Part shown: piece after piece, positions 1 to 64,000 of the stretch
How the letters are laid out: the number at the start of each line of letters is the position of its first letter
Position numbering within the stretch: the first letter of the stretch is position 1
Assembly (NCBI GenBank): GCA_963575745.1
Contig: CAUYUJ010000226.1
Coordinates: forward strand, 62,001-126,000
DNA length: 64,000 bases
Origin: Prorocentrum cordatum
Lineage: Eukaryota
Direction: 5' to 3'
The notes under the pieces: model-generated
Database searches by the model: none
Seen by the model: the letters and a program-made list of their open reading frames with translations, nothing else
What the model was told of the DNA's origin: nothing
Position numbers and translations under genes: made by a program

Positions 1-845
1 ATTGTGAAAACCGTGCGGCCAGTGCCGCCCACCCACAACGACGATGACCACAATGATCATTACCACGACCGCGGCGACAACGACAATGATGACCACGACG
101 AGACGACAAACATTTGATGTACAGTTATCTTCGCCCGTGCTTCGGGTTGGGTGGGCGTCGCAGCCCTCTCCACCCCCTTTCGTGGCAGCCTCGACAAGCG
201 AGGTGGCTAAGAAGGCATGCCCCCCCCCGGGAAGTAGGAGGAAAAGGAGGAAACCGGACGAGGAGGAGGAATATGATGGTGATGGTGATGGCATGCTCAT
301 CGAAGCGGTGACTGAAGGAAGCAGAAGCCAGAGACAACAAATGAACAAGAAAACCCAACATGTGAATTCAAGTGGCCCGAGCTCGGTCCCGGCCGCCCAG
401 CGCGAGGAGCAGCTGATGAGGAGGAGGAGGAATACGAGGGGGAGGAGAGGGAGGAGGAGGAGGAGGAGGGGAATAAGGAGGAGGAGGATGAAGATGAGCA
501 GGAGGGAAAGGAGGAGGAAGAGGAGGAGGAAAAGGAGGATGAGGACGATGATGAGGGGGAGGAAGAGGAAGAGGAAAAGGAGGCGGAGGAGAAGGAGGAG
601 GAAGAGAGGAGAGGAGGAGGAGGAGGAGGAAGGGAGGGAGGGGGGGAGGAGGAGGAGGAGGTGGAGGTGGAGGTGGAGGAGGTGGTGGAGGAGAAGGAGG
701 AGGAAGAGGGGAATGAGGAGGAGGAGGAGGGGGAGGAGAGAGGAGGAGGACGAGGAAGAAAACGACGAGGATGACGAGGACGAGGAGGGGGGCGAGGACG
801 AGGAAGAGGTGGAGGACGAGGGAGAGGAGGAGGAGGCTCTCAGAG

Positions 846-919
846 GCGGCGCGATCCTGATGGTGGTCCTGGACAGCACGGTGTCGCAGGCCTTCGACGC
901 GGAGACCGACAGCAACTGG
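846..919 (+). CDS. Exon A of EamA/DMT (WAT1-like) transporter; upstream exons lie outside the window
   Basis: Encodes (G)GAILMVVLDSTVSQAFDAETDSNW with high GC3; AG acceptor (start 846, alternative 844), GT donor at 920; joins exon B in frame. Confidence 0.7.
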
Positions 920-2203
920 GTGCCGCCGCCGCCGCCGCCGCCTTGCAAGCCGCCGCCAGTCTCTGCCACCCGCCCCCCACTGCCCACCTCCCTCCTCGCT
1001 CCGTTCCTCCTTTTGGCAGGCCCAGGGCCGAGATACGCAGGAGTCTTGGGGCCCTTCCTCCGGCCCCCAGGGGAAGGACAGAGCCCAAGAGTGAGGCCCT
1101 CGGGGGCCTCTTGGGGGACCCTCTGGGGGCCTCCTTGAGGGCCTTTTAGGAGTCGTCGGGCCTCCCGGGGGGGGTTCTTGGGCGCCCGCTGGCGGTCTAG
1201 GGGGTCCCCTCGGGGCGGAGGGCTTGCCGACCTCCCTCTTCGCCCCGTCCCCCCTTCGGGCAAGCCCACGGCCGAGATGTGACACCAACCTGCATCTTGA
1301 GGATACGCGACTTCCCAAGGCTGCCCCTGCATCCTTCACCTTCGGCCCGTCCTTGGCCTCTTTCGCTGGCCGCGCCCCGCACGCCAAGTGCCGGCATGGC
1401 CTTCCGAGGCACTTGCGTGCTTATCGTGCGTCCTTATTCGACGGGTTGACTGTAGGGGAGGGCCAGTTGAGGCAGCGGTAGCTTGCTTTTGGGGGGAGCC
1501 CTCGTCGTCCCGGCTGGACGCAGCTCGGACACACGGCACGGTCGGACCGAGGGAAAAAGATCGAGGGGTACCCTGACGCTCTTCGTACTTGTTGGGTTCT
1601 TTTGTGCATCCTGGGGGAGGGTACCGTCCCTCGAATGCTCGTCAGGTTGGCCGCTGGAGGCCCTCGTGCTCTTGAAGGCTGTCCTTCTGCCCTAGATCCG
1701 GCCGTGCAGCGGGACCCCGAAGGGGGTCCGAGGATCGATTCTTGTTGACCTCCGCCGAGGGAGGAAGCCCAGGCCCCGTCGCGCCGCCGCGGCGAACATC
1801 GTGGTGCTCTTGCTTGTGTAGATCCTGCCCTCGGCCTCCCAGGGGGGGGGCCCTGCGTGGGCGCCGGGGCCGTTCAACATCATCATCCTCCTCCTACTCC
1901 TCCTCCTCCTCCTCCTCCTCCTCCTCCTCCTCCTCCTCCTCCGCCCTCCTCCTCCCTCCTCCTCCTCCTCCTCTTCCTCCTCCTCCTCCTCCTCCTCCTC
2001 CTCCTCCCCCTCCTCCTCCTCCTCCTCCTCCTCCTCCTCCTCATCATCATCATCATCATCATCATCATCCGCCGCCGCTCGCTCGGGGCGTAAGGAACGG
2101 GGGTCGGCCAGGCCGCGGGATGTTGCAGGATCCTGCAGAGCCAGGGGTGCAGCGACCCGGGTGAGCGTGCAGGATCTTGTAGGACCTTGCAGGATCTGGC
2201 AAA

Positions 2204-2365
2204 TCAGGAGGGAAAAAAAACACAGACACTATTAATCCTCGATTCCCAGGAAAATATAGGAAAATATGGGAATTGGGGGAGAAGACAAAAACCCAGAAAA
2301 TATGGGAAAATATGGGGACTAATTTTATTTGTGTGTATTTATTTGTGTGTCCTAATTTCCCTTTA
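2204..2365 (+). mobile_element. Family A ~160-bp non-autonomous element
   Basis: TCAGGAGGG...AAAATATGGG...CCCTTTA; TSD GCAAA. Confidence 0.8.
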
Positions 2366-3042
2366 GCAAAGCCCGACTGACCCGGGCTGGCATTGACCCG
2401 GGAGAGAAGCCGGTGCAGGCGAGTGGGTGGAGACTTCCGAGGGTCGACGTTGCGACAAAGTCATGACGTCGGGGTCCGTCGGACGGGGCAGGGGCGAGGA
2501 TAAATCCGCTCCAGAGCGTTCCTGGACGCTCTCGGAGCGTTTCGGAGCGCTCTGAGGATGCCGCGGCGCCCCGCTCCCGAGACATCCTTCAGAGCCGCAA
2601 GATCTCTCAGAGGCTCTCGATCGTGAAATTAAGTCTTGCGGCCGGTGCCGCCGACCCAGAGGGACGACGACGACGACCACGACGACGACGACCACGACGA
2701 CGACCACACCGACGACCCCGACGACAACGAGCTGGCGAGCTGGCTTCGTCTTGGGGGGGGGGGGGCCTCGCAGGCCTCCTCCCCCCGCCCCCTTCGTGGC
2801 AGCTTCTAGGGGCGAGGTGGCGAAGAGGGCACGCGCCCCCCCTTCCCCCCCCGGGAGGAGGAGGAGCAGGAGGAGGAGGAGGAGGAGGAGGAGGACGAGG
2901 ACGAGGAGGCGGAGGAGGAGGAGGAGGAGGAGGAGGACGGAGATGTATCCTCGCCCGCTCTTGTCCTCGTCCTGGCTTCGTCTCAGGGTCGAGGCCTCCG
3001 CGGGCCGACGCTGCACCGGGCTCACGAAGCGTGGGCGTCTTG

Positions 3043-3203
3043 TCAGGAGGGGGAAAAACACAGACACAATTAATCGTCGATCCCCCAGAAAATATGGGAA
3101 AGTATGGGAAGTGGGGGGGAAGACAAAAACCCAGAAAATATGGGAATCTATGGGGATTATTTTTATGTGTGTGTATTTATGTGTGTGTCCTGGGGCCCCT
3201 TCA
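3043..3203 (+). mobile_element. Family A element
   Basis: TCAGGAGG...GGGCCCCTTCA; TSD TCTTG. Confidence 0.85.
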
Positions 3204-6200
3204 TCTTGGCCCGTCGCCCTCCTCTGCTCCGCCCCTCCGCCCCCCGCCACGCAGGGGGCAGCCCCCGGGCGCTTCCCGGGGCCCTCCACGGGCTCTGGGA
3301 CCGTCCAAGAGTCGGGGGCGGCAGGGAGGGGGGGGGGGGTGATAGGGGGGGGGGATCTCATGGCGTGGGCCAGGATGTTTCCGCAGTTCCACATGGCGCC
3401 TCGTCTTGTTTCATTACGTCCCTGGCCCCCCCCTGGGCCGCGCACGTGCCGCCGGCCATGATTTGCGCCCCCCCCCCCCCCCCCTCTTTGACGCCCCCCT
3501 CTTGGCCGCCCCCGAAACAGGCACGGACCGGTCGCAGAACGCGAGTATCAGCGGCGATTCGAGGTCACAAAGAAGAGTGCTGCATCGTGCAAAGAGCTCC
3601 ACCAGAGCCGCGGGCACGAGCTTCCAAAGGGAGACGGAGGAGGAGGAGGAAGAGGAGGAGGAGGAGGGAGGAGGAGAGGAGGAGGAGGAGGAGGAGGAGG
3701 AGGACATGAAGATCGTGTCCATGGCTCCAGTCGAATGTTCTACTCTCGAAGAGTTCCTGCCGACTTCTTCGAGCCCGAGCGATCGGGGAAGGCCCCGGGG
3801 CCCGACGAAACCACGGGACATCGGCCGCTGGGAAATGAAAATGCAACGCCACGATCTCAGGGGTTGTGGGGCCCCCGATCCGCGTCTTCCTCCTCCTCGT
3901 CCTCCTCCTCCTCGTCCTTCCCCCCAGGTCCTGCGGGCAGCGGTTCCTGAACCCCAAAGCCTTCCCTCGGGACCACCTCTGCATCCGGAGCCGTTCCCCA
4001 GAAGAGTCCCGGGACCTATGGAGGGCGCTGGGGAGCCCACATCGGCGAAAAACTTTGGGACCCTTCTCTTGCTCAGAGCCCGCTTCCTTCGTGGCGAGGG
4101 AAAGTGGTTGGCGGCGAGCGAGGGGGGGAAATGAGAAGGGGCGGGCCTTCTCAGAAGGCTCAGAACTGTCCTGACCTTCTGACAAGTTTTCTAAGCCCTA
4201 GCCGAAGACACAGAAAACCTCTCAGAAGGCCAGAGACCTTTTCAGAAGCCCCCCCGCCATCTGAGAGGGCCTTCTCCTTCTCACTTGCCCCCCCTCGACC
4301 GCAACCCAGGAGGGGCGGAGTGAGGGGGGAGATCACAGTGGGGGGCCGAGCGAGGGAAGGTCTGGGCCCGTGGCCCCCAGCAGTTTCGACCCATGCGCCG
4401 AGACAGGTCCTTCATCCTGCCTGGGTGCCAGTCGGACGGGAGCAGAGGGCACAGAGACACGAAGTAGGAAGGCGCCGGCAGGGCCGCGGCAACTGCGCCC
4501 GCTGTGCGGCGGGCCCAGCGGCGGGCCCGCGCGGCGCCGGCAACATGGGCAGCGCCGCGCGGCGCGCGCCGCGGGGCGGCCAAGCTTAGGGGGGTTAACG
4601 ATCTGGGCCAGGTGGGCTCCGCCCACTTAGCCGAGTTATCGACCCATCCTAAGCTACTTAGGGCACTTGTAACCCACTTATAAGCCAGGTTGGGCCAGAT
4701 ATAACCCACCTTGGCATCCACTTGTAACCCCCCTATCCACTTAGGAACCCCCACGGCCATCCCAGTAGTGGGGAGGGGGCGGTGTCCTGCCGGGGGCCAT
4801 GCTACGTGTTTCAGCACGTCGTTTCGTCTTGCCAGACGTCCCCAGGCATTCGTATCTCAGCACGTTGCCCTTCAGGGTCGTGCTTCAGTGCGTCCCGCGA
4901 TGTCGTGGCGCCTCTGCGTGTTTCCATGAGTCCCGTGGGCTACCCCGAGGGCCGCGCACATGCTGCGGGGTCGGTTCGGGGAATGTGCCCCCATGTTCTT
5001 CGTGCTTGCTGGTGTTCTTGTGCATCCTGGGGGAGGGAGGGTACCTTCGAGCGATCTTATGGGTTGGGGTGTTTTTGGCCAGCGGACGGTCCTATGCTCT
5101 TGAGGGACGTGCTTCTGTCCTAGGTCCGACCGTCTGGCGGGCTTTCGCCATTGTCGGCCTCTGGGGGCCCTTCGTAGGCTCCCTGGACGGTCAGAGCGCC
5201 TTGAGCAGGCCCAAGACGGCGCTCGCGCGCAGGCTGCCCGCGCGAGGCCACGCCTATAGGCGGCCTCTCTGCCGCGCGCGCGCGTGGTCGGCGCCGCCCC
5301 AACACCCCAGTCTTAGATGTGCGTTGCCCCCCTGGGGGCGACGCGCGCACCGAGAACTCTCATAGTATGTGCGCCGTGGCGGGCGCTTTCTGGCCACGCC
5401 GCTCGGGCAACGATCTGCCACAGGATGGGTATACTATACCTTCGGGTCGGACTGTTGCCTCCAAGGAGGACGTACGGTGGGGGCGCGCATCAAGAAACCA
5501 TACGCTTTTCGTCAGGGTATCCCGGGTTTCTTCGCTCCGCGCGCTGCGCGGTGACTTCCCGCGGCCGTTGAGGAAGCTGCTGCGTTCAGGGTGCTCCCGG
5601 TTTCCCCTCAGGCGCGCCCCGCGCGCGGGTCTTCAGGGTTGGGTTCCTTGCGAGGGTTGCTTGCGGCCGCGCCCGCACTGTACGGTATTTGCATGTCTCG
5701 GTGCGTCCCCCGGCGCGCCTCCGCGGGAAGCCGCCCCGGCGTCATCCGCGGCACGTCCCTCGAAGGCACGCGCGGCGGCCTCTGCGGGAAGCCGCCGCGC
5801 GGCATCTGCGGGAAGCCGCCCCGGCGGCATCTGCGGCGTGCCTCCGCGGGAAGCCGCCCCGGCGTCCTCCGCGGCACGTCCCTCGAGGGCGCGCGCGGCG
5901 GCCTCTGCCTCCGGCCCCCCCCGGGGCGCCCGCGGGCCGCGGCCTCGGCCCCGCGCGGCCCTCGGGGAGGGTGCCCCTCGGTCGCTGAGAGCAGGTGTTG
6001 CGGGATCCTCCTCCTCCATTCCTCCTCCATTCCTTCTCCTCCTCCCCCTCCATTCCTCCTCCATTCCTCCTCCTCCTCCCCTCCTCCTCCCCTCCTCCTC
6101 CTCCTCCTCCTCTCCTCCTCCTGTCGTCTCCTTTTCCCCCTCCTCCTCCTCCTCCTCCTCCTCCTCCTCCTCCTCCTCCTTGTCCTCCTCCTCCTCCTCC

Positions 6201-6660
6201 TCCTCCTCCTCCTCCCTCCCTCCTCCTCCCCCCTCCCCCTCCTCCTCCTCCTCCTCCTCCACCTCCCCCCTTCCTCCTCCTCCTCCTCCTCCTCCTCCTC
6301 CTCCTCCGCCTTCTCCTCTTCTTCTTCTCCCTCCTCCTCCTCAGCCTCCTCCTCCTCCTCCTCCTCCCAGATTCTGGCCTAGTGCGCAGCATGTCTTGAC
6401 CTGAACGCTGTTTGGCCGGACGTCGGCTGTGTTCTGTTGTTCGTTTCGGCAGGGAGGTACACGAAAACAGGTAGAGCAACATGAAAACCATAACGAAAAC
6501 GAAACGAAAAGCAACGTTTGGGTCCAGCCCTGGTGTACAATGAGGCTGGATGCACGTGACGACCCCGGCAGATGCGTCCCCGACAGATGAACGACCTAGG
6601 TCCAGAACCTGTGTCCTTCAGCACACCACTTTGTTCACCTCCTCCTTTCGCCCCCTTCAG

Positions 6661-6705
6661 GTGGCGAAGTTCGCAAGCCACGTGGTATTCTGCTTGGGCA
6701 TCTTG
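6661..6705 (+). CDS. Exon B of EamA/DMT transporter
   Basis: Pyrimidine tract + CAG acceptor; VAKFASHVVFCLGIL; GA donor at 6706; supplies the helix preceding GTSAYF. Confidence 0.65.
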
Positions 6706-6903
6706 GAGGGGGAGGGGGGTCGGCATGGGAACAAGGGACTATTAGAGGCGGGCCAGGGTGTCGCCTGCAAGATGAGGAGTGCAGCTCAGCATGAGGAAGA
6801 GAGGTAGGACGACGACGTCGACGTCGACTACGACTGTGTCGCTGGTCTCTGTTGTTGACGACGTCGACGTCGGTGAGAACGTCGATGTCCTGATGATGAA
6901 CGG

Positions 6904-6964
<61 letters not shown>

Positions 6965-7281
6965 CATGATGAGGACGAAGTGGAGGACGAAGTGGAGGAT
7001 GAGGAGGTTGACGGCGGCGTAGATGGCTTTGATATAATCGCGATTGCCCTGATGCCCGAAGGAAGGCCGCAATTGTGCGAGCGCTGCAGAGCCTACCAAC
7101 CCCGGGCTTGCACCACCAGCGCGAGGAGGCCAATGCCTCCTGAAACTCCTCGCCCAGCTCCGACAGGGCGCCGATGCCCGGTGCCTGCCAGGCAGTGAGC
7201 GACCCGCAGCGCGAGGCAGACCGGCTAATTGCAGGAGGCCTGCGCCATTCCGCTGACCCCCCGATGAGGACGGGCATGTGC

Positions 7282-7560
7282 TGATGGGCCTGTTTTCCAC
7301 CACTACCAGCATGAGTTGGAGGGGAAGGGGGTCCTCCTCCTCCCCCTCCTCCTCCCCCTCCTCCTCCTCCTCCTCCCCCTCCTCCTCCTCCTCTTCTTCC
7401 TCCTCCTCCTCCTCCTCCTCCTCCTCCTCCTCGTCCCCCTCCCTCTCCTCTCCTCCTCCTCCTCCTCCTCCTCCTCCTCCTCCTCCTCCTGCTCCTCCTC
7501 CTCCTTCTCCCCCTCCCCCCCTCCAACTTGTGGTGGTGGTGGTGGAATACAGGCCCATCA
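7282..7560. mobile_element. Family B MITE (~44-bp TIR, CCT core)
   Basis: TGATGGGCCTGTTTTCCACC...GGTGGAATACAGGCCCATCA; TSD TGTGC. Confidence 0.9.
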
Positions 7561-8489
7561 TGTGCGGCTTCCGATGTCGCTCATGTTGTCTGCCGCGTCC
7601 CGTCGTGCCTGCCTTCTGGGGGGGCAACTTTGGTGGCCTCGGGGGGCCCCCCCCCCGGAGCCTTCTTCGGGGCCCCTGGCGTGGGCGCTGTGGGGGGGCC
7701 CTCCGAGGGCGTCTTTGGCGGCCTCTTGTGGGCAGCTTGGGGGCATGCTGGGCTCAAGTCGGGCCTGCCCCTCTGCACGAGGAATATTCAAAAGTAGTCC
7801 AAAAGTAGCCTGGGGACGATTTCTTGTGTATTTTTGATGGCCATGTTGTATCTGTGTTGCATTTTGGTGTATTTTTTTTCTCACTAGTTTGTATGCGCTT
7901 CGTCCAGAATCCCCCTGCAGGCGGACAGGCGCGACTGAATGCTGGGCGTCTTCGGGGCCATGCGCGGGGGCAGGGCCCCCCGGGGGCCGCCTGCCACCTG
8001 AGCGCTCGAGGACGCGCGCGGGCCGACGCGGTGCATCCTCGAACGCGCAGGCCAGCGTTTGCGTTTCAGCTGCGGCCGCATGTCCTTTTGCCCTGCATGT
8101 ACAATTCGAGCAACTTCGCCATCGCCTCGAACGACCAACTGCGAGCTCCTCCCTGCGGGGGGCCTCTCCGGCCTCCTGGGCAGCCTCTGGGGCCCGCTCT
8201 CCGGGGGCCCCCTCCGGGCCAGGCTGGGAGGCCTCTCGGGCCGCCCGTGGGGGCTCAGGGCACCGCGGTGGCGACCGCCATCGAGGACGCCCACGGCGAA
8301 ATGCCGCCGCCTCCTGCCTTGTGGAGTCGCCGATGCGGCCGAGCGTTGTGGCAAGCGCTCCGCCACGCTATCGGACCACGCGTTCCCCCAGCCGTTGTGG
8401 AAGCCCGTCGGGCAACACTTTGGGGAGAGGGCGGGGAAGATCAGGAGGAGGAGGGGGGGAGCAGGCGCAGCAGGAGGAGGAGGAGGAGG

Positions 8490-8999
8490 CTTCTTGGGAG
8501 CCTCGGGCTCTCTTGGGGTCTCCTGGGAGCTTCCTGGGAGCCTCGGGCATTTTGGGGCCTCCTTGGCCCGTCTGACGCCGTCGGGAGCCGTCTTGAGGGC
8601 CTCTCTTGGCCAACTTGGGGCCCTCTCGAGGTGCTCAAGGCCCTCTTGGAGGCCATTATGGGCGGAGGCCGGTTGTCTTGGCCCGTGTTGGGGCCATCCT
8701 GGAGTCCTTTTGGGCGATCTTGGGGCGATTTTTTGGGGCTCTTGGGCCGTCTCGGGCCGTTGGAAGGCCGACAGGAAGCACATGCCAAATTCCTATAACA
8801 ACGAAAGGAAATGCAACGATTTTAGTCTCTTAGGCCGTCTTGGGCTATCTTGGAGCCATCTTGGGCCGTCTTGGTGGGCTCCTGGCATGTCTGACGCCGT
8901 TGGGAGCCTCCTTGGGTGCCTCTCTGGGCCGACTTGGGGCTCTCTTGGGGTGCTGCAGGGCCTTCTTAGATGCCACTTTGGGCGTCTTGGAGGCCTCTT
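8490..8999. repeat. Degenerate GGCCTCTT/GGCCGTCTT satellite, resuming at 16085-16340
   Basis: Repeated 10-11-mers either side of the Copia insertion. Confidence 0.75.
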
Positions 9000-9157
9000 T
9001 GCTGGGAAGTTTGTAGTTTTACATATATATGTGATTATAGAGAATATAATCAGACTGTCCTGGAGGATCCAGGAAATCCTGCAGCCCTTTGTTGCTCGAG
9101 GAAAAGAGCGACCCTCACCTCCCCCCTTTCTCCGCGAGGGGGGTGGGTGCGCGTGCA
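9000..9157 (+). repeat. 5' LTR (158 bp)
   Basis: TGCTGGGAAG...GCGCGTGCA, identical by eye to 15927-16084. Confidence 0.97.
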
Positions 9158-9169
9158 TGGTAGCGGAGC
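9158..9169 (+). promoter_or_regulatory. Primer binding site, probably initiator tRNA-Met
   Basis: TGGTAGCGGAGC directly after the LTR; resembles the TGGTAGCAGAG/TGGTATCAGAGC iMet-type PBS. Confidence 0.8.
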
Positions 9170-9177
9170 TCGCTTGA

Positions 9178-11049
9178 GGTTCGCGGGCCGCTCCGCACCC
9201 CAGCGAGCTCCAGGAGCCCCTCGAGAGGGCCCAGCGGCGCGACGCCGCGGGTCCGGCAGCCAGCGGGACGATCCACGCGGCTGCCGAACGAAGTACCCCT
9301 TGCTGGTCAGAGCTGCGGTCAGACCCGCGCTCTGACAGCGGAGGCCAGCCAGCCAACAAGGGCAAGGGCAAGGCCACGCTGAAGGCCAAGAAGCCGAATA
9401 AGCGAGGAGGCAGAGCGGCGGACACGCGTGAGCACCGCCAGCTCCGAGGGACCGCCTTTAGGAAGCTTGCGGCGTGCGGCAGCAAGGCGAAGCTCACTCA
9501 GGAGGAGCGAGCAGCAGTGAAGAGGCAGCTGGCGAGCGACATCGAGAGGCTGGAGAAGCGTGTCGTTGACGTGCTCGACGCCGACCAAGATGGAGCAGCA
9601 GCTGCAGCAACTGGTCGATCAAGTTCAGAGACTGACGACGGAGAGTCAGAACATGAGGCAGGAGCTTCAGAACAGGGACGTGCAGATCGCAGAGATGAGA
9701 GGACAACTGCAGGGTCAGCAGCAGGCTCAGCAGCAGGCTCAGCAGCAGCGGGTAGCCCCGCGCGGCGAGATGATGGATCCGAAGATCCTTCACAAGGTGA
9801 AGCCGTTCGACGGCCAAAGGTCAAGCTGGAAGACGTTCAGCTTCCAGTACAGAGCGTACCTGATCGCCCAGGATCGGAGGTACCGAGATCTTCTGGAAAG
9901 GTGCGAGGACGGAGCCCAGGAGGTGGACAACGTCAACCTGGACCCGCAGGAGGAAGAACTCAGCACGCAGTTGTACTACGGCCTGGTCCTGGCCATGCCC
10001 GAGGACTCGGTGGGCGAGCTGATCGTGAGGAACAGCCCAGTAGGAGAAGGAGCCGAGTGTTGGAGGAAGCTTCAGAAGGAGTACAACCCGAGCGAGGCAG
10101 GCAACGTACTGGCGATGTGGACCAAGCTCACGGACACGAAGTTCGACGCCAAGGAAGACGTGATGGTGAGCATCAGCAAGCTGGACGAGGACATGGCGAG
10201 GTACCAGAAGATGGCAGGAGAGCCCGTCTCGGACCTGATCAAGCGCGGCATCCTCACAAAGGCGCTGAAGGATCACGACGAGCTCCAGAAGCACGTGTTT
10301 CGGAACAGCAGTCGGTTAAGTACGTACGAGCTTCTGAGAGCCGAGGTGGTGTCGGCGTTGGCGGCAGAGCGAGCGGTCCAGGACGACCCGATGGAGATCG
10401 GAGCGCTGAAGGGCGGAAAGAGACCGTGGAAAGGCCGCGGCAAAGGGAAAGACGGCAAAGGCAAGGAGAAGCCACCGAATCCCGACGCCGAGATCGAGTG
10501 CCACTACTGCCACAAGAAGGGTCACCGCAGCGCAAACTGCCGAAAGCGGATCGCCGACGAGAAGAAGACACCCGAGAAGGACAAGAAGGACAAGAAGCAG
10601 TTCCGAAAAGAGAAGGCAAAAGAAAAGAAGAAGATCGGGGCAGCGGCAGTCAGGGAGCTCGAAAGGTTACGACAGACAGGAGTGGGCACAGGATCAAGCT
10701 CGACAGCACCGACACAACAGATGCTAGGAAGTCAGGGAAGCGCCGACAGCGCGATGACTCAGCAGGTGCTGCGCCCAGTCAACTGTGCGCTGCGAGCGAA
10801 GATGATTCTGGCCCTGAGGGCAGAGGTCACAAGAAGCGCAGCCACACGATCGACTGGAAGTACTGCTTGCCTAGCTACTACCAATATGTATGCTGCTCTT
10901 GCAAGAAGACCTTTGAAGGATGGCGATGGCACTACGATCAGTGGAAGTTGGACTACTGTGCCGTGTGTGCCGAGTACTGCCTGGACGGCCTCAAGGACGG
11001 GGAAGAGCCAGACGACGACAAGAAGCCAAAGAAGCGCAAGAAAGGCTAG
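9178..11049 (+). CDS. Putative overlapping -1 frame ORF across leader and gag, ending in ZZ-like Cys motif and basic tail
   Basis: 623 stop-free codons with no internal ATG; protein-like ends (KLTQEERAAVKRQLASDIERLEKRVVDVL; CCSCKKTFEGWRWHYDQWKLDYCAVC...KKPKKRKKG). Confidence 0.5.
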   Translation, partial: GSRAAPHPSELQEPLERAQRRDAAGPAASGTIHAAAERSTPCWSELRSDPRSDSGGQPANKGKGKATLKAKKPNKRGGRAADTREHRQLRGTAFRKLAACGSKAKLTQEERAAVKRQLASDIERLEKRVVDVLDADQDGAAAAATGRSSSETDDGESEHEAGASEQGRADRRDERTTAGSAAGSAAGSAAAGSPARRDDGSEDPSQGEAVRRPKVKLEDVQLPVQSVPDRPGSEVPRSSGKVRGRSPGGGQRQPGPAGGRTQHAVVLRPGPGHARGLGGRADREEQPSRRRSRVLEEASEGVQPERGRQRTGDVDQAHGHEVRRQGRRDGEHQQAGRGHGEVPEDGRRARLGPDQARHPHKGAEGSRRAPEARVSEQQSVKYVRASESRGGVGVGGRASGPGRPDGDRSAEGRKETVERPRQRERRQRQGEATESRRRDRVPLLPQEGSPQRKLPKADRRREEDTREGQEGQEAVPKREGKRKEEDRGSGSQGARKVTTDRSGHRIKLDSTDTTDARKSGKRRQRDDSAGAAPSQLCAASEDDSGPEGRGHKKRSHTIDWKYCLPSYYQYVCCSCKKTFEGWRWHYDQWKLDYCAVCAEYCLDGLKDGEEPDDDKKPKKRKKG

Positions 11050-14000
11050 ATTCGTCGCTGACGACCGTCAGTGCTGCGATATGCCAGCTGCGGTGAGCCC
11101 CGCGCTGGCCGGCCCCAGGCCTGTTACCATCGCTGGTCTTCGGCCCGTGGATGAAGATCAGAGCCCTGCGGATGACCGATTGCGGTTAGCCCCGCTTCGG
11201 AATGCGATCATGCTCGATTCAGGTGCGCAGATCAGTGCGATACCGAGGTCACAGGTGACCAAGCACAACTACACGCCGACGGACAGCAACGTTGTCGGCT
11301 TGAAGGGCATAGGAGGCGAGGAGATCGAGAGGTACGGCCACGTGGAGCTGAACCTATCCCGAGGAGGAGAGGTTATTCAAGTCGGTGCTGAGGTTGCCGA
11401 TGTGGAGTACCCAGTTGTGGCTACAGACGCTGTAGTACAACGTGGTCAGAGTGTTCTTCATAGCCCTGCAGGTCACTGGATCATCAACGGTACCATCGAG
11501 CCACCTGACGGAGCTGAGTTCGTACCTCTACGTCGTCACCAAGGCAACTACTACTTAGAGTACGATCACATCATCGACGGCCAGACTCAACCAGAAGCTT
11601 CAAAGGTAGCTGCGGTACGAAAGACACTACCAAGGAAGGTACCAGCTGAACAGGAAGCTGGAGCTTTGCCGAAGGTTCTAGGTCCCGAAGCTGATGAGAC
11701 CACAACTGTGCCAACGAGAGTGTTGAAGACTCCTCACCAACCTAGTGCTGCGGAGAGAGCCGCGCACGAAGGGCATCATCTACCTTTTCGGCCTTGGTGT
11801 CCCATCTGCGTGCAGGCTCGAGCAGACGATGACCCCCACCACGCTCAGGAACCAGCTGATGAGAACAAGATCCCGAAGGTGGTGTTCGACATCTTTTACG
11901 TAGGGACAGACCAGCTGGCTGCGAAGTACAAGCTTAAAGGAGGTTACTTCAGCATCAGGGAGAAGACATCGGTCACGAAGGCCGAGTTAGACCAAGCGGT
12001 CTCTGTCTTGAATGTTATCGACTGTAAGATCTTGGCTCAGGCGACGTTGTACGCGAACAAGGAGACGGATGACTACAAGGTGTCCTTCCTGCTAGGCGTG
12101 CTGGAAGCTTGGGGTCACACAACAGTCATACTTCAGACAGACCAGGAGCCTGCCACCATGGCTCTGGCGCAGGCAGTTCGAGATCGCAGATCACACTCAA
12201 CCTTGGTGCGGGGATCACCGCCCTTTTCCAAGCAGAGTGCAGGCTACGCTGAAGGAGGTAACAAGCTAGCTGCTGGTCTACTTCGAGCCTACAAGCTGAA
12301 GCTGGAGCACAAGCTGGGCAGCGAGATCAAGATGACGGATCCGATCGTGCCATGGCTTGTGAACTCAGTGGGGTGGATGATCACCAGATTCCAGCCTCGC
12401 AGTCACGGAGGTTCCTCCTACAAGATGCTCTACGGCAAAGAGTACAACGGCGAGATTGCGGAGATGGGTGAGCAGGTCTGGTATCGGATCTCAGCCCGAG
12501 TTGCCGCGGGACGTGGCAAATGGGAAGCCCGCTTCGCAAAAGGAATCTGGGTTGGTAAGAGCGAGCTGGACGACACACATCTCGTGATCGATCCTGAACG
12601 TGGAGTGCAGAAGGTGAGAACGGTGCGAAGGATGCCTGAGGAGTTCAGGTGGCAGCCCGAGCTCATCCAGCACATCAGGGTGACGCCCTGGAAGCAGACG
12701 CCCGACAAGAGTTCAGGAACGATCGGACGCAGCATGTACATCACGGAGCGCATGATCGATGCTCATGGTCCTACCGACGATTGCAGGAAGTGCAGTACAG
12801 GATACGGTTCGCATTCGGCAGCCTGCCGACAGCGTTTCGAGACCATTCAGGCCGACTTGCTGCGCGAGAAGTTGGCGAAGGACCCTGTGGCCCCTGAGGC
12901 TACAGTCGTGGTGCCAGCGCCGGCTGCGGGAAGCCCCGCGCCTGGAGCCGCACCCGGAGGAGCAGCGGCATCAAGAAGCAGTGAGGTTGCGGTGAGCCCC
13001 GCACCTGCTGCCAGTGACGTAGCTATGGTTCCTGGCCCAGGAGAGGCTGAGGTGCAGACAGCCATGGACACGGAGAGTGGAGAGCTCAGGAGCGACTTTC
13101 GGCGAAGTGCCCCAGGTGAAGTTCGTGAAGGAGCTGAGGTCAAGAAGCCCAGGGTAGCAAGCATTGGGCATCTCTCTGTCTGTGAGTTGGCAGTCTGCGA
13201 GGAGGGCTACGACGAGAGCTTCGACCCCATGTGGGATCCACACCCAAAGCGCAGTGCGAGATGTTCCGAGAGGTGTGAGAAGCACTCATCACGATGCCAG
13301 CTACGAGAATGCCACCAAGCTGAGTGTGCATGCAGGAGATGTTTGATGAGCCACATCGGCACAATCAGGAGCCACTTCGGAGATCCTGAGGAGCAGCAGG
13401 TGGAGCAGATGGTTGAGGTGAGCGCCGAGCTGCATGAGAAAGACCAGTGGAGCCCAAAGACGATACACTACGATTACTACACTGGAGAGCCTCTGGATGA
13501 GGACCTGTATCAGAAGGGTCGCGACGACGAGCTGCAGGCCATGAAGGACTACGGGGTCTACGTGGAAGTGGCGACATCGACGGCGACCGACGGCAAGCAC
13601 ATTGGAGGTTTCCCGATAGCCCACATGAAAGAAGGAAAGGTCAGGTGGAGGTTCGTAGCAACCGAGGTGAACAAGTACGAGGTCAGGGAGGACAACCACC
13701 AAGGCACGCCCCCGCTCATGATTGTCAGAGCGACGCTGAGCCGTGCCGCTTCAAGTCCAACTTCCAGCGGGCAGCACCTGCGGAAGATACAAGTCTGGGA
13801 CGTCAGGAAGGCTTTCTTCAACGCTGACTTAGACGAGACGATCTACGTGCATCCTGGGAGAGAGCTGTGTCCGCCTGGAAGGTGCTGGTGGTTACGCAAG
13901 GCCATGAACGGTACCAGGAAGGCGTCGCAGATGTGGGGTGAGCTTGTGAGAACTACTATGGACGACGGCCATTGGGAATGCTTGGTTGGAACTCCTAACG

Positions 14001-15715
14001 TGTTCTACTTACCTGCTAGCCCCAACACAGCCCCCTTCGACGAGGATAGCACAGCGATCTGCCATGGCGATGACTTTCTTGCTGAAGGCTACGACGAGCA
14101 GCTGGACGAGCTGGACGAGTTGTTGAAGCAGCAGTTTGAGGTCACGGCCAGCGCCAGACTTGGACCAGGAGCGGTGGGGCAGACTACATACCTCAAGAGG
14201 ACGATCGGCTACACCGACAAGTTGCCAGGTTGCGAGGAGCCAGGTTTCTTCTGGACTGCCGATCCTAAGCATGTGGACTTCATGATCAAGTGGACGCAGA
14301 AGCGAGGTTGTAAACCAGCTCCCACTCCAGGGACGAAAGCTACAGGACAAGGCCGACGAGACAGCCTAGACCTTCTTTCCAAGGATCGTGCTCGAGAAGT
14401 GGCGGGTGCAGCTGGCACCGCTCTTTACCTTTCTTCGGACAGGCCCGACACGATGTACGCCAGCAAGACAGCGATGCAGCACGTCTCCAACCCGAACGTC
14501 TTGATGCATGCGCGTGTTCAGCGACTTGGAAGGTACTACGAAGGACAGCCTGTGTTGGTCTGGTGTTACCCACTTCAAGGTACTCCTGAAGGCATTCGTG
14601 TAGATGGTGACGCAGATTGGGCACCTACGAGTGAACTACAGCGGCGATCTACCAGTGGAGGAGCTGTGAGGTATGGTGACCACACTTGGGACTGCTACTC
14701 AGTGACGCAGAGTACGATAGCCCTAAGTTCAGGGGAATCCGAGATGTACGCTACGGGAAGTGCGACAGCCAGAGGACTTCAGTGTAAGACTTACCTGATC
14801 GAGACCCAGAGGCCCTGCAACCTGAAGATCTATAGTGACAGCACAGCTGGACGTGGCATGTGCAGTCGAGTTGGGGTGGGCAAGGTCAGGCACCTGGAGT
14901 TGAGGTACTTGTGGATTCAGGAGCGGTTGCGTCTCAAGGCGTTCGAGCTGCACAAGGAGGACACCAGCAAGATGACAGCCGACATGCTCACGAAGTACAG
15001 CGAGTGGCCGACAATCGAGAAGCATTGCACCACTCTCAACCTCAGGTTCGGAAAGCAGTTGAAGGGCTTGAGCGCAATGGCAGTTTTCACGGAGGTCGTG
15101 ACGAAGGCGTCAGGCGAGAAGGTGACAGTGTACGGAGGTTCTGACGAGGTTGCGGTTTGCCCCGCGCCTGTCAGCCACTACGTGGACAGCGAGGAGTTCT
15201 GGTTCTTCCTGAAGTTGGGACTAGTTGTGGTGACTGCAGCCAGTGCTTTCTTACTGGGGTGCTGGTGTGGTTGTTACTTCAAGGACTTCTACGACAAGTT
15301 CCTCCTCCAGGGTGCGGTTGACCCCGCCTCTGGAAGCACGTGTATACCATCTGCGCGGGCTGACGTCGAGTTCAAGACCGTGTGTGTACAGCAGGACAAA
15401 GGAGCAAGGCACAAACTCTTAAGCACGTTTCTTGTAGCTGAGCTGCGAGCTGTCTTGAAGGCCAAGAGCCTGGCCGTGTCAGGGATCAAGGAGGACCTGG
15501 TCACGAGGATGATCAAGCACGGATGCGTTCTGTCGGATCGCCAGGCCAAGGAGATCGAGCAGCTGCGAGTGATGGCTACAGCGCGAGGACCTCTTACCAA
15601 GCTCAGCTTGCAGGACATCAGCAGTCCAGAGGCCGCGCAGAAGTGGATCGAGACGTTCAAGAGCGAGTGCGGAGACCGTTCCAGAGGCTCTCAGGTGATC
15701 CACGGAGAGGGCTAG
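9590..15715 (+). CDS. Copia Gag-Pol polyprotein (2041 aa from first ATG) with C-terminal TM + SAP-like extension
   Basis: Zn knuckle CHYCHKKGHRSANC (10499-10540); protease LDSGA (~11213); integrase H..HH.P...WCPIC (11765-11809), FD, TDQEP, YAE; RT WDVRKAFF (~13796), HGDDF (~14063); RNase H DADWA, SSGESE, YSDS, ADMLTK (14600-14995); no stops. Confidence 0.95.
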   Translation: MEQQLQQLVDQVQRLTTESQNMRQELQNRDVQIAEMRGQLQGQQQAQQQAQQQRVAPRGEMMDPKILHKVKPFDGQRSSWKTFSFQYRAYLIAQDRRYRDLLERCEDGAQEVDNVNLDPQEEELSTQLYYGLVLAMPEDSVGELIVRNSPVGEGAECWRKLQKEYNPSEAGNVLAMWTKLTDTKFDAKEDVMVSISKLDEDMARYQKMAGEPVSDLIKRGILTKALKDHDELQKHVFRNSSRLSTYELLRAEVVSALAAERAVQDDPMEIGALKGGKRPWKGRGKGKDGKGKEKPPNPDAEIECHYCHKKGHRSANCRKRIADEKKTPEKDKKDKKQFRKEKAKEKKKIGAAAVRELERLRQTGVGTGSSSTAPTQQMLGSQGSADSAMTQQVLRPVNCALRAKMILALRAEVTRSAATRSTGSTACLATTNMYAALARRPLKDGDGTTISGSWTTVPCVPSTAWTASRTGKSQTTTRSQRSARKARFVADDRQCCDMPAAVSPALAGPRPVTIAGLRPVDEDQSPADDRLRLAPLRNAIMLDSGAQISAIPRSQVTKHNYTPTDSNVVGLKGIGGEEIERYGHVELNLSRGGEVIQVGAEVADVEYPVVATDAVVQRGQSVLHSPAGHWIINGTIEPPDGAEFVPLRRHQGNYYLEYDHIIDGQTQPEASKVAAVRKTLPRKVPAEQEAGALPKVLGPEADETTTVPTRVLKTPHQPSAAERAAHEGHHLPFRPWCPICVQARADDDPHHAQEPADENKIPKVVFDIFYVGTDQLAAKYKLKGGYFSIREKTSVTKAELDQAVSVLNVIDCKILAQATLYANKETDDYKVSFLLGVLEAWGHTTVILQTDQEPATMALAQAVRDRRSHSTLVRGSPPFSKQSAGYAEGGNKLAAGLLRAYKLKLEHKLGSEIKMTDPIVPWLVNSVGWMITRFQPRSHGGSSYKMLYGKEYNGEIAEMGEQVWYRISARVAAGRGKWEARFAKGIWVGKSELDDTHLVIDPERGVQKVRTVRRMPEEFRWQPELIQHIRVTPWKQTPDKSSGTIGRSMYITERMIDAHGPTDDCRKCSTGYGSHSAACRQRFETIQADLLREKLAKDPVAPEATVVVPAPAAGSPAPGAAPGGAAASRSSEVAVSPAPAASDVAMVPGPGEAEVQTAMDTESGELRSDFRRSAPGEVREGAEVKKPRVASIGHLSVCELAVCEEGYDESFDPMWDPHPKRSARCSERCEKHSSRCQLRECHQAECACRRCLMSHIGTIRSHFGDPEEQQVEQMVEVSAELHEKDQWSPKTIHYDYYTGEPLDEDLYQKGRDDELQAMKDYGVYVEVATSTATDGKHIGGFPIAHMKEGKVRWRFVATEVNKYEVREDNHQGTPPLMIVRATLSRAASSPTSSGQHLRKIQVWDVRKAFFNADLDETIYVHPGRELCPPGRCWWLRKAMNGTRKASQMWGELVRTTMDDGHWECLVGTPNVFYLPASPNTAPFDEDSTAICHGDDFLAEGYDEQLDELDELLKQQFEVTASARLGPGAVGQTTYLKRTIGYTDKLPGCEEPGFFWTADPKHVDFMIKWTQKRGCKPAPTPGTKATGQGRRDSLDLLSKDRAREVAGAAGTALYLSSDRPDTMYASKTAMQHVSNPNVLMHARVQRLGRYYEGQPVLVWCYPLQGTPEGIRVDGDADWAPTSELQRRSTSGGAVRYGDHTWDCYSVTQSTIALSSGESEMYATGSATARGLQCKTYLIETQRPCNLKIYSDSTAGRGMCSRVGVGKVRHLELRYLWIQERLRLKAFELHKEDTSKMTADMLTKYSEWPTIEKHCTTLNLRFGKQLKGLSAMAVFTEVVTKASGEKVTVYGGSDEVAVCPAPVSHYVDSEEFWFFLKLGLVVVTAASAFLLGCWCGCYFKDFYDKFLLQGAVDPASGSTCIPSARADVEFKTVCVQQDKGARHKLLSTFLVAELRAVLKAKSLAVSGIKEDLVTRMIKHGCVLSDRQAKEIEQLRVMATARGPLTKLSLQDISSPEAAQKWIETFKSECGDRSRGSQVIHGEG

Positions 15716-15917
15716 GAGAATGGTCGCAGGAAGCACTACGACAGCCGAAGGTGAGCTTTCTTTTACAGGCTGCGGTTTGCCCCGCGCCTGCCCTCTGCGG
15801 GTAGCCCCGCGATGGGCTTAGGCGGGCAGCGCCGTTGCGAAGCCTGCTCAGGGAGCACAAAGTGGTTTCCCTGTGGCTCACGTTTCTCGACTGGAGGCCG
15901 AGCCGCTTCCAGCGCCC

Positions 15918-15926
15918 AAGGAGAGG
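15918..15926 (+). promoter_or_regulatory. Polypurine tract
   Basis: AAGGAGAGG immediately before the 3' LTR. Confidence 0.85.
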
Positions 15927-16084
15927 TGCTGGGAAGTTTGTAGTTTTACATATATATGTGATTATAGAGAATATAATCAGACTGTCCTGGAGGATCCAGG
16001 AAATCCTGCAGCCCTTTGTTGCTCGAGGAAAAGAGCGACCCTCACCTCCCCCCTTTCTCCGCGAGGGGGGTGGGTGCGCGTGCA
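15927..16084 (+). repeat. 3' LTR (158 bp)
   Basis: Identical to the 5' LTR, followed by TSD CTCTT. Confidence 0.97.
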
Positions 16085-16467
16085 CTCTTGGGACGTGTTA
16101 GGGCCCATTCGGGCCCTCTTGAAGGCCTCTTGAACCGTTTTGGGGCCATCCTGAAGGTCTCTTGGGCGATCTTGGGGCGATTTTTGGAGGCTATTGGGCC
16201 GTCTCGGGCCGCCGCAAGCGAAGACAAATCAATGATTTTGGCTTCTTCGGGCCTTCCTGGAGGCCCTCTTGGAGGCCTCTTGGGCCGTCTTGGAAGCCTC
16301 TTCGGGGCCTCTTGGGCCCTCGTTGGCCGTCTGGGAGGTTTCACGAGGCGTCACGGAGACGATGCGTTTTGGCGTCCTCCCCGTGGGGCTTCACCGCTAG
16401 GTGCGCCGCGCAACGTGTCACCCGCCCGCTGAAGGTGCCAGGTTCTCAAATTCTTTACGCTTCGCGT

Positions 16468-18841
16468 ATCCCCACCAGCCCATCTCACAGCAGCAACTCT
16501 TGCGAAGCATGCCGACAGTCGTGTTTTTCAGGCGTGTGTCCGCTTGGCCCCGCATATCTCCCCTGTTCCTCGTTCCTCCCGCCTCCTTGTACATCCTCCT
16601 TGTGGGGGGAGCGGGAGGAGGACGAGGCGGAGGAGGAGGGAGAGAGAGCGCTCCTCGTGATTTGAGTCGTTTGGGGTTTCTCGTCCTGGTATGAGTCGTT
16701 CGGGCCCTTCTTCCTGGTGTGAGTCGTTCGGGCTCTTCGTGGTGTGAGTCGTTCGGGCTCTTCGTCCTGGTGTGAGTCGTTCGGGCTTCTCGTGGTGTGA
16801 GTTGTTCGGGCCCCTCATCCTGGTGTGAGTCGTTCGGGCCCCTCTCCTGGTGTGACTCGTTCGGGCTCCTCGTGGTGTGAGTCGTTCGGGGCCCGCGTCG
16901 TGGTGTGAGTCGTTCGGGCTCCTCGTTGTGTGAGTCGTTCGGGCGCCTCGTCCTGGTGTGAGTCGTTCGGGCCCTTCCTTGTGGTGTGAGTCGTTCGGGC
17001 TCCTCGTGGTGTGAGTCGTTGGGGTCTCTCGTCCTGGTGTGAGTCGTTCGGGCTCCTCGTGGGGCCTCTTGGGGGCCTCTTGGAGCCTCTTGGGGCCTCT
17101 TGGGGCCTCTTGGGGGCCTCTTGGGGGCCTCTTGGGGGGCCCCTTGGGGGCATCTTGGAGCCTCTTGGGGCCTCTTGGGGGCCTCTTGGAGGCCTCTTGG
17201 GGACCTCTAGGGGCCTCTGGGGGGCCTCTTGGGGGCCTCTTGGAGGCGTCTTGGGAGCCTCCTGGGGGCCTCTTGGGGCCATCTTGGGGCCTCTTGCGAC
17301 CTCCTCAGAAGCGCAGATGAGCGCTGCCCCCTGAGAAGGACAAAATCAGCCCAAAACTTTTTTTGTAAAATCAATGATTTTGCTATGAGGGAAGATGAGC
17401 GCGGCCCCCTTCAGAAGGCCAAAATGGGGCCAAAACCCTCGTAAAATCAATGTGTTTGGCTTCAAAGACGAGCTGAGGCGCCAAACTCCCCCCCCCCCCC
17501 TGGGGCCAGAATCCTCGTGAGGGTCGTCGTTTTTTGGCCCTCCAAGGAGTCGAAAAAGACCCCCCTGACGACGCTCGGGACTCCCTCTCCAGGTCCAGGG
17601 GGAGGGGGTAAGGGGGAGGGGTGAACCCCTCCCCGAAGGGGAAGAAGGGGGGTTGAGGACAGAGAGAGCTCGCTAAACCACTCACGCCCAAAGGGCTGGT
17701 GGGATTGGCCACTTGTTGTTATGATGCATGTTTCACTCCTTGCCCCATTGGCCCCGCCCTCGTTGTAGCAGCGTTGTGGCGGCTATCGCTCGAGGACATG
17801 CAGGCACGCCAGCGATAATGCGAGTGTTCGCGTCTGTGTGCGTTGCAGATATGTGAGTCGTTCCAGCTCTTCGTGGTATGAGTCGTTGGGGCCCCTCGTC
17901 CTTCCTTGTGTAACTCCTTCGGGCCCCTCATTGTGTGTACGTCGTTCGGGCTCCTCGTGGTGTGAGTCCCCTCCTTGTGTGTGAGTCGTTCGGTCCCCTC
18001 CTCCTGGTGTAACTCGTTCGGGCTCCTCGTGGTGTGAGTCGTTGAGGGCCCGCGTCGTGGTGTGAGTCGTTCGGGCTCCTCGTGGTGTGAGTCGTTCGGG
18101 CGCCTCGTCTTGGCGTGAGGCGTTCGGGCCCTTCCTTGTGGTGTGACTCGTTCGGGCTCCTCGTGGTGTGAGTCGTTGGGGTCTGTCGTCCTGGTGTGAG
18201 TCGTTCGGGCTCCTCGTTGGGCCTGTTGGGGGCCTCTTGGAGCTCTTGGGGCGTCTGGGGGGCCTCTTGGGGGCGTCTTGGGGGCTTCTTGGAGCCTCTT
18301 GGGGCCTCTTGGGGGCCTCTTGGGAGCCTCGAGGGGACCTCTAGGGCCCTCTGGGGGGCCTCTTGGGGGCCTCCTGGAGGCCTCTTGGGAGCCTCCTGGG
18401 GGCCTCTTGGGGCTATCTTCGTGTCTCTTGCGACCTCCTCAGAAGCGCTAATAAGCGCTGACCCCTGAGAAGGACAAAATCAGCCCAAAACCTTCGTAAC
18501 ATCAATGATTTTGCTAAGAAGGAAGAGGAACGCGGCCCCCTTCAGAAGGCCAAAATGCGGCCAAAACCGTAGTAAAACCATTTTTTTTACTTCAACGACG
18601 AGTTCAGGCGCCAAACTCCCTCCCCCCCCTCGGGGCCAGAATCCTCGTGAGGGTCGTCGTTTTTTGGCCCTCCCAGGAGTCGAAAAAGACCCCTCCAACC
18701 ACCCGCGAGGCCCCCTCTCCAGGTCCAGGGGGAGGGGGTAGGGGGAGGGGTAAACCCCTCCCCGAAGGGGAAGAAGGAGGGTTGGGGGGTTGAGGACAGA
18801 GAAAGCTCGCTAAACCACTCACGCCCGAAGGGCTGGTGGGA
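16468..18841. repeat. Duplicated ~1-kb compound repeat (TGTGAGTCGTTCGGGC array + GGGGCCTCTT array + conserved tail)
   Basis: Blocks ~16650-17705 and ~17853-18841 are colinear and both end GGGCTGGTGGGA; inverted CCCACCAGCCC at 16471. Confidence 0.8.
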
Positions 18842-19408
18842 CTTGCAGCACCGGGCGCCCGCGTCCGCGCCCTGCGCCCGACGTCGCGAGTCAAAGTACT
18901 GAATCGCCGCGGCCGCTCCAACAACTCGCGCGGGTGGCCATGAGGGCCAGTTGACAGAAGCCCACGGGGGCCCCGTGGGGCCCCTTTTGAAGTGAAGCCA
19001 GCAGGGGGCCCTGAGGAGTCCCTGCAGGGCCCTCACGCCGAGGTGGTTGCGCGTCTCGGCGCGAGGGGGGCGTGCGTGTCTCGGGTGCGCCGCCCGAGAC
19101 ACGCACGCCCCCCCCCTCCTCCTCCGGAGAGGAGAGAGGAGGAGGAGGAGGAGGCGGAGGAGGAGGAGGAGGAGGAGGAGGAGGAGGAGGAGGCGGAGGA
19201 GGAGGAGGAGGAGGAGGAGGAGGTGGTCGCCGGTCTCGGCGCCGGGCGTCGCGTGGGGCCCCGGCGTCGTGCGCGCACGGCGCGGTCCGCCGCGGCGGGG
19301 CGCTCTGCGGCGCCTCTGGCGGGGCCTGTCCGGCGCCAGCGCGAGGAGCTGCGTCGGCGGCGCCTGCTGCTGCTCTCGGGGGCAGCGGTGGGGTGGGATA
19401 GGCATGGG

Positions 19409-19571
19409 TCAGGAGGGAAAGAAGCACACATACACAGGTAATCGTCGACCCCCAGGAAGATATGGAAAAATACGGGAAGTGGGGGGGAAGACAAAAAGCC
19501 AGAAAAGATGCGGAAATCTAGGGAATCCTGTTATTTGTGTGTATTTATTTGTGTGTCCTGGGGCCCCTTCA
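19409..19571 (+). mobile_element. Family A element
   Basis: Same ends; TSD ATGGG. Confidence 0.85.
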
Positions 19572-20047
19572 ATGGGAGGGGACGCATCGACCCCTGGTCG
19601 CCAACTGGTCGCCGATGTGGGGTCGGATAGCCCCGACCCGCCCAGGAAGGTGCGGATGCACCATCGGGGGCCCATCGCCGAGCTGTCGGCGAGGTATCGC
19701 CGACTCCAGGTCAGTGCACCCCCCCCTCCTCCGCCGCCTGCTTCTCCTCCTTTCCTTCTCCTTCTCCTCCTCCTCCTCCTCCTCCTCCTCCTCCTCCTCC
19801 TCCTCCTCCTGCTCCTCCTCCCCCCCCTCCTCCTGCTGCCCATCCAGGTCGATGAGTCCCCCCCTCTCCTTGCCCCCCCCCCATGCTCGCCGCCGTGCGT
19901 GGCCTCGGCCACGAGCGCACTGGGGGGAGCCCCGCGGGCGTGGCTCCCGAGGATCGCGGGCGGGAGCCGAGGCGGGCGATGGCGCTGACGAGGGTGCTGA
20001 TGGCGGTGATGGCGGTGATGGTGCTGACGAGCCTGAGCCCACAAACG

Positions 20048-20210
20048 TCAGGAGGGGAAAAAACACACAGACACAATTATGCGCCGACTCCCCAGAAAAT
20101 ATGCGAAAATATGGGAATTGGGCGGGAAGACAAGAATCCAGAAAATATAGGAAAATATGGGGAATCATTTTATTTGTGTGTATTTATTTGTGTGTCCCAG
20201 GGTCCCTTCA
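20048..20210 (+). mobile_element. Family A element
   Basis: Same ends; TSD AAACG. Confidence 0.85.
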
Positions 20211-20379
20211 AAACGGATGATGGTGGTAGTTATGATGAACGAGGGCGACGGCGATTATGATGGTGATGATGATGCTGCTGATTATTCTGATGCTGATGAG
20301 GATGATGGTGATGGTGATGATGCGACTGCTGATGGTGGGTGGTGGTGGTTGCGATTATGGTGATGACGATGACGATGAC

Positions 20380-20428
<49 letters not shown>

Positions 20429-21155
20429 GTGATGATGGTGGTGGTGCTGATGATGATGATGATGGTGATGATGGTGGTGGTGGTGCTGATGATGCTGATG
20501 ATGATGCTGATGATGATGAGGCTACTGATACTGATATTGATGATTATTTTACTGATGAGAATGGCGACGACGGAGAGGATGACCACGACGGCGTTGGTGG
20601 CGATGGCAATGTTTGTTGTGATGATGGCGATGGCGACGATCATGATAGTGAGGGTGATGATGACGAGAGTGAGTGATTGTGATGATGGTGACGGCGATGA
20701 CGACGCGTTGCCGTATGAGGGTGTGCCGACATTTTCGGCCCCTTTTGCGAGGGCCGTCTTCGGCCGTACTGTCAGCGCGGCGTCGGCGGCAGACGTGGGC
20801 CCGCGCCGCCTCTTCGTGCCCACGGCCGCGGCGCGCTCCGCGCGGGAACGCCTTCCCGAGGCTGCCTCGCCCTCTCAGCGGATACTGCGGACCTGCCCCG
20901 TGCCAACGCACCAGCGCGCTGCCGAGCATCAGAGGAGGAAAAGGTACCCATAGCTCTACCCTGCTCTCATTTCCCCTTTTTGGGGGGGCTTCCTGGGCGG
21001 CCCTCGTCGCCACCGCCGGATTCGCCTCGACATCCGGGTCAGAACGCACCCCGGGAGAGGTCGGGGGTGTAGCGGTATCGGCACGTGTCGTTTTCCCCAG
21101 AGCAGGCTGTCCAGCCTCGGTGCTGACCGTGCGGCGAGCAGCCGGGATCGGTTTC

Positions 21156-21320
21156 GGAGGGCACCAACTATACACCAACACCGATCCTGGCCCAGGATCA
21201 CCCTGGGCCCAGGATCGGTGTATATGCCTTCTTGCGCAAGGCAGGAGGGCGTATACACCGATCCTGGGCCCAGGGTGATCCTGGGCCAGGATCGGTGTTG
21301 GTGTATAGTTGGTGCCTTCC
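21156..21320. repeat. Near-perfect palindrome (foldback element)
   Basis: GGCACCAACTATACACCAACACCGATCCTGG ... CCAGGATCGGTGTTGGTGTATAGTTGGTGCC. Confidence 0.85.
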
Positions 21321-21491
21321 TACGGTTGAGCGACGCCGCAGAATCGGGGTCGCGCTCGCCGGCTGCCAGCGCAACGGAAGCTGCCCGCGCCAGGCCGCGC
21401 GTGGGCGCCCTCGCTCCCCCGCGCGGCGTGCCGCGCTGGCGGCCCAGGAAGGCCGCCCCGCGAGGGGTCGCCATAGTCCAAAAATAGCTTG

Positions 21492-21556
<65 letters not shown>

Positions 21557-22004
21557 TTTTTTGAGTATTTTTTGTGTATTTTTCATTTTTCGTCGAAAAT
21601 CCCCATGCCATCTCGCGCAAGACCCGCTGGTGATACGGTCGGCCCGGAGTGGCAGGTCGGCCCTGCCGGCTCAAGGGGTGCCCTTTGTGTCCGGTGCCTC
21701 GCGACGCGTGCCTTCTGGCTCCGATGGCGATGCGGCCTTCGGGAGGGTCTCGCGTCCTCTCGCGTGTCCTCTCCAGTCCAGTCCGAGTGTGATCGGTCCG
21801 TTGCCGCAGACTCCTGAGCCTTTCCATTCTCCGCCCTCCCAGGAGGCCCCCTGAGCTCTGTAGAGAGCCCCATCGAGGGCATCGTGCGTGCCTTCGAGTC
21901 GCTCTGGGTCCGGCATGCTCCCGCGCGTGCGCGCACGAAGGCGCGGTACGCCCCGTGGTTTTGTCGCGCGAGGCCTCCCAGAGACGCAGAGAAGAGCGCG
22001 GGAG

Positions 22005-22085
22005 GGTACGTCGGCCTACTTCCTGGTCAACAACAACCTCGGCAGCAAGTATTCCGCGTGCGCGACCGTGATGTGGTCCAACATG
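22005..22085 (+). CDS. Exon C of EamA/DMT transporter
   Basis: AG acceptor; GTSAYFLVNNNLGSKYSACATVMWSNM resembles the start of the second EamA repeat (Y...L..KY....V..WS); GC donor at 22086. Confidence 0.75.
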
Positions 22086-22913
22086 GCCGGCAGGGATGGG
22101 ACGCTCTGGACAGGGGCAGGGGCAGGAGGGGCCCCTCTCCTCTCCTCGTCTCCACCCCCTTCTCTCCTCCCCTCCCTCCTCCCCCCCCGCCTCCGTCTTC
22201 CCTCTCCTCCTCCTGTCGTTCCCTCCCCTCCCCCCCTCCGTCTCTCCTCCCCCCTCCCCTTCCCGCCCCCCCTCCCCCCCCCCCCTCGCGCGGCGCAGGC
22301 GCGCCCAGCGCCCGGGGCGTGCGCCGCTCCTGCGAGCCTCTCCTGCGAGACAGCCGAGCACCCGAAGCAGTCGGCCACGCGCAGAAGGGGGGGCAGGTGA
22401 TCGTTGTCTTGGTCTCTGCTTCGCCGATCGGCGCGGGCCCTCGCGCCCCCTCCCCCCCCCCTCCAGGCCCCACGGAGTAAGTGGATCTTGGCTGCTGTTG
22501 GCGCCTGCTTCAAGCAGGTGGAGTCTCCCCCATGGGACGAACTGCTGCAAGCAGTCGCATTGAGCAGAGGTCAGGAGCCAGACCCCCCCCTCCCCCTGCC
22601 CCCCTTCCACCCAATGTCGAAACGCCGAATAAGAAAACGTTCTCGTGGGGATGAGGGGGGAATGCTTCTTAGAAGCAGCCCTGCGTCTTGGAAGACGCGG
22701 GCCTTCTCTGTAGATGTCAGGCCAGCGCCTTCTAAGAAGCAGCCTCCTTCGAAAAAGCCCTCCCCCTCTCCCCCTCATGACCCCCTTCCTTGTACGCGAG
22801 CCGCCAAAACAGGGCCGTGCCAGCTTCCAGCCCTCGCGGCCTCTCTGCGACCGACCTCGAAGTTTGCTGCGGGCGCCTGCCGGGCCCCGGGACCGTCAAG
22901 ACACGAGTCGGTC

Positions 22914-23081
22914 TACACCCTAGGCGATGCTTAAGAAAACCTAAGTTTTCGTCCAGAGTCTCGATTATTCTTACCTTTTCAATGTAAATCCCAAGATTTT
23001 GATAGAAGTTCTGGGTTTTGTTCAAGTTCTGAGACTATGAATTTCTTAACCCATGATTTCTTACGCATTTCGCAGGGTGTA
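22914..23081. mobile_element. Family C AT-rich MITE, TA-flanked (Tc1/mariner-like)
   Basis: TACACCCT...AGGGTGTA inverted ends; second copy at 28380-28548. Confidence 0.75.
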
Positions 23082-24070
23082 CGAAAAAGCCGACCGCGGG
23101 GAGGGGGGGTCGTGCCCCCCGGAGGCCGCGCACCGAACACATCGAGACGCAGGGCCTCTGGCTTCCGAGCCCTGCCCCCTGCGGGCCCGACCGATGCGCA
23201 GAGGGCGGACCGAGACGCACGCGCGGGCAGGAGGAGGGGGGGGAGGAGGAGGAGGAGGAGAAGAGAGAGGAGGAGGAGGAGGAGGGGAGGAGGATGAGGA
23301 GGAGGAGGAAGAGGAGGAGGAGGAGGGAGGAGGAGAGAGGGAGGGAGGAGGAGGAGGAGGCGGAGGAGGAGGAGGGGAGGAGAGGAGGGGGAGGGGAGGA
23401 GGAGGAGGAGGAGAGGAGGAGGAGGGAGGAGGAGGGAGGAGGAGGGGGAGAAGGAGGGTGGCCCGCGGGAGGCCCCCTCGCGTCGCCGCGGCCGCACGCA
23501 GCTCTGGCAGCTGGCTGCGCGTGGACCCCGGGAGGGGCCTGCGGGGACCCACTTGGAGCTGCCGCCGTCGCAGCTCGCCCTGCCCCGGCTCCACGCGCCG
23601 GGGGCGTGCCGGACGCCCCCGCCAAAAGTCGGGAGCCTTGAGACGGGGGTCAATACACACAGGGGTCAGCCAGGGCGCCAGATCCTGCAGGATCCTGCGA
23701 AGACCCCCTCTGGCTGACCCGGGTTAGGGAGCCGCTCGTGGCCGCGAGGCGGCCGCGCATATTGGCTGACCCGGGTTTGCGAAGATTTGCGTTGCAGCTT
23801 TTTTTTCCTGCATTGCAGTTTTTGGTTTCTTGCTGACCCGGGTCTGGATTGACCCGGGTCAGAAGATCCCCGATGCCGGACGCCCCCGCCAAAAAGGGGG
23901 CGCGTTTTCTGAAGTCGGGCCTGTCGTCCCTCTACAGGGGGAGTATTCAACAATTGACAAGAAGAGTCCGGGGATTCCTGTCTTGTGTCATGTTTTTGGC
24001 CGTGTTGGAATATTGCTCGAGTGCGTTTTAGCTTTCGTCGGAAACTCCCCTGTATGGGGGACACGCCCGA

Positions 24071-24266
24071 CTTACGGTAGGTTTGCGTCGTGTCGACCAG
24101 CGGCGACCCCAGCGCGGGCGTTCAAGGTTGAACGCCGCCGGCGACCCAGAATCGATCGATGTTGAACGATCGGACGTTGCGGCAGCGGCCGATCGTTCAA
24201 GGTTGAACGATCCCTGCGGTGTCAAAAACCAACGCTGGGGTCGGCACGACACGAACCTGCCGTAAG
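24071..24266. mobile_element. MITE-like inverted-repeat element
   Basis: CTTACGGTAGGTTTGCGTCGTGTCGA ... TCGGCACGACACGAACCTGCCGTAAG; two internal GTTCAAGGTTGAAC hairpins. Confidence 0.6.
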
Positions 24267-24497
24267 CGTTGTCGCACCCGGGCTGCAGACGGCCCGCCTT
24301 CTATATAGAGCCCGCCGCCCGGCCGCTCCGCTCTGGGCAGCAGCTCGGGGGCTCCGCGCTCGGGGGGGGGGGGACAAGGCACGGGCAACGGGGCCCCGGG
24401 GGCCCACCGGCGAAGAGGCACAAGTCCACCGATTTCCCCAAGAGTTCCCCACGCGTGCTGGATGTCCGTCGTCTCCCCCTCCGCTCCCCAGTACTTT

Positions 24498-24646
24498 CGG
24501 GTCGGGCGAAAGGGGGGGTTTGGGAAAGGGGGGGTCACGAAATCTGCTGCATGCAGCTGGAATCGGCCGGGAGGCGCCGGGGAAATCAGCTACGTGAGCC
24601 GATTCTCAACCCCCCCCTTTGCTATCCCCCCCTTTCGCCCGACCCG
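24498..24646. mobile_element. MITE-like inverted-repeat element
   Basis: CGGGTCGGGCGAAAGGGGGG ... CCCCCCTTTCGCCCGACCCG. Confidence 0.65.
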
Positions 24647-24846
24647 GTACGTCCCCTACTTTCTCGGAGGTCGGCGAGTCTGTCTGTGTCCGTGTGTGTC
24701 CTGTCCTCCGGAGCAGGCAGGGCCGCATGGACCCCCATCGCCCTTCCATCGCCGCTGGGGGCCTGATAGCCCCAACCCCCCCCCCAGGAGCGTGGGAGCG
24801 CGCTATCGGGGGCCCATCGCCGATTTATCGGCGATGGCGATGTATC

Positions 24847-25008
24847 GCAGGAGGGAAAGAAACACACAGACACAATGAATCGTCGATTCCCCAGAAAATA
24901 TGGGAACATATGGGAAGTGGGGGGAAGACGAAAACCCGGAACATGTGACAAAATATGGGGAATATGTTTATTTTTGTGTATTTATCTGTGTGTCCTTGGG
25001 CCCATTCA
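24847..25008 (+). mobile_element. Family A element
   Basis: Slightly diverged ends; TSD GTATC. Confidence 0.8.
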
Positions 25009-25636
25009 GTATCGCCGATTCCAGGCAGATGTGTCCTCCCCTTATGCCAGTCTCCCCCAAATCCTTGCCACTCGCTGGAGGCGGGCAGCGCCTCAGAGGG
25101 ACCCCGGAACGGCAGGGCCATTTTTTCACCGTGTCCAAAAAGTACTATCGAACATGTAAGCGGCAAGAACGCAACAAAGAAGACAAAATAATATGGAACA
25201 ACATAATATCGAACAAAATGAACATCGAACATGTAAGACCAGAAACGGCAACAAAACGGCTCCAGGATTGGAGCCGGAACTGGAGCCAGCGAAGAACGGC
25301 GACGGAGCCGACAAAAAACGGAGTCGGATCCGCCAAAAGAACAGCAAACCGGAACCGGTCACAAAAACGGACGTGTCGTTTTTAGGGCTTCCCCACCCAA
25401 CCGTTGCCCCTCGCTGTGGCGTCGCCCACATGGGAATAGGGGGAGGGGGGAAGGCTTCGTAATCAGGAGCACCCCTGCCTCCTCGAAGGCGCGGGCCTCG
25501 TCTGTGGATGACAGGCCGGCGCCCTCTGAGAAGCGGCCTCCTCCTGAGAAGCCTTCCCCCCCTCCGCCCTGCCCTCCCTCTGCGCGCCGCCAATCGCTGG
25601 AGGGGGCAGGGCTCGCACGTGGTCGCCCCTCTCCTG

Positions 25637-25799
25637 TCAGGAGGGAAAAAAACACACAGACACAATTAATCGTCGACTCCCAGGAAAATACGGGAAAATA
25701 TGGGAAGTGGTGGGGAAGACAGAAACCCAGAAAATGTGGGAAAATATGGGGAATATTTTTATTTGTGTGTATTTATTTGTGTGTCCCAGGGCCCCTTCA
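25637..25799 (+). mobile_element. Family A element with 45-bp flanking duplication
   Basis: Same ends; 25592-25636 repeated at 25800-25844. Confidence 0.85.
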
Positions 25800-25978
25800 A
25801 ATCGCTGGAGGGGGCAGGGCTCGCACGTGGTCGCCCCTCTCCTGGGCCAGCCCGAGGGGGGGGCGGCGAAGACTCGCCGCGCCTCGCGCACCGCGCCGCG
25901 GGCCGGAGGGGCGCCCGTCTCTCCGGGGAGGGGGCGGCGCGGGGGCGCGGAGGGGGGCGCGGTGCGGGCAGTCAGTCG

Positions 25979-26011
<33 letters not shown>

Positions 26012-26012
26012 T

Positions 26013-26177
26013 CACCACCCACCAAACCACCCCAACCCAACCCGAAGGCTCAGATTTACCCTCGATTTCCAGTGGGGGGGGGTCGGGAAACATCGAAAAA
26101 ACACATATGGAACCCTTACCCCCCCCAACCCGAAATTCGGGTCTTCGGGTTGGGTTGGGGTGGTCTGGTAGGTAGTC
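26013..26177. mobile_element. Family D MITE-like element
   Basis: ACCACCCCAACCCAACCCGAAG ... CTTCGGGTTGGGTTGGGGTGGT inverted ends; second copy ~42282-42457. Confidence 0.7.
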
Positions 26178-26702
26178 AGTCGAGAAGAAAAGGAAAAAGA
26201 AGAAGAAGGAACAAAAAGAAGACGAAGAAGAATAACAACACAACAAATGCCATAAACATACACTTTTGGTGCTCCGCGCGGGTTCCTTGGATCCGCGCTG
26301 GGGCCCCCTGGGCGGCGCCTCCGGCGCCGCCCCTGGCGCGCTCCGCGCGCCAGGGAGGGGGGGTCCAGCGCAGATCCAAGAAATCCGCGCGGACCGTCAA
26401 AAGGTTATAATTATGTTGTTTCTTCTTCCTGTAGTCAGGCACCCTGGATTTTTGCCCCCCCCGCCCGCCCTGCATCGCGCAGCGGGGATCTGTGCACAAC
26501 CGCCGCTTGGAAGATAAATGTTCGCAGACCTCTACGGGCGGTGGACATAACTGTATTCGGGCCCTTGGGGAGCCAAGTGACGTAGCACCCCGAAGCTGCG
26601 GATCAGTGAGGGGGCGGCGGGGACGTCGGCAGTCTGCGAGGTTCTGAAGAAGCCCGCTGCAGGCGCCTATTTTTGAAAAGTTCACTGAGAGTGGGGGGGC
26701 CG

Positions 26703-27308
26703 AACGGTCATTCACTGTCCCTTGGCCAGTGGCTGAGGTGAGGTTCCGCGGTGCGGATTATTGTTGTTGTTTGTTGTTGCGTGATTTGCTATCCGCTAAT
26801 TTTTGTCGTCGTCCCACCCGCGATCCGCCCGCGACCCGGCCCGCGAGCCACCGACATTGCTTGAACGAATAAATCGGCGCCTGCGGCGGACTCGTTGTGC
26901 AAACTGTAAAAAATGTAATGCCTGCGGCGGGCTTCTCTCAGAGCCTCGCAGACTGCCGACGTCCCCGCCACGCCCTCACTCTTATCCGCAATTGCGGGGG
27001 GCTAATTACGTACAACGAGGCCGCCGCAGGCGCTTACTTTTGGTGGGTGGGTGGGTCGGGATGGGTGGGTGGGTGGGTCGCGGGTTGGTCACAGGGGGGA
27101 TTGCGGGTGGATCGCGGGCGGGTCGCGGGGTGGTTCGCGGGCGGGACGCAGGAGGGTCACAGAGTGGGTCGCGGATTGCTCGCGGGCCGGATCACGCGTG
27201 GGACGACGACAATGGACAAACAACAAACAACACACAACAAACAACAGCGACAATCCGCACCGCGGAACCTCACGTCAGCCACGCGCCCAGGGACAGTGCA
27301 TGACCGTT
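26703..27308. mobile_element. ~600-bp element with long imperfect TIRs
   Basis: AACGGTCA..CACTGTCCCT..GTGAGGTTCCGCGGTGCGGATT / AATCCGCACCGCGGAACCTCAC..AGGGACAGTG..TGACCGTT; related fragments at ~40780-41220. Confidence 0.65.
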
Positions 27309-28379
27309 GGGCCCCCTCACTCCCGACATCCTTCTCCGCCGCCCGTCCCCGGGACGTCGGTTCCCGGGCGGCGGATCTGGATCAAGCCGCGCCTCGCCCT
27401 GCACCCCCGCTCGCGGCGGCCCTCCTCGCCCACCCCTCCGCGGCCCTCCGCTGCGCGGCGCGCGCGCGTGCGCGCGTCTCGTGCGCGTGACGCGGTCCGC
27501 TCGCCGGGGCGGCCAGCCGGCGGCAGCTCCTCGCGCCGGGGCCCCCCAGGGCTCGGGCGTGGCCAGAAGCGCCCCTGGGCCAAGGCGCCCCCAGGCTTCT
27601 CGGGGTGGCCCAGACGGTTTCCAGAGCACCCCTCACGAGGCCCAGGGGGCCCCAGCAAGGGGTACTTCTGGCAAAAGCCGAAGAGTGTGCCAGCCTCCGG
27701 CCAAGTGGGCCCGCGGCGAGCCGAGAGAGGATCGGCGGCGATCGAGGGGGGGGGGGAGAGAAGAAGAAGGCCTTCTCAGAAGGCGGTGGGACTTCGGACT
27801 TGTCTGAAGCCCTCGCGCCTTCTGCGAGGTTCTCTGCGCCTTCGTGGAAGGCTTAGTAGACTTCTCAGCAGAAGGCCGGGGGTCTTCCGAGCCTTCTGAG
27901 AAGGCCCGCCCCCTCTCGCTTCCCCCCCTCGCTCGCCGCCGAGAGAGGAGCCGCCCCGCCCCGGCGACGGGGTCCTGGCCCAGCCCCGCTGTTGCGCAGG
28001 GCAGGGCGGGGTCCAGCGGGGTGCGGGGTAGTCGGGGGGCACCGGCCGCGCGTGCGCGTCGGGGGCGGCAAAGAGGGGCGTGACGACTGGGGGGGGGATC
28101 TCATGGCGGGGGCCACGGTAGTTCTCCCGAGTTCATGGCGCCTCCTCTTATTTCACTACGCCCCCGGTTCCCCCCCTGGGCCGCGCACACGCCGCCGGCC
28201 ACGACTTGGACGCCCCCCTCGTGGACGCCCCCCTCGTGGACGCCCCCGAGCGAGGGGTGTGTGCCGAGGTTTCTTTGGCCGTGGGCCGGCGACGCGCAGG
28301 GGGGGGTGCGGGGGAGGGGGGAGGAATTCTCAGAAGCGCCCCTGTTCCTTTGAAGGCGCGGGCCTTGTCTCTGTACTTG

Positions 28380-28548
28380 TACACCTTAGGCGATGCTTAA
28401 GAAAACTCACATTTTCGGCCAGAGTCTCGATTATTCTTAACGTTTCAATGTAAATCCTAAGATTTTAATAGAAGTTCTGGGTTTTTATTCAAATTCTGAG
28501 ACTCTGAGTTTCTTAACCCATGATTTCTTAAGCATTTCGCAGGGTGTA
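28380..28548. mobile_element. Family C MITE, second copy
   Basis: High similarity to 22914-23081. Confidence 0.75.
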
Positions 28549-29514
28549 GGGCCGGGGCCTTCTGAGAAGCAGCCTCCTTCGAAGAGGCCTGCCCTCCTCC
28601 CCCTACCCCCCTCGTGCGAGCCGCCAAGGGTTGGCGGCAGGCCCCAGCTCGAAGGACGAAGGGGTCATCAGAATGATGCGTTCCGAGAGTCAGGGGAGGA
28701 AAATGGTACCCGTGCTGCTATCCTTTGGTGCATTTTCATTTTGGGGGGGCCTTCCGTGAGGCCCTCGTCGCCACCGCTGGATACGCCTCGAGGTCCTGGT
28801 CTGGACGCGCCCCAAGGAGAGGTCTGGGGAGTAGCGATATCGGTACCCTTTGGGTCCCCGATGATTTCGAGGATTTCTGGGACTCCCCGGGTTCTTGGAT
28901 GTTCCGAACGGGGCTGCAAAGACGAGGGCCATGCCATTCGGGGAATCCTGGAATTGCGCATCCTGAGCCAACATTGTCAGGAGAGATTCCCCTCCTACCA
29001 ACTCCCTTGTACCATTTTCGCACAGCGCGACGAGAGGGTACATGGGAGTGCCGAAATGGGAGGGAGCTCGCGTGGAACTCCCTAATTATGTGGCAAGATC
29101 TGCGTTCTGGGTGTTCGAAATTGGGCGGTCGGCCCGCGTGCGATCCCGCCCACTGGGGCCGCAGGTGGGGAACTCAGTGGAGGCGCGATCAGTGGAGAAT
29201 TCTGAGATGGGGTGCGAACCGCGCTGCAGGAACGCCCCCGGTGGGGACGCAGGTGGAACTCCGTCCACTCAGGACCTCGCCGAAACCTCAAGAGTATTCC
29301 GCCTCCTCCCCCTCGGGCTCCTCAACCTCGACCAGGGTGAGGAGGAGGACGAGAAGAAGAAGAAGAAGACGAAGAAGAATAAGAAAAAGGAAGAGGGGGA
29401 GGAGGACGAGGGCGAGGAGGAGGAGGAGAAGGACGAGGACGAGGACTGAGAGGAGAGAGGAGGAGGAGGAGGAGGAGGAGGAGGAGGAGGAAGGAGAGGA
29501 GGGGACGACGACGA

Positions 29515-29560
<46 letters not shown>

Positions 29561-29620
29561 GAGGACGAGGACGAGGACGAGGACGAGGAGGAGGACGAGG
29601 AGGAGGGCGATGGTGGGCAG

Positions 29621-29716
29621 ATTGGCGCCACCCTGCTGCTGCTCACCCAGTGGCTGGCGCTCTCCTGCCCGCCCCTGATGGGCCTGCTGTGCTACAGCAG
29701 CCTGCCGAGCCTCCAG
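29621..29716 (+). CDS. Exon D of EamA/DMT transporter
   Basis: CAG acceptor; IGATLLLLTQWLALSCPPLMGLLCYSSLPSLQ (32 codons, high GC3); CAG|GC donor. Confidence 0.75.
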
Positions 29717-29756
29717 GCTGGGCGGGGAAGCGCCTCCTGTCGGCGGGCACGGGCCC

Positions 29757-30580
29757 CCCTCCTCCTCTTCCTCCTCCTCCGCCTCATCCTCCTCCCTCCT
29801 CCTCCTGCTCGTTCCTCCTCCTCCTCCTCCTCCTCCTCCCTCCTCCTCCTCCTCCCTCCCTCCTCCTTCCCGTCCTCCCCCTCCTTCTCCCCCCTTCCCC
29901 TATCCTCCTCCTCCTCCTCCTCCGCCTCCTCTCCTCTCCTCCTCCTCCTCTTCCTCCTCCTCCGCCTCCCTCCTCCTCCTTCCCTCCCTCCCTCTCCTCC
30001 CCCTCCCCCTCTCCTCCTCCCCCTCGCCCCCTCCCCCTCATCCTCCTCCTCCTCCTCCTCCTCCTCCTTCCTCCTTCTCCTCCTCCTCTCCTCTCTCCTC
30101 CTCCTCCTCCCCTCCCCCCTTCTCCTCCCCTCCACCTGCTCCTTCCCCGCCTCCTCCCCCTCCCCTCCTCCTCCTCCGCCCTCCTCCTCTCGCCTCCCCT
30201 CATCCTCCTTCCATCCTCCTCCTCCTTCCCTCCTCCCCCTCCTCCCCCTCCCCCGCTCCACTCTCCCCTCCCCTCTCCCCCCTCCCCTTTTCCTCCTCTC
30301 CTCCTACTCCAACTCCTCCTCCTCCTCCTCCCGCCGCTCCTCCTCCTCCCTCACTCCTCCTCCTACTCCTCCTCCTCCTCCTCCTCCTCCTCCCCCTCCG
30401 TCCTTCCCCGCCGCCTTCCCCTCTCATCCTCTGCCATCCTCCTACTCCTCCTCCTCTCCTCCTTCACCTCCGCCTCCTCCTCCCTCCCCTCCCCCTCTCA
30501 CTCCCCCTCCCCCTCTTCCCCCCCCCCTCTCTCGCCGCCTCCTCCTCCTCCTCCTCCTCCTCCTTCTACTCTTCCTCCCC
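29757..30580. repeat. (CCT)n/(GGA)n low-complexity tract, representative of many (e.g. 420-835, 6005-6370, 32385-32915, 39810-40690, 55150-55640)
   Basis: Direct inspection; source of the poly-P/E/R/L/S ORFs. Confidence 0.95.
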
Positions 30581-33500
30581 ATGCTCTCAGAACATGCCGT
30601 GCAAACCCCAAACATCTCTCGGAGCCTCCGCCCATGAGCGGGGAAGCCCATCCCGGCGGCGGGTTCCCCAACATATTTATACTCCCCCGTGCGAACCGAG
30701 AAATATTATGGTATATGCGTCGTGGCGGGCGCTTTCTGGCCACACCGCTCGGGGAACGATACACTACATGGTGGGTATACTATATGTTCGGCTTGAACGC
30801 GCGCCTCCACGGAAGACATACAGTATCGGTCTGTCTCTGTGCGTCCCATCCCGGTGGCGGGCACGGGCCCAGGCCTCCCACCGCGTGTCGCCTTACCTTC
30901 CGTCGGGCGTGCCTCCCTGAACGAGGAAGATTCAAAATTAGCAAAAAAATGCTCAGGGGGATATTGTTGGAGCATTTGTTTAACCATTGTTGAGCACTGT
31001 TTGCGTATTTTTTGATGTTTCGTCCACAATCCGCCTGTAGGGGGACATGCCCGACCGAACCCTTCCCTGAGGAGGCTCCCACCTGCTTCTGCAGGAAGCC
31101 CGTGCGCGCGGGCCCCTCTACGGCCGGGCGTCCTCCAGGCCACCCAGGTGCGCCCCGGGGTTGCCAAGGCAATGCCAAGGCAATGCCGAGCCATGCAGCG
31201 CCAGGCCATGCAAAGCTGATGCCAAGCGTCGCCTCGCAATGCCGGGTAGCGCCAAGCAGCGCCAAGCACTGGCCTGCGGCACCAGGCAATGCTAAGCACA
31301 CGCCTATAGGACCATCCCTCGGGTGAATCGGAGGTTTGGGGGGAGGGGAACATGCTGACGACAGTTGCGATGAATATGATGGTGTCGATGCCGGCGACGA
31401 TGCATGGTAACGATGCGTGTGGACGCCATCGGGACACCAGGTGGGCACCATCGGAACCCCAGCGGCACACCACGTGGACACCATCGGAACACCATCGGAA
31501 CACCATCGGTACACCATCAGGACACCATCAGAACACCATCGGGACACCATCGGGACACCCCCGAGGCCACCGCCAGTCAATTGGGGCCACCGCCAGCCAA
31601 CCTGGCGGAGAATCATGTGGCCCGGTTTTGCCCCAGCAACGGAGAGTTCTGTCCTTTCGCCCGTCCATGTAGCCTCGCCTCGCCCGCCCGCTCGCACGAC
31701 ACGAAGCCGAAACCAATTTCCCAGTTCGGGGCCTCCGTTTCGTGTCGATGTTGGCCCCCCAACCTCCGATTCCAGGCAATGCAGAGTAATGCCAAGCAGT
31801 GCCATGTAACTATTGGGTAAGCAACGCCAAGCCACGCAAAGCTCTACCAAGCAGCGAGAGGCAGTGCCAAGCAACACGGAGCAATGCGCACACAAATGCC
31901 AAGCAACGATTCTAGGCAATGCCAAGCGCTCAAGCGCTTAGAAGAAAGAGGGTCCCTAACTGGGTTCGTGCCGGGCTCATTTTCAAGCCCGGACCTATTT
32001 TTTTCGATTTCGGGTTCTGGCGGCCCCCGTTGTTCTATCAAAAGGGATCCGTCTTCGGATGTCAGAAAGAGCGCATTTCTGTGGTCGCTTGGAGGGGGGG
32101 GGTTGGAACAGGACCCCCCCCTCCCCCCCCTGGATGGAGGGGGGGGTTCGAACGTGACGGACGTCAGCGCACCTCCAGCGCCGCAGAAGACACAGTTTTA
32201 CCTCCGCCGCGGCGAGCGGTGCCGGGCTCCGGGGGCCCGCAACGAGAGAAGTGTCGCGCGGCGCAGAGCTCGTCCCGGGGGTCGGTGTCGAGGGCCGCCT
32301 CCCGGGGTGCCGCCTCCCGGGCCCTCTGCGGAAGCCGGGAGGGTGCCCAGCTGCGTTGGAGAGGCGGCGTGGGGAGGCGGCGGGGTGAGGAGGAGGAGGG
32401 GACGAGGAGGAGGAGGAGGAGGAGGAGGAGGAGGAGGAGGAGGAGGAGGGGAGGAGGAAGAGGAGGGAGGAGGAGGAGGAAGGAGGAGGAGGAAGGAGGA
32501 GGGGTGAGGAGGAGTGAGGAGGAGGAAGGCGGAGGAGGAGGGAGGAGAGATAGGAGGAGGAGTGAGGAGGAGGAGGAGGAGGGAGGAGGAGGGGAGGATG
32601 AGGAGGAGGAGGAGGGGGAGGAGGAGGAGGAGAAGGAGGGGGAGGAGGAGGAGGAGGAGGAGGAGGAGAAGGAGGAGGGAAGGAGGATGAGGAGGAGGAG
32701 GAGGAGGAGGGGTGAGGAAGATGGGTGATGATGAGGAGGAGGAGGAGGACGAGGAGGCGGAGGAGGAGGAGGAGGAGGAGGAGGGGAGGAGGAGGAGGAG
32801 GAGGGAGGAGGAGGAGGAGAGGAGGAGGAGGAGGAGGAGGCGGAGGAGGAGGAGGAGGAGGAGGAGGAGGAGAGGAGGAGGAGGAGGAGGAGGAGGAGGA
32901 GGAGGAGGAGGGGATGGACAGGAAGGGAGAGGCGGGACTCGGGCCAGCCGTTCACTGTGCACCAGGCATGGTTGAGAGGCGGGCCGGTTGGGGATCAGCG
33001 CGCGAGCCAGGCCGCCGATCGGCCCGACTCGCCCGAGCCAGTCTGCCGGCGGACAAGAGCAACGCCAAGCAGTGCCGAGCAGCGTCAGACAAAGGCAGCA
33101 GTGCCGAGCAGTGCCCCGCAGTGGCGAGCAACGCAAGCAAACACGCCCTTCAGTGCCGAGCAACGCCAAGACAGGGCCGACTGCCGCGTACAATCATGGG
33201 TGTATGATCGCTGAAGGCGCACTGACTGTGAACCGGACTTGAGGGGGAGCGAGAAGCCGCGTAAGTGCAATCGGTGTGTCAAGGCTCAAGCAGTATCTTT
33301 ACGTAGTTTGGGGTGCAGTCTCAGTTCGATTCGTGTCGCAATTCAGTCATCGTCTGCTACTGTTCGGGCGTATCCCAACGCCGCAAGGTAGTGTAGTTTC
33401 TTCTGAGCTGTGGAAGGTAGCTTAGGATGGTATAAGGTTTGTCTTTCAGACGCAACGGGACGGAGGCTTACATCACGTGGTGGGCAAGAGCAAGAAAAGC

Positions 33501-34043
33501 GCAAGTGAGGCCACAAGTTCGGCGGCGGTCGACCGTTGAGACTTTCCTCCTTCTTCTCCTCCTCCTCCTCCCCCTCGTCATCCTACCTCCCCCTGCCCCG
33601 GCCCCTTTCCGACCAATGTGCCCTGCGTGACCCCAATTGGGGAACGCTTCCGAAGCGGCCTTTCTTGGAATCGTTTGGTATTGCATTGCATTTCGCGGTA
33701 TCGCGTCGATTTGCATCGCTTTCCGTTGTTTCGCGTTGCTTGGCATGTCTTGGCGCTGCTTGGCGTTGCGAGTTGCCGCTTGGCGTTGCTTGACATTGCT
33801 CGTCATTGCTTTGCAGTGCTTGGCGGACTAGCTGGAGGCAGAACAGAAACATGGGCCGGGATTTTACTTTAGGGCGGAGGAGGAGGAGAAAGGGAGGAGG
33901 AGGGGTAGGGCCTTCTGAGAAGTCCCGCGGCCTTCTGAGAAGACCTCCTCTCTCCTTCCCCCCCCCCCCCCCTCGCGCTGGCCGCCGATGCGCCCCCGTT
34001 CAGCTGAGACCCCCTTCACGACGCCCCGACCGCACCCGCGCAG

Positions 34044-34106
34044 GCCAAGTGCCTCGCCCAGGGCTTCAGCGTCCCCGCGGAGGTCCTCCCACCCCTGAGC
34101 TACGAG
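34044..34106 (+). CDS. Exon E of EamA/DMT transporter
   Basis: CAG|G acceptor; AKCLAQGFSVPAEVLPPLSYE (21 codons); GAG|GC donor; continues into VVICTIVAW. Confidence 0.75.
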
Positions 34107-34356
34107 GCGGCTGCCGGGGACGGCCTTCCGCGGGGGGTTGGGGGGGCGGAGGGGCTCCTCGGCGGCGAGGGCGCCGAGCGGCGCAGGGGCGAGGGCGAGG
34201 GCGGAGGAGGGCGAGGAGGATCGGAGGCTGGCGAGGGCGAGGAGGAGGGCGAGGGCGAGGAGGAGGGAGGCGAGGAGGAGGGGGAGGGGGCGAGGGCGAG
34301 GAGGAGGGCGCAGAGGAGGAGGGCGAGGAGGAGGGCGAGGCGGATCGGAGGAGGAT

Positions 34357-34960
34357 GTGTGGCAGGGTCATGAGGTGATCACCGTCTCAGCTTTCCCACG
34401 CCCCGCACGTGTGGCAGGGCTACGTCTGGAATTCTCACCATTTCAGCTCTCCTGACTCGCGAACGTGTGGCAGGGCTGTGGACGTCTCACCATCTCGGCT
34501 TTCTCGAGGCACGAGCCTGTGGCCTCCCATGGGGTCGGAGTCGATGGGCTCGGAGGATCGCGCCGCATTGCCGATGCATCGCCCATGCGGCTCGTTGCGG
34601 GGCCCGATTGCCTCCGCGCCGACGTCGAGGATGCGTCGCCGATGCATCGCCGATGTCGGAGACGGAGGATGATGGCGAGGAGGATCGGAGCTAGTGTGTG
34701 GAAGAGAACTGGGGTTCTCACCATTTCAGTTTCCCTGACTCGCGAAGATGTGGCAGGGCTATGGGATTCTCATTGTTTCAGCTTTCCTAACTCACGAACG
34801 TGGGGCAGGGCTTTGGAATTCTCACCACTTCAGCTTTCCTAGCGAATGTGTGGCAGGGCTACGGGAGTCTTACCGTTTCAGCTTTCCTAATTCACGAACG
34901 TGTGGCAGAGCCATGGGATTCTCACCAGTTCAGCCTTCCCAAGTTACGAACGTGTGACAG
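34357..34960. repeat. ~52-bp tandem repeat interrupted by an insert at ~34520-34690
   Basis: GTGTGGCAGGGCT...TCTCACCATTTCAGCTTTCC units. Confidence 0.75.
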
Positions 34961-37900
34961 GCCCACGGTGCACGCGAGTTGCCAGGAGTATAATTGCTTG
35001 TTATCTTTCCCGAGCCGTGGATTTTCTTATTATCTGGGTGTGATTATCAGGGGCACTCGGTTACCCATATTTAACATATTGCTACCCCTGCCGTGTTGTC
35101 TCTTTTTGGGCCTCGTGGGAGGCCCGCGCCGCCACCGCTGGATTCGCTTCGAAATCTTTGTCAGAATGCGCCTCAGGAGAGGTCCGGGGAGTAGCGGTAT
35201 TGGTACCTGGTGGTTTACCCATGGAGGAGGGCAAGGAGGAGAAGGGGGAAGAGACTGGCCAACATTACATCATTTTCTCCTCTTCCCATCCGCATCCTTG
35301 CTCTGCCATCTCGCGCCCACGGCACATGAGGTTGAGGCCGGCGCTCAAGCCGCTATCTTCGTGCTTTTTGTGGCGTTCGTGCCATGGGTCTGGCGTTGCC
35401 ACGGAAAAATGAGTGCGCGCCGATCATTTTTTGCAAGAGTAGAGGTTGAATCCACAGGAGGACTGGGGGAGAGGAGAGGGAGGGGGAGGGGGAGAAGGCC
35501 TGGGGGATGGTGAGCAGGATGGGGAGCCGTGCGTAGGATGAGGAGGGGTGAGGCAGGAGGAGGACCGAGGAGGAGTGGGGGAGTTCAGGAGGAGGCGCAG
35601 GGCTGCGGAGTCCTCTGGATGAGGGCTCCAGATGATTTTTTCTGCGGTCCCAGAAAGATGGCCGAGCATTGCACACGCCTCGACGGTGGCGCTCCTCGAT
35701 CCTCCTGGGGGCGGTGGTGGAACCAGGGCGGAGCCTTCTCCGCCGAGCCGCGAGGCCGGCACGGGGAGCTCGTGCGATCCCGACCCAGACCCCCGACGTG
35801 GCGTCCTGGCGCAGCGTCAGCCTCTCGGCGGACTCTTCGCGATGCGGGGCGATAGAGAGGGCGCGGGAGTTGGTGTGGCAGGCAAGGGCCCCGGGAGGGG
35901 CACCAAAAAAGGGGGTTCCTTGGGGCCCCGAAGGTGCATGTCGTGGCGGACCATCAGTATTCTTTCTCCGATCCCCATTCCCATCCCCATCACCTTCGAG
36001 ACCCCACCAGATTACCACCCTGTTCCTCGAAACCCGAAGGGAACGACCTATATCCCCATCTAGGGGGCAAATCGGCCAGTGGGGCCCAGGCCACGCCGCT
36101 GGGGATGGGGATCGGATAAACGATACTCAGACCAACGCTATGAAGTCTTAATCCAAAATTGTCGGTTTTCCGGACCCATGTTTTTCTTAGCGTTTATTGT
36201 TGTTCTTTCCTGCTTCCCCCCCCCCACCTCGTCTTTTTTTGATCGCATGCATGTCTCCTTGGTTTGAGTATCGCGTGCCGTGGGGCGCCGCGCTGCCCAC
36301 GCGCCGTCGTGTCGCATGCATCGTAGGCGAGTCCTGTAGAATGGAGGCGGATCCCTGCCCATGACGAGAGCAGTTAGCGGGCTTACCTCCAGGTGTCCCA
36401 TTGTGGCGTCAACGTAGGATGACATACCGATATCAGCTCATCATATCACTCGATGAAAACAGCGTTGTGCTTGGGATTCGAGGTTTGCTGTTCGTTTTCT
36501 TTTCGTATGGTTGCCTGGGAGATTGCTTGACTTAGAAGAGTAAACGCAGTGTGCTGTAAAGTTTAGGCGCGACCCAGGACTATCATGTTTCTAGATAGTT
36601 ACTTTGTCAGGTCCATTTTGAAAGCTTCGCCGCTGCCTCAAACTCCCCAGCTTAAATGTTCCTGCTCCATTCTTCCCCTGATGTTCCATGTGTCTGCATA
36701 GTGTCCTGTTTCAGGTGCTGTTTACTTCGACATGTGCATTCCCTGTCTACTTCGCTTGCTGAAGCTCCTGCTTACTTTGCGTGCTTAATGTCTTGCTTCA
36801 TTTTCCCGTTGAGTTCATTGCTTTATTTTCCTGCCGCATTTTCCTGCCGAGCTTCCTTCTTAATTCTTCCTGCTGATGCTTCCCTTGAACTGAGTCGTAT
36901 GACATTGGCAGGTTCTGCTAACGTTGATGGCGATATATGTCTTTAGCGACGTCGCTATTAACGCCGCGAAGTTATCGCTAAGTTGGGCACGCCCTGCGTA
37001 TGCCGAAATTTGCGGGACATTCGCGGCGTTAGTTTGCGGGTTCCCGGAGGAAAGCTTGCCGTTGATTTAGGCTCAGGCACTCGCCTAAATTAAGGCAGAC
37101 TGTCGTGTTCCATGCAGCACCAGCTGAATTTTCCCGTTGATGTTTCGTGCCCAATTGTCTTGCGTAAGTTCCTGGTTATCTGTCCTGCTCAAGCTCGCCG
37201 TCTGATGTACCTGATGTGGTTCGCTTGCCGAATATCCTGCTTAATTTTCTGATTAAATGTCGTGCTTGATTTCCTGCTGCGTTTTCATGATGAATTCCCT
37301 GGTTAACGCTCCTGCTTAATATCCCTGTTTAGTTTCCCTGCTTAAGTCTACTGCTTAATTTCCTGTTTGTTATTATCCTGGTTAAGTTCCTGATGAATGG
37401 TGGTGCTTACATTCCCTGCTTTATGTTACCGGTCAATTCCCTGCTGAATTGCCCAGCTTGATTGCGTTGCTTGCTGGTTTATGGTATAAGCTTTATGTTG
37501 GTGCTGATTTGTGTGTTAAGTCCGGGAGCTTACATGTGAATACATTTTTGGGTTGCTTTTGTGTGCTCATCTGTCGTAACAGAAGAACTAGATATTCAGT
37601 ATTCAGCCTGAATGGCTGAACATATTCGCAGCAATCTACTGCAGTCATGTGTGCGCTGGAGATGTTGCACAGGCGTCAGTTCCAGCCTCCATCCCAGCCA
37701 AATCTCCTGCGGTTGTGGCCCCTCCCCACCACCCCTCGCACTGGCAGGAGGCCATATTGGCAAGAGGCGAAATTTCGGTTATCGAGACCTCCGTGGTTTA
37801 CCTCTGCCTACACCCAGAAGTACGGGAACATAGGTACATGTGCCCAAATCACCCGTTCGGGCAACGCGTACGCCTTCGCGACGCAAGACGAAACCATGCA

Positions 37901-38036
37901 AAGCCATCGGTCGTTGAAGCACGTGCAGGCGTACAATCCAAACTGATGGGACGGATAGGTGATCCTCCCACAAGTACTTTTTGCACCCTTGCCCCTTCGG
38001 CAATAGTTGCTTTCTTTCGATGGCCCGCCGCGTTCG

Positions 38037-38038
<2 letters not shown>

Positions 38039-38078
<40 letters not shown>

Positions 38079-38628
38079 CGCACGGCTCGACGCACGCACG
38101 CACGCACGCACGACACGCACGCACACCACACAACACACACACGCACGCACACGGCACGCACGCACGCACGACGCACGCACGCACGCACGCACGCCGCACG
38201 CACGACGCACGCACGACCGCACACACACACACCCACACACACAACACACCCACACAACACACAACACACACGCGCACCCGCACGCGCACGCGCACGCGAC
38301 GCGCACGCGCGCGCCACGCGCACGCGCACGCGCACGCGCACGCGCACGCGCACGCGCTACGCGCACGCGCACGCGCACGCGCACGCGCACGCGCACGCGC
38401 ACGACGCACGCACACGCACACGCACACGCACACGCACACGCACACGCACACGCACACGCACACGCACACGCACACGCACACGCACACGCACACGCACGCA
38501 CACGCGCACGCACGCGCACGCACGCACGCACACACACGCACACGCACACGCACACGCACACGCACACGCACACGCACACGCACACGCACACACGCACACG
38601 CACACACACACACACGCACACACACACT
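38039..38628. repeat. Compound (CA)/(CACG)/(CACGCA) microsatellite
   Basis: Direct inspection. Confidence 0.95.
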
Positions 38629-38872
38629 TCGACACGGGCCATCAAGGGGCTGAACTCCTAACGGCCCCTCCTAAGCGTCAGCTCTGCGCAACGGGAGGGC
38701 GGGTCGCGGGAGGCCGGCGGGAGGATGGAGAGAGCCGCTCCTCTGCGACATCCGCCCGCGCCGTGGCGCCATTCTGCTCGGGCGCTCCCCGCCAGCTGCG
38801 CGCTCCTGCCATCCCCGACGCTGTCCTCCGTGCTTCCTGGTCTGCCCGCAATTCCCCCCGCGCTTCCATGCG

Positions 38873-38907
<35 letters not shown>

Positions 38908-39151
38908 CTCTTTCACTCTCTCTCTCTCTCTCTCTTTCTGTCTCCGTATTCTCTTTCCCGCCTTGCTGACACTCCACGCCTCTCTCTCTCTCTCGTTCTC
39001 GGTCTCTCTCTCTCTCTCTCTTTCCCTCTCTCTCCCCTCTTTGCCGCCCTTTTTTGGTCTCCCTTCATCGCCCCCTTGCATGCGCACCCCCCTCTCCCGA
39101 ATCCTTCGCTGTCCACTCTGACCTGCTGGTGGGTGAGGGTGGCGCGGAGAG

Positions 39152-39394
39152 GTGGTGATCTGTACCATCGTCGCGTGGCCGCTGCTGTCGTGGGCCAACC
39201 AGAACACGGACCCGTCCGTCACGACCGTGTACATGGGCATGCACCCGGTGACGTCCACTTTCATCTCGGCGGCCCTGGTTTGTGTGTACGGCGTCGAGTG
39301 GGGGAGGCGGTTCGACATGGCCCTGCCTGGTTGCAAGGATTTCGGGGTGTTGCTTATCGTCCTTGGTTTGCTGATCACGTTCCGCAGCGAACAG
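39152..39394 (+). CDS. Exon F of EamA/DMT transporter (last TM helices; 3' end uncertain)
   Basis: VVICTIVAWPLLSWANQNTDPSVTTVYMGMHPVTSTFISAAL...LPGCKDFGVLLIVLGLLITFRSEQ matches the EamA C-terminal pattern (W....PS....Y...PV...G.LLIV.GL); AG|G acceptor; probable CAG|GC donor at 39395. Confidence 0.8.
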
Positions 39395-39944
39395 GCGTCC
39401 GGATGGAGGAGGAGGAGGAGGGGCAAGATTCAGAGGAGTCGGCGGATGAGGACGCAGAGTTGGATGACGACGCGGAGTGAGATGAGCAAAAAGGAATTGC
39501 GTGATGAGGAGACGACGGGGGTGACGTCTCCGCATCGAGCAGAACCAGGGGCCTGCCTTGCCAGGCTCTTCGCGCCCATCACCGATCACCCCAGGATGCA
39601 CACTTCGAGGTAGGTAGTCACTGTGATGCTCGTTCAAGCACGGCGCCTTTCTCCTCCACTCCACCATCTTCAGACAATGGGAGAAGCTGGACACGTTGCA
39701 GCACCAGATCAGTTAGAAGATCCCTTCTCGCTTAGAGTGTGTTGAGACGTACCCGTCCGACCATGCCGGCATCCTTGGAAACCCGAGGGAGATTCCATCG
39801 TAGGGAGTAGGAGGAGGAAGAGGAGGAGGAGGAGGAGGGGGAGGAGGAGGAGGAGGGCGGAGGAGGAGGAGAGGAGGGACGAGGAGGAGGAGGAGGAGGA
39901 GGAGGAGGAGGAGGAGGAGGAGGGGGAGGAGGGGGGGAGGAGGA

Positions 39945-39977
<33 letters not shown>

Positions 39978-42281
39978 GAGGAGGAGGATGGAGGAGGAGG
40001 AGGAGGAGGAGGAGGAGGAGGAGGAGGAGGAGGAGGAGGAGGATAACGACGAAAGCCGGTTTATCTGCCCCCAGCCGCCGCATGCAATTGACCTTGACAG
40101 TGAGCCCCGAGGAGTGTGTGGCGCTGACACCGTGAGAACAGGTGCCAGGGCCCCACCCTCGGGGCAAGGAGGAGGAGGAGGAGGAGGAGGAGGAGGAGGA
40201 GGAGGAGGATTGGCCACGCAGGAGGAGGAGGAGGAGGAGGAGGAGGGGGGAGGAGGGGGGGAGGAGGTAGGAGGAGGAGGAGGAGGAGGGGAGGAGGAGG
40301 AGGAGGAGAGGAGGAGGAGGAGGAGGAGGAGGAGGAGGAGGAGGAGGAGGAGGAGGGAGGAGGAGGAGGAGGAGGAGGAGGCGGGGGGGGGGGGGAGGTA
40401 GGAGGAGGAGGAGGAGGAGGAGGAGGAGGAGGAGGAGGAGGAGGAGGCGGAGGCGGAGGAGGGAGGAGGAGGAGGAGGAGGAGGAGGAGGAGGAGGAGGA
40501 GGAGGAAGAAGAAGAAGAAGACGAAGAAGACGAAGAAGACGAAGAAGAAGAAGAAGAAGAATAAGAAGAAGAAGAAGAAGAAGAATAAGAAGAATAATAA
40601 TAATAAGAAGAAGAAGAAGAAGAATAATAAGAAGAAGAAGAAGAATAATAAGAAGAAGAAGAACAGGAGGAGGAGGAGGAGGAGGAGGAGGGGGAGTAGG
40701 GGGTTATAGAAGAACCTGCGTGTGCGGGCCAGCTCATGCGGGTATCCTGACCCCCACTGTTGCAGGGCCGTCGGCAGTCCTCGAGGCTCGGACAGACTGA
40801 AGCAGCCCGCTGCAGGCGCCGAGCTGTTAGCACCTGCCACAGCTAGCTTTGTGGAGGACGATCAATGGAGAGGAAGTTAGTTGTCAAATAATTTCCACAT
40901 GTCCAGAACATGTGCGAAAGCTAATAAAACATGTGAAAACGTGTTGCAAACATATTCAGGACATTTCTCCGACAGTTTGAACACATGTTTAATTCGATGC
41001 TAGGACTGTTAGGGTGTCCATTGTCGTGGCATCCACAAAGCTGGCTGGCCTCGGGCGCCGATTATTGGACAACGCAACGCGGGTGGACTGCGGCGCGGGT
41101 CGCGGGTGGGTCGCCGGTGGCGGGCGTGTCGTGGGCGAGAGCGACAAATTATCAGAGCGACGATCCGCACCGCGGAACCGGGCTCCTGCCACACACCCAG
41201 CGACGGTCTATGACCGTTCGGTTTCCTCACTCTGACAATGTCTATGTCGCTTGGGTCCGTTCCCCAGTCCCCCAGTCTGAAGTCGTTGGCACGGGGGCAA
41301 TCCTTGGTTTTCCACCGCGTCTGGGGCGCGCGTAGGCCATCCAGCAGCAATGCGAGGGTGACGCAATCACGTTTGCCCGAGAGGTGGAAGGAGGAAGGAC
41401 ACTGAGAAGCGAAGGACGAGGGATTAGGAGGAGGGAGGAGGAGGAGGAGCTGGAGGATGAGGAGGAGGATCATATTCGGTTCCAGAGTTTCCATCGACCT
41501 GTCAGTGCGCGTCTTGGTTTTCACGTGATCCTGTCAAATGCAGTGTGATGCGTCGGAGTGAGTTCCGACCGAACTATAAGCCCATTAACCGAGCAGTAGA
41601 AGAAACAGGGGGAGGGATGAGGCGACGCGATAGTTCCCTCTCTCCGCACTCCTTCCCATCTACAACCCCTCGCGGCATCAAGGCGAAGCGGGAGCGCACG
41701 AGCAGCGGCATGAAGTGACCTGAGCGATACGGGGCGATGGAGGCTCAATAAGAATGAGGCACAGCAGCCTCAGTAGGACGGAAGTCGCCAGTCCCTTCTA
41801 AAGTCCAAGACATAGTATATCTATTGTCTCCCCCCTCTTTCCCTCGTCTTGCCCCACCCGCTCGGTACCCTTCTCCCTCCACTCTCCATCCTACTTGCCC
41901 CTCCTCTTCCCCTCCACCTGCGTCTTTCCGCTTCCCGCGTCCTCCTCACTACCCATCCTCTATGCCCATGTCTCTCCCTCCCTCCCTATCCTTTCTCTTT
42001 TTTTTTTTTTTTCTCTCTCTCTCTCTCTCTCTCTGTCTCTCCTTTTCAAGAGAAGACCAGAGGAAGGCAGGAGAAGGCGCGAAGCCTGCTGCTCCTCGGG
42101 ATCTGACATGGCACCCGGTTCTCGAATGACACGCCACATAGAAGGCTCAGAGCCACGAGGTATTGGCACGTTGGAGATTTCAGTATACCTCGTCCACCTT
42201 CCGTTTCGCTGCCAAGTTTTATTGGTGTCTCGCTGGGGAGGGAGGGCACGGACCGTCGCTGTTTTTTTTTGCGAGCGGAGC

Positions 42282-42457
42282 GCACCACCCACCAAACCAC
42301 CCCAACCCAACCCGAAGGCTCAGATTGACCCTCGATTTCCAGTGGGGGGGGGTCGGGAAACGTCGAAAAGACACATGTGGAACCCTTACCCCCTCCCCCA
42401 ACTCGAAATTCGAAATTGGGGTCTTCGGGTTGGGTTGGGGTGGTCTGGGAGGTAGTC
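42282..42457. mobile_element. Family D element, second copy
   Basis: Near-identical to 26013-26177. Confidence 0.7.
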
Positions 42458-42510
42458 AGGTTCGCTGCACGTGCCTCCGTCACGACACGTCGGCAACACT
42501 GTCAGGGAAT

Positions 42511-42687
42511 TGATGGGTGTGTTTTCCACCACCACCACCATAAGTTGGAGGGGGGTCCTCCTCCTCCTCCTCCTCCTCCTCCTCCTCCTCGTCCTCTTCG
42601 TCCTCCTCCTCCTCGCCCTCCTCCTCGCCCTCCTCCTCCTTCCCCCCTTCCAACTTATGGTGGTGGTGGTGGAAAACAGGCTCATCA
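42511..42687. mobile_element. Family B MITE
   Basis: Same TIRs; TSD GGAAT. Confidence 0.9.
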
Positions 42688-42989
42688 GGAATGACCAACC
42701 GAATCCGTGGCTCTCTCGGGTGGGTTGCGCATTCATCTGAAATCTCGCGTTTCCTCGTGCGTCATCGCCGGTATTTGTCACCGTTCCCGCTGCCTTTGCT
42801 TCAGCTGTTAGTGCTAGAGCGACCGGAGGTGACGCGGAACCCCCCTGCCGGCAAGTAAAGTAGAAGTGAAGCGGAACCCCCTTACTGGCAAGCCGGTTTC
42901 GGTTTCGTGCCGGTGCCGTCCGTGCGGGCGGGGCGATGCTGCGCGCGCGGGCGAGAGGAGTGATAGCGCCGCTGCCAGGCCCTTGTCCC

Positions 42990-43572
42990 GTGGTTGTCCC
43001 GATGGTCCCATGGTTGTCTTGATGGTTGTCCCGAGGGTTGTTCTCATGGTTGTCCCGATGGTTGCCCCGATGGATGTCCCGATGGTTGTCCCGATGGTTG
43101 TCTTGATGTTTGTCCCGATTGGTTTCCCGAGGGTGGTCCCGATGGTTGGTCTGATGGTTGTTGTCTCGATTGTTGTTCCGATGGTTGGCCCGATGGCTGT
43201 TCCGATGGTTGTCCCGATGGTTGTCCCGACTGTTGCCTCGATGGTTGTCTCGATGGGTTTCCCGATGATTGGCTGGATGGTTGTCCCGACTGTTGTCTTG
43301 ATGAATGTCCCGAAGGTTGTTCCGATGGTTACCCTCTGTGCCGATGGTTGTCACATGTTTGTCCCGGAGGTTGACCCGATGGCTGTCCGAATTGTTGTCC
43401 CGATGGTTTTCCCAGTGATTGTCTCGATTGTTGCCCCGATTGTTGTCCCGATTGTTGTCCCAATGGTTGTCCCGATTGTTGTGCCGGGGTTGTCCCGATG
43501 GTTGAACCGTTGGTTGTTACGACGGTAGGCCCGATTGGTGTCCCGATAGTTGATCCGATGGTTGTCCCGATG
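42990..43572. repeat. 12-bp minisatellite GATGGTTGTCCC
   Basis: Many degenerate copies; short relative at ~44480-44535. Confidence 0.9.
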
Positions 43573-45213
43573 GAGAGATAGTGAGATTCATATATCGACA
43601 GTGAGATCGATAGATCCATGGAATCGTGAGGTTTATATGGGGATCAATTGATTGTGATATCGATAGGTTCACAGTGAGGTTGACATTTAGTCAGTGAGGT
43701 GGACAGGTCGATAGTGAGATCGATAAGTGTATATCGGAGGTTTGGGTGTGAGTTCGGAGTGACACGGAAACTGAGACCCCACACCAGGAGCTCTGTTTCG
43801 GTTTCGTGTTCGTGTCGTGCGAGCGGGTGAGGCGAAGCTGCGTGGACGGGCGAGAGGAAAGAACTCGCCGTGGCTGGGGCGAAGTTGAGCTCAATGACTC
43901 TACGCTCCCTGCTTGGCCGGAGGTGGCTCGGGGGTGTCTCGCTGGTGTCCCGTGGTTCCCAGTGGCGCGGTGTCCCATGGTGTCTTGTGGTGTCCCGGGG
44001 CGTGGTGTTCCGCTTTGCCCAACTGGTTTCCCATGTCGTCCCGTGGTGTCCCGAGAGGCCGATTGTGAGATGGATCGACAAATGGATAGTTTGATTCACG
44101 GTGAGGTCGATTGTCAAGTTTGAAGATATTATCATCGATCCATGGAGGGAGATCGATAGTGAGATCGATAGGTATGTATAGAGAGTGGGATCGATAGATA
44201 GATGAAGAAACAGGTGATCCGTGGTGCTCAACTGGTTTCCACCGAATCCGATCCGACCCCAACTGCACACCGAAAGCTAAACTCCACCCACAACCTCTGT
44301 ATCACCCGAAAGGAGGTCATGTATATACATATATATATATATACAAAGGCCGATAGTGAGAACGGCACATAGAAGCACCGGTATAAGGAGCACACAACGA
44401 TTGATGGTGGGATTGGGAGATCGATAGTGATGCCGACATCTGTTGTTCAGACGGAGCAAAGTTGTTCGATGGAAGGTGACGGTTGTCCCGATGGTTGTCT
44501 TGTCGTTGGAAGACGGTTGTCCCGATGGTTGTCTTGGCTTGTAGATAGATGTTGTTGCCGATATTGCCGCCTCTACGGGTGTCTTCCTCGTTACATGGTC
44601 TGTTGGTGATTCGAGATTGATGCATGTTGACGCTACTCCGACCCATGGTCATTCTACATTACATGTTGCTGCATTGCGTTGCATATCCTCACCGTTTTCT
44701 GCAAGCGCGCACATCACAAGTGCGCATGAACCTCACCCTTGCCCTCGACCCTGTCCCCCGAGAACCCCAGCGCCCAAGAGGCCTCTGGACCCTCCAGGAC
44801 TCTTGATGACCTCCCGAGCCCACCCCGCTCTCCCCGTTCCCACACCCTCATCATGTGTTAGGCCTCGCTTGTTTTGGAAGTTCAAGGCTCTGTGGCCCGT
44901 TTTGCCTGCTCGGAGGGTCCTTTTCGACCTCTGGGACCCTCGTTCTCGGTCGGTGCTCGGGCCCCCCTCGGTCTCTCATCGTCTCCAGCCTGTGCTCTAG
45001 CGGTTTCCGCAGCGCGAGGCGCTGAGCGAAGTCCGGGTCAAAATCCTCCCCCTCTCTCTCAGGCAGGCTGACTCAGCCCCCGCAGCCCAGGCCGGGCAGC
45101 CCCTGCGCTCCCTTACTTTTTTTTGTGCAGGGCCAGGGCGTCGTTCTTTTCCGGCCTCACGGCGCCGCGGGCGCGCAGGATGAAGGCCCGACCGGCGGCG
45201 GGTAGGCAGTTGG

Positions 45214-45376
45214 TCAGGAGGGGAAGAAACACACAGACACAAGTAATCGTCGAGTGCCAGGAAAATATAGGAAAATATGGGAATTGGGCGGGACGACAAA
45301 AATCCAGAAAATATCGGAAAATATGGGGAATCATTTTATTTGTGTGTATTTATTTGTGTGTCCCAGGGCCCCTTCA
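45214..45376 (+). mobile_element. Family A element
   Basis: Same ends; TSD GTTGG. Confidence 0.85.
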
Positions 45377-45739
45377 GTTGGGTGGAGGGGAGGTGTGAAA
45401 GGGCCATGCTTTTGCCACTGCCGGGCGCCCGTTTGCGATGGTAAGCTTTGGAGGAGGCGGAGGACAAGGAGGAGTGATAGAGAGGATGGACGAGGAAGAG
45501 GCGCGAGCGGACGGAGCGGATGAACGAGGGGCATGTGGAGGGCAGGGACGAGGCAGGGTCAGTGGAGAGGATGACGAGGAGGAGGGGGATGAGTGGCAAG
45601 AGGAGGATGATGAGTCATAGGAGGCGGAATTCGCTGGAATTTGTTGGACATGTGGAAGACGGGGAGAAATATTGATGGGAAGAGGAGCGGGGAACGGATG
45701 GGGGCAATGATATGGGGATGGTAAAGGAGGCGGGTATTT

Positions 45740-46850
45740 GTGTTGTTGATGATGATAGTGATGCTGATGGTGATGATGATTTTGGTGGTGACGGTGATGT
45801 TGATGGTGATGGTTACAGCGATGATGATGATAATGTTTGTGGTGGTAGAGGTGTTGGTGGCAGTGGTGGTACTGTTGGTGGCGATGATGTGTTCTGGTCG
45901 AGGTCAAGATCTTACAACGGATATTGAAGAGAACGAGGATGATGGTTATGATAATGAGGTGGTTGATGTTGGTAAGAACGATACTCAGAGTGATAGTGAT
46001 TATGATCATGATGACGGCAATGATGATGATGACGATTATGATGATGTTGATGTTGATGATGATGGTAGTGATGTTGAGGATGATGATGTCGGTGATAATG
46101 ATGACGACGGCTACGATGGCGGTGACCATGACGATCCTTACGATACTGACGGTACTGACGGTGGCTGTGATGTCGACGATGATGATGATGACGGTTATGA
46201 TGATGGTGGTGACGATAAAAATAATGATGATGATAATGACGTTGATGTTGAGTATGATGATAATCAATGTTGTGTTGATTATGGTGATGTTGAAGATGGT
46301 GTTGGTGTTGCTGATGGTGACACCGACGATGCCGATGATGATGCTGATTATGATGGTGGCGGCGATGATGATTGTAATGACGATGATGCTGATACTGGTG
46401 ATGGTGATGCTGACGGTGGTGATGTTGATGATGTTGATGATGATGTTGATGATGGTGATTCTGATGATGAGGAGGTTGGTGTTGATGATGCTGATGCTGT
46501 TTTGTTTATGATGCTGCTGATGATGCTGATGATGATGACGATGATGATGTTGGTGACGATGATGGTGATGATGATGATGATGGTGGTGATGAAGATGATG
46601 ATGCGAATGATGATGATGACGATGACGATGACGATGATGATGATGATGGATGATGGGTGATGGATGATGATGATGATGATGATGGTGGTGATGATGATGA
46701 TGATGATGATGATGCGGATGCGGATGTGGATGCGGATGATGATGATGCTGATGATGATGATGTTGTTGTTGTTGTTGTTGTTGTTGATGATGATGATGAT
46801 TCCGATGATAATGCTGTCGACGGTAATGATGGTGATCATGACGATGATGA
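45740..46850. repeat. Degenerate (GAT)n tract (another at ~20220-20700)
   Basis: Direct inspection. Confidence 0.9.
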
Positions 46851-48682
46851 GGGTGTTGTGGAGTTCTCGGAGGAGGAAGCGGAGGTGGAAGCGGAGGAGG
46901 AAGAGGATGAGGAAGCCGATTTTCGGAATTCCACGCGGATTTCCCAAAGTTTGTGCGTTTGAGCGGGTTCTTCTTCTTGTAGGGATGGAGTCGATAGCCC
47001 AGGGTCCGATGTCGCGCGAAAAAAACAACGACGTCGCGTTCTCGGGAAGGACGGGGTCCTCCCCCCCCTTCTCGATTCCTGTCGGGCGGTGCTGGGACAA
47101 GGATTACTCCGTTGCAGAGCGTTCCAGAACGCTCTCCGAGCGTCCTGGACCGCTCTGGCAAGGGCCGCGGCGCCCGAGACATCCTCCAGAGGCGCCGGAT
47201 CGCAGAGATTCCCGATTTTTCCTCGCCCGATGTTGTCTTCGTGCCGGCTTCGTGGTATCCTGGGCTACTGGGGCCGCCCTGGTCGTCGTGGCTCGACGCG
47301 TGCCCGCAGGCGTGCCAGGTGCCACTGGAGGGGTCGTCGGGCCAGATCTCTCCGTGGACTCTGGTGGCGGGGAGGGGCAAGGGCGGAGAGGAGGAGTCGG
47401 TGGTTCAAAGGTGGGGTCCTGAGGGATGGGGTCCTGAGGACGAGGTGCCCCAAACAGCGTGAAGCCTCCCTCAAATCCCTTTCTATCCTCGGGCCCCGTC
47501 CCTTAGGATCCCATCTTTGGACCACCGCGGGAGGGCGGAGGGAGTCGTCATCAGGAGGGGCGGAGGAGGGTGGAGCGCGGAGAGAGACGGCCACGCGCAG
47601 GGGGGAGGTAGGGGGAGGGGGGAGGCTCCGTAGAAGCTCCCCTGCTTCATAAAGGCGCGGGCCTTGTCTGTAGATTCGGGGTCCGCGCCTCTGAGAAGCA
47701 GCCTCCTAGGAAGCCTTCCTCCCTCTCCCTGCCCCTTTGCGCGCGCCACCAATGGAGAGGAGGGAGGAGGGGATCCTGGCCTCCCAGATGGTGTCGGGGC
47801 AGACGAGGTCGGAGGATCGCGCCGCACCGCCGATGCCTCGGCGATGCGGCTCGATGTGGAGCCCGGCTTTCGCCACGCCGACGGCGCCGATGCATCGGGA
47901 ATGCGGCGTGGTTCTCCGGCCCCATCTACTCGGACCCCATCCAGGGCGTTTCTAGGGGAAGGGTGACAGGGTGGCACAGAGCGCGTTCCACTACTCGCCA
48001 AGTGCCTACTCGCAAACGTCCGAGCAAAACACACATGTCTGCATCGATGTTGTGTATCTTAAACCCTCGATGGTGGATCCAATAGTGGAACGCGCTTGTC
48101 TGGTATCCTTTTGAAGCGCTCATGGGGTTTCTTCGGCGCATGCTGGGCCGTCTTGGGGCCATCTTGGGCGTCTTGGAGCGCCCTTGGACTGCCCTGGAGG
48201 CCTCTTGGGCGTTTCATGGGGCCCTCCTGGCCTGCCTCGGGGCTTTGTGGCCTCAGGAGAATCCTTCGACGTCGTCCAGGACCCCAGGCAGGGCTCGTTG
48301 CGATTCCTCCGATTCGATCCGATTCGATTTCGATGGGTTCCGATTCCGATTCCGTTGGACTTGGGATTCCGATTTGGGTTCCGATTTCTCGTCGGAGGGC
48401 TACTAGCCTGCCGATTTCCACCGATTCGACTTTTTCCGACTTGGCTGCCGATTTCCGCCGATCCGATTCATTTCGATCGCCGATTCGACTTGCCGATTCG
48501 ATGCTGGGCTCTCCTGCCCCAGGAGTATCCTTCGATGTCGTCCTCTCCCCGCTTCGCCCAGCCGGGTCTCTCCGTCCCTGCCCTTCCCTGCGCCCTCCCT
48601 GCCCCCGCGCCCACGTTCCCCGCCCACCCTGCTTCCCCTCCTCGCACCATCCCCTTCCGCCGCCCCAGAGATCCAACTTATT

Positions 48683-48827
48683 TGATGGGCCTGGTTTCCA
48701 CCACCACCACCATAAGTTGGAGGGGGAGGGGGTCCTCCTCCTCCTCCTCCACCTCCTCCTCCTCCTCCTCATCCTCCTCCTTCCCCCCTCCAGCTTACGG
48801 TGGTGGTGGTGGAAAACAGGCCCATCA
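48683..48827. mobile_element. Family B MITE
   Basis: Same TIRs; TSD TTATT. Confidence 0.9.
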
Positions 48828-49570
48828 TTATTGAAAAAGTCAGGACGGAGGTTTTTCGCAGATATCGGCCCCCAGGGGCCCTCGCCGGGCCCCTGGGGGC
48901 CGATATCAAGGAGGAGGAGAAGGGGGGAGGAGGAGCAAGAGAAGGAGGAAGAGGAGGAGGAGGAGAAATGGAAAAGGGAGAGAAGGGGGAGGAGGAGGAA
49001 GAGGATGGAGCAGGCGTGGACGACGAAAACGATGGAGGAGGAGCAGGGAAAGATGTCTGAGAGAGGTTGGAGACGGCATCAGATGGGTCGCAGGGCGTTC
49101 CTACACGGCTCAATAGCTAGGGGTCTCGAAAGCCGGGGAAGTGAACGAAGCCCCTGGTGGCCCTGGTGGACCCTCGCCCGCTCCCCGGGACTCTCCCCCG
49201 GGAGAGAATCAAGCGTATCTGATCCGCGGGCCGCCGCCTGCTGTTCCGGGGCGACTCCGGGACGTGGCCCGGGAGCCCTCCCCCTCCCTGGCGGGAAAGA
49301 GAAGAAAAGGAAAAGAGGCTCCCTTCCCGAATTCGAAGCTGAGAGGTTGGATCCTCGATCGACCCGAGGGGGCGGCGTATCTGACCGTCTGACCCGGGTT
49401 TTCGCCAGCGGCTCTCCCCGGGACCTCCCCGGGACTTTCCCGCGGGAGGGCAGCGTATTTGAGCCGGGTCCCCTTTCCGGGAACACCCCGGGGCGTCGCC
49501 TGGGGACCTCCTCCCGTCCTGGCGGGAAAGAGAAGAAAAGGAATCTTTGGAGTCAATGGCGTCATTGCTC

Positions 49571-50268
49571 CGCCGGGAGGGCGGCGTATGTGACCCAGGA
49601 CCCCCCCCCGCTACCCCCCCCGGGACCCCCCCCGGGACCCCCCCCTTTGGCGGGAAAGGGATGAAAGGGAAGGGGCGTCCCCTTGACTCAGAGGCGACGT
49701 TGTTCCGTTTCGGTTTGCACCGACACGCTTCAGGAACAAGGTTTTGAAAAGGTTTCAGGACAGGAGAGAATACGACGGGCGCAGTGGAAAAGAAGGCTGT
49801 AGGGAAGGGACAGAAGCGACGCCGGGAGGGCGGCGTATGTGACCCAGGACCCCCTCCGCTACCCCCCCGGGGACCCCCCCTGGGACCCCCCCCCCTGGCG
49901 GGGAACGGGAGAAAGGGAAGGGGCTTCCCTTTGACTCAGAGGCGACGTTGTTCCGTTTCGGTTTGTACCGACACGCTTCAGGAAAAGGTTTTAGGACAGG
50001 AGAGAAAGCGATGGGCGCAGTGGATGAGAAGGCTGTAGGGAAGGGACAGAAGCGACGCCGGGAGGGCGGCGTATCTGATCCAGGACCCCCCCCGAGACCC
50101 CCCCCCCTGGCGGGGAAGGGAAGAAAGGGAAGGGGCTTCCCTTTGACTCAGAGGCGACGTTGTTCCGTTTCGGTTTGTACCGACACGCTTCAGGAAAAGG
50201 TTTTAGGACAGGAGAGAAAGCGACGGGCGCACTGGAGGAGAAGGCTGTAGGGAAGGGGCAGAAGCGAC
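49571..50268. repeat. Three tandem units of ~210-250 bp
   Basis: Units start CGCCGGGAGGGCGGCGTAT at 49571, 49820, 50056. Confidence 0.9.
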
Positions 50269-50479
50269 GACGCTGCAGGGAAACGGGAAAAAGGAACGAC
50301 GAGGAAGATGGGGCAAACAACAAAGCCTTTTCCACCCGCCGACAGGGTCTGCGGATTCGGATTATTCTTGTTAACATCGTCACTCTCGCACGCACTCACC
50401 CACTCGTCACCATCACTATCAACGCCACCATCGCCATCATAACCAACATTACCACCATGCCATCATGGGCATCGGCCAT

Positions 50480-51140
50480 TCATCGAAGTGAACTGTATGG
50501 AGTCTCGACCTGGGACCCCCTCCCTCACGCCCCCGCGCTTCATTTTCGAATCCGAGGCGGGCCATTGCCCTACCAAAGCAGGCGTAGCACTTGTGCACCC
50601 CATGGAGCACCGTCTTTAAGTGAATTGTGAGGAGGGCTCGAACGGGACTCCCCTTCCTAAAAGGCCCTATTTTTCATGTCCGGATCCGAGGCTGGTCATC
50701 GGCCTACTATAGCATGAACAGCACTTGAGCACCCCAAGGAGCTTCGTCTGTGAGTGAATTGTGTGGAACTCTCGAACGGGAACTCCCCCCCGAAGGACCC
50801 CGCATTTCACGTTCGAATCCGAGGCGACTCATCGGCCTACCACAGCAGGCATAGCCATTCAACACCCCAAGGACCCGCGTCTGTGAGTTAGTTGTGGTGA
50901 ATCTCGGGCGGGAGCCCCCTTCCTAAGGGCCCCGTACTTCATGTTCCAAGGCTTGCCATCGGCCTACTATAGCAGCCACAGCACCTGAGCACCCCAAGGA
51001 GCTTCATTTGTAAGTGAATTGTGAGGAAAGCTCGAGCGGAACCCCCTTTTTAAGGGCACCGCACTCATGTTCGAATCCGAGGCTGGCCATCGGCCTATCA
51101 GGCACAGCACTTGAGCACACCAAGAAGCCTCGTCTGTGAG
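50480..51140. repeat. Diverged ~130-bp tandem repeat, ~5 units
   Basis: Recurring GAATCCGAGGC..CATCGGCCTA..AGCACCCCAAGGA..GTGAGTGAATTGTG. Confidence 0.8.
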
Positions 51141-54100
51141 TGGACTGCGAGGAAGTCTCAAGCAGGAACCCTTCGCTATGCGGTCCGCAACTGATGTTAC
51201 TACTCCGATGCGGCGATCGGAACCTCGTAACTGTCGTCATTTTGGGCCTGAAGTCTTTCCGCCACGTGTGTGCCGAACGTGCTTATCCTCCAGCCGCCCG
51301 CGCGAGAATTCCTGGATCGCGGGCCGGCGGCGGCCTTTTCGCGAGGCGCTCAGGAATTTCGACAAGACAGCGGTGAGCTCCAGTGCCGAGGCGCAGCAGG
51401 TTCGCGGCAGAGCTTGGCTTCCCGCTGCCTCCCGTCTGTGCCCGGCCGTGGGTCGCTCGAGGCCTGCGGGGTTGTCCCAGCTCACCGGGTGCGTTCCGCT
51501 ACTCGCAAAGTGCCTGCTCGCGAACGCCCGAAAAACAAAAATCTGTTTCGTTGTAGTCCATCGTAGATGCCCCGCGGCGGATCCAGGCCATTTGCGAGAA
51601 GTTACTTTGCGAGTCGTGGAACGCGCTCGTCTACCAACGGCTTGCTCCCGCCCTCCAGCGACTCGCGGGTTTGTCCTGACGGCCTGGCCCGCGGGTCTGG
51701 CCCACTGGCTTCGCGATTTGGTCACGGCAGAACTCGCCTTTGCCGCCCGCGGCGGATACGGTGCCGAAGAGCATCGATTCGCGTGCCCCGGCCAGATGGG
51801 AGGAGGGGCGCATGAGGAGAAACGCGGTCCACAAGGCTCGCAGGCCGCACGGGTCTCACGCGCCCCACAGGTCAAGCAGGTCCCCCAGGTCCCACAGGTC
51901 CCGTCGGCCCCACATGTCCGGCGGATTGCACGGGGAACGCCGGCCCCACACGTCTCACAGGCACCACAGGCCCCATAGGTCGCGCAAAATCCACGCGGGT
52001 CGCACAGGTCCCGCGGGTCGCGCTTGTCCCAGTGGCCCCGCAGGTTTCATAGCCCCTACGAATTTTACGGCCCCCCGCAGGTTTCAACGGCCCCACAAGC
52101 TGCTTCCTCGTATCGTGGCATCCTTGCATTATCACCATCGCTCACCGCCGATGGTGGCGACTCATGCGCAGCAGAACGATTATGGTGAGGAGTCTCTCGT
52201 GTAAGCAAAAAGCGTTTGAGCACCTGCGGTGTCTCAACACGGCACCGCCGCCGCAGCGTGGGTTTTATTTTCCCCATCGGCAGGTTTTAACGGGCAAGGA
52301 GCAGTATAACACCGACGTTTTCGCTGTCGGGGGCGCCTGCCCCAGGGCGATTGGGAAGTTTATACTTTGACGTGCCATGGTAAGGGTGTCAACTTCCCAG
52401 CCGCCCTGCGACAGGCGCCCCCCGACAACGAAAAACAAATATGTCATGCCGATTTTCGCCCGTTAAAAGGTCGCCCCCGTCGTTCGGACCGGCGTTTCGA
52501 CGTCGCCGCGCCATGTTCCCTTCCCCCGCCCTCCCCCTGCTCAGCCTGTTGCCCCCTCCTCTCCGTGCTCATTGGCCTGCGCATGACACGATTGGGCCGT
52601 CCTTGGGAATTCCAGGGCCGCTGCGGCAGTCGCCGGCGGAGAAAGGCAAATTCCGCGCATTGGGGAGGAAGGGGATGGAGGGGCGCGGCGTCAGATACGG
52701 CGCGAGTGCATCCAGATTGCCTGTCTCCTCTCTCCCCTCCTTTCGCCCTCCTCCGCTTCACCATTTGGGAGTGACAGGGTATCTCTTGCGCGTTGGGGGC
52801 GCGCTGCTTGCGAGGGCGGCGGCGTCGAGTGCGCTACTCGCAGCTCGCAAGCGTCAGACGCTCCCGAAGTTTAGTGCTGTTCCCCCGGGTAGACGGGTAG
52901 ACGGCTGGTGCAGTGCAGCTTCTGTGGTTCCCTCTTCACCCTGCAGGATCGAGGATCAATGATTCTGGACGTTTTTCGTCCTTGTCGGTCCCCCCAGGGC
53001 TTCCGAGGACCTCGTGGAGACCTCCGGGCGTTTCCAACGACTTCATCTTTTCTTTCCCTTCCGCTTCTCATCTGGGTCTCAAGATTACCTTCGTTCCCTG
53101 CTTCGATGAGCGTGCCATCCATCCATCCGTCCACTCATCCTCTTCCTCCTCTTTCTCTCCCTCTTCCTCTCAGGCAAGCCCTGAACTTCGGATGAATATA
53201 GCAACAGCGCTCTGAAGTGTTCTCGGAACGCCTCCGAGCGCTTCAGACTGACCGCGGTGCCCCGCCCATCCTCCAAACCCGCTGGTACTGGGAGGTCCTG
53301 GCATGTTTCTATCCAGGTCTGTTATCGCCCTGCCCACGCGGTGCTCGCCTCATCACCTTCTCCTCCCTTTCCTCCCTCCCCTCCTCACCTTCGCCCTCTT
53401 CCCCTGTATCCTCCCTCCCCTGATCTCCTTCACCTTCTCCTCTCCTCCCGTCCTTCTCATCCGCCTCCTATTCCTCTTCTTCTTCCTCCTCCTCCATCTC
53501 CTCCCTTTCCTCCGTCTCCTCTGTCAACTCTCCTCCTTCTGTCACCTCTCCTCTGTCACCTCTCCTCTGTCACCGTCTCCTCTGTCAACTCCCCTCTGTC
53601 ACCTCTCCTCTGTCACCTGTCCTTTGTCACCTCTCCCCTGTCACCTCCCTTCCCCTCTTCTCATTCACCTGCTCCTCCTCCTCCTCGCCCTCCTCCTCCT
53701 CCGCCTCCTCTCCTCTTCCCTCCTCCCTCCTTCCTCCCTCCTGCCTCCCTTCTCCTCCCTCCTCCCTCCTCCCTCCTCCTTCTCCTCCCTCTCCTCCCTC
53801 TCCTCCTCCTCCTCCTCTCCTCTCCTTCATCGTGCCCCCTTTTCCCTCATTCTCTCTTATCTCTCCCCCCTCCAGGCTTTTCCCCGCGGCCGGCGCTGGC
53901 GTCGTCGCCGCGCCCGCGCCGTCAGGGCCGCGCGCTCCGCCCCCCCTCTGCGACGGCTGCCCAGAGACCCGAGACCGCGGCCTCGCGCAACCTGCCGCGA
54001 GGCTTTTTCGATCCGAAAAGTCACGGGAGGCGAACGCATCCGATGCTCGAGGGTTTTGGGGCAGGTTTTCGCCGCGTCGGGGCCTCGGGGAAGCTCCCCG

Positions 54101-54596
54101 CCGCCAAGGCCGGATCCGCCTCGAGGTGCTCCTCAGGACGCGCCTGAGCCCAGGATCCTGGCATCGTCGCGTCGGGGAAAGCGACATCGCGACGGGAAGT
54201 TGTTTGGAGCACTTTCAGGAGCGGCGAGTGCACACACACACACACACACACAAACGCGCATATACACATACATATGTGTATATATATATAGATATATACA
54301 TACATACATACATAGGTATATATGCATGTACATTCATATACATATATGTATATCCGTATCCGCGTCCTCGCAGTGTGGTTTCCGGGGCGCGATGCCGCGG
54401 ATGCGCAGTCGTGGAGTTACCTTCCGCGCGGTGGATCCGCGGGAAAAGCGCCACGCAACCACAGCCTCGCGGCCCAGGGAGCCCCTGCCCGCGAGGCCGC
54501 GGGGCACGGATGTGTGTTCTCCGCCCACGAGAGAAGGCGCCCCGCCTGCTCGGGGCTCGCGTGGCACCAGCTGCACGCAGCAGCGGACGTCGATGA

Positions 54597-54730
54597 TCAG
54601 GAGGGAAAAAAACACCCAGACACAAATAATCGTCGATTCCCCAGAAAATATATGAAAATATGGGAATTGGGGGGGGACAGAACCCTAGAAAATATGGGGA
54701 ATCCTTTTATTTGTGTGCATTTATTTGTGG
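54597..54730 (+). mobile_element. Family A element, right end lost
   Basis: Left end and body match; no CCTTCA end. Confidence 0.7.
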
Positions 54731-56093
54731 TCCCCGACCGGTGCGGTGCGGTCTGTCGGGATTCGGGGTCGCCGGGCGGTTTTGGAACCTAGGCCGTTTT
54801 CGCCCGCGACCTTCGCCCTTCTGGAACGAGCCCTTCCGAGGCGGGGATTTACCCATAGCCACTGCGGGGGATCGATCTTCGCGGACCTCCAGAGGCGGTG
54901 GATCTGGATAGATTCGGGCCCTTGCGGGGGCCACAATCTATTCACACCCACCGCCCGCTGATTTGTCCATGTCCCCGGAAGTCTCGACCCTTTCCCCGGG
55001 CCGGGCCCCCTGGTCCTGAATCGACGTTTGACGGTTCCGGGGCCTGGCGAGGGCTCCCGGAGGCCGAAAGTGGTTCAAAGGAAGCAGCAGCATGAAGAAG
55101 CACGTTCCGCCGAAGGATTGGTTCCACGACGCGATCACGTTGTAAAAAAGGAGGAGGAGGAGGAGGAGGAGGAGGAGGAGGAGGAGGAGGAGGAGGCGTC
55201 GTGATTTCTGTCCACGACGCGATCGTGCCCGGCACCGGGACGCGCGGCTCCCAGGCGGTGGCCCTGGATGCGTGTTCGCCTCGCCGCCTTGGCCCTTGGC
55301 CCTGGCCCTCGTCGTCGCAGGCCCCAGCCCTGGCCTCTCTGGAGCGGGACCTGGCCCTCGTCGTCGTCGTCTGCCTCCTCCCACTCCTCCTCCTCCTCCT
55401 CCTCCTCCTCCTCCTCCTCCTCCTCCTGTTCCTCCTCCTCCTTTCCTCCTCCTCCTCCTCCTCCTCCTCCTGTTCCTCCTCCTCCTTCTCCTCCTCCTCT
55501 CCTCCCTCCTCCTCCTCCTCCACCTCCTCCTCCTCCTCCCTCCTCTCCTCCTCCTCCTCCTCCTCCTCCTCCTCCTCCTTCCTCCCCCTCCTCCTCCTCC
55601 TCCTCCTCCCGTTCCTCCCCCTCCACCTCCTCCTCCTCCTCGGAGGTGTCGTTCCCACATCTTCGGGGAAGGCCCCGAAGACTTCTCAGGAGTTTTGGGG
55701 GGCTTCCGAGCTTGCTGAGCAAGCCCGCCCCTTCTCGGGCGCCTGGTGCTTTTTCGGCCATGCCTCGGCTCTCCGGCGGCCGTGCGGGGCGATCCAGACA
55801 CCCCTGGAACGCTCTCGGCGAGGCGCAGCTGCTGGAGCGCATCCCGCGGCGGGAAGTCCGCCGAGATCCGACGCCGACGCCCGAAAGCCTCAGACCTCGA
55901 GCCCTAAACTCCCCAACGTTCCCCCCCCCCCCCCTCACGGGCTCGCCGCCGAAGTGGGAAATCTGGGACTGCCGCGCGGTTGCGGGTGGCTCGGCTCGTG
56001 CCGTGCTCCAGGGGCGCCTCTGGCGGCCAGGGCCCCCGAGGTCCCAAGGCCGCGCGGTTCGGCGGGGCCGCGCAGTGAGGTCGTCGGACCCTC

Positions 56094-56458
56094 CTCGGGG
56101 GGGAAACAAATTCCCACCGACACACCGACGATTCCCCGGGAAATATGGGGACCTACGGGGGACATGGGGGGGAAGACGAAGAGCTAGAAATCATGTGACA
56201 ATGTGGGGAGTATTGACTTGTTAGCTTTATTTGTCTTTAACACATACATGTACGTATTTACATACACATATGTACACATATCTATACACATGTACATACC
56301 TACATATATGCATACCTATGCACATGCAGTAAGACATACTACCTGGGTACATGCATACCTACATACATATGTACATTTGTATACACACATTATATATACA
56401 TGTATTCTTACATATGCATGTATATATATATATATATATGTGTCCCTGGGCCCCTTCA
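56094..56458 (+). mobile_element. Degenerate family A element with internal (TACA/TA)n expansion
   Basis: GATTCCCCGGGAAATATGGG body; right end GTGTCCCTGGGCCCCTTCA; left boundary approximate. Confidence 0.6.
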
Positions 56459-57620
56459 GTTCCGCGTTCACCACGCGGTTCGTCACCCCAGGGTCGTGGG
56501 CGCCCCGAAGAGGAGCGCTGCCCTGAGCGCGGCGGTCTTCGCCCGCCCGGGGCTCGCCAGCACGTGTGCGGCCGGAGGCGGGCTTGGTTTCTCTCCGGCG
56601 CGCTCCCGCTGTCCTCCCCCGCCTCCTCGCCCGTTTCGCTTCCTCGTCCTGTATTTTGTTTGTCCTCTGTCCTCCTCCTCCTCCTCCTCCTCCTCCTCCT
56701 CCTCGTGCTCCTCCTCGTGCTCCTCCTCCTCCACCTCCTGCTCCTGCTCCTCCTGCTCCTCCTCCTGCTCCTCCTCCTCCTCCTCCTCCTCCTCCACCTC
56801 CTCCACCTCCACCTCCTGCTCCTGCTCCTCCTCCTCCTCCTCCTCCTCTTCCTCCTCCTCCTGCTCCTCCTCCACCACCTCCTGCTCCTGCTCCTATTTC
56901 TCCTCCTCCGCCCTCCGCCCTTCTCCTCCTCCTCCTCATCATCTTTCTCCTCCGCCTCCCTCCTTCTTTCCTTCCCTCCCTCCCCCCTTCCTCCCTCCTC
57001 TCCTCCCCCCCCCTCGTCCCCTCCCCCCTCCTATTCCTTCTGCCCCCCTCTGTCCCCCTCTCGTCCGCCCTGAGGGCCACGGCGCTGCCGTGCTCTTTGG
57101 GCGGCGCCACCCGCCGCGGGGGAAACAAGCTTCGAGGTTCGAGGCTCGAGGCTTTCGGACGCTTTCGCCACTCCTCGGCGGTTGTCCAGCCTCGGGATGC
57201 TTGTCGAACGCTTTCGTCGGTTCTCGGCGGTTTTCGAGGTTCGAGGTTCGAGGCTTTCGGACGCTTCCGCTGGTTCTCGGAGGTTGTCCAGCCTCGGGAT
57301 GCATGCCAGCGGCGGCGCCTCGCCGAGGGCGTTCCGGGTGGCTGCCCGGATCGTCCCGAACGGTCGCCGGAGGGCCGAGCTATGACTCCCTAACCACATT
57401 CGCCATGGGCTCCGAGGTTCTTTGCCGAGTTCGGGCTCACCCCCTGGGCCCCGGGACTGTCCGAAAACGGTACCGGAGGAGCACGTGGTCTTGGTGGAAG
57501 GCCCCGGAGGCCCAGGACCCGTTTCCCTCGGGGCTTTTTATTTTTTCTGTGGAGCCACCCGCCTCTGGGCCCCCCTTGCCTGCGCGAGGGCGCAAGTGGC
57601 ATGTGGCGCGCAGGCGGCAG

Positions 57621-57805
57621 AAGCTTTTGGGCGACGCAATCTATACATATCCACTGCTCCCTGGCCAGGCCCATCCTGAACCCAGGAGCTGTGTATGCGC
57701 CCTCCTGGCCAAGCCAGGAGGGCGTGGCGTATACACAGCTGCTGTGTTCAGGATGGGCCTGGCCAGGGAGCAGTGGATATGTATAGATTGCGTCGCCCTA
57801 AGCTT
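57621..57805. repeat. Near-perfect palindrome (foldback element)
   Basis: GGGCGACGCAATCTATACATATCCACTGCTCCC ... GGGAGCAGTGGATATGTATAGATTGCGTCGCCC. Confidence 0.85.
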
Positions 57806-57930
57806 TGCCCCCCCTCTTCCTCCTTCGCCCCCCGCCCTGCCCACATCCCGCCGCGCCGCGCCCCGCCGCGCCCCGCCGTGCAAGGAGTTCTGCGTCTGCG
57901 ACTTCTGGCCGGCGAAGGACGCCGAAGCAA

Positions 57931-58091
57931 TGATGGGCCTGTTTTCCACCACCACCACCATAAGTTGGAGGGGGGAGGTGGTCCTCCTCCTCCTCCTCCT
58001 CCTCCTTCTCGTCCTCCTCCTCCTCCTCGTCCTCAACCACCTCCTTCCCCCCTCCAACTTATGGTGGTGGTGGTGGAAAACAGGCCCATCA
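57931..58091. mobile_element. Family B MITE
   Basis: Same TIRs; TSD AGCAA. Confidence 0.9.
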
Positions 58092-58892
58092 AGCAAGGGT
58101 GGGGGGTGAGAGGAGGCAGAGGAGGATCCAGGCCAGAGGAGGAGAAGGGGCCAAAACCATGATCGAGTCGCCCAAAAAAAACACCGAAAGACACCAGAGA
58201 GGGCGAGATTGCTCGATGGGAAACCTGCATGAATTGCCTGTGCTGTTTGGCAGGTGCCATGCCTATCCGCCTGGGCTGCTTGCCGAGTTCGGTCCGCCTT
58301 TTCGGCACAGCTTCGTCCTCCGCCTCGAGTCTTCTGCGGAGCAGCCTCGCGCAGGTTCACGAAATGCCCCCACGAGAAACTCAAAGACGCTCCAAGAGAC
58401 GTTCTCGACTGGAATAGCGTGCTGTCGTTGCTAATAATGAAAAAGGTGCGCTTATTCTATGCTGGCTTCGCGGCTCCGCACGACGCTGCAAAAAGCCGCC
58501 GAAATTGCCCGAGATGGCTCAAAAGAGCCCGAGAGACCTATCCGAAGACAGTAAGGGGCGCTCCTAAATTCAAGAAGCCCAAACGGCCCAGGTGAATCTG
58601 AAGCAAGCCGCCGCAGAGCCGAGAGTGTCCCCAAAACATTCAGACGGCCCATGATGGCCCGAAAGGGCTGGAACGGGGGGAGACCTCCCAAGAAGGCAGT
58701 CGGGGCTGGACAGACCTCCTACCCTGACACGTCGACTAGTGAATTGGCCGTTTTCGGTTCGCGGAAGGGCGTCGCGGCCGTCATTTTTGCGGGTCCAGGT
58801 CCATCGGTTTCGGTCCCAGGCCGTTTTCATTAAGGGGAGGTCTACTAAAGGGAGGTTTGTCCAGCGCCGAGGCAGGGGCCTAACATCCCTAC

Positions 58893-59066
58893 TGAGGAGG
58901 GGAAAGAACACAGACACAATGAATCGTCGATTCCCCCGAAACATATGGGAACATCTGGGAAGTGGGGGGGGGAGACAAAAATCCAGAAAATATTGGAAAA
59001 TATTGGGAATCTTGCTATTGTGTGTATTTATTGGTGTGTGTGTGTGTGTGTCCTGGGGCCCCTTGA
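58893..59066 (+). mobile_element. Family A element
   Basis: TGAGGAGGGG...GGGCCCCTTGA; near-TSD CCTAC/GCTAC. Confidence 0.8.
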
Positions 59067-59518
59067 GCTACTCTGTCTAGGCGAGGACCGTCGAGTAGCC
59101 CCCTGGATCACCGAGCAAACAAAGAAAACACGCACGACATCGAACAGTTCACGGGGAGCGGACGTGCAGGCAATGGCGAGGGGGAGCTCACCAGGCAGCG
59201 CCCCGAGGCGTCAATGGGAAGCCCCTGGGCGGTTCTAAGAAGGATCCTCGAGGCAGTGCAAGCTTCGCATGTTCTCGGTGCTGGACGGGTGGTGCGTGTA
59301 CCCAGGCAGGCGGCAAGCAGCGTCGGAGCGGGCCGCCGTCGCACCCTTGAGCCTCAACCGACCTCTTGTTTCCGGGGATCGACGTTCGATCCATACGCTT
59401 GCTGCTGCCCCTGCTCTGGGCGGCGAGCGAGGGGGGGAAAGGAGAAGGCCTTCTCAGAAGGCTCTCGGGAGTGCCCCGGCCTATCATTTTTCTAAGCCTT
59501 CCCCGAAGACACAACCAA

Positions 59519-59678
59519 TGATGGGCGTGTTTTCCACCACCACCACCATAAGTTGGAGTTGGGAAGGAGGAGGAGGAGGACGAGGAGGAGGAGGACGAAG
59601 AAGAGGAGGAGGAGGAGGAAGAGGAGGGCACCCTCCCCCTCCAACTTATGGTGGTGGTGGTGGAAAACAGGCCCATCA
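59519..59678. mobile_element. Family B MITE (GGA core, opposite orientation)
   Basis: Same TIRs; TSD ACCAA. Confidence 0.9.
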
Positions 59679-59853
59679 ACCAAAACTTTTCTCAGGAGGC
59701 GCGAGGGCTTCCGAGAAGCCACGCGGCCTACGCCGCCTGCTGCGGAGGCCCTCTCCTCCTCGCTTCCCCCCCCTCGCTCGCCGCCGAGGGAGGGCACGGC
59801 TCACGCGCTTGGCCTCCTGGGCCCTCGCTGCGCCCCCTGGCGCGTGCCCCTGC

Positions 59854-60016
59854 TCAGGAGGGAAAGAAACACACAGACACAATTAATCGTCGACTCCCAG
59901 GAAGATATGCAAACATATGGGAAGTGGTGGGGAAGACAACAACCCAGAAACTATAGGAAAATATGGGGGATATTTTTATTTGTGTGTATTTGTTTGTGTG
60001 TTCCAGTTCCCCTTCA
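59854..60016 (+). mobile_element. Family A element
   Basis: Same ends; TSD CCTGC. Confidence 0.85.
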
Positions 60017-60039
60017 CCTGCGTGCGCAGGGGCAGGGAT

Positions 60040-60720
60040 GGTGATCGTTGTCTTCGTCCTCACTTTGCCGATCGGCGTGGGGCCGATCACCCCCTCGGGG
60101 CTCGTGCCGATTCCTCCGAGTCGTTTCGGTTCGACGTCGATGGCTTCTGATTCCAATTCGATTTGTTGACTCTTGGTTATAGTGATGGTTTTCTTATTCC
60201 TCATTTTGCCGATCGGCCTGGGGCCTCGCACCCCCGCGGGGCTCGTGTCGATTCCTCCGATTCGTTTCGGTTCGATGTCGATGGTTCCCGATTCCGATTC
60301 GATTTGACTCTTGGTTATGGTGATGGTTTGCTTATTCCTCATTTTGCCGATCGGCCTGGGGCCTCGCACCCCCGCGGGGCTCGTGTCGATTTCTCCGATT
60401 CGTTTCGGTTCGATGTCGATGGTTCCCGATTCCGATTCGATGTGACTCTTGGTTATAGTGATGGTTTGCTTATTCCTCATTTTGCCGATCGGCCTGGGGC
60501 CTCGCACCCCCGCGGGGCTCGTGTCGATTCCTCCGATTCGTTTCGGTTCGATGTCGATGGTTCCCGATTCCGATTCGATTTGACTCTTGGTTATAGTGAT
60601 GGTTTTCTTTTTCCTCATTTTGCCGATCGGCCTGGGGCCTCGCACCCCCGCGGGGCTCGTGTCGATTCCTCCGATTCGTTTCGGTTCGATGTCGATGGTT
60701 CCCGATTCCGATTCGATTTG
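60040..60720. repeat. 138-bp tandem repeat, ~5 units
   Basis: GACTCTTGGTTAT recurs at 60168, 60306, 60444, 60582. Confidence 0.95.
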
Positions 60721-61894
60721 ACTTCGGATTCCGATTTGGGCTCCGATTTCTTATCGGAGGCCTGCTAGCCTGCCGATTTCCGCCGATTCGATTTTCCCCG
60801 CCTCGGCTGCCGATTTCCGCCGAATTCGATTCCTTTCGGTCGCCAATCCGACCTACCGATCCGATTCTGGGCTCTCCTGCCCTCTCCCCCCCCGTGAGGT
60901 AGATCTCGGCTGCCTTGGGCGCCTGTTTCGAGCAGGTGGAGCCCCCCCCCCCATAGCACGCACTCTTGCGAACAGTCGCGCCAAGCGGAGGGCGGAGGTC
61001 CGGAGCCAGACCCCCCCCCCCTCCGCTTCTCCCTCTCGCCCACGGCCGAAACGCCGCAAAAGAAACGGGCCACATAGCATGTCGACCGCCCACGTTTCGC
61101 GCGCAAGTCGGTGTCCAGGGCCTCTCGGCCCCTGGGCCCCCTGCCGCCGAGCCGCGGCCGCCGCCCGCGCCCGAGGCGCCTCGGCGCTCGCCCCGGTGTC
61201 GCGCCGCCACCGCCGGCCGTCGCTGGGCGGTCTGCCCCTCGCGGCCGACGAAGCCGTCGCGGCCGCAGGCGCCGGGCGCCGAGGTCGCCGCGTGCCGAGG
61301 TCGCCGGGCGACGTCGCCGCGCGCCGACGGCGCCGCCGCAGGCGAAGGCGCCTCCCTCGCCGTCGTCGAGCTCGTCGCCGTCGGGGCCGCCGTGCGTCGG
61401 GAAGTCCTCGCCGGCCTCGGCGGATCCGCCGCCTCGCGGCGTCCCGCGAGGACGTGGCGCGCACGCTGGCGGAGCAGGCCGAGGCGCCGCGCCCGCGCCG
61501 GTGTCGCGGGTCTGCTGGGCGTGGCCTCTCCGCGGCGGGAGGGCCCGCCGCTCCCCCCCCGTCGCCGTGTCGTGCGGTGTGGGGTCCTCGCTCTGAGGAG
61601 ACAGCGCCCCGCGTCTCCCTCAGTCCTCCTCCTCCTCAGTCCTCCTCCTCCTCCTCCTCCTCAGTCCTCCTCCTTCTCCTCCTTCTCCTCCTCCTCCTCT
61701 TCCTCTTTCTCCTCCTCCTCCTCCTCCTCCTCCTCCTCCTCTTCCTCCTTAGTCCTGCTCCTTAGTCCTCCTCCTGCTCCTCCTCCTCCTCCGCCTCCTC
61801 CGCCTCCTCATCCGCCTCCTCCTCCTGCTCCTCCTCCTCCTCCTCTAATCTCACCCGATCTCATCCATTCCTTCACCCTCCCCGTGTCACTGTT

Positions 61895-62225
61895 TCGGCA
61901 CACCCATCACACGGTACTTGCGTGGCTCGACAGGGAGCTCCATGGAAGGCCCCAGTGGCAGCGCCTGCATGCGGTTCCACCCCGATTTCGATGCACTCCT
62001 CACACGGTGCGTGGCTCCATAGGGAGCTCCACCGGAGGCCGCAATGACAGCGCCCGCATGCAGTTTCACTTTCCATTTTGGCGAACCCCTCACACGCTTC
62101 GTGGACCCATATGGAGCTCCACCGAAGGCCCCAGTGGCAGCGCACGCATGCGCTTCCACCCCGATCCTTTGCACCCCTCTCTCGCTTCGTGGCCCCATAG
62201 GGAGCTCCACCGAAGGCCCCCGTGG
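61895..62225. repeat. ~100-bp tandem repeat with a further copy at ~62915-63010
   Basis: CGTGG..CCATAGGGAGCTCCACCGAAGGCCCCAGTGGCAGCGC units. Confidence 0.75.
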
Positions 62226-62371
62226 CCCATGTTGCTGCCCCCGCCGCCTTCATTCCCTACCTAGGCTCTGCCTAGAGGGTTCTTACTCTCTTTCTTAAAG
62301 GGGCCGGGCAGTGCGCACAGCCCCGGGCGGTTCCCCCAGTATCCGCCCCGCGGTTCCCCCAGTTACGTCCC

Positions 62372-62820
62372 CTTAGCTTAGCGTTGCTCATCTCATCTTA
62401 GCTTAGCGTATTTCATCTTAGCTTAGCCTAGCTTCATGGTAGCTCCGGTTTATCTTAGTTTAGCTTACCTTCATCTTAGCTTCGTTGAGCTTTAGCATAG
62501 CAGAGCGCAGCATAACATAGCATAGCGTAGCATAGCATAGCGGAGCACAGCATATCATAGCATAGCCCAGCATATCATAGCATAGCGCAGCAAAGCATAG
62601 CACAGCACAGCATAGCATAGCATAGCGCAGCACAGCACAGCACAGCATAGCACAGCGCAGCATAGCATAGCATAGCAGAGCATAGCTTAGCATAGCACAG
62701 CGCAACATGACATAGCATAGCATAGCTTAGCATAGCATATCATATCATAACATATAAAATCATATCGCAGCATATCATAGCATAGCATAGCATAGCAGAG
62801 CGCAGCATAGCATGGCATAT
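62372..62820. repeat. (CTTAG)n then (GCATA)n pentamer satellite
   Basis: Direct inspection. Confidence 0.9.
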
Positions 62821-64000
62821 CACAAAATGGCATAGCAACTCATGCTGCTTTCCTAGGGGCTCCAACTTCTAGGTAGGGTCGCACTGGGGTAATTTTATTT
62901 CCCGTGCGATGCTCGAAGACCGCAGTGGCAGCACCCGCATGTCGGCCCCGCCACTTCTCGGCACACCCTTCACGCGCTTCGGTGGCTCCATGAGGAGATC
63001 CACCGAAGATGATACAATGGCGATACTCACAACTGCATATGTTTGGGCCTTCGCCAGGCTAATTCCGATGTTCTGCCCCAGTGGTGCCCTGGGGCTGAAT
63101 CAAGGTCCACCTCAGGGGTAAGAGGTCGGGACCTCTGGGGGTCCGACGCTGTGACAAAAGATACGAGTGGAGGAAGAGGGACGGTGAAGCAAGAGAGGCG
63201 AGTATGAGAATGAGTGAGGGGGTGGAGGAGGAGGAGGAGGAGGAGGAGGAGGAGGAGGGCGAGGAACATGGAGGATAGACGGGTGGAGGATACAGGCGCG
63301 ATGGAGGATGAGGAGGGCGGAGGTTGGAGGAGGATAGAGGTCGAAGAGATGTTGGAGGGTGGTGATTGGCGTATGTACAAGCGACGTGTTCTATCTAAAG
63401 CACCTCAGGGCTTGGCAGCGCATTGTGAGAGAAATTCGGCTCCAGCTTCGAGGTTCGGTCTCGACACGAGATATTCGTATTCAGAGCAGACCCCCCCCAC
63501 TCATACACCCGCGGTTCCGAAGATCCCGGGCAGACAGTTGCTTGCGGCAAACTGAGGGAAGCCCCGCCGTCGTGCCAGCGCAGCAACGACACACATGCAC
63601 ACACACACTTATACAGGTGTGTGTATACATACATGCACATATGTGTATATATAATAATAATGTGTATACCTATATGTGTGTAAATGTTGTATTTATGTAT
63701 ACAGATTACATGTGTGTATGCAGGGCGGCCCTAGCAGTGTCTACGAACCAGCAATGTCTACGAACAGGGCTGCCGCGGCGGCTACGTGGCGCTGTCGCGT
63801 GGCGTAGCCATAGCGTTGCGTGGTTGGTGCGGTGTGGGCATGCGTGCAGGCTCCTTCTCGTGTGATGGGGGGCTCCGTTGGGGGCCTCCCAGGGGGCCTC
63901 CTCCGGGGCCATCTTGCCGAGGCGGTGGGGGGGGGGGGGGCATCGAAGGCCGCCTTGGGCGAGATGGTTCTGCCGAGCTCTCCCGCAGAGGCTCGGTTGG

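What the first reader, a model, noticed from the sequence alone, without database searches (positions are those of the whole stretch)
9178..11049. Hidden second reading frame covering the entire Copia leader and gag
Seen: the -1 frame has no stop for 623 codons, from just after the PBS to just before the protease, and a stop follows within a few codons of its end (TGA at 11059). In this frame stops arise from NNT before GA/AA/AG codons. These are absent across K/E/D-rich gag but frequent in pol, a sharp codon-usage switch. Both ends look like real protein (N-terminal basic plus helical segment; C-terminal Cys cluster). Known: Copia elements usually have a single gag-pol ORF. Inference: a dual-coded accessory gene overprinted on gag.
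Basis: partly seen in the sequence, partly recalled or inferred. Interest (0 to 1): 0.85.

Follow-up and report, generated by a model that had tools for sequence, protein, structure and literature searches.

The report
Second gene hidden inside Copia gag
A young Copia retrotransposon of a dinoflagellate carries a second, evolutionarily kept reading frame laid over its leader and whole gag gene, most likely an extra protein, which would be an unusual retrovirus-style accessory gene in a transposon.

Summary
Frame -1 (f2) is open for 623 codons, 9178-11046, closed by TAG 11047-11049 (not the TGA at 11059), with no ATG. Synonymous shuffles of gag give about 14 f2 stops and left the frame open in 0 of 20000 trials. 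The element is intact and young: identical 158-bp LTRs, 5-bp target duplication.

Three things favour real coding. The leader part (about 9391-9588) and the tail (10849-11046) show f2 codon periodicity. Both are conserved as protein in relatives: a two-helix basic domain, and a CxxC...CxxC zinc-finger-like domain with a Lys-rich end. A subfamily with only about 50% Gag identity has one continuous 532-aa f2-type ORF. It has an internal ATG at the start of the leader domain and stops just before protease.

Against: this copy has no ATG. The f2 middle shows no amino-acid constraint of its own. I could get no relatives' DNA and no RNA or peptide data. Splicing from gag into the f2 tail is a live rival.

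Verdict: probably a real overprinted accessory gene (about 0.55). New variant of a known kind; interest 0.72.

The parts
8995..8999 (+). Target-site duplication CTCTT (left copy). The right copy is at 16085-16089.
   Evidence: Read. The same 5 bases flank both LTRs.
9000..9157 (+). 5' LTR, 158 bp, TG...CA.
   Evidence: 100% identical to 15927-16084.
9158..9177 (+). PBS-like stretch starting TGG. The LTR/PBS junction forms an ATG at 9157 in the f2 phase, followed six codons later by TGA 9175-9177.
   Evidence: Sequence. The only ATGs in 9000-9600 are at 9029, 9157 and 9590.
9178..11049 (+). Open frame f2 (-1 relative to gag-pol): 623 sense codons plus TAG. The conserved part probably starts near 9313-9391.
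9391..9588 (+). Leader-encoded N-terminal domain of the f2 product: a basic stretch, then two predicted helices. AAG at 9391 stands where the distant subfamily has ATG.
   Evidence: GC at f2 codon positions is .67/.48/.80 over 9340-9588. Alignment A4 has invariant A, R, K, L, L, D, R. BLASTP of the 83-aa leader peptide matches 11 of 12 relatives. The AF2 model has pLDDT 71.4 with helices 25-49 and 54-85.
9590..15715 (+). gag-pol ORF (f0), 2041 aa from the first ATG, stop TAG 15713-15715. The CCHC zinc knuckle is at 10499-10540.
   Evidence: Pfam hits are weak: Retrotran_gag_2, Asp_protease_2, RVT_2 and SAP, all below the curated cut-offs.
9590..10788 (+). Part of f2 overprinted on the gag core: Arg/Gly/Glu/Ser-rich, low complexity, no stop.
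   Evidence: Core open in 1 of 20000 shuffles. Composition. f0-type periodicity. The same stretch is open in P0071.
10849..11010 (+). f2-encoded Cys-rich domain (CxxC ... W-H ... CxxC-x3-C), zinc-finger-like.
   Evidence: Alignment A3. f2 identity is 42/54 and 31/46, against f0 identity of 28/48 and 23/53 over the same bases. f2 periodicity is .50/.43/.72. Weak Zn_ribbon_8 hits. Top PDB profile hits are ZZ fingers at E 0.08-3.
11011..11049 (+). Acidic then Lys-rich (NLS-like) C-terminal tail of the f2 product, and its TAG stop.
   Evidence: Relatives also end 4 to 25 residues after the domain, four of the five on a basic, mostly Lys-rich tail.
10605..10841 (+). Stretch holding candidate frame-shifting introns (rival reading). 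GT 10666 to AG 10841 is 176 nt. GA 10605 to AG 10825 is 221 nt and corresponds to the junction in the Prorocentrum cordatum gene models.
   Evidence: One search lists the GT/GC-AG candidates of length 2 mod 3. The second candidate is my inference from gene models P0063, P0064 and P0066. No RNA evidence.
15918..15926 (+). Polypurine tract next to the 3' LTR.
   Evidence: Sequence.
15927..16084 (+). 3' LTR.

Best explanation
The element encodes a third protein in the -1 frame (f2). Translation would start in what looks like the 5' leader, upstream of the gag ATG. In this copy the start would be a weak non-AUG codon. In a distant subfamily it is an AUG in a poor context. Most scanning ribosomes would pass it and start gag at its strong AUG (A at -3, G at +4).

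The f2 product would have four parts:
- a conserved basic, two-helix N-terminal domain (about 9391-9588);
- a roughly 400-residue low-complexity Arg/Gly/Glu-rich linker overprinted on the gag core, where only the absence of stops is selected;
- in this clade, an inserted Cys-rich zinc-finger-like domain (10849-11010);
- a Lys-rich, nuclear-localisation-like end, stopping at TAG 11047 just before protease.

Shown: the frame, its improbability, coding signatures and conservation at both ends, and its recurrence in a diverged subfamily. Inferred: translation, the start site, leaky scanning, and any function (nucleic-acid or nuclear-import helper).
For: 1. Improbable frame.
- Gag stays open in 0 of 20000 synonymous shuffles and 1 of 20000 block shuffles.
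- 0 of 20 T-ending codons before a purine-starting codon form a stop, against 165 of 307 for other codons (Fisher 4e-7).
- 101 of 486 gag codons are one synonymous step from an f2 stop.

2. f2 codon periodicity at both ends. GC3 is 0.80 in 9340-9588 and 0.72 in 10789-11046. The core has f0 periodicity. A codon-usage scan agrees.

3. Hits for the f2 product. A HMMER search of 1.84 billion representatives with the f2 product gave 21 hits at E <= 1e-3, 11 of them at <= 1e-10.

4. The leader domain is conserved as protein. Seven columns are invariant in 10 sequences. It matches the distant subfamily at 31-39% identity. The AF2 model has two helices, pLDDT 71.

5. In the Cys domain, f2 is the better conserved frame. 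f2 identity is 42/54 and 31/46, against 28/48 and 23/53 for f0. All Cys, Trp and His positions are kept in the intact relatives.

6. P0071 is one 532-aa f2-type ORF of a subfamily with about 50% Gag identity.
- It matches window f2 over 9367-10692 (34% identity, E 4e-67) and does not match f0.
- It ends just before protease, as does P0026.
- It has at least 10 T|purine junctions, none of which is a stop (P about 1e-3 to 6e-3).

7. The distant subfamily has an ATG at the start of the leader domain. It is an internal M in 3 of the 4 clusters where that residue is internal (P0019/P0071, P0033, P0043). The fourth, P0013, has V. It follows a Cys codon and precedes a Pro codon, so it has T at -3 and C at +4, a weak context.

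8. That subfamily lacks the roughly 90-aa insert that holds the Cys domain. The domain was therefore added in the f2 phase to a frame that was already open.

9. No ATG in any frame lies between 9157 and the gag ATG at 9590. This suits leaky scanning.
Against: - This copy has 0 ATG in 623 codons. Relatives of its own clade read K where the other subfamily reads M. The CTG at 9379 is not kept in the P. cordatum copies.
- The frame relation between the PBS and the leader domain differs among relatives (P0004 and P0005 against the window). The first 45 to 70 codons may therefore be open by chance: the leader alone stays open in 548 of 5000 shuffles.
- The f2 middle shows no constraint of its own. 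Of the 16 best-supported copy differences in the core, 13 change the f2 residue and 6 change the f0 residue (these are among 40 shown of 1099). f2 identity to the distant subfamily is 40-43%, against 43-59% for f0. That is about what f0 conservation alone would give; this expectation is my estimate and was not simulated.
- The relatives' f2 proteins come from automatic ORF and gene callers, so closed frames would not be seen. Several of them mix f0 and f2 pieces.
- No DNA of relatives could be fetched.
- The window has 42 stop-free frames of at least 300 codons.
- P. cordatum gene models reach the Cys domain from gag through predicted introns.
- Splice-induced frameshifts at the end of gag are documented in Copia elements (PMC3735527 passages; PMC5580714 abstract).
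Confidence: 0.55

Rival explanations
1. Only the two ends of the frame are coding, and they are not one protein.

The tail (Cys domain plus Lys-rich end plus TAG) would be reached from gag. An alternative intron of length 2 mod 3, between the zinc knuckle and 10848, would be spliced out. This gives a Gag-only product with a zinc-finger C-terminus from the spliced RNA, and Gag-Pol from the unspliced RNA. This is the Copia way of making excess Gag.

The leader domain would be a separate upstream peptide, or an N-terminal Gag extension reached by another small intron. The open middle would be incidental.
For: - BARE1 removes a 104-nt intron at the end of gag. This shifts the frame and stops 3 residues later (PMC3735527 passages).
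- Arabidopsis Ty1/Copia elements share an alternative splice around protease that yields a Gag-only RNA (PMC5580714 abstract).
- P. cordatum gene models join f0 gag to the f2 Cys domain. P0025 then ends at the f2 stop. P0063, P0064 and P0066 return to f0 by a second predicted intron.
- Candidate GT...AG introns of the right phase exist, for example 10666-10841.
- The f2 middle has f0-type periodicity and no residue conservation of its own.
Against: - It leaves unexplained why about 400 core codons are stop-free in this family (1 of 20000 shuffles) and again in a subfamily with about 50% Gag identity (P0071).
- It leaves unexplained why the Cys domain was inserted in the same phase as the conserved leader domain.
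- The leader domain still needs a non-AUG start in this clade.
- The gene models come from a pipeline that merges ab initio predictors with transcript evidence and accepts GT, GC and GA donors (PMC10666404 methods passages). Their introns may be artefacts of following coding potential. One model, P0001, uses a different intron that would delete the zinc knuckle.
- Candidate splice sites of the right phase are many: 114 GT/GC-AG pairs.
Confidence: 0.25
2. Programmed -1 ribosomal frameshifting from gag (f0) into f2 somewhere after the zinc knuckle. This would give a Gag with the Cys-domain tail, as in retroviral gag/pol junctions but ending in a stop.
For: f2 is the -1 frame of gag, and the tail ends in a stop just before protease. 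Some relatives' predicted proteins pass from f0 to f2 after the basic region (P0026, P0034).
Against: - There is no canonical X_XXY_YYZ heptamer in the f0 phase anywhere in 9590-11059, and no homopolymer of 6 or more.
- It would not explain the conserved f2 leader domain or the open core.
- The f0-to-f2 switches in metagenome-derived proteins can equally be indels in decayed copies or caller artefacts.
Confidence: 0.04
3. Compositional accident. A purine-rich, T-poor, GC3-rich gag in a GC-rich genome happens to lack TAA, TAG and TGA in one more frame.
For: - The window has 42 stop-free frames of at least 300 codons. 8 of 8 tested have no Pfam family.
- Several of them also look improbable under dinucleotide shuffles, at 1e-4 to 4e-6.
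- T is only 12% of the stretch.
- pol too has fewer f2 stops than synonymous shuffles give: 58 against a mean of 83.
Against: - Shuffles that keep the Gag protein, its codon usage and local composition almost never leave the frame open: 0 of 20000, 1 of 20000.
- f1 of the same stretch has 23 stops.
- Both ends carry f2 periodicity and protein-level conservation.
- The frame is open end to end in a diverged subfamily.
Confidence: 0.05

Closest known systems
Splice-induced frameshift that makes Gag-only mRNA in single-ORF Copia elements (BARE1 of barley; EVD and other Arabidopsis Ty1/Copia; Drosophila copia)
   Same: A single gag-pol ORF. An alternative frame at the gag/protease border ends in a stop just before or inside protease (PMC3735527 passages; PMC5580714 abstract).
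   Different: In BARE1 the alternative frame contributes 3 residues. Here it encodes a conserved zinc-finger-like domain of about 55 aa plus a basic tail. It is also open for the whole of gag and the leader, with a second conserved domain upstream of the gag ATG. Splicing is not shown here.
Overprinted viral genes reached by leaky scanning or non-AUG upstream starts (paramyxovirus P/C, murine leukaemia virus glyco-Gag: recalled, not from a call; hepadnavirus envelope ORF nested in P, PMC5604429; deltaretrovirus overprinted genes, PMC3744397; the last two seen in search listings only)
   Same: Two proteins are read from one RNA stretch in different frames. The younger frame is low-complexity where it overlaps a structured domain. 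A weak upstream start sits before a strong main AUG.
   Different: The host is a Ty1/copia retrotransposon of a dinoflagellate. The overlap covers the whole gag, about 486 codons. No start codon is identified in this copy. Expression is untested.
Extra ORFs of LTR retrotransposons (for example ORF1 upstream of gag in Ogre-type plant Ty3/gypsy elements, env-like ORFs of Sireviruses: recalled, not from a call)
   Same: An additional lineage-specific protein besides Gag and Pol.
   Different: Those ORFs lie beside gag and pol, not on top of gag in another frame.
ZZ-type zinc finger (Pfam PF00569). PDB ZZ domains of ZZZ3 and p300 were the top profile hits.
   Same: The order CxxC ... G-x-R-W-H ... 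L-D-x-C-x-x-C matches the ZZ finger of ZZZ3 in the printed alignment. The nearest Atlas clusters carry C1_2, zf-KKT2_KKT3 and ZZ families.
   Different: The E-values (0.084, 0.09, 3) are not significant. Pfam ZZ is not hit; only Zn_ribbon_8 is, below threshold. The second zinc site of ZZ fingers is missing: there is a four-residue gap where ZZZ3 has its second Cys pair. The AF2 model is too poor to compare folds (pLDDT 51.8).

Membership tests
Ty1/copia LTR retrotransposon | Two LTRs (TG...CA) flanked by a 5-bp target-site duplication | tested here: met
   LTRs 9000-9157 and 15927-16084 are 100% identical. CTCTT lies on both sides.
Ty1/copia LTR retrotransposon | PBS after the 5' LTR and a polypurine tract before the 3' LTR | tested here: met
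   TGG... starts at 9158. AAGGAGAGG lies at 15918-15926. The priming tRNA is not identified; no tRNA gene is in the window.
Ty1/copia LTR retrotransposon | Gag with a CCHC knuckle, then protease, integrase and RT of the RVT_2 type in that order | tested here: inconclusive
   Pfam hits are in the right order but all below the curated cut-offs: Retrotran_gag_2 24.2 bits, Asp_protease_2 16.8, RVT_2 26.2. No integrase hit. The CCHC motif is read in the translation. Close relatives are named 'Pol polyprotein from transposon TNT 1-94' by UniRef.
Overprinted (dual-coding) gene | Alternative frame open far beyond what codon shuffles of the known gene allow | tested here: met
   Open in 0 of 20000 and 1 of 20000 shuffles. 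Junction tests.
Overprinted (dual-coding) gene | Frame kept open in diverged relatives | tested here: met
   P0071 is 532 aa, of f2 type only, from a subfamily with about 50% Gag identity. P0069 has 245 f2 codons to the same end. Caveat: this rests on called proteins, so closed frames are invisible.
Overprinted (dual-coding) gene | A usable start codon | tested here: not met
   0 ATG in the window's frame. Only near-cognate CTG and ACG codons are present. It is met in the distant subfamily, which has an internal ATG in 3 of 4 clusters.
Overprinted (dual-coding) gene | Reduced synonymous variation of the older frame across the overlap | not testable with these tools
   No DNA of relatives: the search for related loci found nothing in three collections. 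Read laying showed only 40 of 1099 differences.
Overprinted (dual-coding) gene | Evidence of translation (footprints or peptides) | not testable with these tools
Programmed -1 frameshift site | Slippery heptamer X_XXY_YYZ in the zero frame | tested here: not met
   None in 9590-11059.
Copia alternative gag intron (BARE1/EVD type) | Spliced RNA form with a frame-shifting intron at the gag end | not testable with these tools
   Only candidate sites and gene models of relatives. No RNA data laid.
ZZ-type zinc finger | Significant match to the family profile, and two zinc sites | tested here: not met
   Pfam ZZ is not hit. The best PDB profile E-value is 0.084. The second Cys pair is absent in the printed alignment. 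The resemblance remains a lead.

The most novel reading that the evidence does not exclude
A lineage of dinoflagellate Ty1/copia elements carries a true third gene of about 470 to 620 codons. The gene starts in the 'leader' at a deliberately weak start: an AUG in a poor context in one subfamily, a non-AUG codon in this one. It runs in the -1 frame across all of gag as a disordered linker. In this clade it has captured a host-like zinc finger with a nuclear-localisation tail. It would be a retrovirus-style accessory protein, made by leaky scanning, in a retrotransposon.
Probability: 0.5. Interest if true: 0.85.

Novelty: new variant of a known kind. Interest (0 to 1): 0.72.

Why it matters
Ty1/copia elements are taken to encode Gag and Pol only, usually in one ORF. 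A conserved protein overprinted on the whole of gag would:
- add an accessory gene to this superfamily;
- be one of the longest sense overlaps known in a eukaryotic mobile element;
- show how such a frame can grow, from a leader ORF, to an extension over gag, to capture of a zinc finger.

It also matters in practice. Gene predictors already stitch pieces of this frame into chimeric 'genes' in a dinoflagellate genome annotation. Public RNA and proteome data of Prorocentrum cordatum exist (PMC10666404), so the claim is directly testable.

Tried and rejected
- Whole genome of the window: none held.
- Word-indexed protein search with the f2 product found nothing. The same search with an f2 alignment returned only P0005. 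Low-complexity words probably filled the candidate list.
- DNA of relatives: the search for related loci with a Gag alignment found nothing in metagenome contigs, genome contigs or viral contigs. The first attempt failed because the alignment was too diverse. Synonymous-rate and stop-density tests on relatives' DNA could therefore not be run.
- Sequencing runs: 24 listed, and no RNA holder among them. This says nothing about expression.
- Contigs of four DNA or unknown-kind runs were laid. The family is multi-copy, with many variants. All 12 listed indel rows are consistent with multiples of three where they lie inside the ORFs. Only 40 of 1099 differences were printed, so no rate test was possible. 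None of the 18 printed differences inside 9590-11049 makes a stop in f0 or f2.
- Pfam on the whole f2 product: 0 families.
- AF2 model of the Cys domain: pLDDT 51.8, not good enough for a fold search, so none was run.
- ESM Atlas for the leader domain: best score 0.79, no lead.
- The idea that the LTR/PBS junction ATG (9157) starts the frame is rejected for this copy. TGA follows at 9175, and P0004 and P0005 have the leader domain in another phase relative to the PBS. That ATG is, however, in phase and open in P0015 and P0071.
- A reassigned TGA was considered but not tested.
- Paper searches for a gag-overlapping ORF in Copia or dinoflagellate elements found none (and passages of PMC5776459). 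These searches cover open-access text only.
Full report
THE ELEMENT

The finding lies in an intact, very young Ty1/copia-like insertion.
- The LTRs (9000-9157 and 15927-16084) are 158 bp and 100% identical.
- CTCTT flanks both sides.
- A TGG-initiated PBS-like stretch follows the 5' LTR, and a purine run (15918-15926) precedes the 3' LTR.
- One ORF runs from ATG 9590 to TAG 15713-15715, 2041 aa.
- Pfam hits are in Copia order but all below the curated cut-offs: Retrotran_gag_2, aspartyl protease, RVT_2 and a C-terminal SAP.
- Close relatives are gene models of the dinoflagellate Prorocentrum cordatum. Metagenome runs that hold parts of the stretch are mostly marine.
- No other copy lies in the window, and no whole genome was available.

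THE OBSERVATION

The -1 frame (f2) is open from 9178 to 11046, 623 codons. TGA 9175-9177 lies before it and TAG 11047-11049 closes it. The frame has no ATG.

Stop counts:

| Region | f0 | f1 | f2 |
|---|---|---|---|
| gag | 0 | 23 | 0 |
| pol | - | 66 | 58 |

Third-position T is 0.099 in gag and 0.189 in pol. In the gag core a T-ending codon precedes a purine-starting codon in only 2 of 24 cases, against 259 of 375 for other codons (Fisher 3e-9). In pol the figures are 172 of 293 against 813 of 1261.

IS IT MORE THAN CHANCE?

- Shuffling synonymous codons within gag keeps the protein and the codon usage. It gives a mean of 13.9 f2 stops and left the frame open in 0 of 20000 trials.
- Shuffling codon order also gave 0 of 20000.
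- Redrawing codons from pol usage gave a mean of 24.7 stops and 0 of 20000 (all).
- Keeping local composition (50-codon blocks) gave 1 of 20000.
- The core (9590-10789) alone gave 1 of 20000. The tail (10790-11047) gave 36 of 20000.
- pol itself has fewer f2 stops than its shuffles: 58 against a mean of 83. This points to a general junction bias of about 0.74. With that correction the core is about 7e-4 and the tail about 4e-3.
- The leader by itself is unremarkable: 548 of 5000 dinucleotide shuffles stay open.

A control matters here. The window holds 42 stop-free frames of at least 300 codons. 8 of 8 that I tested have no Pfam family. Several look improbable under dinucleotide shuffles. Length and shuffle P-values alone would therefore not convince me.

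CODING SIGNATURES

GC content by f2 codon position:

| Stretch | pos 1 | pos 2 | pos 3 | Pattern |
|---|---|---|---|---|
| 9340-9588 (leader) | .67 | .48 | .80 | f2 coding |
| 9589-10788 (core) | .78 | .61 | .38 | f0 coding |
| 10789-11046 (tail) | .50 | .43 | .72 | f2 coding |

The leader and tail show the pattern of a GC3-rich coding frame. A scan with pol codon usage picks f2 as the best frame in 9170-9589 and in most windows from 10610 to 10969, and f0 as the best frame in all but one window from 9590 to 10609. The frame under selection therefore changes twice along the stretch.

RELATIVES

A full HMMER search of 1.84 billion representative proteins with the f2 product gave 21 hits at E <= 1e-3. 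One of them, P0017, is a repetitive protein whose kinship I doubt.

The tail:
- The motif IDWK-CLP...C-x-S-C-[KR]-K-x-F-E-G-x-[RK]-W-H...W-x-L-D-x-C-x-x-C-A-x-x-C-L-D is conserved in P0002, P0003, P0012, P0025, P0069 and the P. cordatum models.
- It is followed within 4 to 25 residues by a stop, in most relatives after a basic tail.
- Over 10849-11010 the f2 identity is 42/54 (P0069, P0003) and 31/46 (P0002).
- The f0 identity over the same bases is 28/48 (P0024) and 23/53 (P0022).
- In the core the order is reversed: f0 is 102/108 and 96/108.

The leader:
- The domain is conserved with seven invariant columns in ten sequences.
- On its own it matches 11 of 12 relatives, including the distant subfamily at 31-39% identity.
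- AlphaFold predicts two long helices (pLDDT 71).

THE DISTANT SUBFAMILY

Gag proteins such as P0026 and P0029 are about 50-55% identical to the window's Gag.
- From this subfamily, P0071 (532 aa, from a 30.5-kb contig) is a single f2-type ORF.
- It runs from the LTR through the PBS, the leader domain and the whole gag overlap.
- It matches window f2 over 9367-10692 (34% identity, E 4e-67), with no f0 match.
- It stops just before protease, at the same place as P0026.
- It holds at least 10 junctions of third-position T before a purine (read as Tyr, Cys or Trp) and none is a stop. Given the share of stop-forming codons in that subfamily's Gag, the chance is about 1e-3 to 6e-3.
- The leader domain of this subfamily begins with Met. 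It is an internal residue, hence a true ATG, in 3 of the 4 clusters where it is internal. P0013 has Val.
- The flanking Cys and Pro codons put T at -3 and C at +4, a poor context. The window's gag ATG has A at -3 and G at +4.
- The subfamily lacks the roughly 90-residue insert between the conserved f0 motif A-L-[RQ]-A-[KR]-M-I and protease. That insert holds the Cys domain in the window's clade.

The Cys domain was therefore added in the f2 phase to a frame that was already open from leader to protease.

MOST LIKELY MECHANISM

One protein is read in f2. Scanning ribosomes meet a weak start upstream of gag. Some begin there. Most go on to the strong gag AUG. No other ATG lies between 9157 and 9590 in any frame.

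The product would be a basic two-helix domain, a long Arg/Gly/Glu/Ser-rich linker (composition), then the zinc-finger-like domain and a Lys-rich end. In the linker only 'no stop' is selected. This agrees with two observations:
- 13 of 16 printed copy differences in the core change the f2 residue, while only 6 change Gag.
- There is a near-absence of T-first f2 codons other than Ser.

Shown: the frame, its improbability, the coding signatures and the conservation. Inferred: translation, the start, leaky scanning and function.

WEAK POINTS

- This copy and its clade have no ATG. AAG 9391 stands where the other subfamily has ATG.
- The best near-cognate, CTG 9379 with A at -3, is not kept in the P. 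cordatum copies.
- The relatives' f2 proteins come from automatic callers, so closed frames are invisible. Many of them mix f0 and f2 pieces.
- I could fetch no DNA of relatives, so the synonymous-rate test could not be run.

RIVALS

Splicing is the serious rival.
- BARE1 removes a 104-nt intron at the end of gag, which shifts the frame to a stop three residues on (PMC3735527, passages).
- Arabidopsis Ty1/Copia elements share a splice around protease that gives a Gag-only RNA (PMC5580714, abstract).
- P. cordatum gene models join gag to the f2 Cys domain by predicted introns. P0025 ends at the f2 stop.
- Right-phase GT...AG candidates exist, for example 10666-10841.
- Those models come from a pipeline that merges ab initio and transcript evidence and accepts GT, GC and GA donors (PMC10666404, methods passages). 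Different copies get different introns, and one would delete the zinc knuckle. I treat them as a sign of coding potential, not of splicing.
- Splicing also explains neither the open core in two subfamilies nor the conserved leader domain in the same phase.

Other rivals:
- A -1 frameshift lacks any canonical slippery heptamer.
- Pure composition is contradicted by the shuffles, the periodicity and the conservation.

WHAT THE DOMAINS RESEMBLE

The Cys domain:
- It gets only sub-threshold Zn_ribbon_8 hits in Pfam (3 of 4 proteins, E 7e-4 to 0.036).
- A profile search of PDB sequences puts ZZ fingers first, none significant: ZZZ3 at E 0.084 and 0.09, p300 at 3.
- The printed alignment shows the first and third Cys pairs and the R-W-H motif, but a gap where the second pair should be.
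- The nearest Atlas clusters carry C1_2, zf-KKT2_KKT3 and ZZ families (score 0.90, a lead only).
- The AF2 model was too poor to use (pLDDT 51.8).
- I therefore call it zinc-finger-like, possibly a one-site ZZ derivative, and do not file it as a ZZ domain.

The leader domain has no recognisable relatives.

NOVELTY

My searches found no report of a gag-overlapping ORF in Copia or dinoflagellate elements. They cover open-access text only. Overprinted genes in viruses and extra ORFs in LTR elements are known kinds, and this would be a new variant of them. Public RNA and proteome data of P. cordatum make the claim testable at once.

Noticed in passing
window 15434-15508 and about 15200-15715: The gag-pol ORF goes on past the RT/RNase H region. 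It runs into a hydrophobic, membrane-span-like stretch and a SAP-like motif (Pfam SAP, E 2.9e-4, below cut-off). UniRef names one relative 'SAP domain-containing protein'. This is an unusual C-terminal extension for a Copia Pol.
   Followed up: no
window, whole; e.g. 29383-30993, 45374-47404 (-), 48063-49664, 56241-58109: There are 42 stop-free frames of at least 300 codons in 64 kb. At 29383-30993 all three + frames are open together. 8 of 8 tested have no Pfam family. Some are improbable under dinucleotide shuffles (down to 4e-6). They may be unrecognised genes, decayed elements or repeats.
   Followed up: partly
window 8400-8999 and 16085-16400: The element sits in degenerate short repeats rich in CTTGGG/GGCC-type units. 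These repeats are open in several frames on both strands.
   Followed up: no
window 9157-9177: The LTR/PBS junction makes an ATG in the f2 phase. In this copy TGA stops it after six codons. In relatives P0015 and P0071 the same ATG is in phase with the leader domain, with no stop between.
   Followed up: partly
protein P0015 (matches window 9178-9423): An ORF matching the PBS-to-leader part comes from a transcriptome labelled as a green alga (Pyramimonas sp.) in EukProt. This is either contamination by a dinoflagellate or a wider host range of the family. It shows at least that this region is transcribed somewhere.
   Followed up: no
window 11029-11070: In runs X1, X2 and X3 a variant copy has small indels summing to multiples of three around the f2 stop. 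Its loose-end sequence appears to read a sense codon where the window has TAG, with another stop soon after. P0034 likewise reads Tyr where P0026 stops. The exact end of the frame seems to drift by a few codons.
   Followed up: partly
window 10790-10830: The f0 motif A-L-[RQ]-A-[KR]-M-I-[LF]-A is conserved in all subfamilies, even where the surrounding f0 linker is not. It may be a Gag/protease processing site. It forces the f2 residues A-S-E-D-D over the same bases.
   Followed up: no

What the first reader, a model, noticed from the sequence alone, without database searches (positions are those of the whole stretch)
15050..15715. Pol extends past RNase H into a transmembrane helix and a SAP-like DNA-binding domain
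Seen: after ADMLTK the ORF runs ~240 more codons with a hydrophobic helix FWFFLKLGLVVVTAASAFLLGCWCGCYF (15197-15280), then LSTFLVAELRAVLKAKSLAVSGIKEDLVTRM (15419-15511) and a short helical tail (SDRQAKEI...SPEAAQKWIE). Known: the SAP consensus is L..LKV.ELK..LK.RGL..SG.K..LV.RL, and Copia Pol normally ends shortly after RNase H. Inference: a membrane anchor plus DNA tether, possibly docking the element at the nuclear envelope or chromatin, which is notable in a host with closed mitosis.
Basis: partly seen in the sequence, partly recalled or inferred. Interest (0 to 1): 0.8.

Follow-up and report, generated by a model that had tools for sequence, protein, structure and literature searches.

The report
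Membrane-anchored SAP tail on dinoflagellate Copia
A young, intact Copia retrotransposon of a dinoflagellate has, fused to the end of its polymerase, a conserved membrane anchor followed by a DNA-binding SAP domain; related dinoflagellate elements share this design, which may tie the element or its DNA to the nuclear envelope.

Summary
The ORF belongs to an intact, very recent Ty1/copia element (window 9000-16084; 158-bp identical LTRs, 5-bp target duplication). It runs 215 codons past the point where canonical Copia Pol ends. The extension is a conserved module. It has a short signal-peptide-like hydrophobic stretch, an acidic ~32-aa stub, a strong TM helix with a Cys cluster and a variable linker. 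It ends in a SAP domain (Pfam 24.2 bits; 18 of 28 relatives hit SAP; model 0.8 Å from Tho1 SAP) and a conserved three-helix C-terminal domain.

Of 118 RT-RNase H relatives, 29 carry a TM-containing tail. On an RT-RNase H tree the 28 that were kept all lie on one side of a well-supported branch (Prorocentrum, Symbiodinium). Different C-terminal heads follow the anchor: SAP, a topoisomerase-type Zn ribbon, or an HCCC Zn motif. Flank charges place the head on the cytoplasmic or nucleoplasmic side in 23 of 24 tails. Stand-alone versions exist with the hydrophobic stretch at their N-terminus.

The anchor plus DNA-binding head is supported. Nuclear-envelope docking remains inference. I found no description in six literature searches. 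I rate it a new variant of a known kind.

The parts
8995..8999 (+). Target-site duplication CTCTT (left copy)
   Evidence: Read directly; same 5 nt at 16085-16089.
9000..9157 (+). 5' LTR, 158 bp, TG...CA ends
   Evidence: 100% identical to 15927-16084.
9158..9169 (+). Primer-binding-site-like TGGTAGCGGAGC directly after the LTR
   Evidence: Sequence read. The match to an initiator tRNA 3' end is recalled and was not tested.
9590..15715 (+). gag-pol ORF (2041 aa from the first Met, plus stop)
   Evidence: Retrotran_gag_2, zinc knuckle, Asp protease, RVT_2. HHCC and D, D, E integrase motifs lie at aa 729-891.
14978..15049 (+). End of RNase H (ADMLTK ... NLRF); canonical Copia Pol ends 5-11 aa beyond this
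15068..15100 (+). H1: short hydrophobic, signal-peptide-like stretch LSAMAVFTEVV, with a basic N-flank (net +3) and a TKA/SG small-residue site after it
   Evidence: 21 of 24 tails have such a stretch. It sits at the N-terminus of the stand-alone relatives.
15101..15196 (+). Acidic ~32-aa stub between H1 and the TM helix, with a conserved AVCPAP...HYVDSEEF; predicted lumenal
   Evidence: AlphaFold2 confidence is low here.
15197..15280 (+). Transmembrane helix H2, ending in the Cys cluster GCWCGCYF (15257-15280)
   Evidence: Kyte-Doolittle 2.06. pLDDT 91-93. N-flank net charge -3, C-flank 0.
15281..15403 (+). Variable linker with in-frame indels between subfamilies
15404..15517 (+). SAP domain (helix, extended loop, helix)
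   Evidence: Pfam 24.2 bits. PDB profile hits. pLDDT 91-97. 0.8 Å over 35 columns to Tho1 SAP.
15536..15694 (+). Conserved helical C-terminal domain (..RQAKEI..LR..A..RG....L.D..SPEAA..WIE..K.EC)
   Evidence: Conserved across the group. pLDDT 79-96. Only generic three-helix matches, Z up to 6.4.
15918..15926 (+). Polypurine tract AAGGAGAGG abutting the 3' LTR
15927..16084 (+). 3' LTR
16085..16089 (+). Target-site duplication CTCTT (right copy)

Best explanation
The extension is a selected accessory module of one group of dinoflagellate Ty1/copia elements: a membrane anchor carrying a nucleic-acid-binding head.

Shown:
- The element is intact and young.
- The module starts exactly where canonical Copia Pol ends.
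- Its parts, in order: a short signal-like hydrophobic stretch (H1), an acidic stub, a strong TM helix (H2) with a juxtamembrane Cys cluster, a variable linker, a SAP domain, and a conserved three-helix domain.
- The same scaffold occurs across the group, with different C-terminal heads.

Inferred:
- H1 enters the ER membrane with its N-terminus in the cytosol, and H2 stops transfer.
- Pol and the SAP head therefore both face the cytoplasm or nucleoplasm. They stay joined by a hairpin, or host signal peptidase cuts after H1 and frees a small type-I membrane protein.
- The head binds DNA, either host chromatin at the nuclear envelope or the element's own cDNA. This holds the replication or pre-integration machinery at the ER and nuclear-envelope membrane, in a host whose envelope never breaks down.

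The architecture is well supported. The localisation and the benefit to transposition are not tested.
For: Element:
- Identical 158-bp LTRs, target duplication CTCTT, PBS-like and polypurine tracts, one open gag-pol frame.

Conservation of the tail:
- Against P0007 the tail is 47-80% identical per 40-aa window. The enzymes are 88-100% and the gag-protease linker 5-12%.
- Indels in the tail are in frame.
- 33 library proteins match at E<=1e-3. They include P0033, at 29% identity, with the RNase H end, TM, SAP and C-terminal domain in one frame.
- A 1589-nt contig of run X9 spans RNase H to SAP with 53 substitutions and no gap. Only one low-depth indel lies in the tail, against five in RT-RNase H.
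- Among the 40 of 213 variants shown, the tail has 9 synonymous and 11 non-synonymous changes; RT-RNase H has 10 and 2.

Distribution:
- 29 of 118 relatives have a tail of 100 aa or more with Kyte-Doolittle >=1.8.
- On a FastTree of 107 RT-RNase H rows, all 28 TM rows lie on one side of a branch with 99% support. The label needs 2 changes, against a shuffled mean of 25.1; 0 of 500 shuffles were as low.

Heads behind the anchor:
- SAP in P0058, P0062, P0064, P0065, P0067 and P0068, up to 43.7 bits.
- A SAP-like variant in the P0053 group (hhalign probability 97.3%).
- Zn_ribbon_Top1 in P0059 (E 3.5e-7).
- An HCCC motif in 6 proteins, with sub-threshold Ada_Zn_binding matches.

Topology:
- The C-flank is more positive than the N-flank in 23 of 24 tails. 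H1 is present in 21 of 24.

Stand-alone forms with H1 at the N-terminus:
- L001 has in-frame stops upstream.
- 10 of the 10 proteins in the P0037 cluster are about 200 aa or shorter, and 9 begin at the same Met.

Fold:
- pLDDT 91-97 over the SAP and C-terminal domain.
- SAP lies 0.6-0.8 Å from solved SAP domains.
Against: - No experiment or RNA data. Expression, processing, membrane insertion, DNA binding and localisation are all untested.
- SAP in the window copy only just passes Pfam's cut-off (24.2 against 23.9 bits) and falls below it in the full polyprotein (20.8 bits).
- H1 is short and contains a Glu in the window's subfamily (Kyte-Doolittle 1.79). AlphaFold2 gives it low confidence (pLDDT 40-48). 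No signal-peptide or TM predictor was available.
- If H1 does not insert, SAP would be lumenal and could not meet DNA.
- The tail evolves faster than the enzymes: rough dN/dS about 0.4 against about 0.07, from a truncated variant list.
- SAP domains can also bind RNA or proteins (recalled).
- A membrane-bound Pol is hard to reconcile with packaging inside a virus-like particle.
- The tree is FastTree only. Two long-branch rows without a tail (P0072, P0090) sit on the same side as the tail carriers.
Confidence: 0.55

Rival explanations
1. The tail is a small fusogen-like or trafficking membrane protein, comparable to reovirus FAST proteins and the sORF2 of Drosophila MDG1-group LTR elements. 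It would help capsids pass between cells, for example at gamete fusion, or across membranes. The SAP head would be secondary.
For: The layout is shared: a tiny N-terminal ectodomain (~32 aa), one TM helix in an N-out, C-in orientation, juxtamembrane Cys residues that could be palmitoylated, and a longer cytoplasmic tail. sORF2 and FAST features were read as passages in PMC11952523. Stand-alone forms of about 165-200 aa exist.
Against: The cytoplasmic part is a high-confidence SAP fold, and sister lineages swap it for Zn DNA-binding-type modules. That argues for nucleic-acid binding as the selected function. The juxtamembrane basic patch is weak in the window copy (net charge 0). There is no myristoylation motif, and here the module is fused to Pol rather than a separate ORF. 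The host is unicellular.
Confidence: 0.1
2. Only the strong helix inserts, as a type II signal anchor after the large cytosolic Pol. The SAP and C-terminal domain then end up in the ER lumen as an env-like or lumenal domain, and SAP does not bind DNA.
For: A folded N-terminal polyprotein of about 1,830 aa cannot cross the membrane, so a single-span insertion would put the C-terminus in the lumen (general membrane-protein knowledge). H1 is weak in the window copy. Env-like ORFs after pol are known in plant Sireviruses (search listing only).
Against: Charge bias favours a cytoplasmic C-flank in 23 of 24 tails, and the stub before the TM helix is acidic. H1 is conserved with a basic N-flank in 21 of 24 tails. 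All three kinds of head resemble nucleic-acid-binding modules. The C-terminal part is small and has no features of a fusion protein.
Confidence: 0.1
3. The module is a captured host gene, a small membrane protein with SAP, that rides along or acts in regulation. For example it could sequester Pol on membranes to limit copy number. It would not promote integration.
For: Stand-alone homologues not joined to Pol exist (L001; the P0037 cluster). The tail evolves faster than the enzymes. TEs are known to acquire accessory domains: SAP in Zisupton and in a Chlamys Penelope-like element (passage in PMC8557442), and DNMTs in dinoflagellate retrotransposons (abstract of PMC5890265).
Against: The tail is retained across a deep group at 24-38% identity, and heads are exchanged on the same scaffold. 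That is hard to explain for a passenger. The data cannot separate a regulatory role from a promoting one.
Confidence: 0.15
4. The extension is a neutral read-through or an annotation artefact in a GC-rich genome, where long spurious ORFs are common.
For: The window is 61% GC and holds many long ORFs in several frames.
Against: Motifs are conserved in 33 library proteins. SAP is found by Pfam, by a PDB profile and by fold. Indels are in frame. The tail is restricted to one side of the tree. The fold is predicted with high confidence.
Confidence: 0.02

Closest known systems
Canonical Ty1/copia (Pseudoviridae) elements, including the Ty1-copia-like SmTCL elements of Symbiodinium microadriaticum (PMC5776459, passages read)
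   Same: LTRs, a 5-bp target duplication, gag with a zinc knuckle, protease, integrase before RT-RNase H, and a Copia-type RT (RVT_2).
   Different: Canonical Pol ends 5-15 aa after RNase H (36 of 79 relatives without a TM tail). Here 215 further codons encode a membrane anchor, SAP and a helical domain. The SmTCL paper lists RT, integrase, RNase H and LTRs only; 'transmembrane' and 'SAP' do not occur in its text.
TE-encoded chromatin or DNA-targeting accessory domains: the chromodomain of chromoviruses and the Ty5 targeting domain (recalled); SAP in Zisupton DNA transposons and in the Chlamys-1_pPol Penelope-like element (PMC8557442, passage)
   Same: A mobile element adds a chromatin- or DNA-binding domain to its own enzyme. 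SAP has been recruited by TEs before.
   Different: Those domains are soluble and sit on or inside the integrase or RT. Here the DNA-binding head lies behind a signal-like stretch and a TM helix at the end of RNase H, so it is predicted to be membrane-tethered.
Inner-nuclear-membrane proteins with helix-extension-helix DNA-binding domains: the LEM/HeH family, Src1/Heh1, MAN1, emerin (PMC4810098, search listing and abstract only; the rest recalled)
   Same: A SAP/HeH-type fold joined to a membrane span. Small extralumenal domains of this kind can be retained at the inner nuclear membrane by binding DNA (recalled).
   Different: No sequence relation beyond the generic fold. No LEM or MSC domain was found. 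The order is reversed, with the TM helix before the head. It is encoded by a retrotransposon. Localisation is untested.
FAST proteins of reoviruses and sORF2 of Drosophila MDG1-group LTR retrotransposons (PMC11952523, passages)
   Same: A small single-pass accessory membrane protein of a capsid-forming element, with a tiny ectodomain, an N-out/C-in orientation, a lipid-modification motif near the membrane and a longer cytoplasmic tail.
   Different: Here the module is fused in frame to Pol. Its cytoplasmic part is a folded SAP plus three-helix domain, not amphipathic motifs. The host element is Copia, not Ty3/gypsy. No fusion evidence exists.
Internal signal peptides in viral polyproteins, such as the flavivirus and hepacivirus capsid-envelope junctions (recalled)
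   Same: A hydrophobic stretch in the middle of a polyprotein, followed by small residues at -3 and -1 and then by a TM protein.
   Different: Not known for LTR retrotransposons as far as I recall. Cleavage here is only inferred from sequence pattern.

Membership tests
Ty1/copia LTR retrotransposon | Direct LTRs with TG...CA ends and a 5-bp target-site duplication | tested here: met
   158-bp LTRs, 100% identical, and CTCTT on both sides.
Ty1/copia LTR retrotransposon | PBS after the 5' LTR and a polypurine tract before the 3' LTR | tested here: met
   TGGTAGCGGAGC at 9158 and AAGGAGAGG at 15918-15926. The tRNA complementarity is recalled and was not tested. No tRNA gene lies in the window.
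Ty1/copia LTR retrotransposon | Copia-type RT (RVT_2) and gag (Retrotran_gag_2) | tested here: met
   The window copy is below the cut-offs (26.3 against 31.6 bits; 24.1 against 27). Relatives in the same group pass, for example P0058 at 71.3 bits and P0059 at 72.6 bits.
Ty1/copia LTR retrotransposon | Integrase upstream of RT | tested here: inconclusive
   No rve hit at E<=10. An HHCC-like motif at aa 729-743 and D770, D854, E891 lie between the protease (aa 543-607) and the RT (aa 1400-1463). The motif assignment is by eye.
SAP domain (PF02037) | Profile match at the curated cut-off | tested here: met
   24.2 bits against 23.9 on the tail; 20.8 bits in the full protein. 18 of 28 relatives match, best E 2.9e-10. 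Relatives in the same group reach up to 43.7 bits. The PDB profile hits Tho1 SAP at 7.8e-7.
SAP domain (PF02037) | Helix, extended loop, helix fold | tested here: met
   AlphaFold2 pLDDT 91-97. Foldseek matches: Tho1 0.8 Å over 35 columns, Hcc-1 0.6 Å over 34, E1B-AP5 0.7 Å over 30. E-values are weak (0.4-1.5) because the domain is small. Rho N-terminal domain Z 5.3.
SAP domain (PF02037) | Binds DNA or nucleic acid | not testable with these tools
   Needs a gel-shift or similar assay.
Single-pass membrane anchor | Hydrophobic helix of about 19 aa or more | tested here: met
   Kyte-Doolittle 2.06 over 19 aa, the only such segment in 2041 aa. A helix spans residues 67-107 of the tail, pLDDT 91-93. 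No dedicated TM predictor was available.
Single-pass membrane anchor | Charge bias that defines orientation (positive-inside rule) | tested here: met
   The C-flank is more positive than the N-flank in 23 of 24 non-redundant tails.
Cleavable signal peptide (H1) | Basic n-region, hydrophobic h-region of 7-15 aa, small residues at -3 and -1 | tested here: inconclusive
   The pattern is seen in the window (..KQLKG LSAMAVFTEVV TKA/SG) and more cleanly in relatives (AMA/QG, VSA/QP, AKA/QQ, AAA/QP). No SignalP-type scoring was possible, and the motif has low specificity.
Cleavable signal peptide (H1) | N-terminal position | tested here: not met
   H1 is internal in the window, about 1,830 aa from the start. 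It is N-terminal only in the stand-alone relatives (L001; P0037 cluster).
LEM/HeH inner-nuclear-membrane proteins | LEM, HeH or MSC domain homology | tested here: not met
   Pfam reports only SAP in the tail at E<=10. PDB profile hits are SAP proteins.
LEM/HeH inner-nuclear-membrane proteins | Inner-nuclear-membrane localisation | not testable with these tools
   Needs imaging or fractionation.
FAST / sORF2-like small fusogens | Separate small ORF (about 75-200 aa) with an N-out/C-in TM helix, a lipid-modification motif and a polybasic patch | tested here: inconclusive
   The orientation and the Cys cluster fit. However, the module is fused to Pol, the basic patch is weak (net charge 0 in the window) and there is no N-myristoylation motif. 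Stand-alone relatives exist.
Sirevirus-type env-like ORF | Separate ORF downstream of pol in plant Copia elements | tested here: not met
   Here the module is in frame with Pol and no stop separates them. The host is a dinoflagellate. Only 211 nt lie between the stop and the 3' LTR.

The most novel reading that the evidence does not exclude
The tail is a self-contained, signal-peptide-led type-I membrane protein: signal peptide, short lumenal stub, TM helix, palmitoylatable Cys residues and a DNA-binding head. It was fused to Copia Pol at the base of a dinoflagellate lineage.

Host signal peptidase releases it as the polyprotein is made, as happens in flavivirus polyproteins. Its small head lets it diffuse to the inner nuclear membrane, where DNA binding retains it. 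The retrotransposon would then plant its own receptor or tether on the nuclear envelope, to capture its cDNA or pre-integration complex, or to pick chromatin attached to the envelope.

The DNA-binding head is an exchangeable cassette: SAP, a topoisomerase-type Zn ribbon, or an HCCC Zn module.
Probability: 0.2. Interest if true: 0.85.

Novelty: new variant of a known kind. Interest (0 to 1): 0.68.

Why it matters
LTR retrotransposons are known to steer integration with soluble add-ons such as chromodomains. Some Ty3/gypsy elements carry envelope or small fusogen-like proteins. A Copia lineage whose polymerase ends in a membrane anchor with an exchangeable DNA-binding head would be a third kind of accessory solution.

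It occurs in dinoflagellates, whose nuclei keep their envelope through mitosis and hold permanently condensed chromosomes (PMC10449503, passage). It is unknown how a pre-integration complex reaches DNA in such nuclei.

The finding gives a concrete, testable candidate. The window copy has identical LTRs and an open frame, so it is probably active. The module is about 215 aa, small enough to tag and express.

The finding also marks out a group of elements in Prorocentrum and Symbiodinium for TE annotation. Automatic names currently read only 'SAP domain-containing protein' or 'Pol polyprotein'.

Tried and rejected
- Whole genome: none is held. Copy number and flanks of other copies could not be studied.
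- Metagenome DNA for relatives:
  - Alignment A3 was too divergent for patterns.
  - A4 gave 458 pattern matches but no relative.
  - P0038 gave one 1012-nt locus.
  - The viral-contig scan with A4 found no relative.
  - A formal dN/dS on aligned coding DNA was therefore not possible.
- Sequencing runs: no RNA holder is listed. All four runs laid are contigs, so they give no transcript ends and no splice or trans-splice evidence.
- ESM Atlas: no usable hit.
- NCBIfam: no hit for the tail or for the HCCC tails.
- HCCC motif: only sub-threshold matches. Ada_Zn_binding matched 3 of 5 sequences, best E 0.0052 at 17.2 bits against a cut-off of 23. The solved Ada N-domain scored E 0.22, and ribosomal L28 scored slightly better at E 0.088. 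I do not name this module.
- Fold search of the whole tail: only the long helix matched (Z 4.8 or less).
- Fold search of SAP plus the C-terminal domain: the C-terminal part matched only generic three-helix bundles (Z 6.4 or less). Foldseek found nothing at E<=0.001. No function is assigned to the C-terminal domain.
- Long-protein search with the tail profile: only the Prorocentrum family and one unnamed protein (7 hits). The wider group appeared only when I searched with RT-RNase H.
- Literature: searches found no description of a TM or SAP tail on Copia Pol. bioRxiv supplements are closed and subscription journals are not covered.
- Read-through artefact: considered and rejected (see rival explanations).


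Full report
**The sequence and the element**

The stop-to-stop frame 9521..15715 (+) is 2064 codons long. From the first Met at 9590 it encodes 2041 aa.

Pfam finds these domains in the polyprotein:
- Copia-type gag, E 2.8e-5.
- A zinc knuckle.
- An aspartyl protease, E 0.011.
- RVT_2, E 6.9e-6.

No rve model matched. By eye, an HHCC-like motif and D770, D854 and E891 lie between the protease and the RT.

The frame sits inside an intact LTR element:
- Two 158-bp direct repeats, 9000-9157 and 15927-16084, are 100% identical and run from TG to CA.
- They are flanked by the 5-bp duplication CTCTT.
- TGGTAGCGGAGC follows the 5' LTR directly, and AAGGAGAGG abuts the 3' LTR.

Identical LTRs and an open frame indicate a very recent insertion. 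The nearest proteins are named Prorocentrum cordatum by their sources. The window holds no second copy, and no genome is held.

**Check of the observation**

The helix at 15197-15280 is the only strongly hydrophobic segment of the polyprotein. Its Kyte-Doolittle mean is 2.06 over 19 aa, and the next best segment elsewhere scores 1.25.

SAP support:
- On the 241-aa tail, SAP scores 24.2 bits, just above Pfam's cut-off of 23.9. In the full protein it scores 20.8 bits, below the cut-off.
- 18 of 28 aligned tail relatives hit SAP, best E 2.9e-10.
- A profile of the tails finds solved SAP domains: Tho1 at 7.8e-7, MKL1 at 2.9e-6, Hcc-1 at 1.3e-4 and Ku70 at 5.4e-4.
- AlphaFold2 models the SAP and the region after it at pLDDT 91-97.
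- Foldseek superposes the model on Tho1 SAP at 0.8 Å over 35 columns and on Hcc-1 at 0.6 Å over 34. E-values are weak (0.4-1.5) because the domain is small.

**Conservation in other copies**

A search with the tail found six long proteins. Four are 92-99% identical in the tail. Two are diverged: P0007 at 63% and P0008 at 59%.

Against P0007, identity per 40-aa window is as follows:

| Region | Identity |
|---|---|
| Enzymes | 88-100% |
| Tail | 47-80% |
| gag-protease linker | 5-12%, with long gaps |

The tail therefore evolves faster than the enzymes but is clearly constrained. Its indels are in frame and confined to the linker.

I laid contigs of four public runs on 13500-16084:
- One 1589-nt contig (run X9) crosses RNase H, the TM helix and the start of SAP with 53 substitutions and no gap.
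- In the tail there is a single low-depth 1-nt insertion (depth 5.5 of 52).
- RT-RNase H has five 1-nt deletions, all in run X1.

Only 40 of 213 variant positions were printed. Among these the RT-RNase H part has 10 synonymous and 2 non-synonymous changes. The tail has 9 and 11, the latter including a stop-to-Gln change. That gives a rough dN/dS of about 0.07 against about 0.4. This is a truncated, best-supported subset and not a proper estimate.

**Distant relatives and anatomy of the module**

A full HMMER scan of 1.84 billion representatives with the tail gave 33 proteins at E<=1e-3 and 12 at E<=1e-10. Most are short pieces from unnamed metagenome or transcriptome records.

P0033, at 29% identity, shows the RNase H end, the TM helix, SAP and the C-terminal domain in one frame. 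P0030, P0037, P0038 and P0039 carry the TM helix, SAP and the C-terminal domain in 165-202 aa.

The aligned architecture is as follows:
1. H1, a short hydrophobic stretch (window LSAMAVFTEVV, 15068-15100). Basic residues precede it and small residues follow it (TKA/SG).
2. An acidic stub of about 32 aa.
3. H2, the TM helix, ending in a Cys cluster (GCWCGCYF).
4. A variable linker.
5. SAP.
6. A conserved ~55-aa helical domain (..RQAKEI..LR..A..RG....L.D..SPEAA..WIE..K.EC).

Modelled alone, SAP plus this domain reaches pLDDT 81.4 and pTM 0.63. The C-terminal part matches only generic three-helix bundles, Z 6.4 or less. I assign it no function.

**Stand-alone forms**

The one metagenome locus I could fetch (L001, 1012 nt) encodes P0038. 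In-frame stop codons lie upstream of it, and its Met is followed at once by the H1-like stretch.

The ten proteins of the P0037 cluster are 173-202 aa, on contigs of up to 3401 nt. Nine start at the same Met, directly before H1. I could not see their DNA.

So the module also exists apart from Pol, with H1 at the extreme N-terminus, where a signal peptide would sit.

**Survey of Copia Pol C-termini**

A search with RT-RNase H (aa 1380-1830) returned 513 proteins at E<=1e-10, of which the best 120 were listed. 118 could be aligned at the RNase H end.

29 of these 118 have an extension of 102-463 aa containing a segment with Kyte-Doolittle 1.8 or more.

Among the 79 tail-less rows kept for the tree:
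- 36 end 15 aa or less after RNase H.
- 12 have 16-99 extra residues.
- 31 have 100 or more extra residues without a hydrophobic helix.

I built a FastTree of RT-RNase H with 107 rows. These were the window plus 106 of the 120 proteins; 14 were dropped for covering under 80% of the region or lacking its end, among them the tail carriers P0057 and P0061. The tree used 431 columns.
- All 28 rows with a TM tail are on one side of a branch with 99% support, together with two long-branch rows without a tail (P0072, P0090).
- All 77 other rows are on the other side.
- The label needs 2 changes, against a shuffled mean of 25.1; 0 of 500 shuffles were as low.
- The tree is unrooted and FastTree joins long branches readily, so a single origin is likely but not proven.

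Named members come from Prorocentrum cordatum, Symbiodinium natans and Symbiodinium sp. CCMP2592. One identical fragment also bears a Polarella glacialis label.

**Exchangeable heads**

All tails in this group share H1, the stub and the TM helix, but they end differently:
- SAP in P0058 (E 1.4e-4), P0062 (32.2 bits), P0064, P0065 and P0067 (28-30 bits) and P0068 (43.7 bits).
- A SAP-like variant with a 3-aa insertion in the P0053-P0057 and P0061 group. The hhalign probability against the window group is 97.3%, E 1.7e-11. Rho_N matches weakly in P0053 (E 0.017).
- A topoisomerase-type Zn ribbon in P0059 (30.4 bits against a cut-off of 32, E 3.5e-7).
- An H-C-C-C motif in P0069, P0070, P0073, P0075, P0076 and P0077. 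This motif gives only sub-threshold matches to the metal-binding domain of Ada: 3 of 5 sequences, best E 0.0052, and PDB E 0.22. NCBIfam finds nothing.
- No recognisable head in P0063, P0066 and P0132.

SAP occurs on several deep branches of the group. It is plausibly the older state.

**Topology**

In 24 non-redundant tails (of the 29; near-identical ones were dropped), the 15 residues after the TM helix are more positive than the 15 before it in 23 cases. The N-flank ranges from -3 to +1 and the C-flank from 0 to +5.

H1 has a Kyte-Doolittle 11-aa mean of 1.79 or more in 21 of 24 tails. Two or more Cys residues lie at the C-terminal end of the helix in 11 of 24.

By the positive-inside rule (general knowledge), the head faces the cytoplasm or nucleoplasm and the stub faces the lumen. 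For Pol to stay cytosolic, H1 must insert with its N-terminus in the cytosol. The two segments would then form a hairpin, or signal peptidase would cut after H1. Relatives show AxA-like sites such as AMA/QG, VSA/QP, AKA/QQ and AAA/QP.

This step is inferred. H1 is weak in the window copy and poorly modelled (pLDDT 40-48), and no signal-peptide predictor was available.

**Most likely mechanism, and rivals**

I think the module anchors a nucleic-acid-binding head to ER and nuclear-envelope membrane, on the cytoplasmic or nucleoplasmic face. It may stay attached to Pol or act as a released small protein. It would serve to hold the element's replication or integration machinery, or its cDNA, at the envelope or on envelope-attached chromatin (confidence 0.55 for the module as described; lower for the envelope role).

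Rivals:
- A FAST- or sORF2-like transfer protein (0.10; PMC11952523, passages read).
- A lumenal, env-like orientation (0.10).
- A captured host gene with a regulatory or passenger role (0.15).
- An artefact (0.02).

**What is known**

- SAP has been reported in TEs: Zisupton, and a Physarum Penelope-like element (PMC8557442, passage).
- Dinoflagellate retrotransposons have acquired DNMTs, but Copia 'lacks any DNMT domain' (PMC5890265, passage).
- Symbiodinium Copia elements were described with RT, integrase, RNase H and LTRs only (PMC5776459, passages).
- A 2024 review of dinoflagellate genomics says nothing on accessory domains of Copia (PMC11453091, passages).
- Six full-text searches found no paper describing a membrane-anchored or SAP-bearing Copia Pol. 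Subscription journals and bioRxiv supplements were not covered.
- Automatic annotation already names some copies 'SAP domain-containing protein'. The SAP hit itself is therefore not new; the anchor, the group and the head exchange appear to be.

**Verdict**

This is a new variant of a known kind, a Copia lineage with a membrane-tethered DNA-binding tail. Interest is 0.68: the architecture is solid and surprising, and the mechanism is untested.

Noticed in passing
window 9178-11049 (+), especially 10801-11046: A second frame overlaps gag. Its last ~80 aa are Cys-rich, with a weak Zn_ribbon_8 match (E 0.033). P. cordatum gene models P0003-P0006 splice this frame into gag-pol. In the same place the main frame is only 5-12% identical to P0007, with 32 gaps. 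It may be an overlapping or frameshift-accessed Zn-ribbon at the gag-protease junction.
   Followed up: partly
Proteins P0079-P0164 (not in the window): 31 of 79 Copia relatives without a TM tail still have 100-500 extra residues after RNase H. They cluster in one 34-row group of the RT-RNase H tree. Their content was not examined.
   Followed up: no
window 8002-9000 and 16090-18500: The element sits inside tandem repeats, with 11-nt GGGGCCTCTTG-type and 28-, 53- and 81-nt units. The duplicated target CTCTT is part of that repeat unit. One insertion cannot show a target preference.
   Followed up: partly
L001 1-1012: The stand-alone TM-SAP ORF lies between (TAGC)n runs. It is flanked by a ~50-nt imperfect direct repeat (about 85-130 and 918-975). 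This could be a small repeat-bounded unit or a tandem gene array.
   Followed up: no
window 15713: In one contig of run X2 the stop TAG reads CAG. Fragments P0009 and P0012 have longer C-termini. The end of the ORF therefore varies between copies.
   Followed up: partly
Tails of P0063-P0077 and P0132: The TM helices of the Symbiodinium-type tails carry a conserved His in a [LV]H[IL]LA motif in place of the Cys cluster seen in the Prorocentrum family.
   Followed up: no
window 1-64000: The window is 61% GC and rich in trinucleotide arrays ((GAG)n, (TCC)n, (GAT)n, (AGG)n). It has many long ORFs in overlapping frames. ORF length alone is therefore weak evidence of coding here.
   Followed up: no
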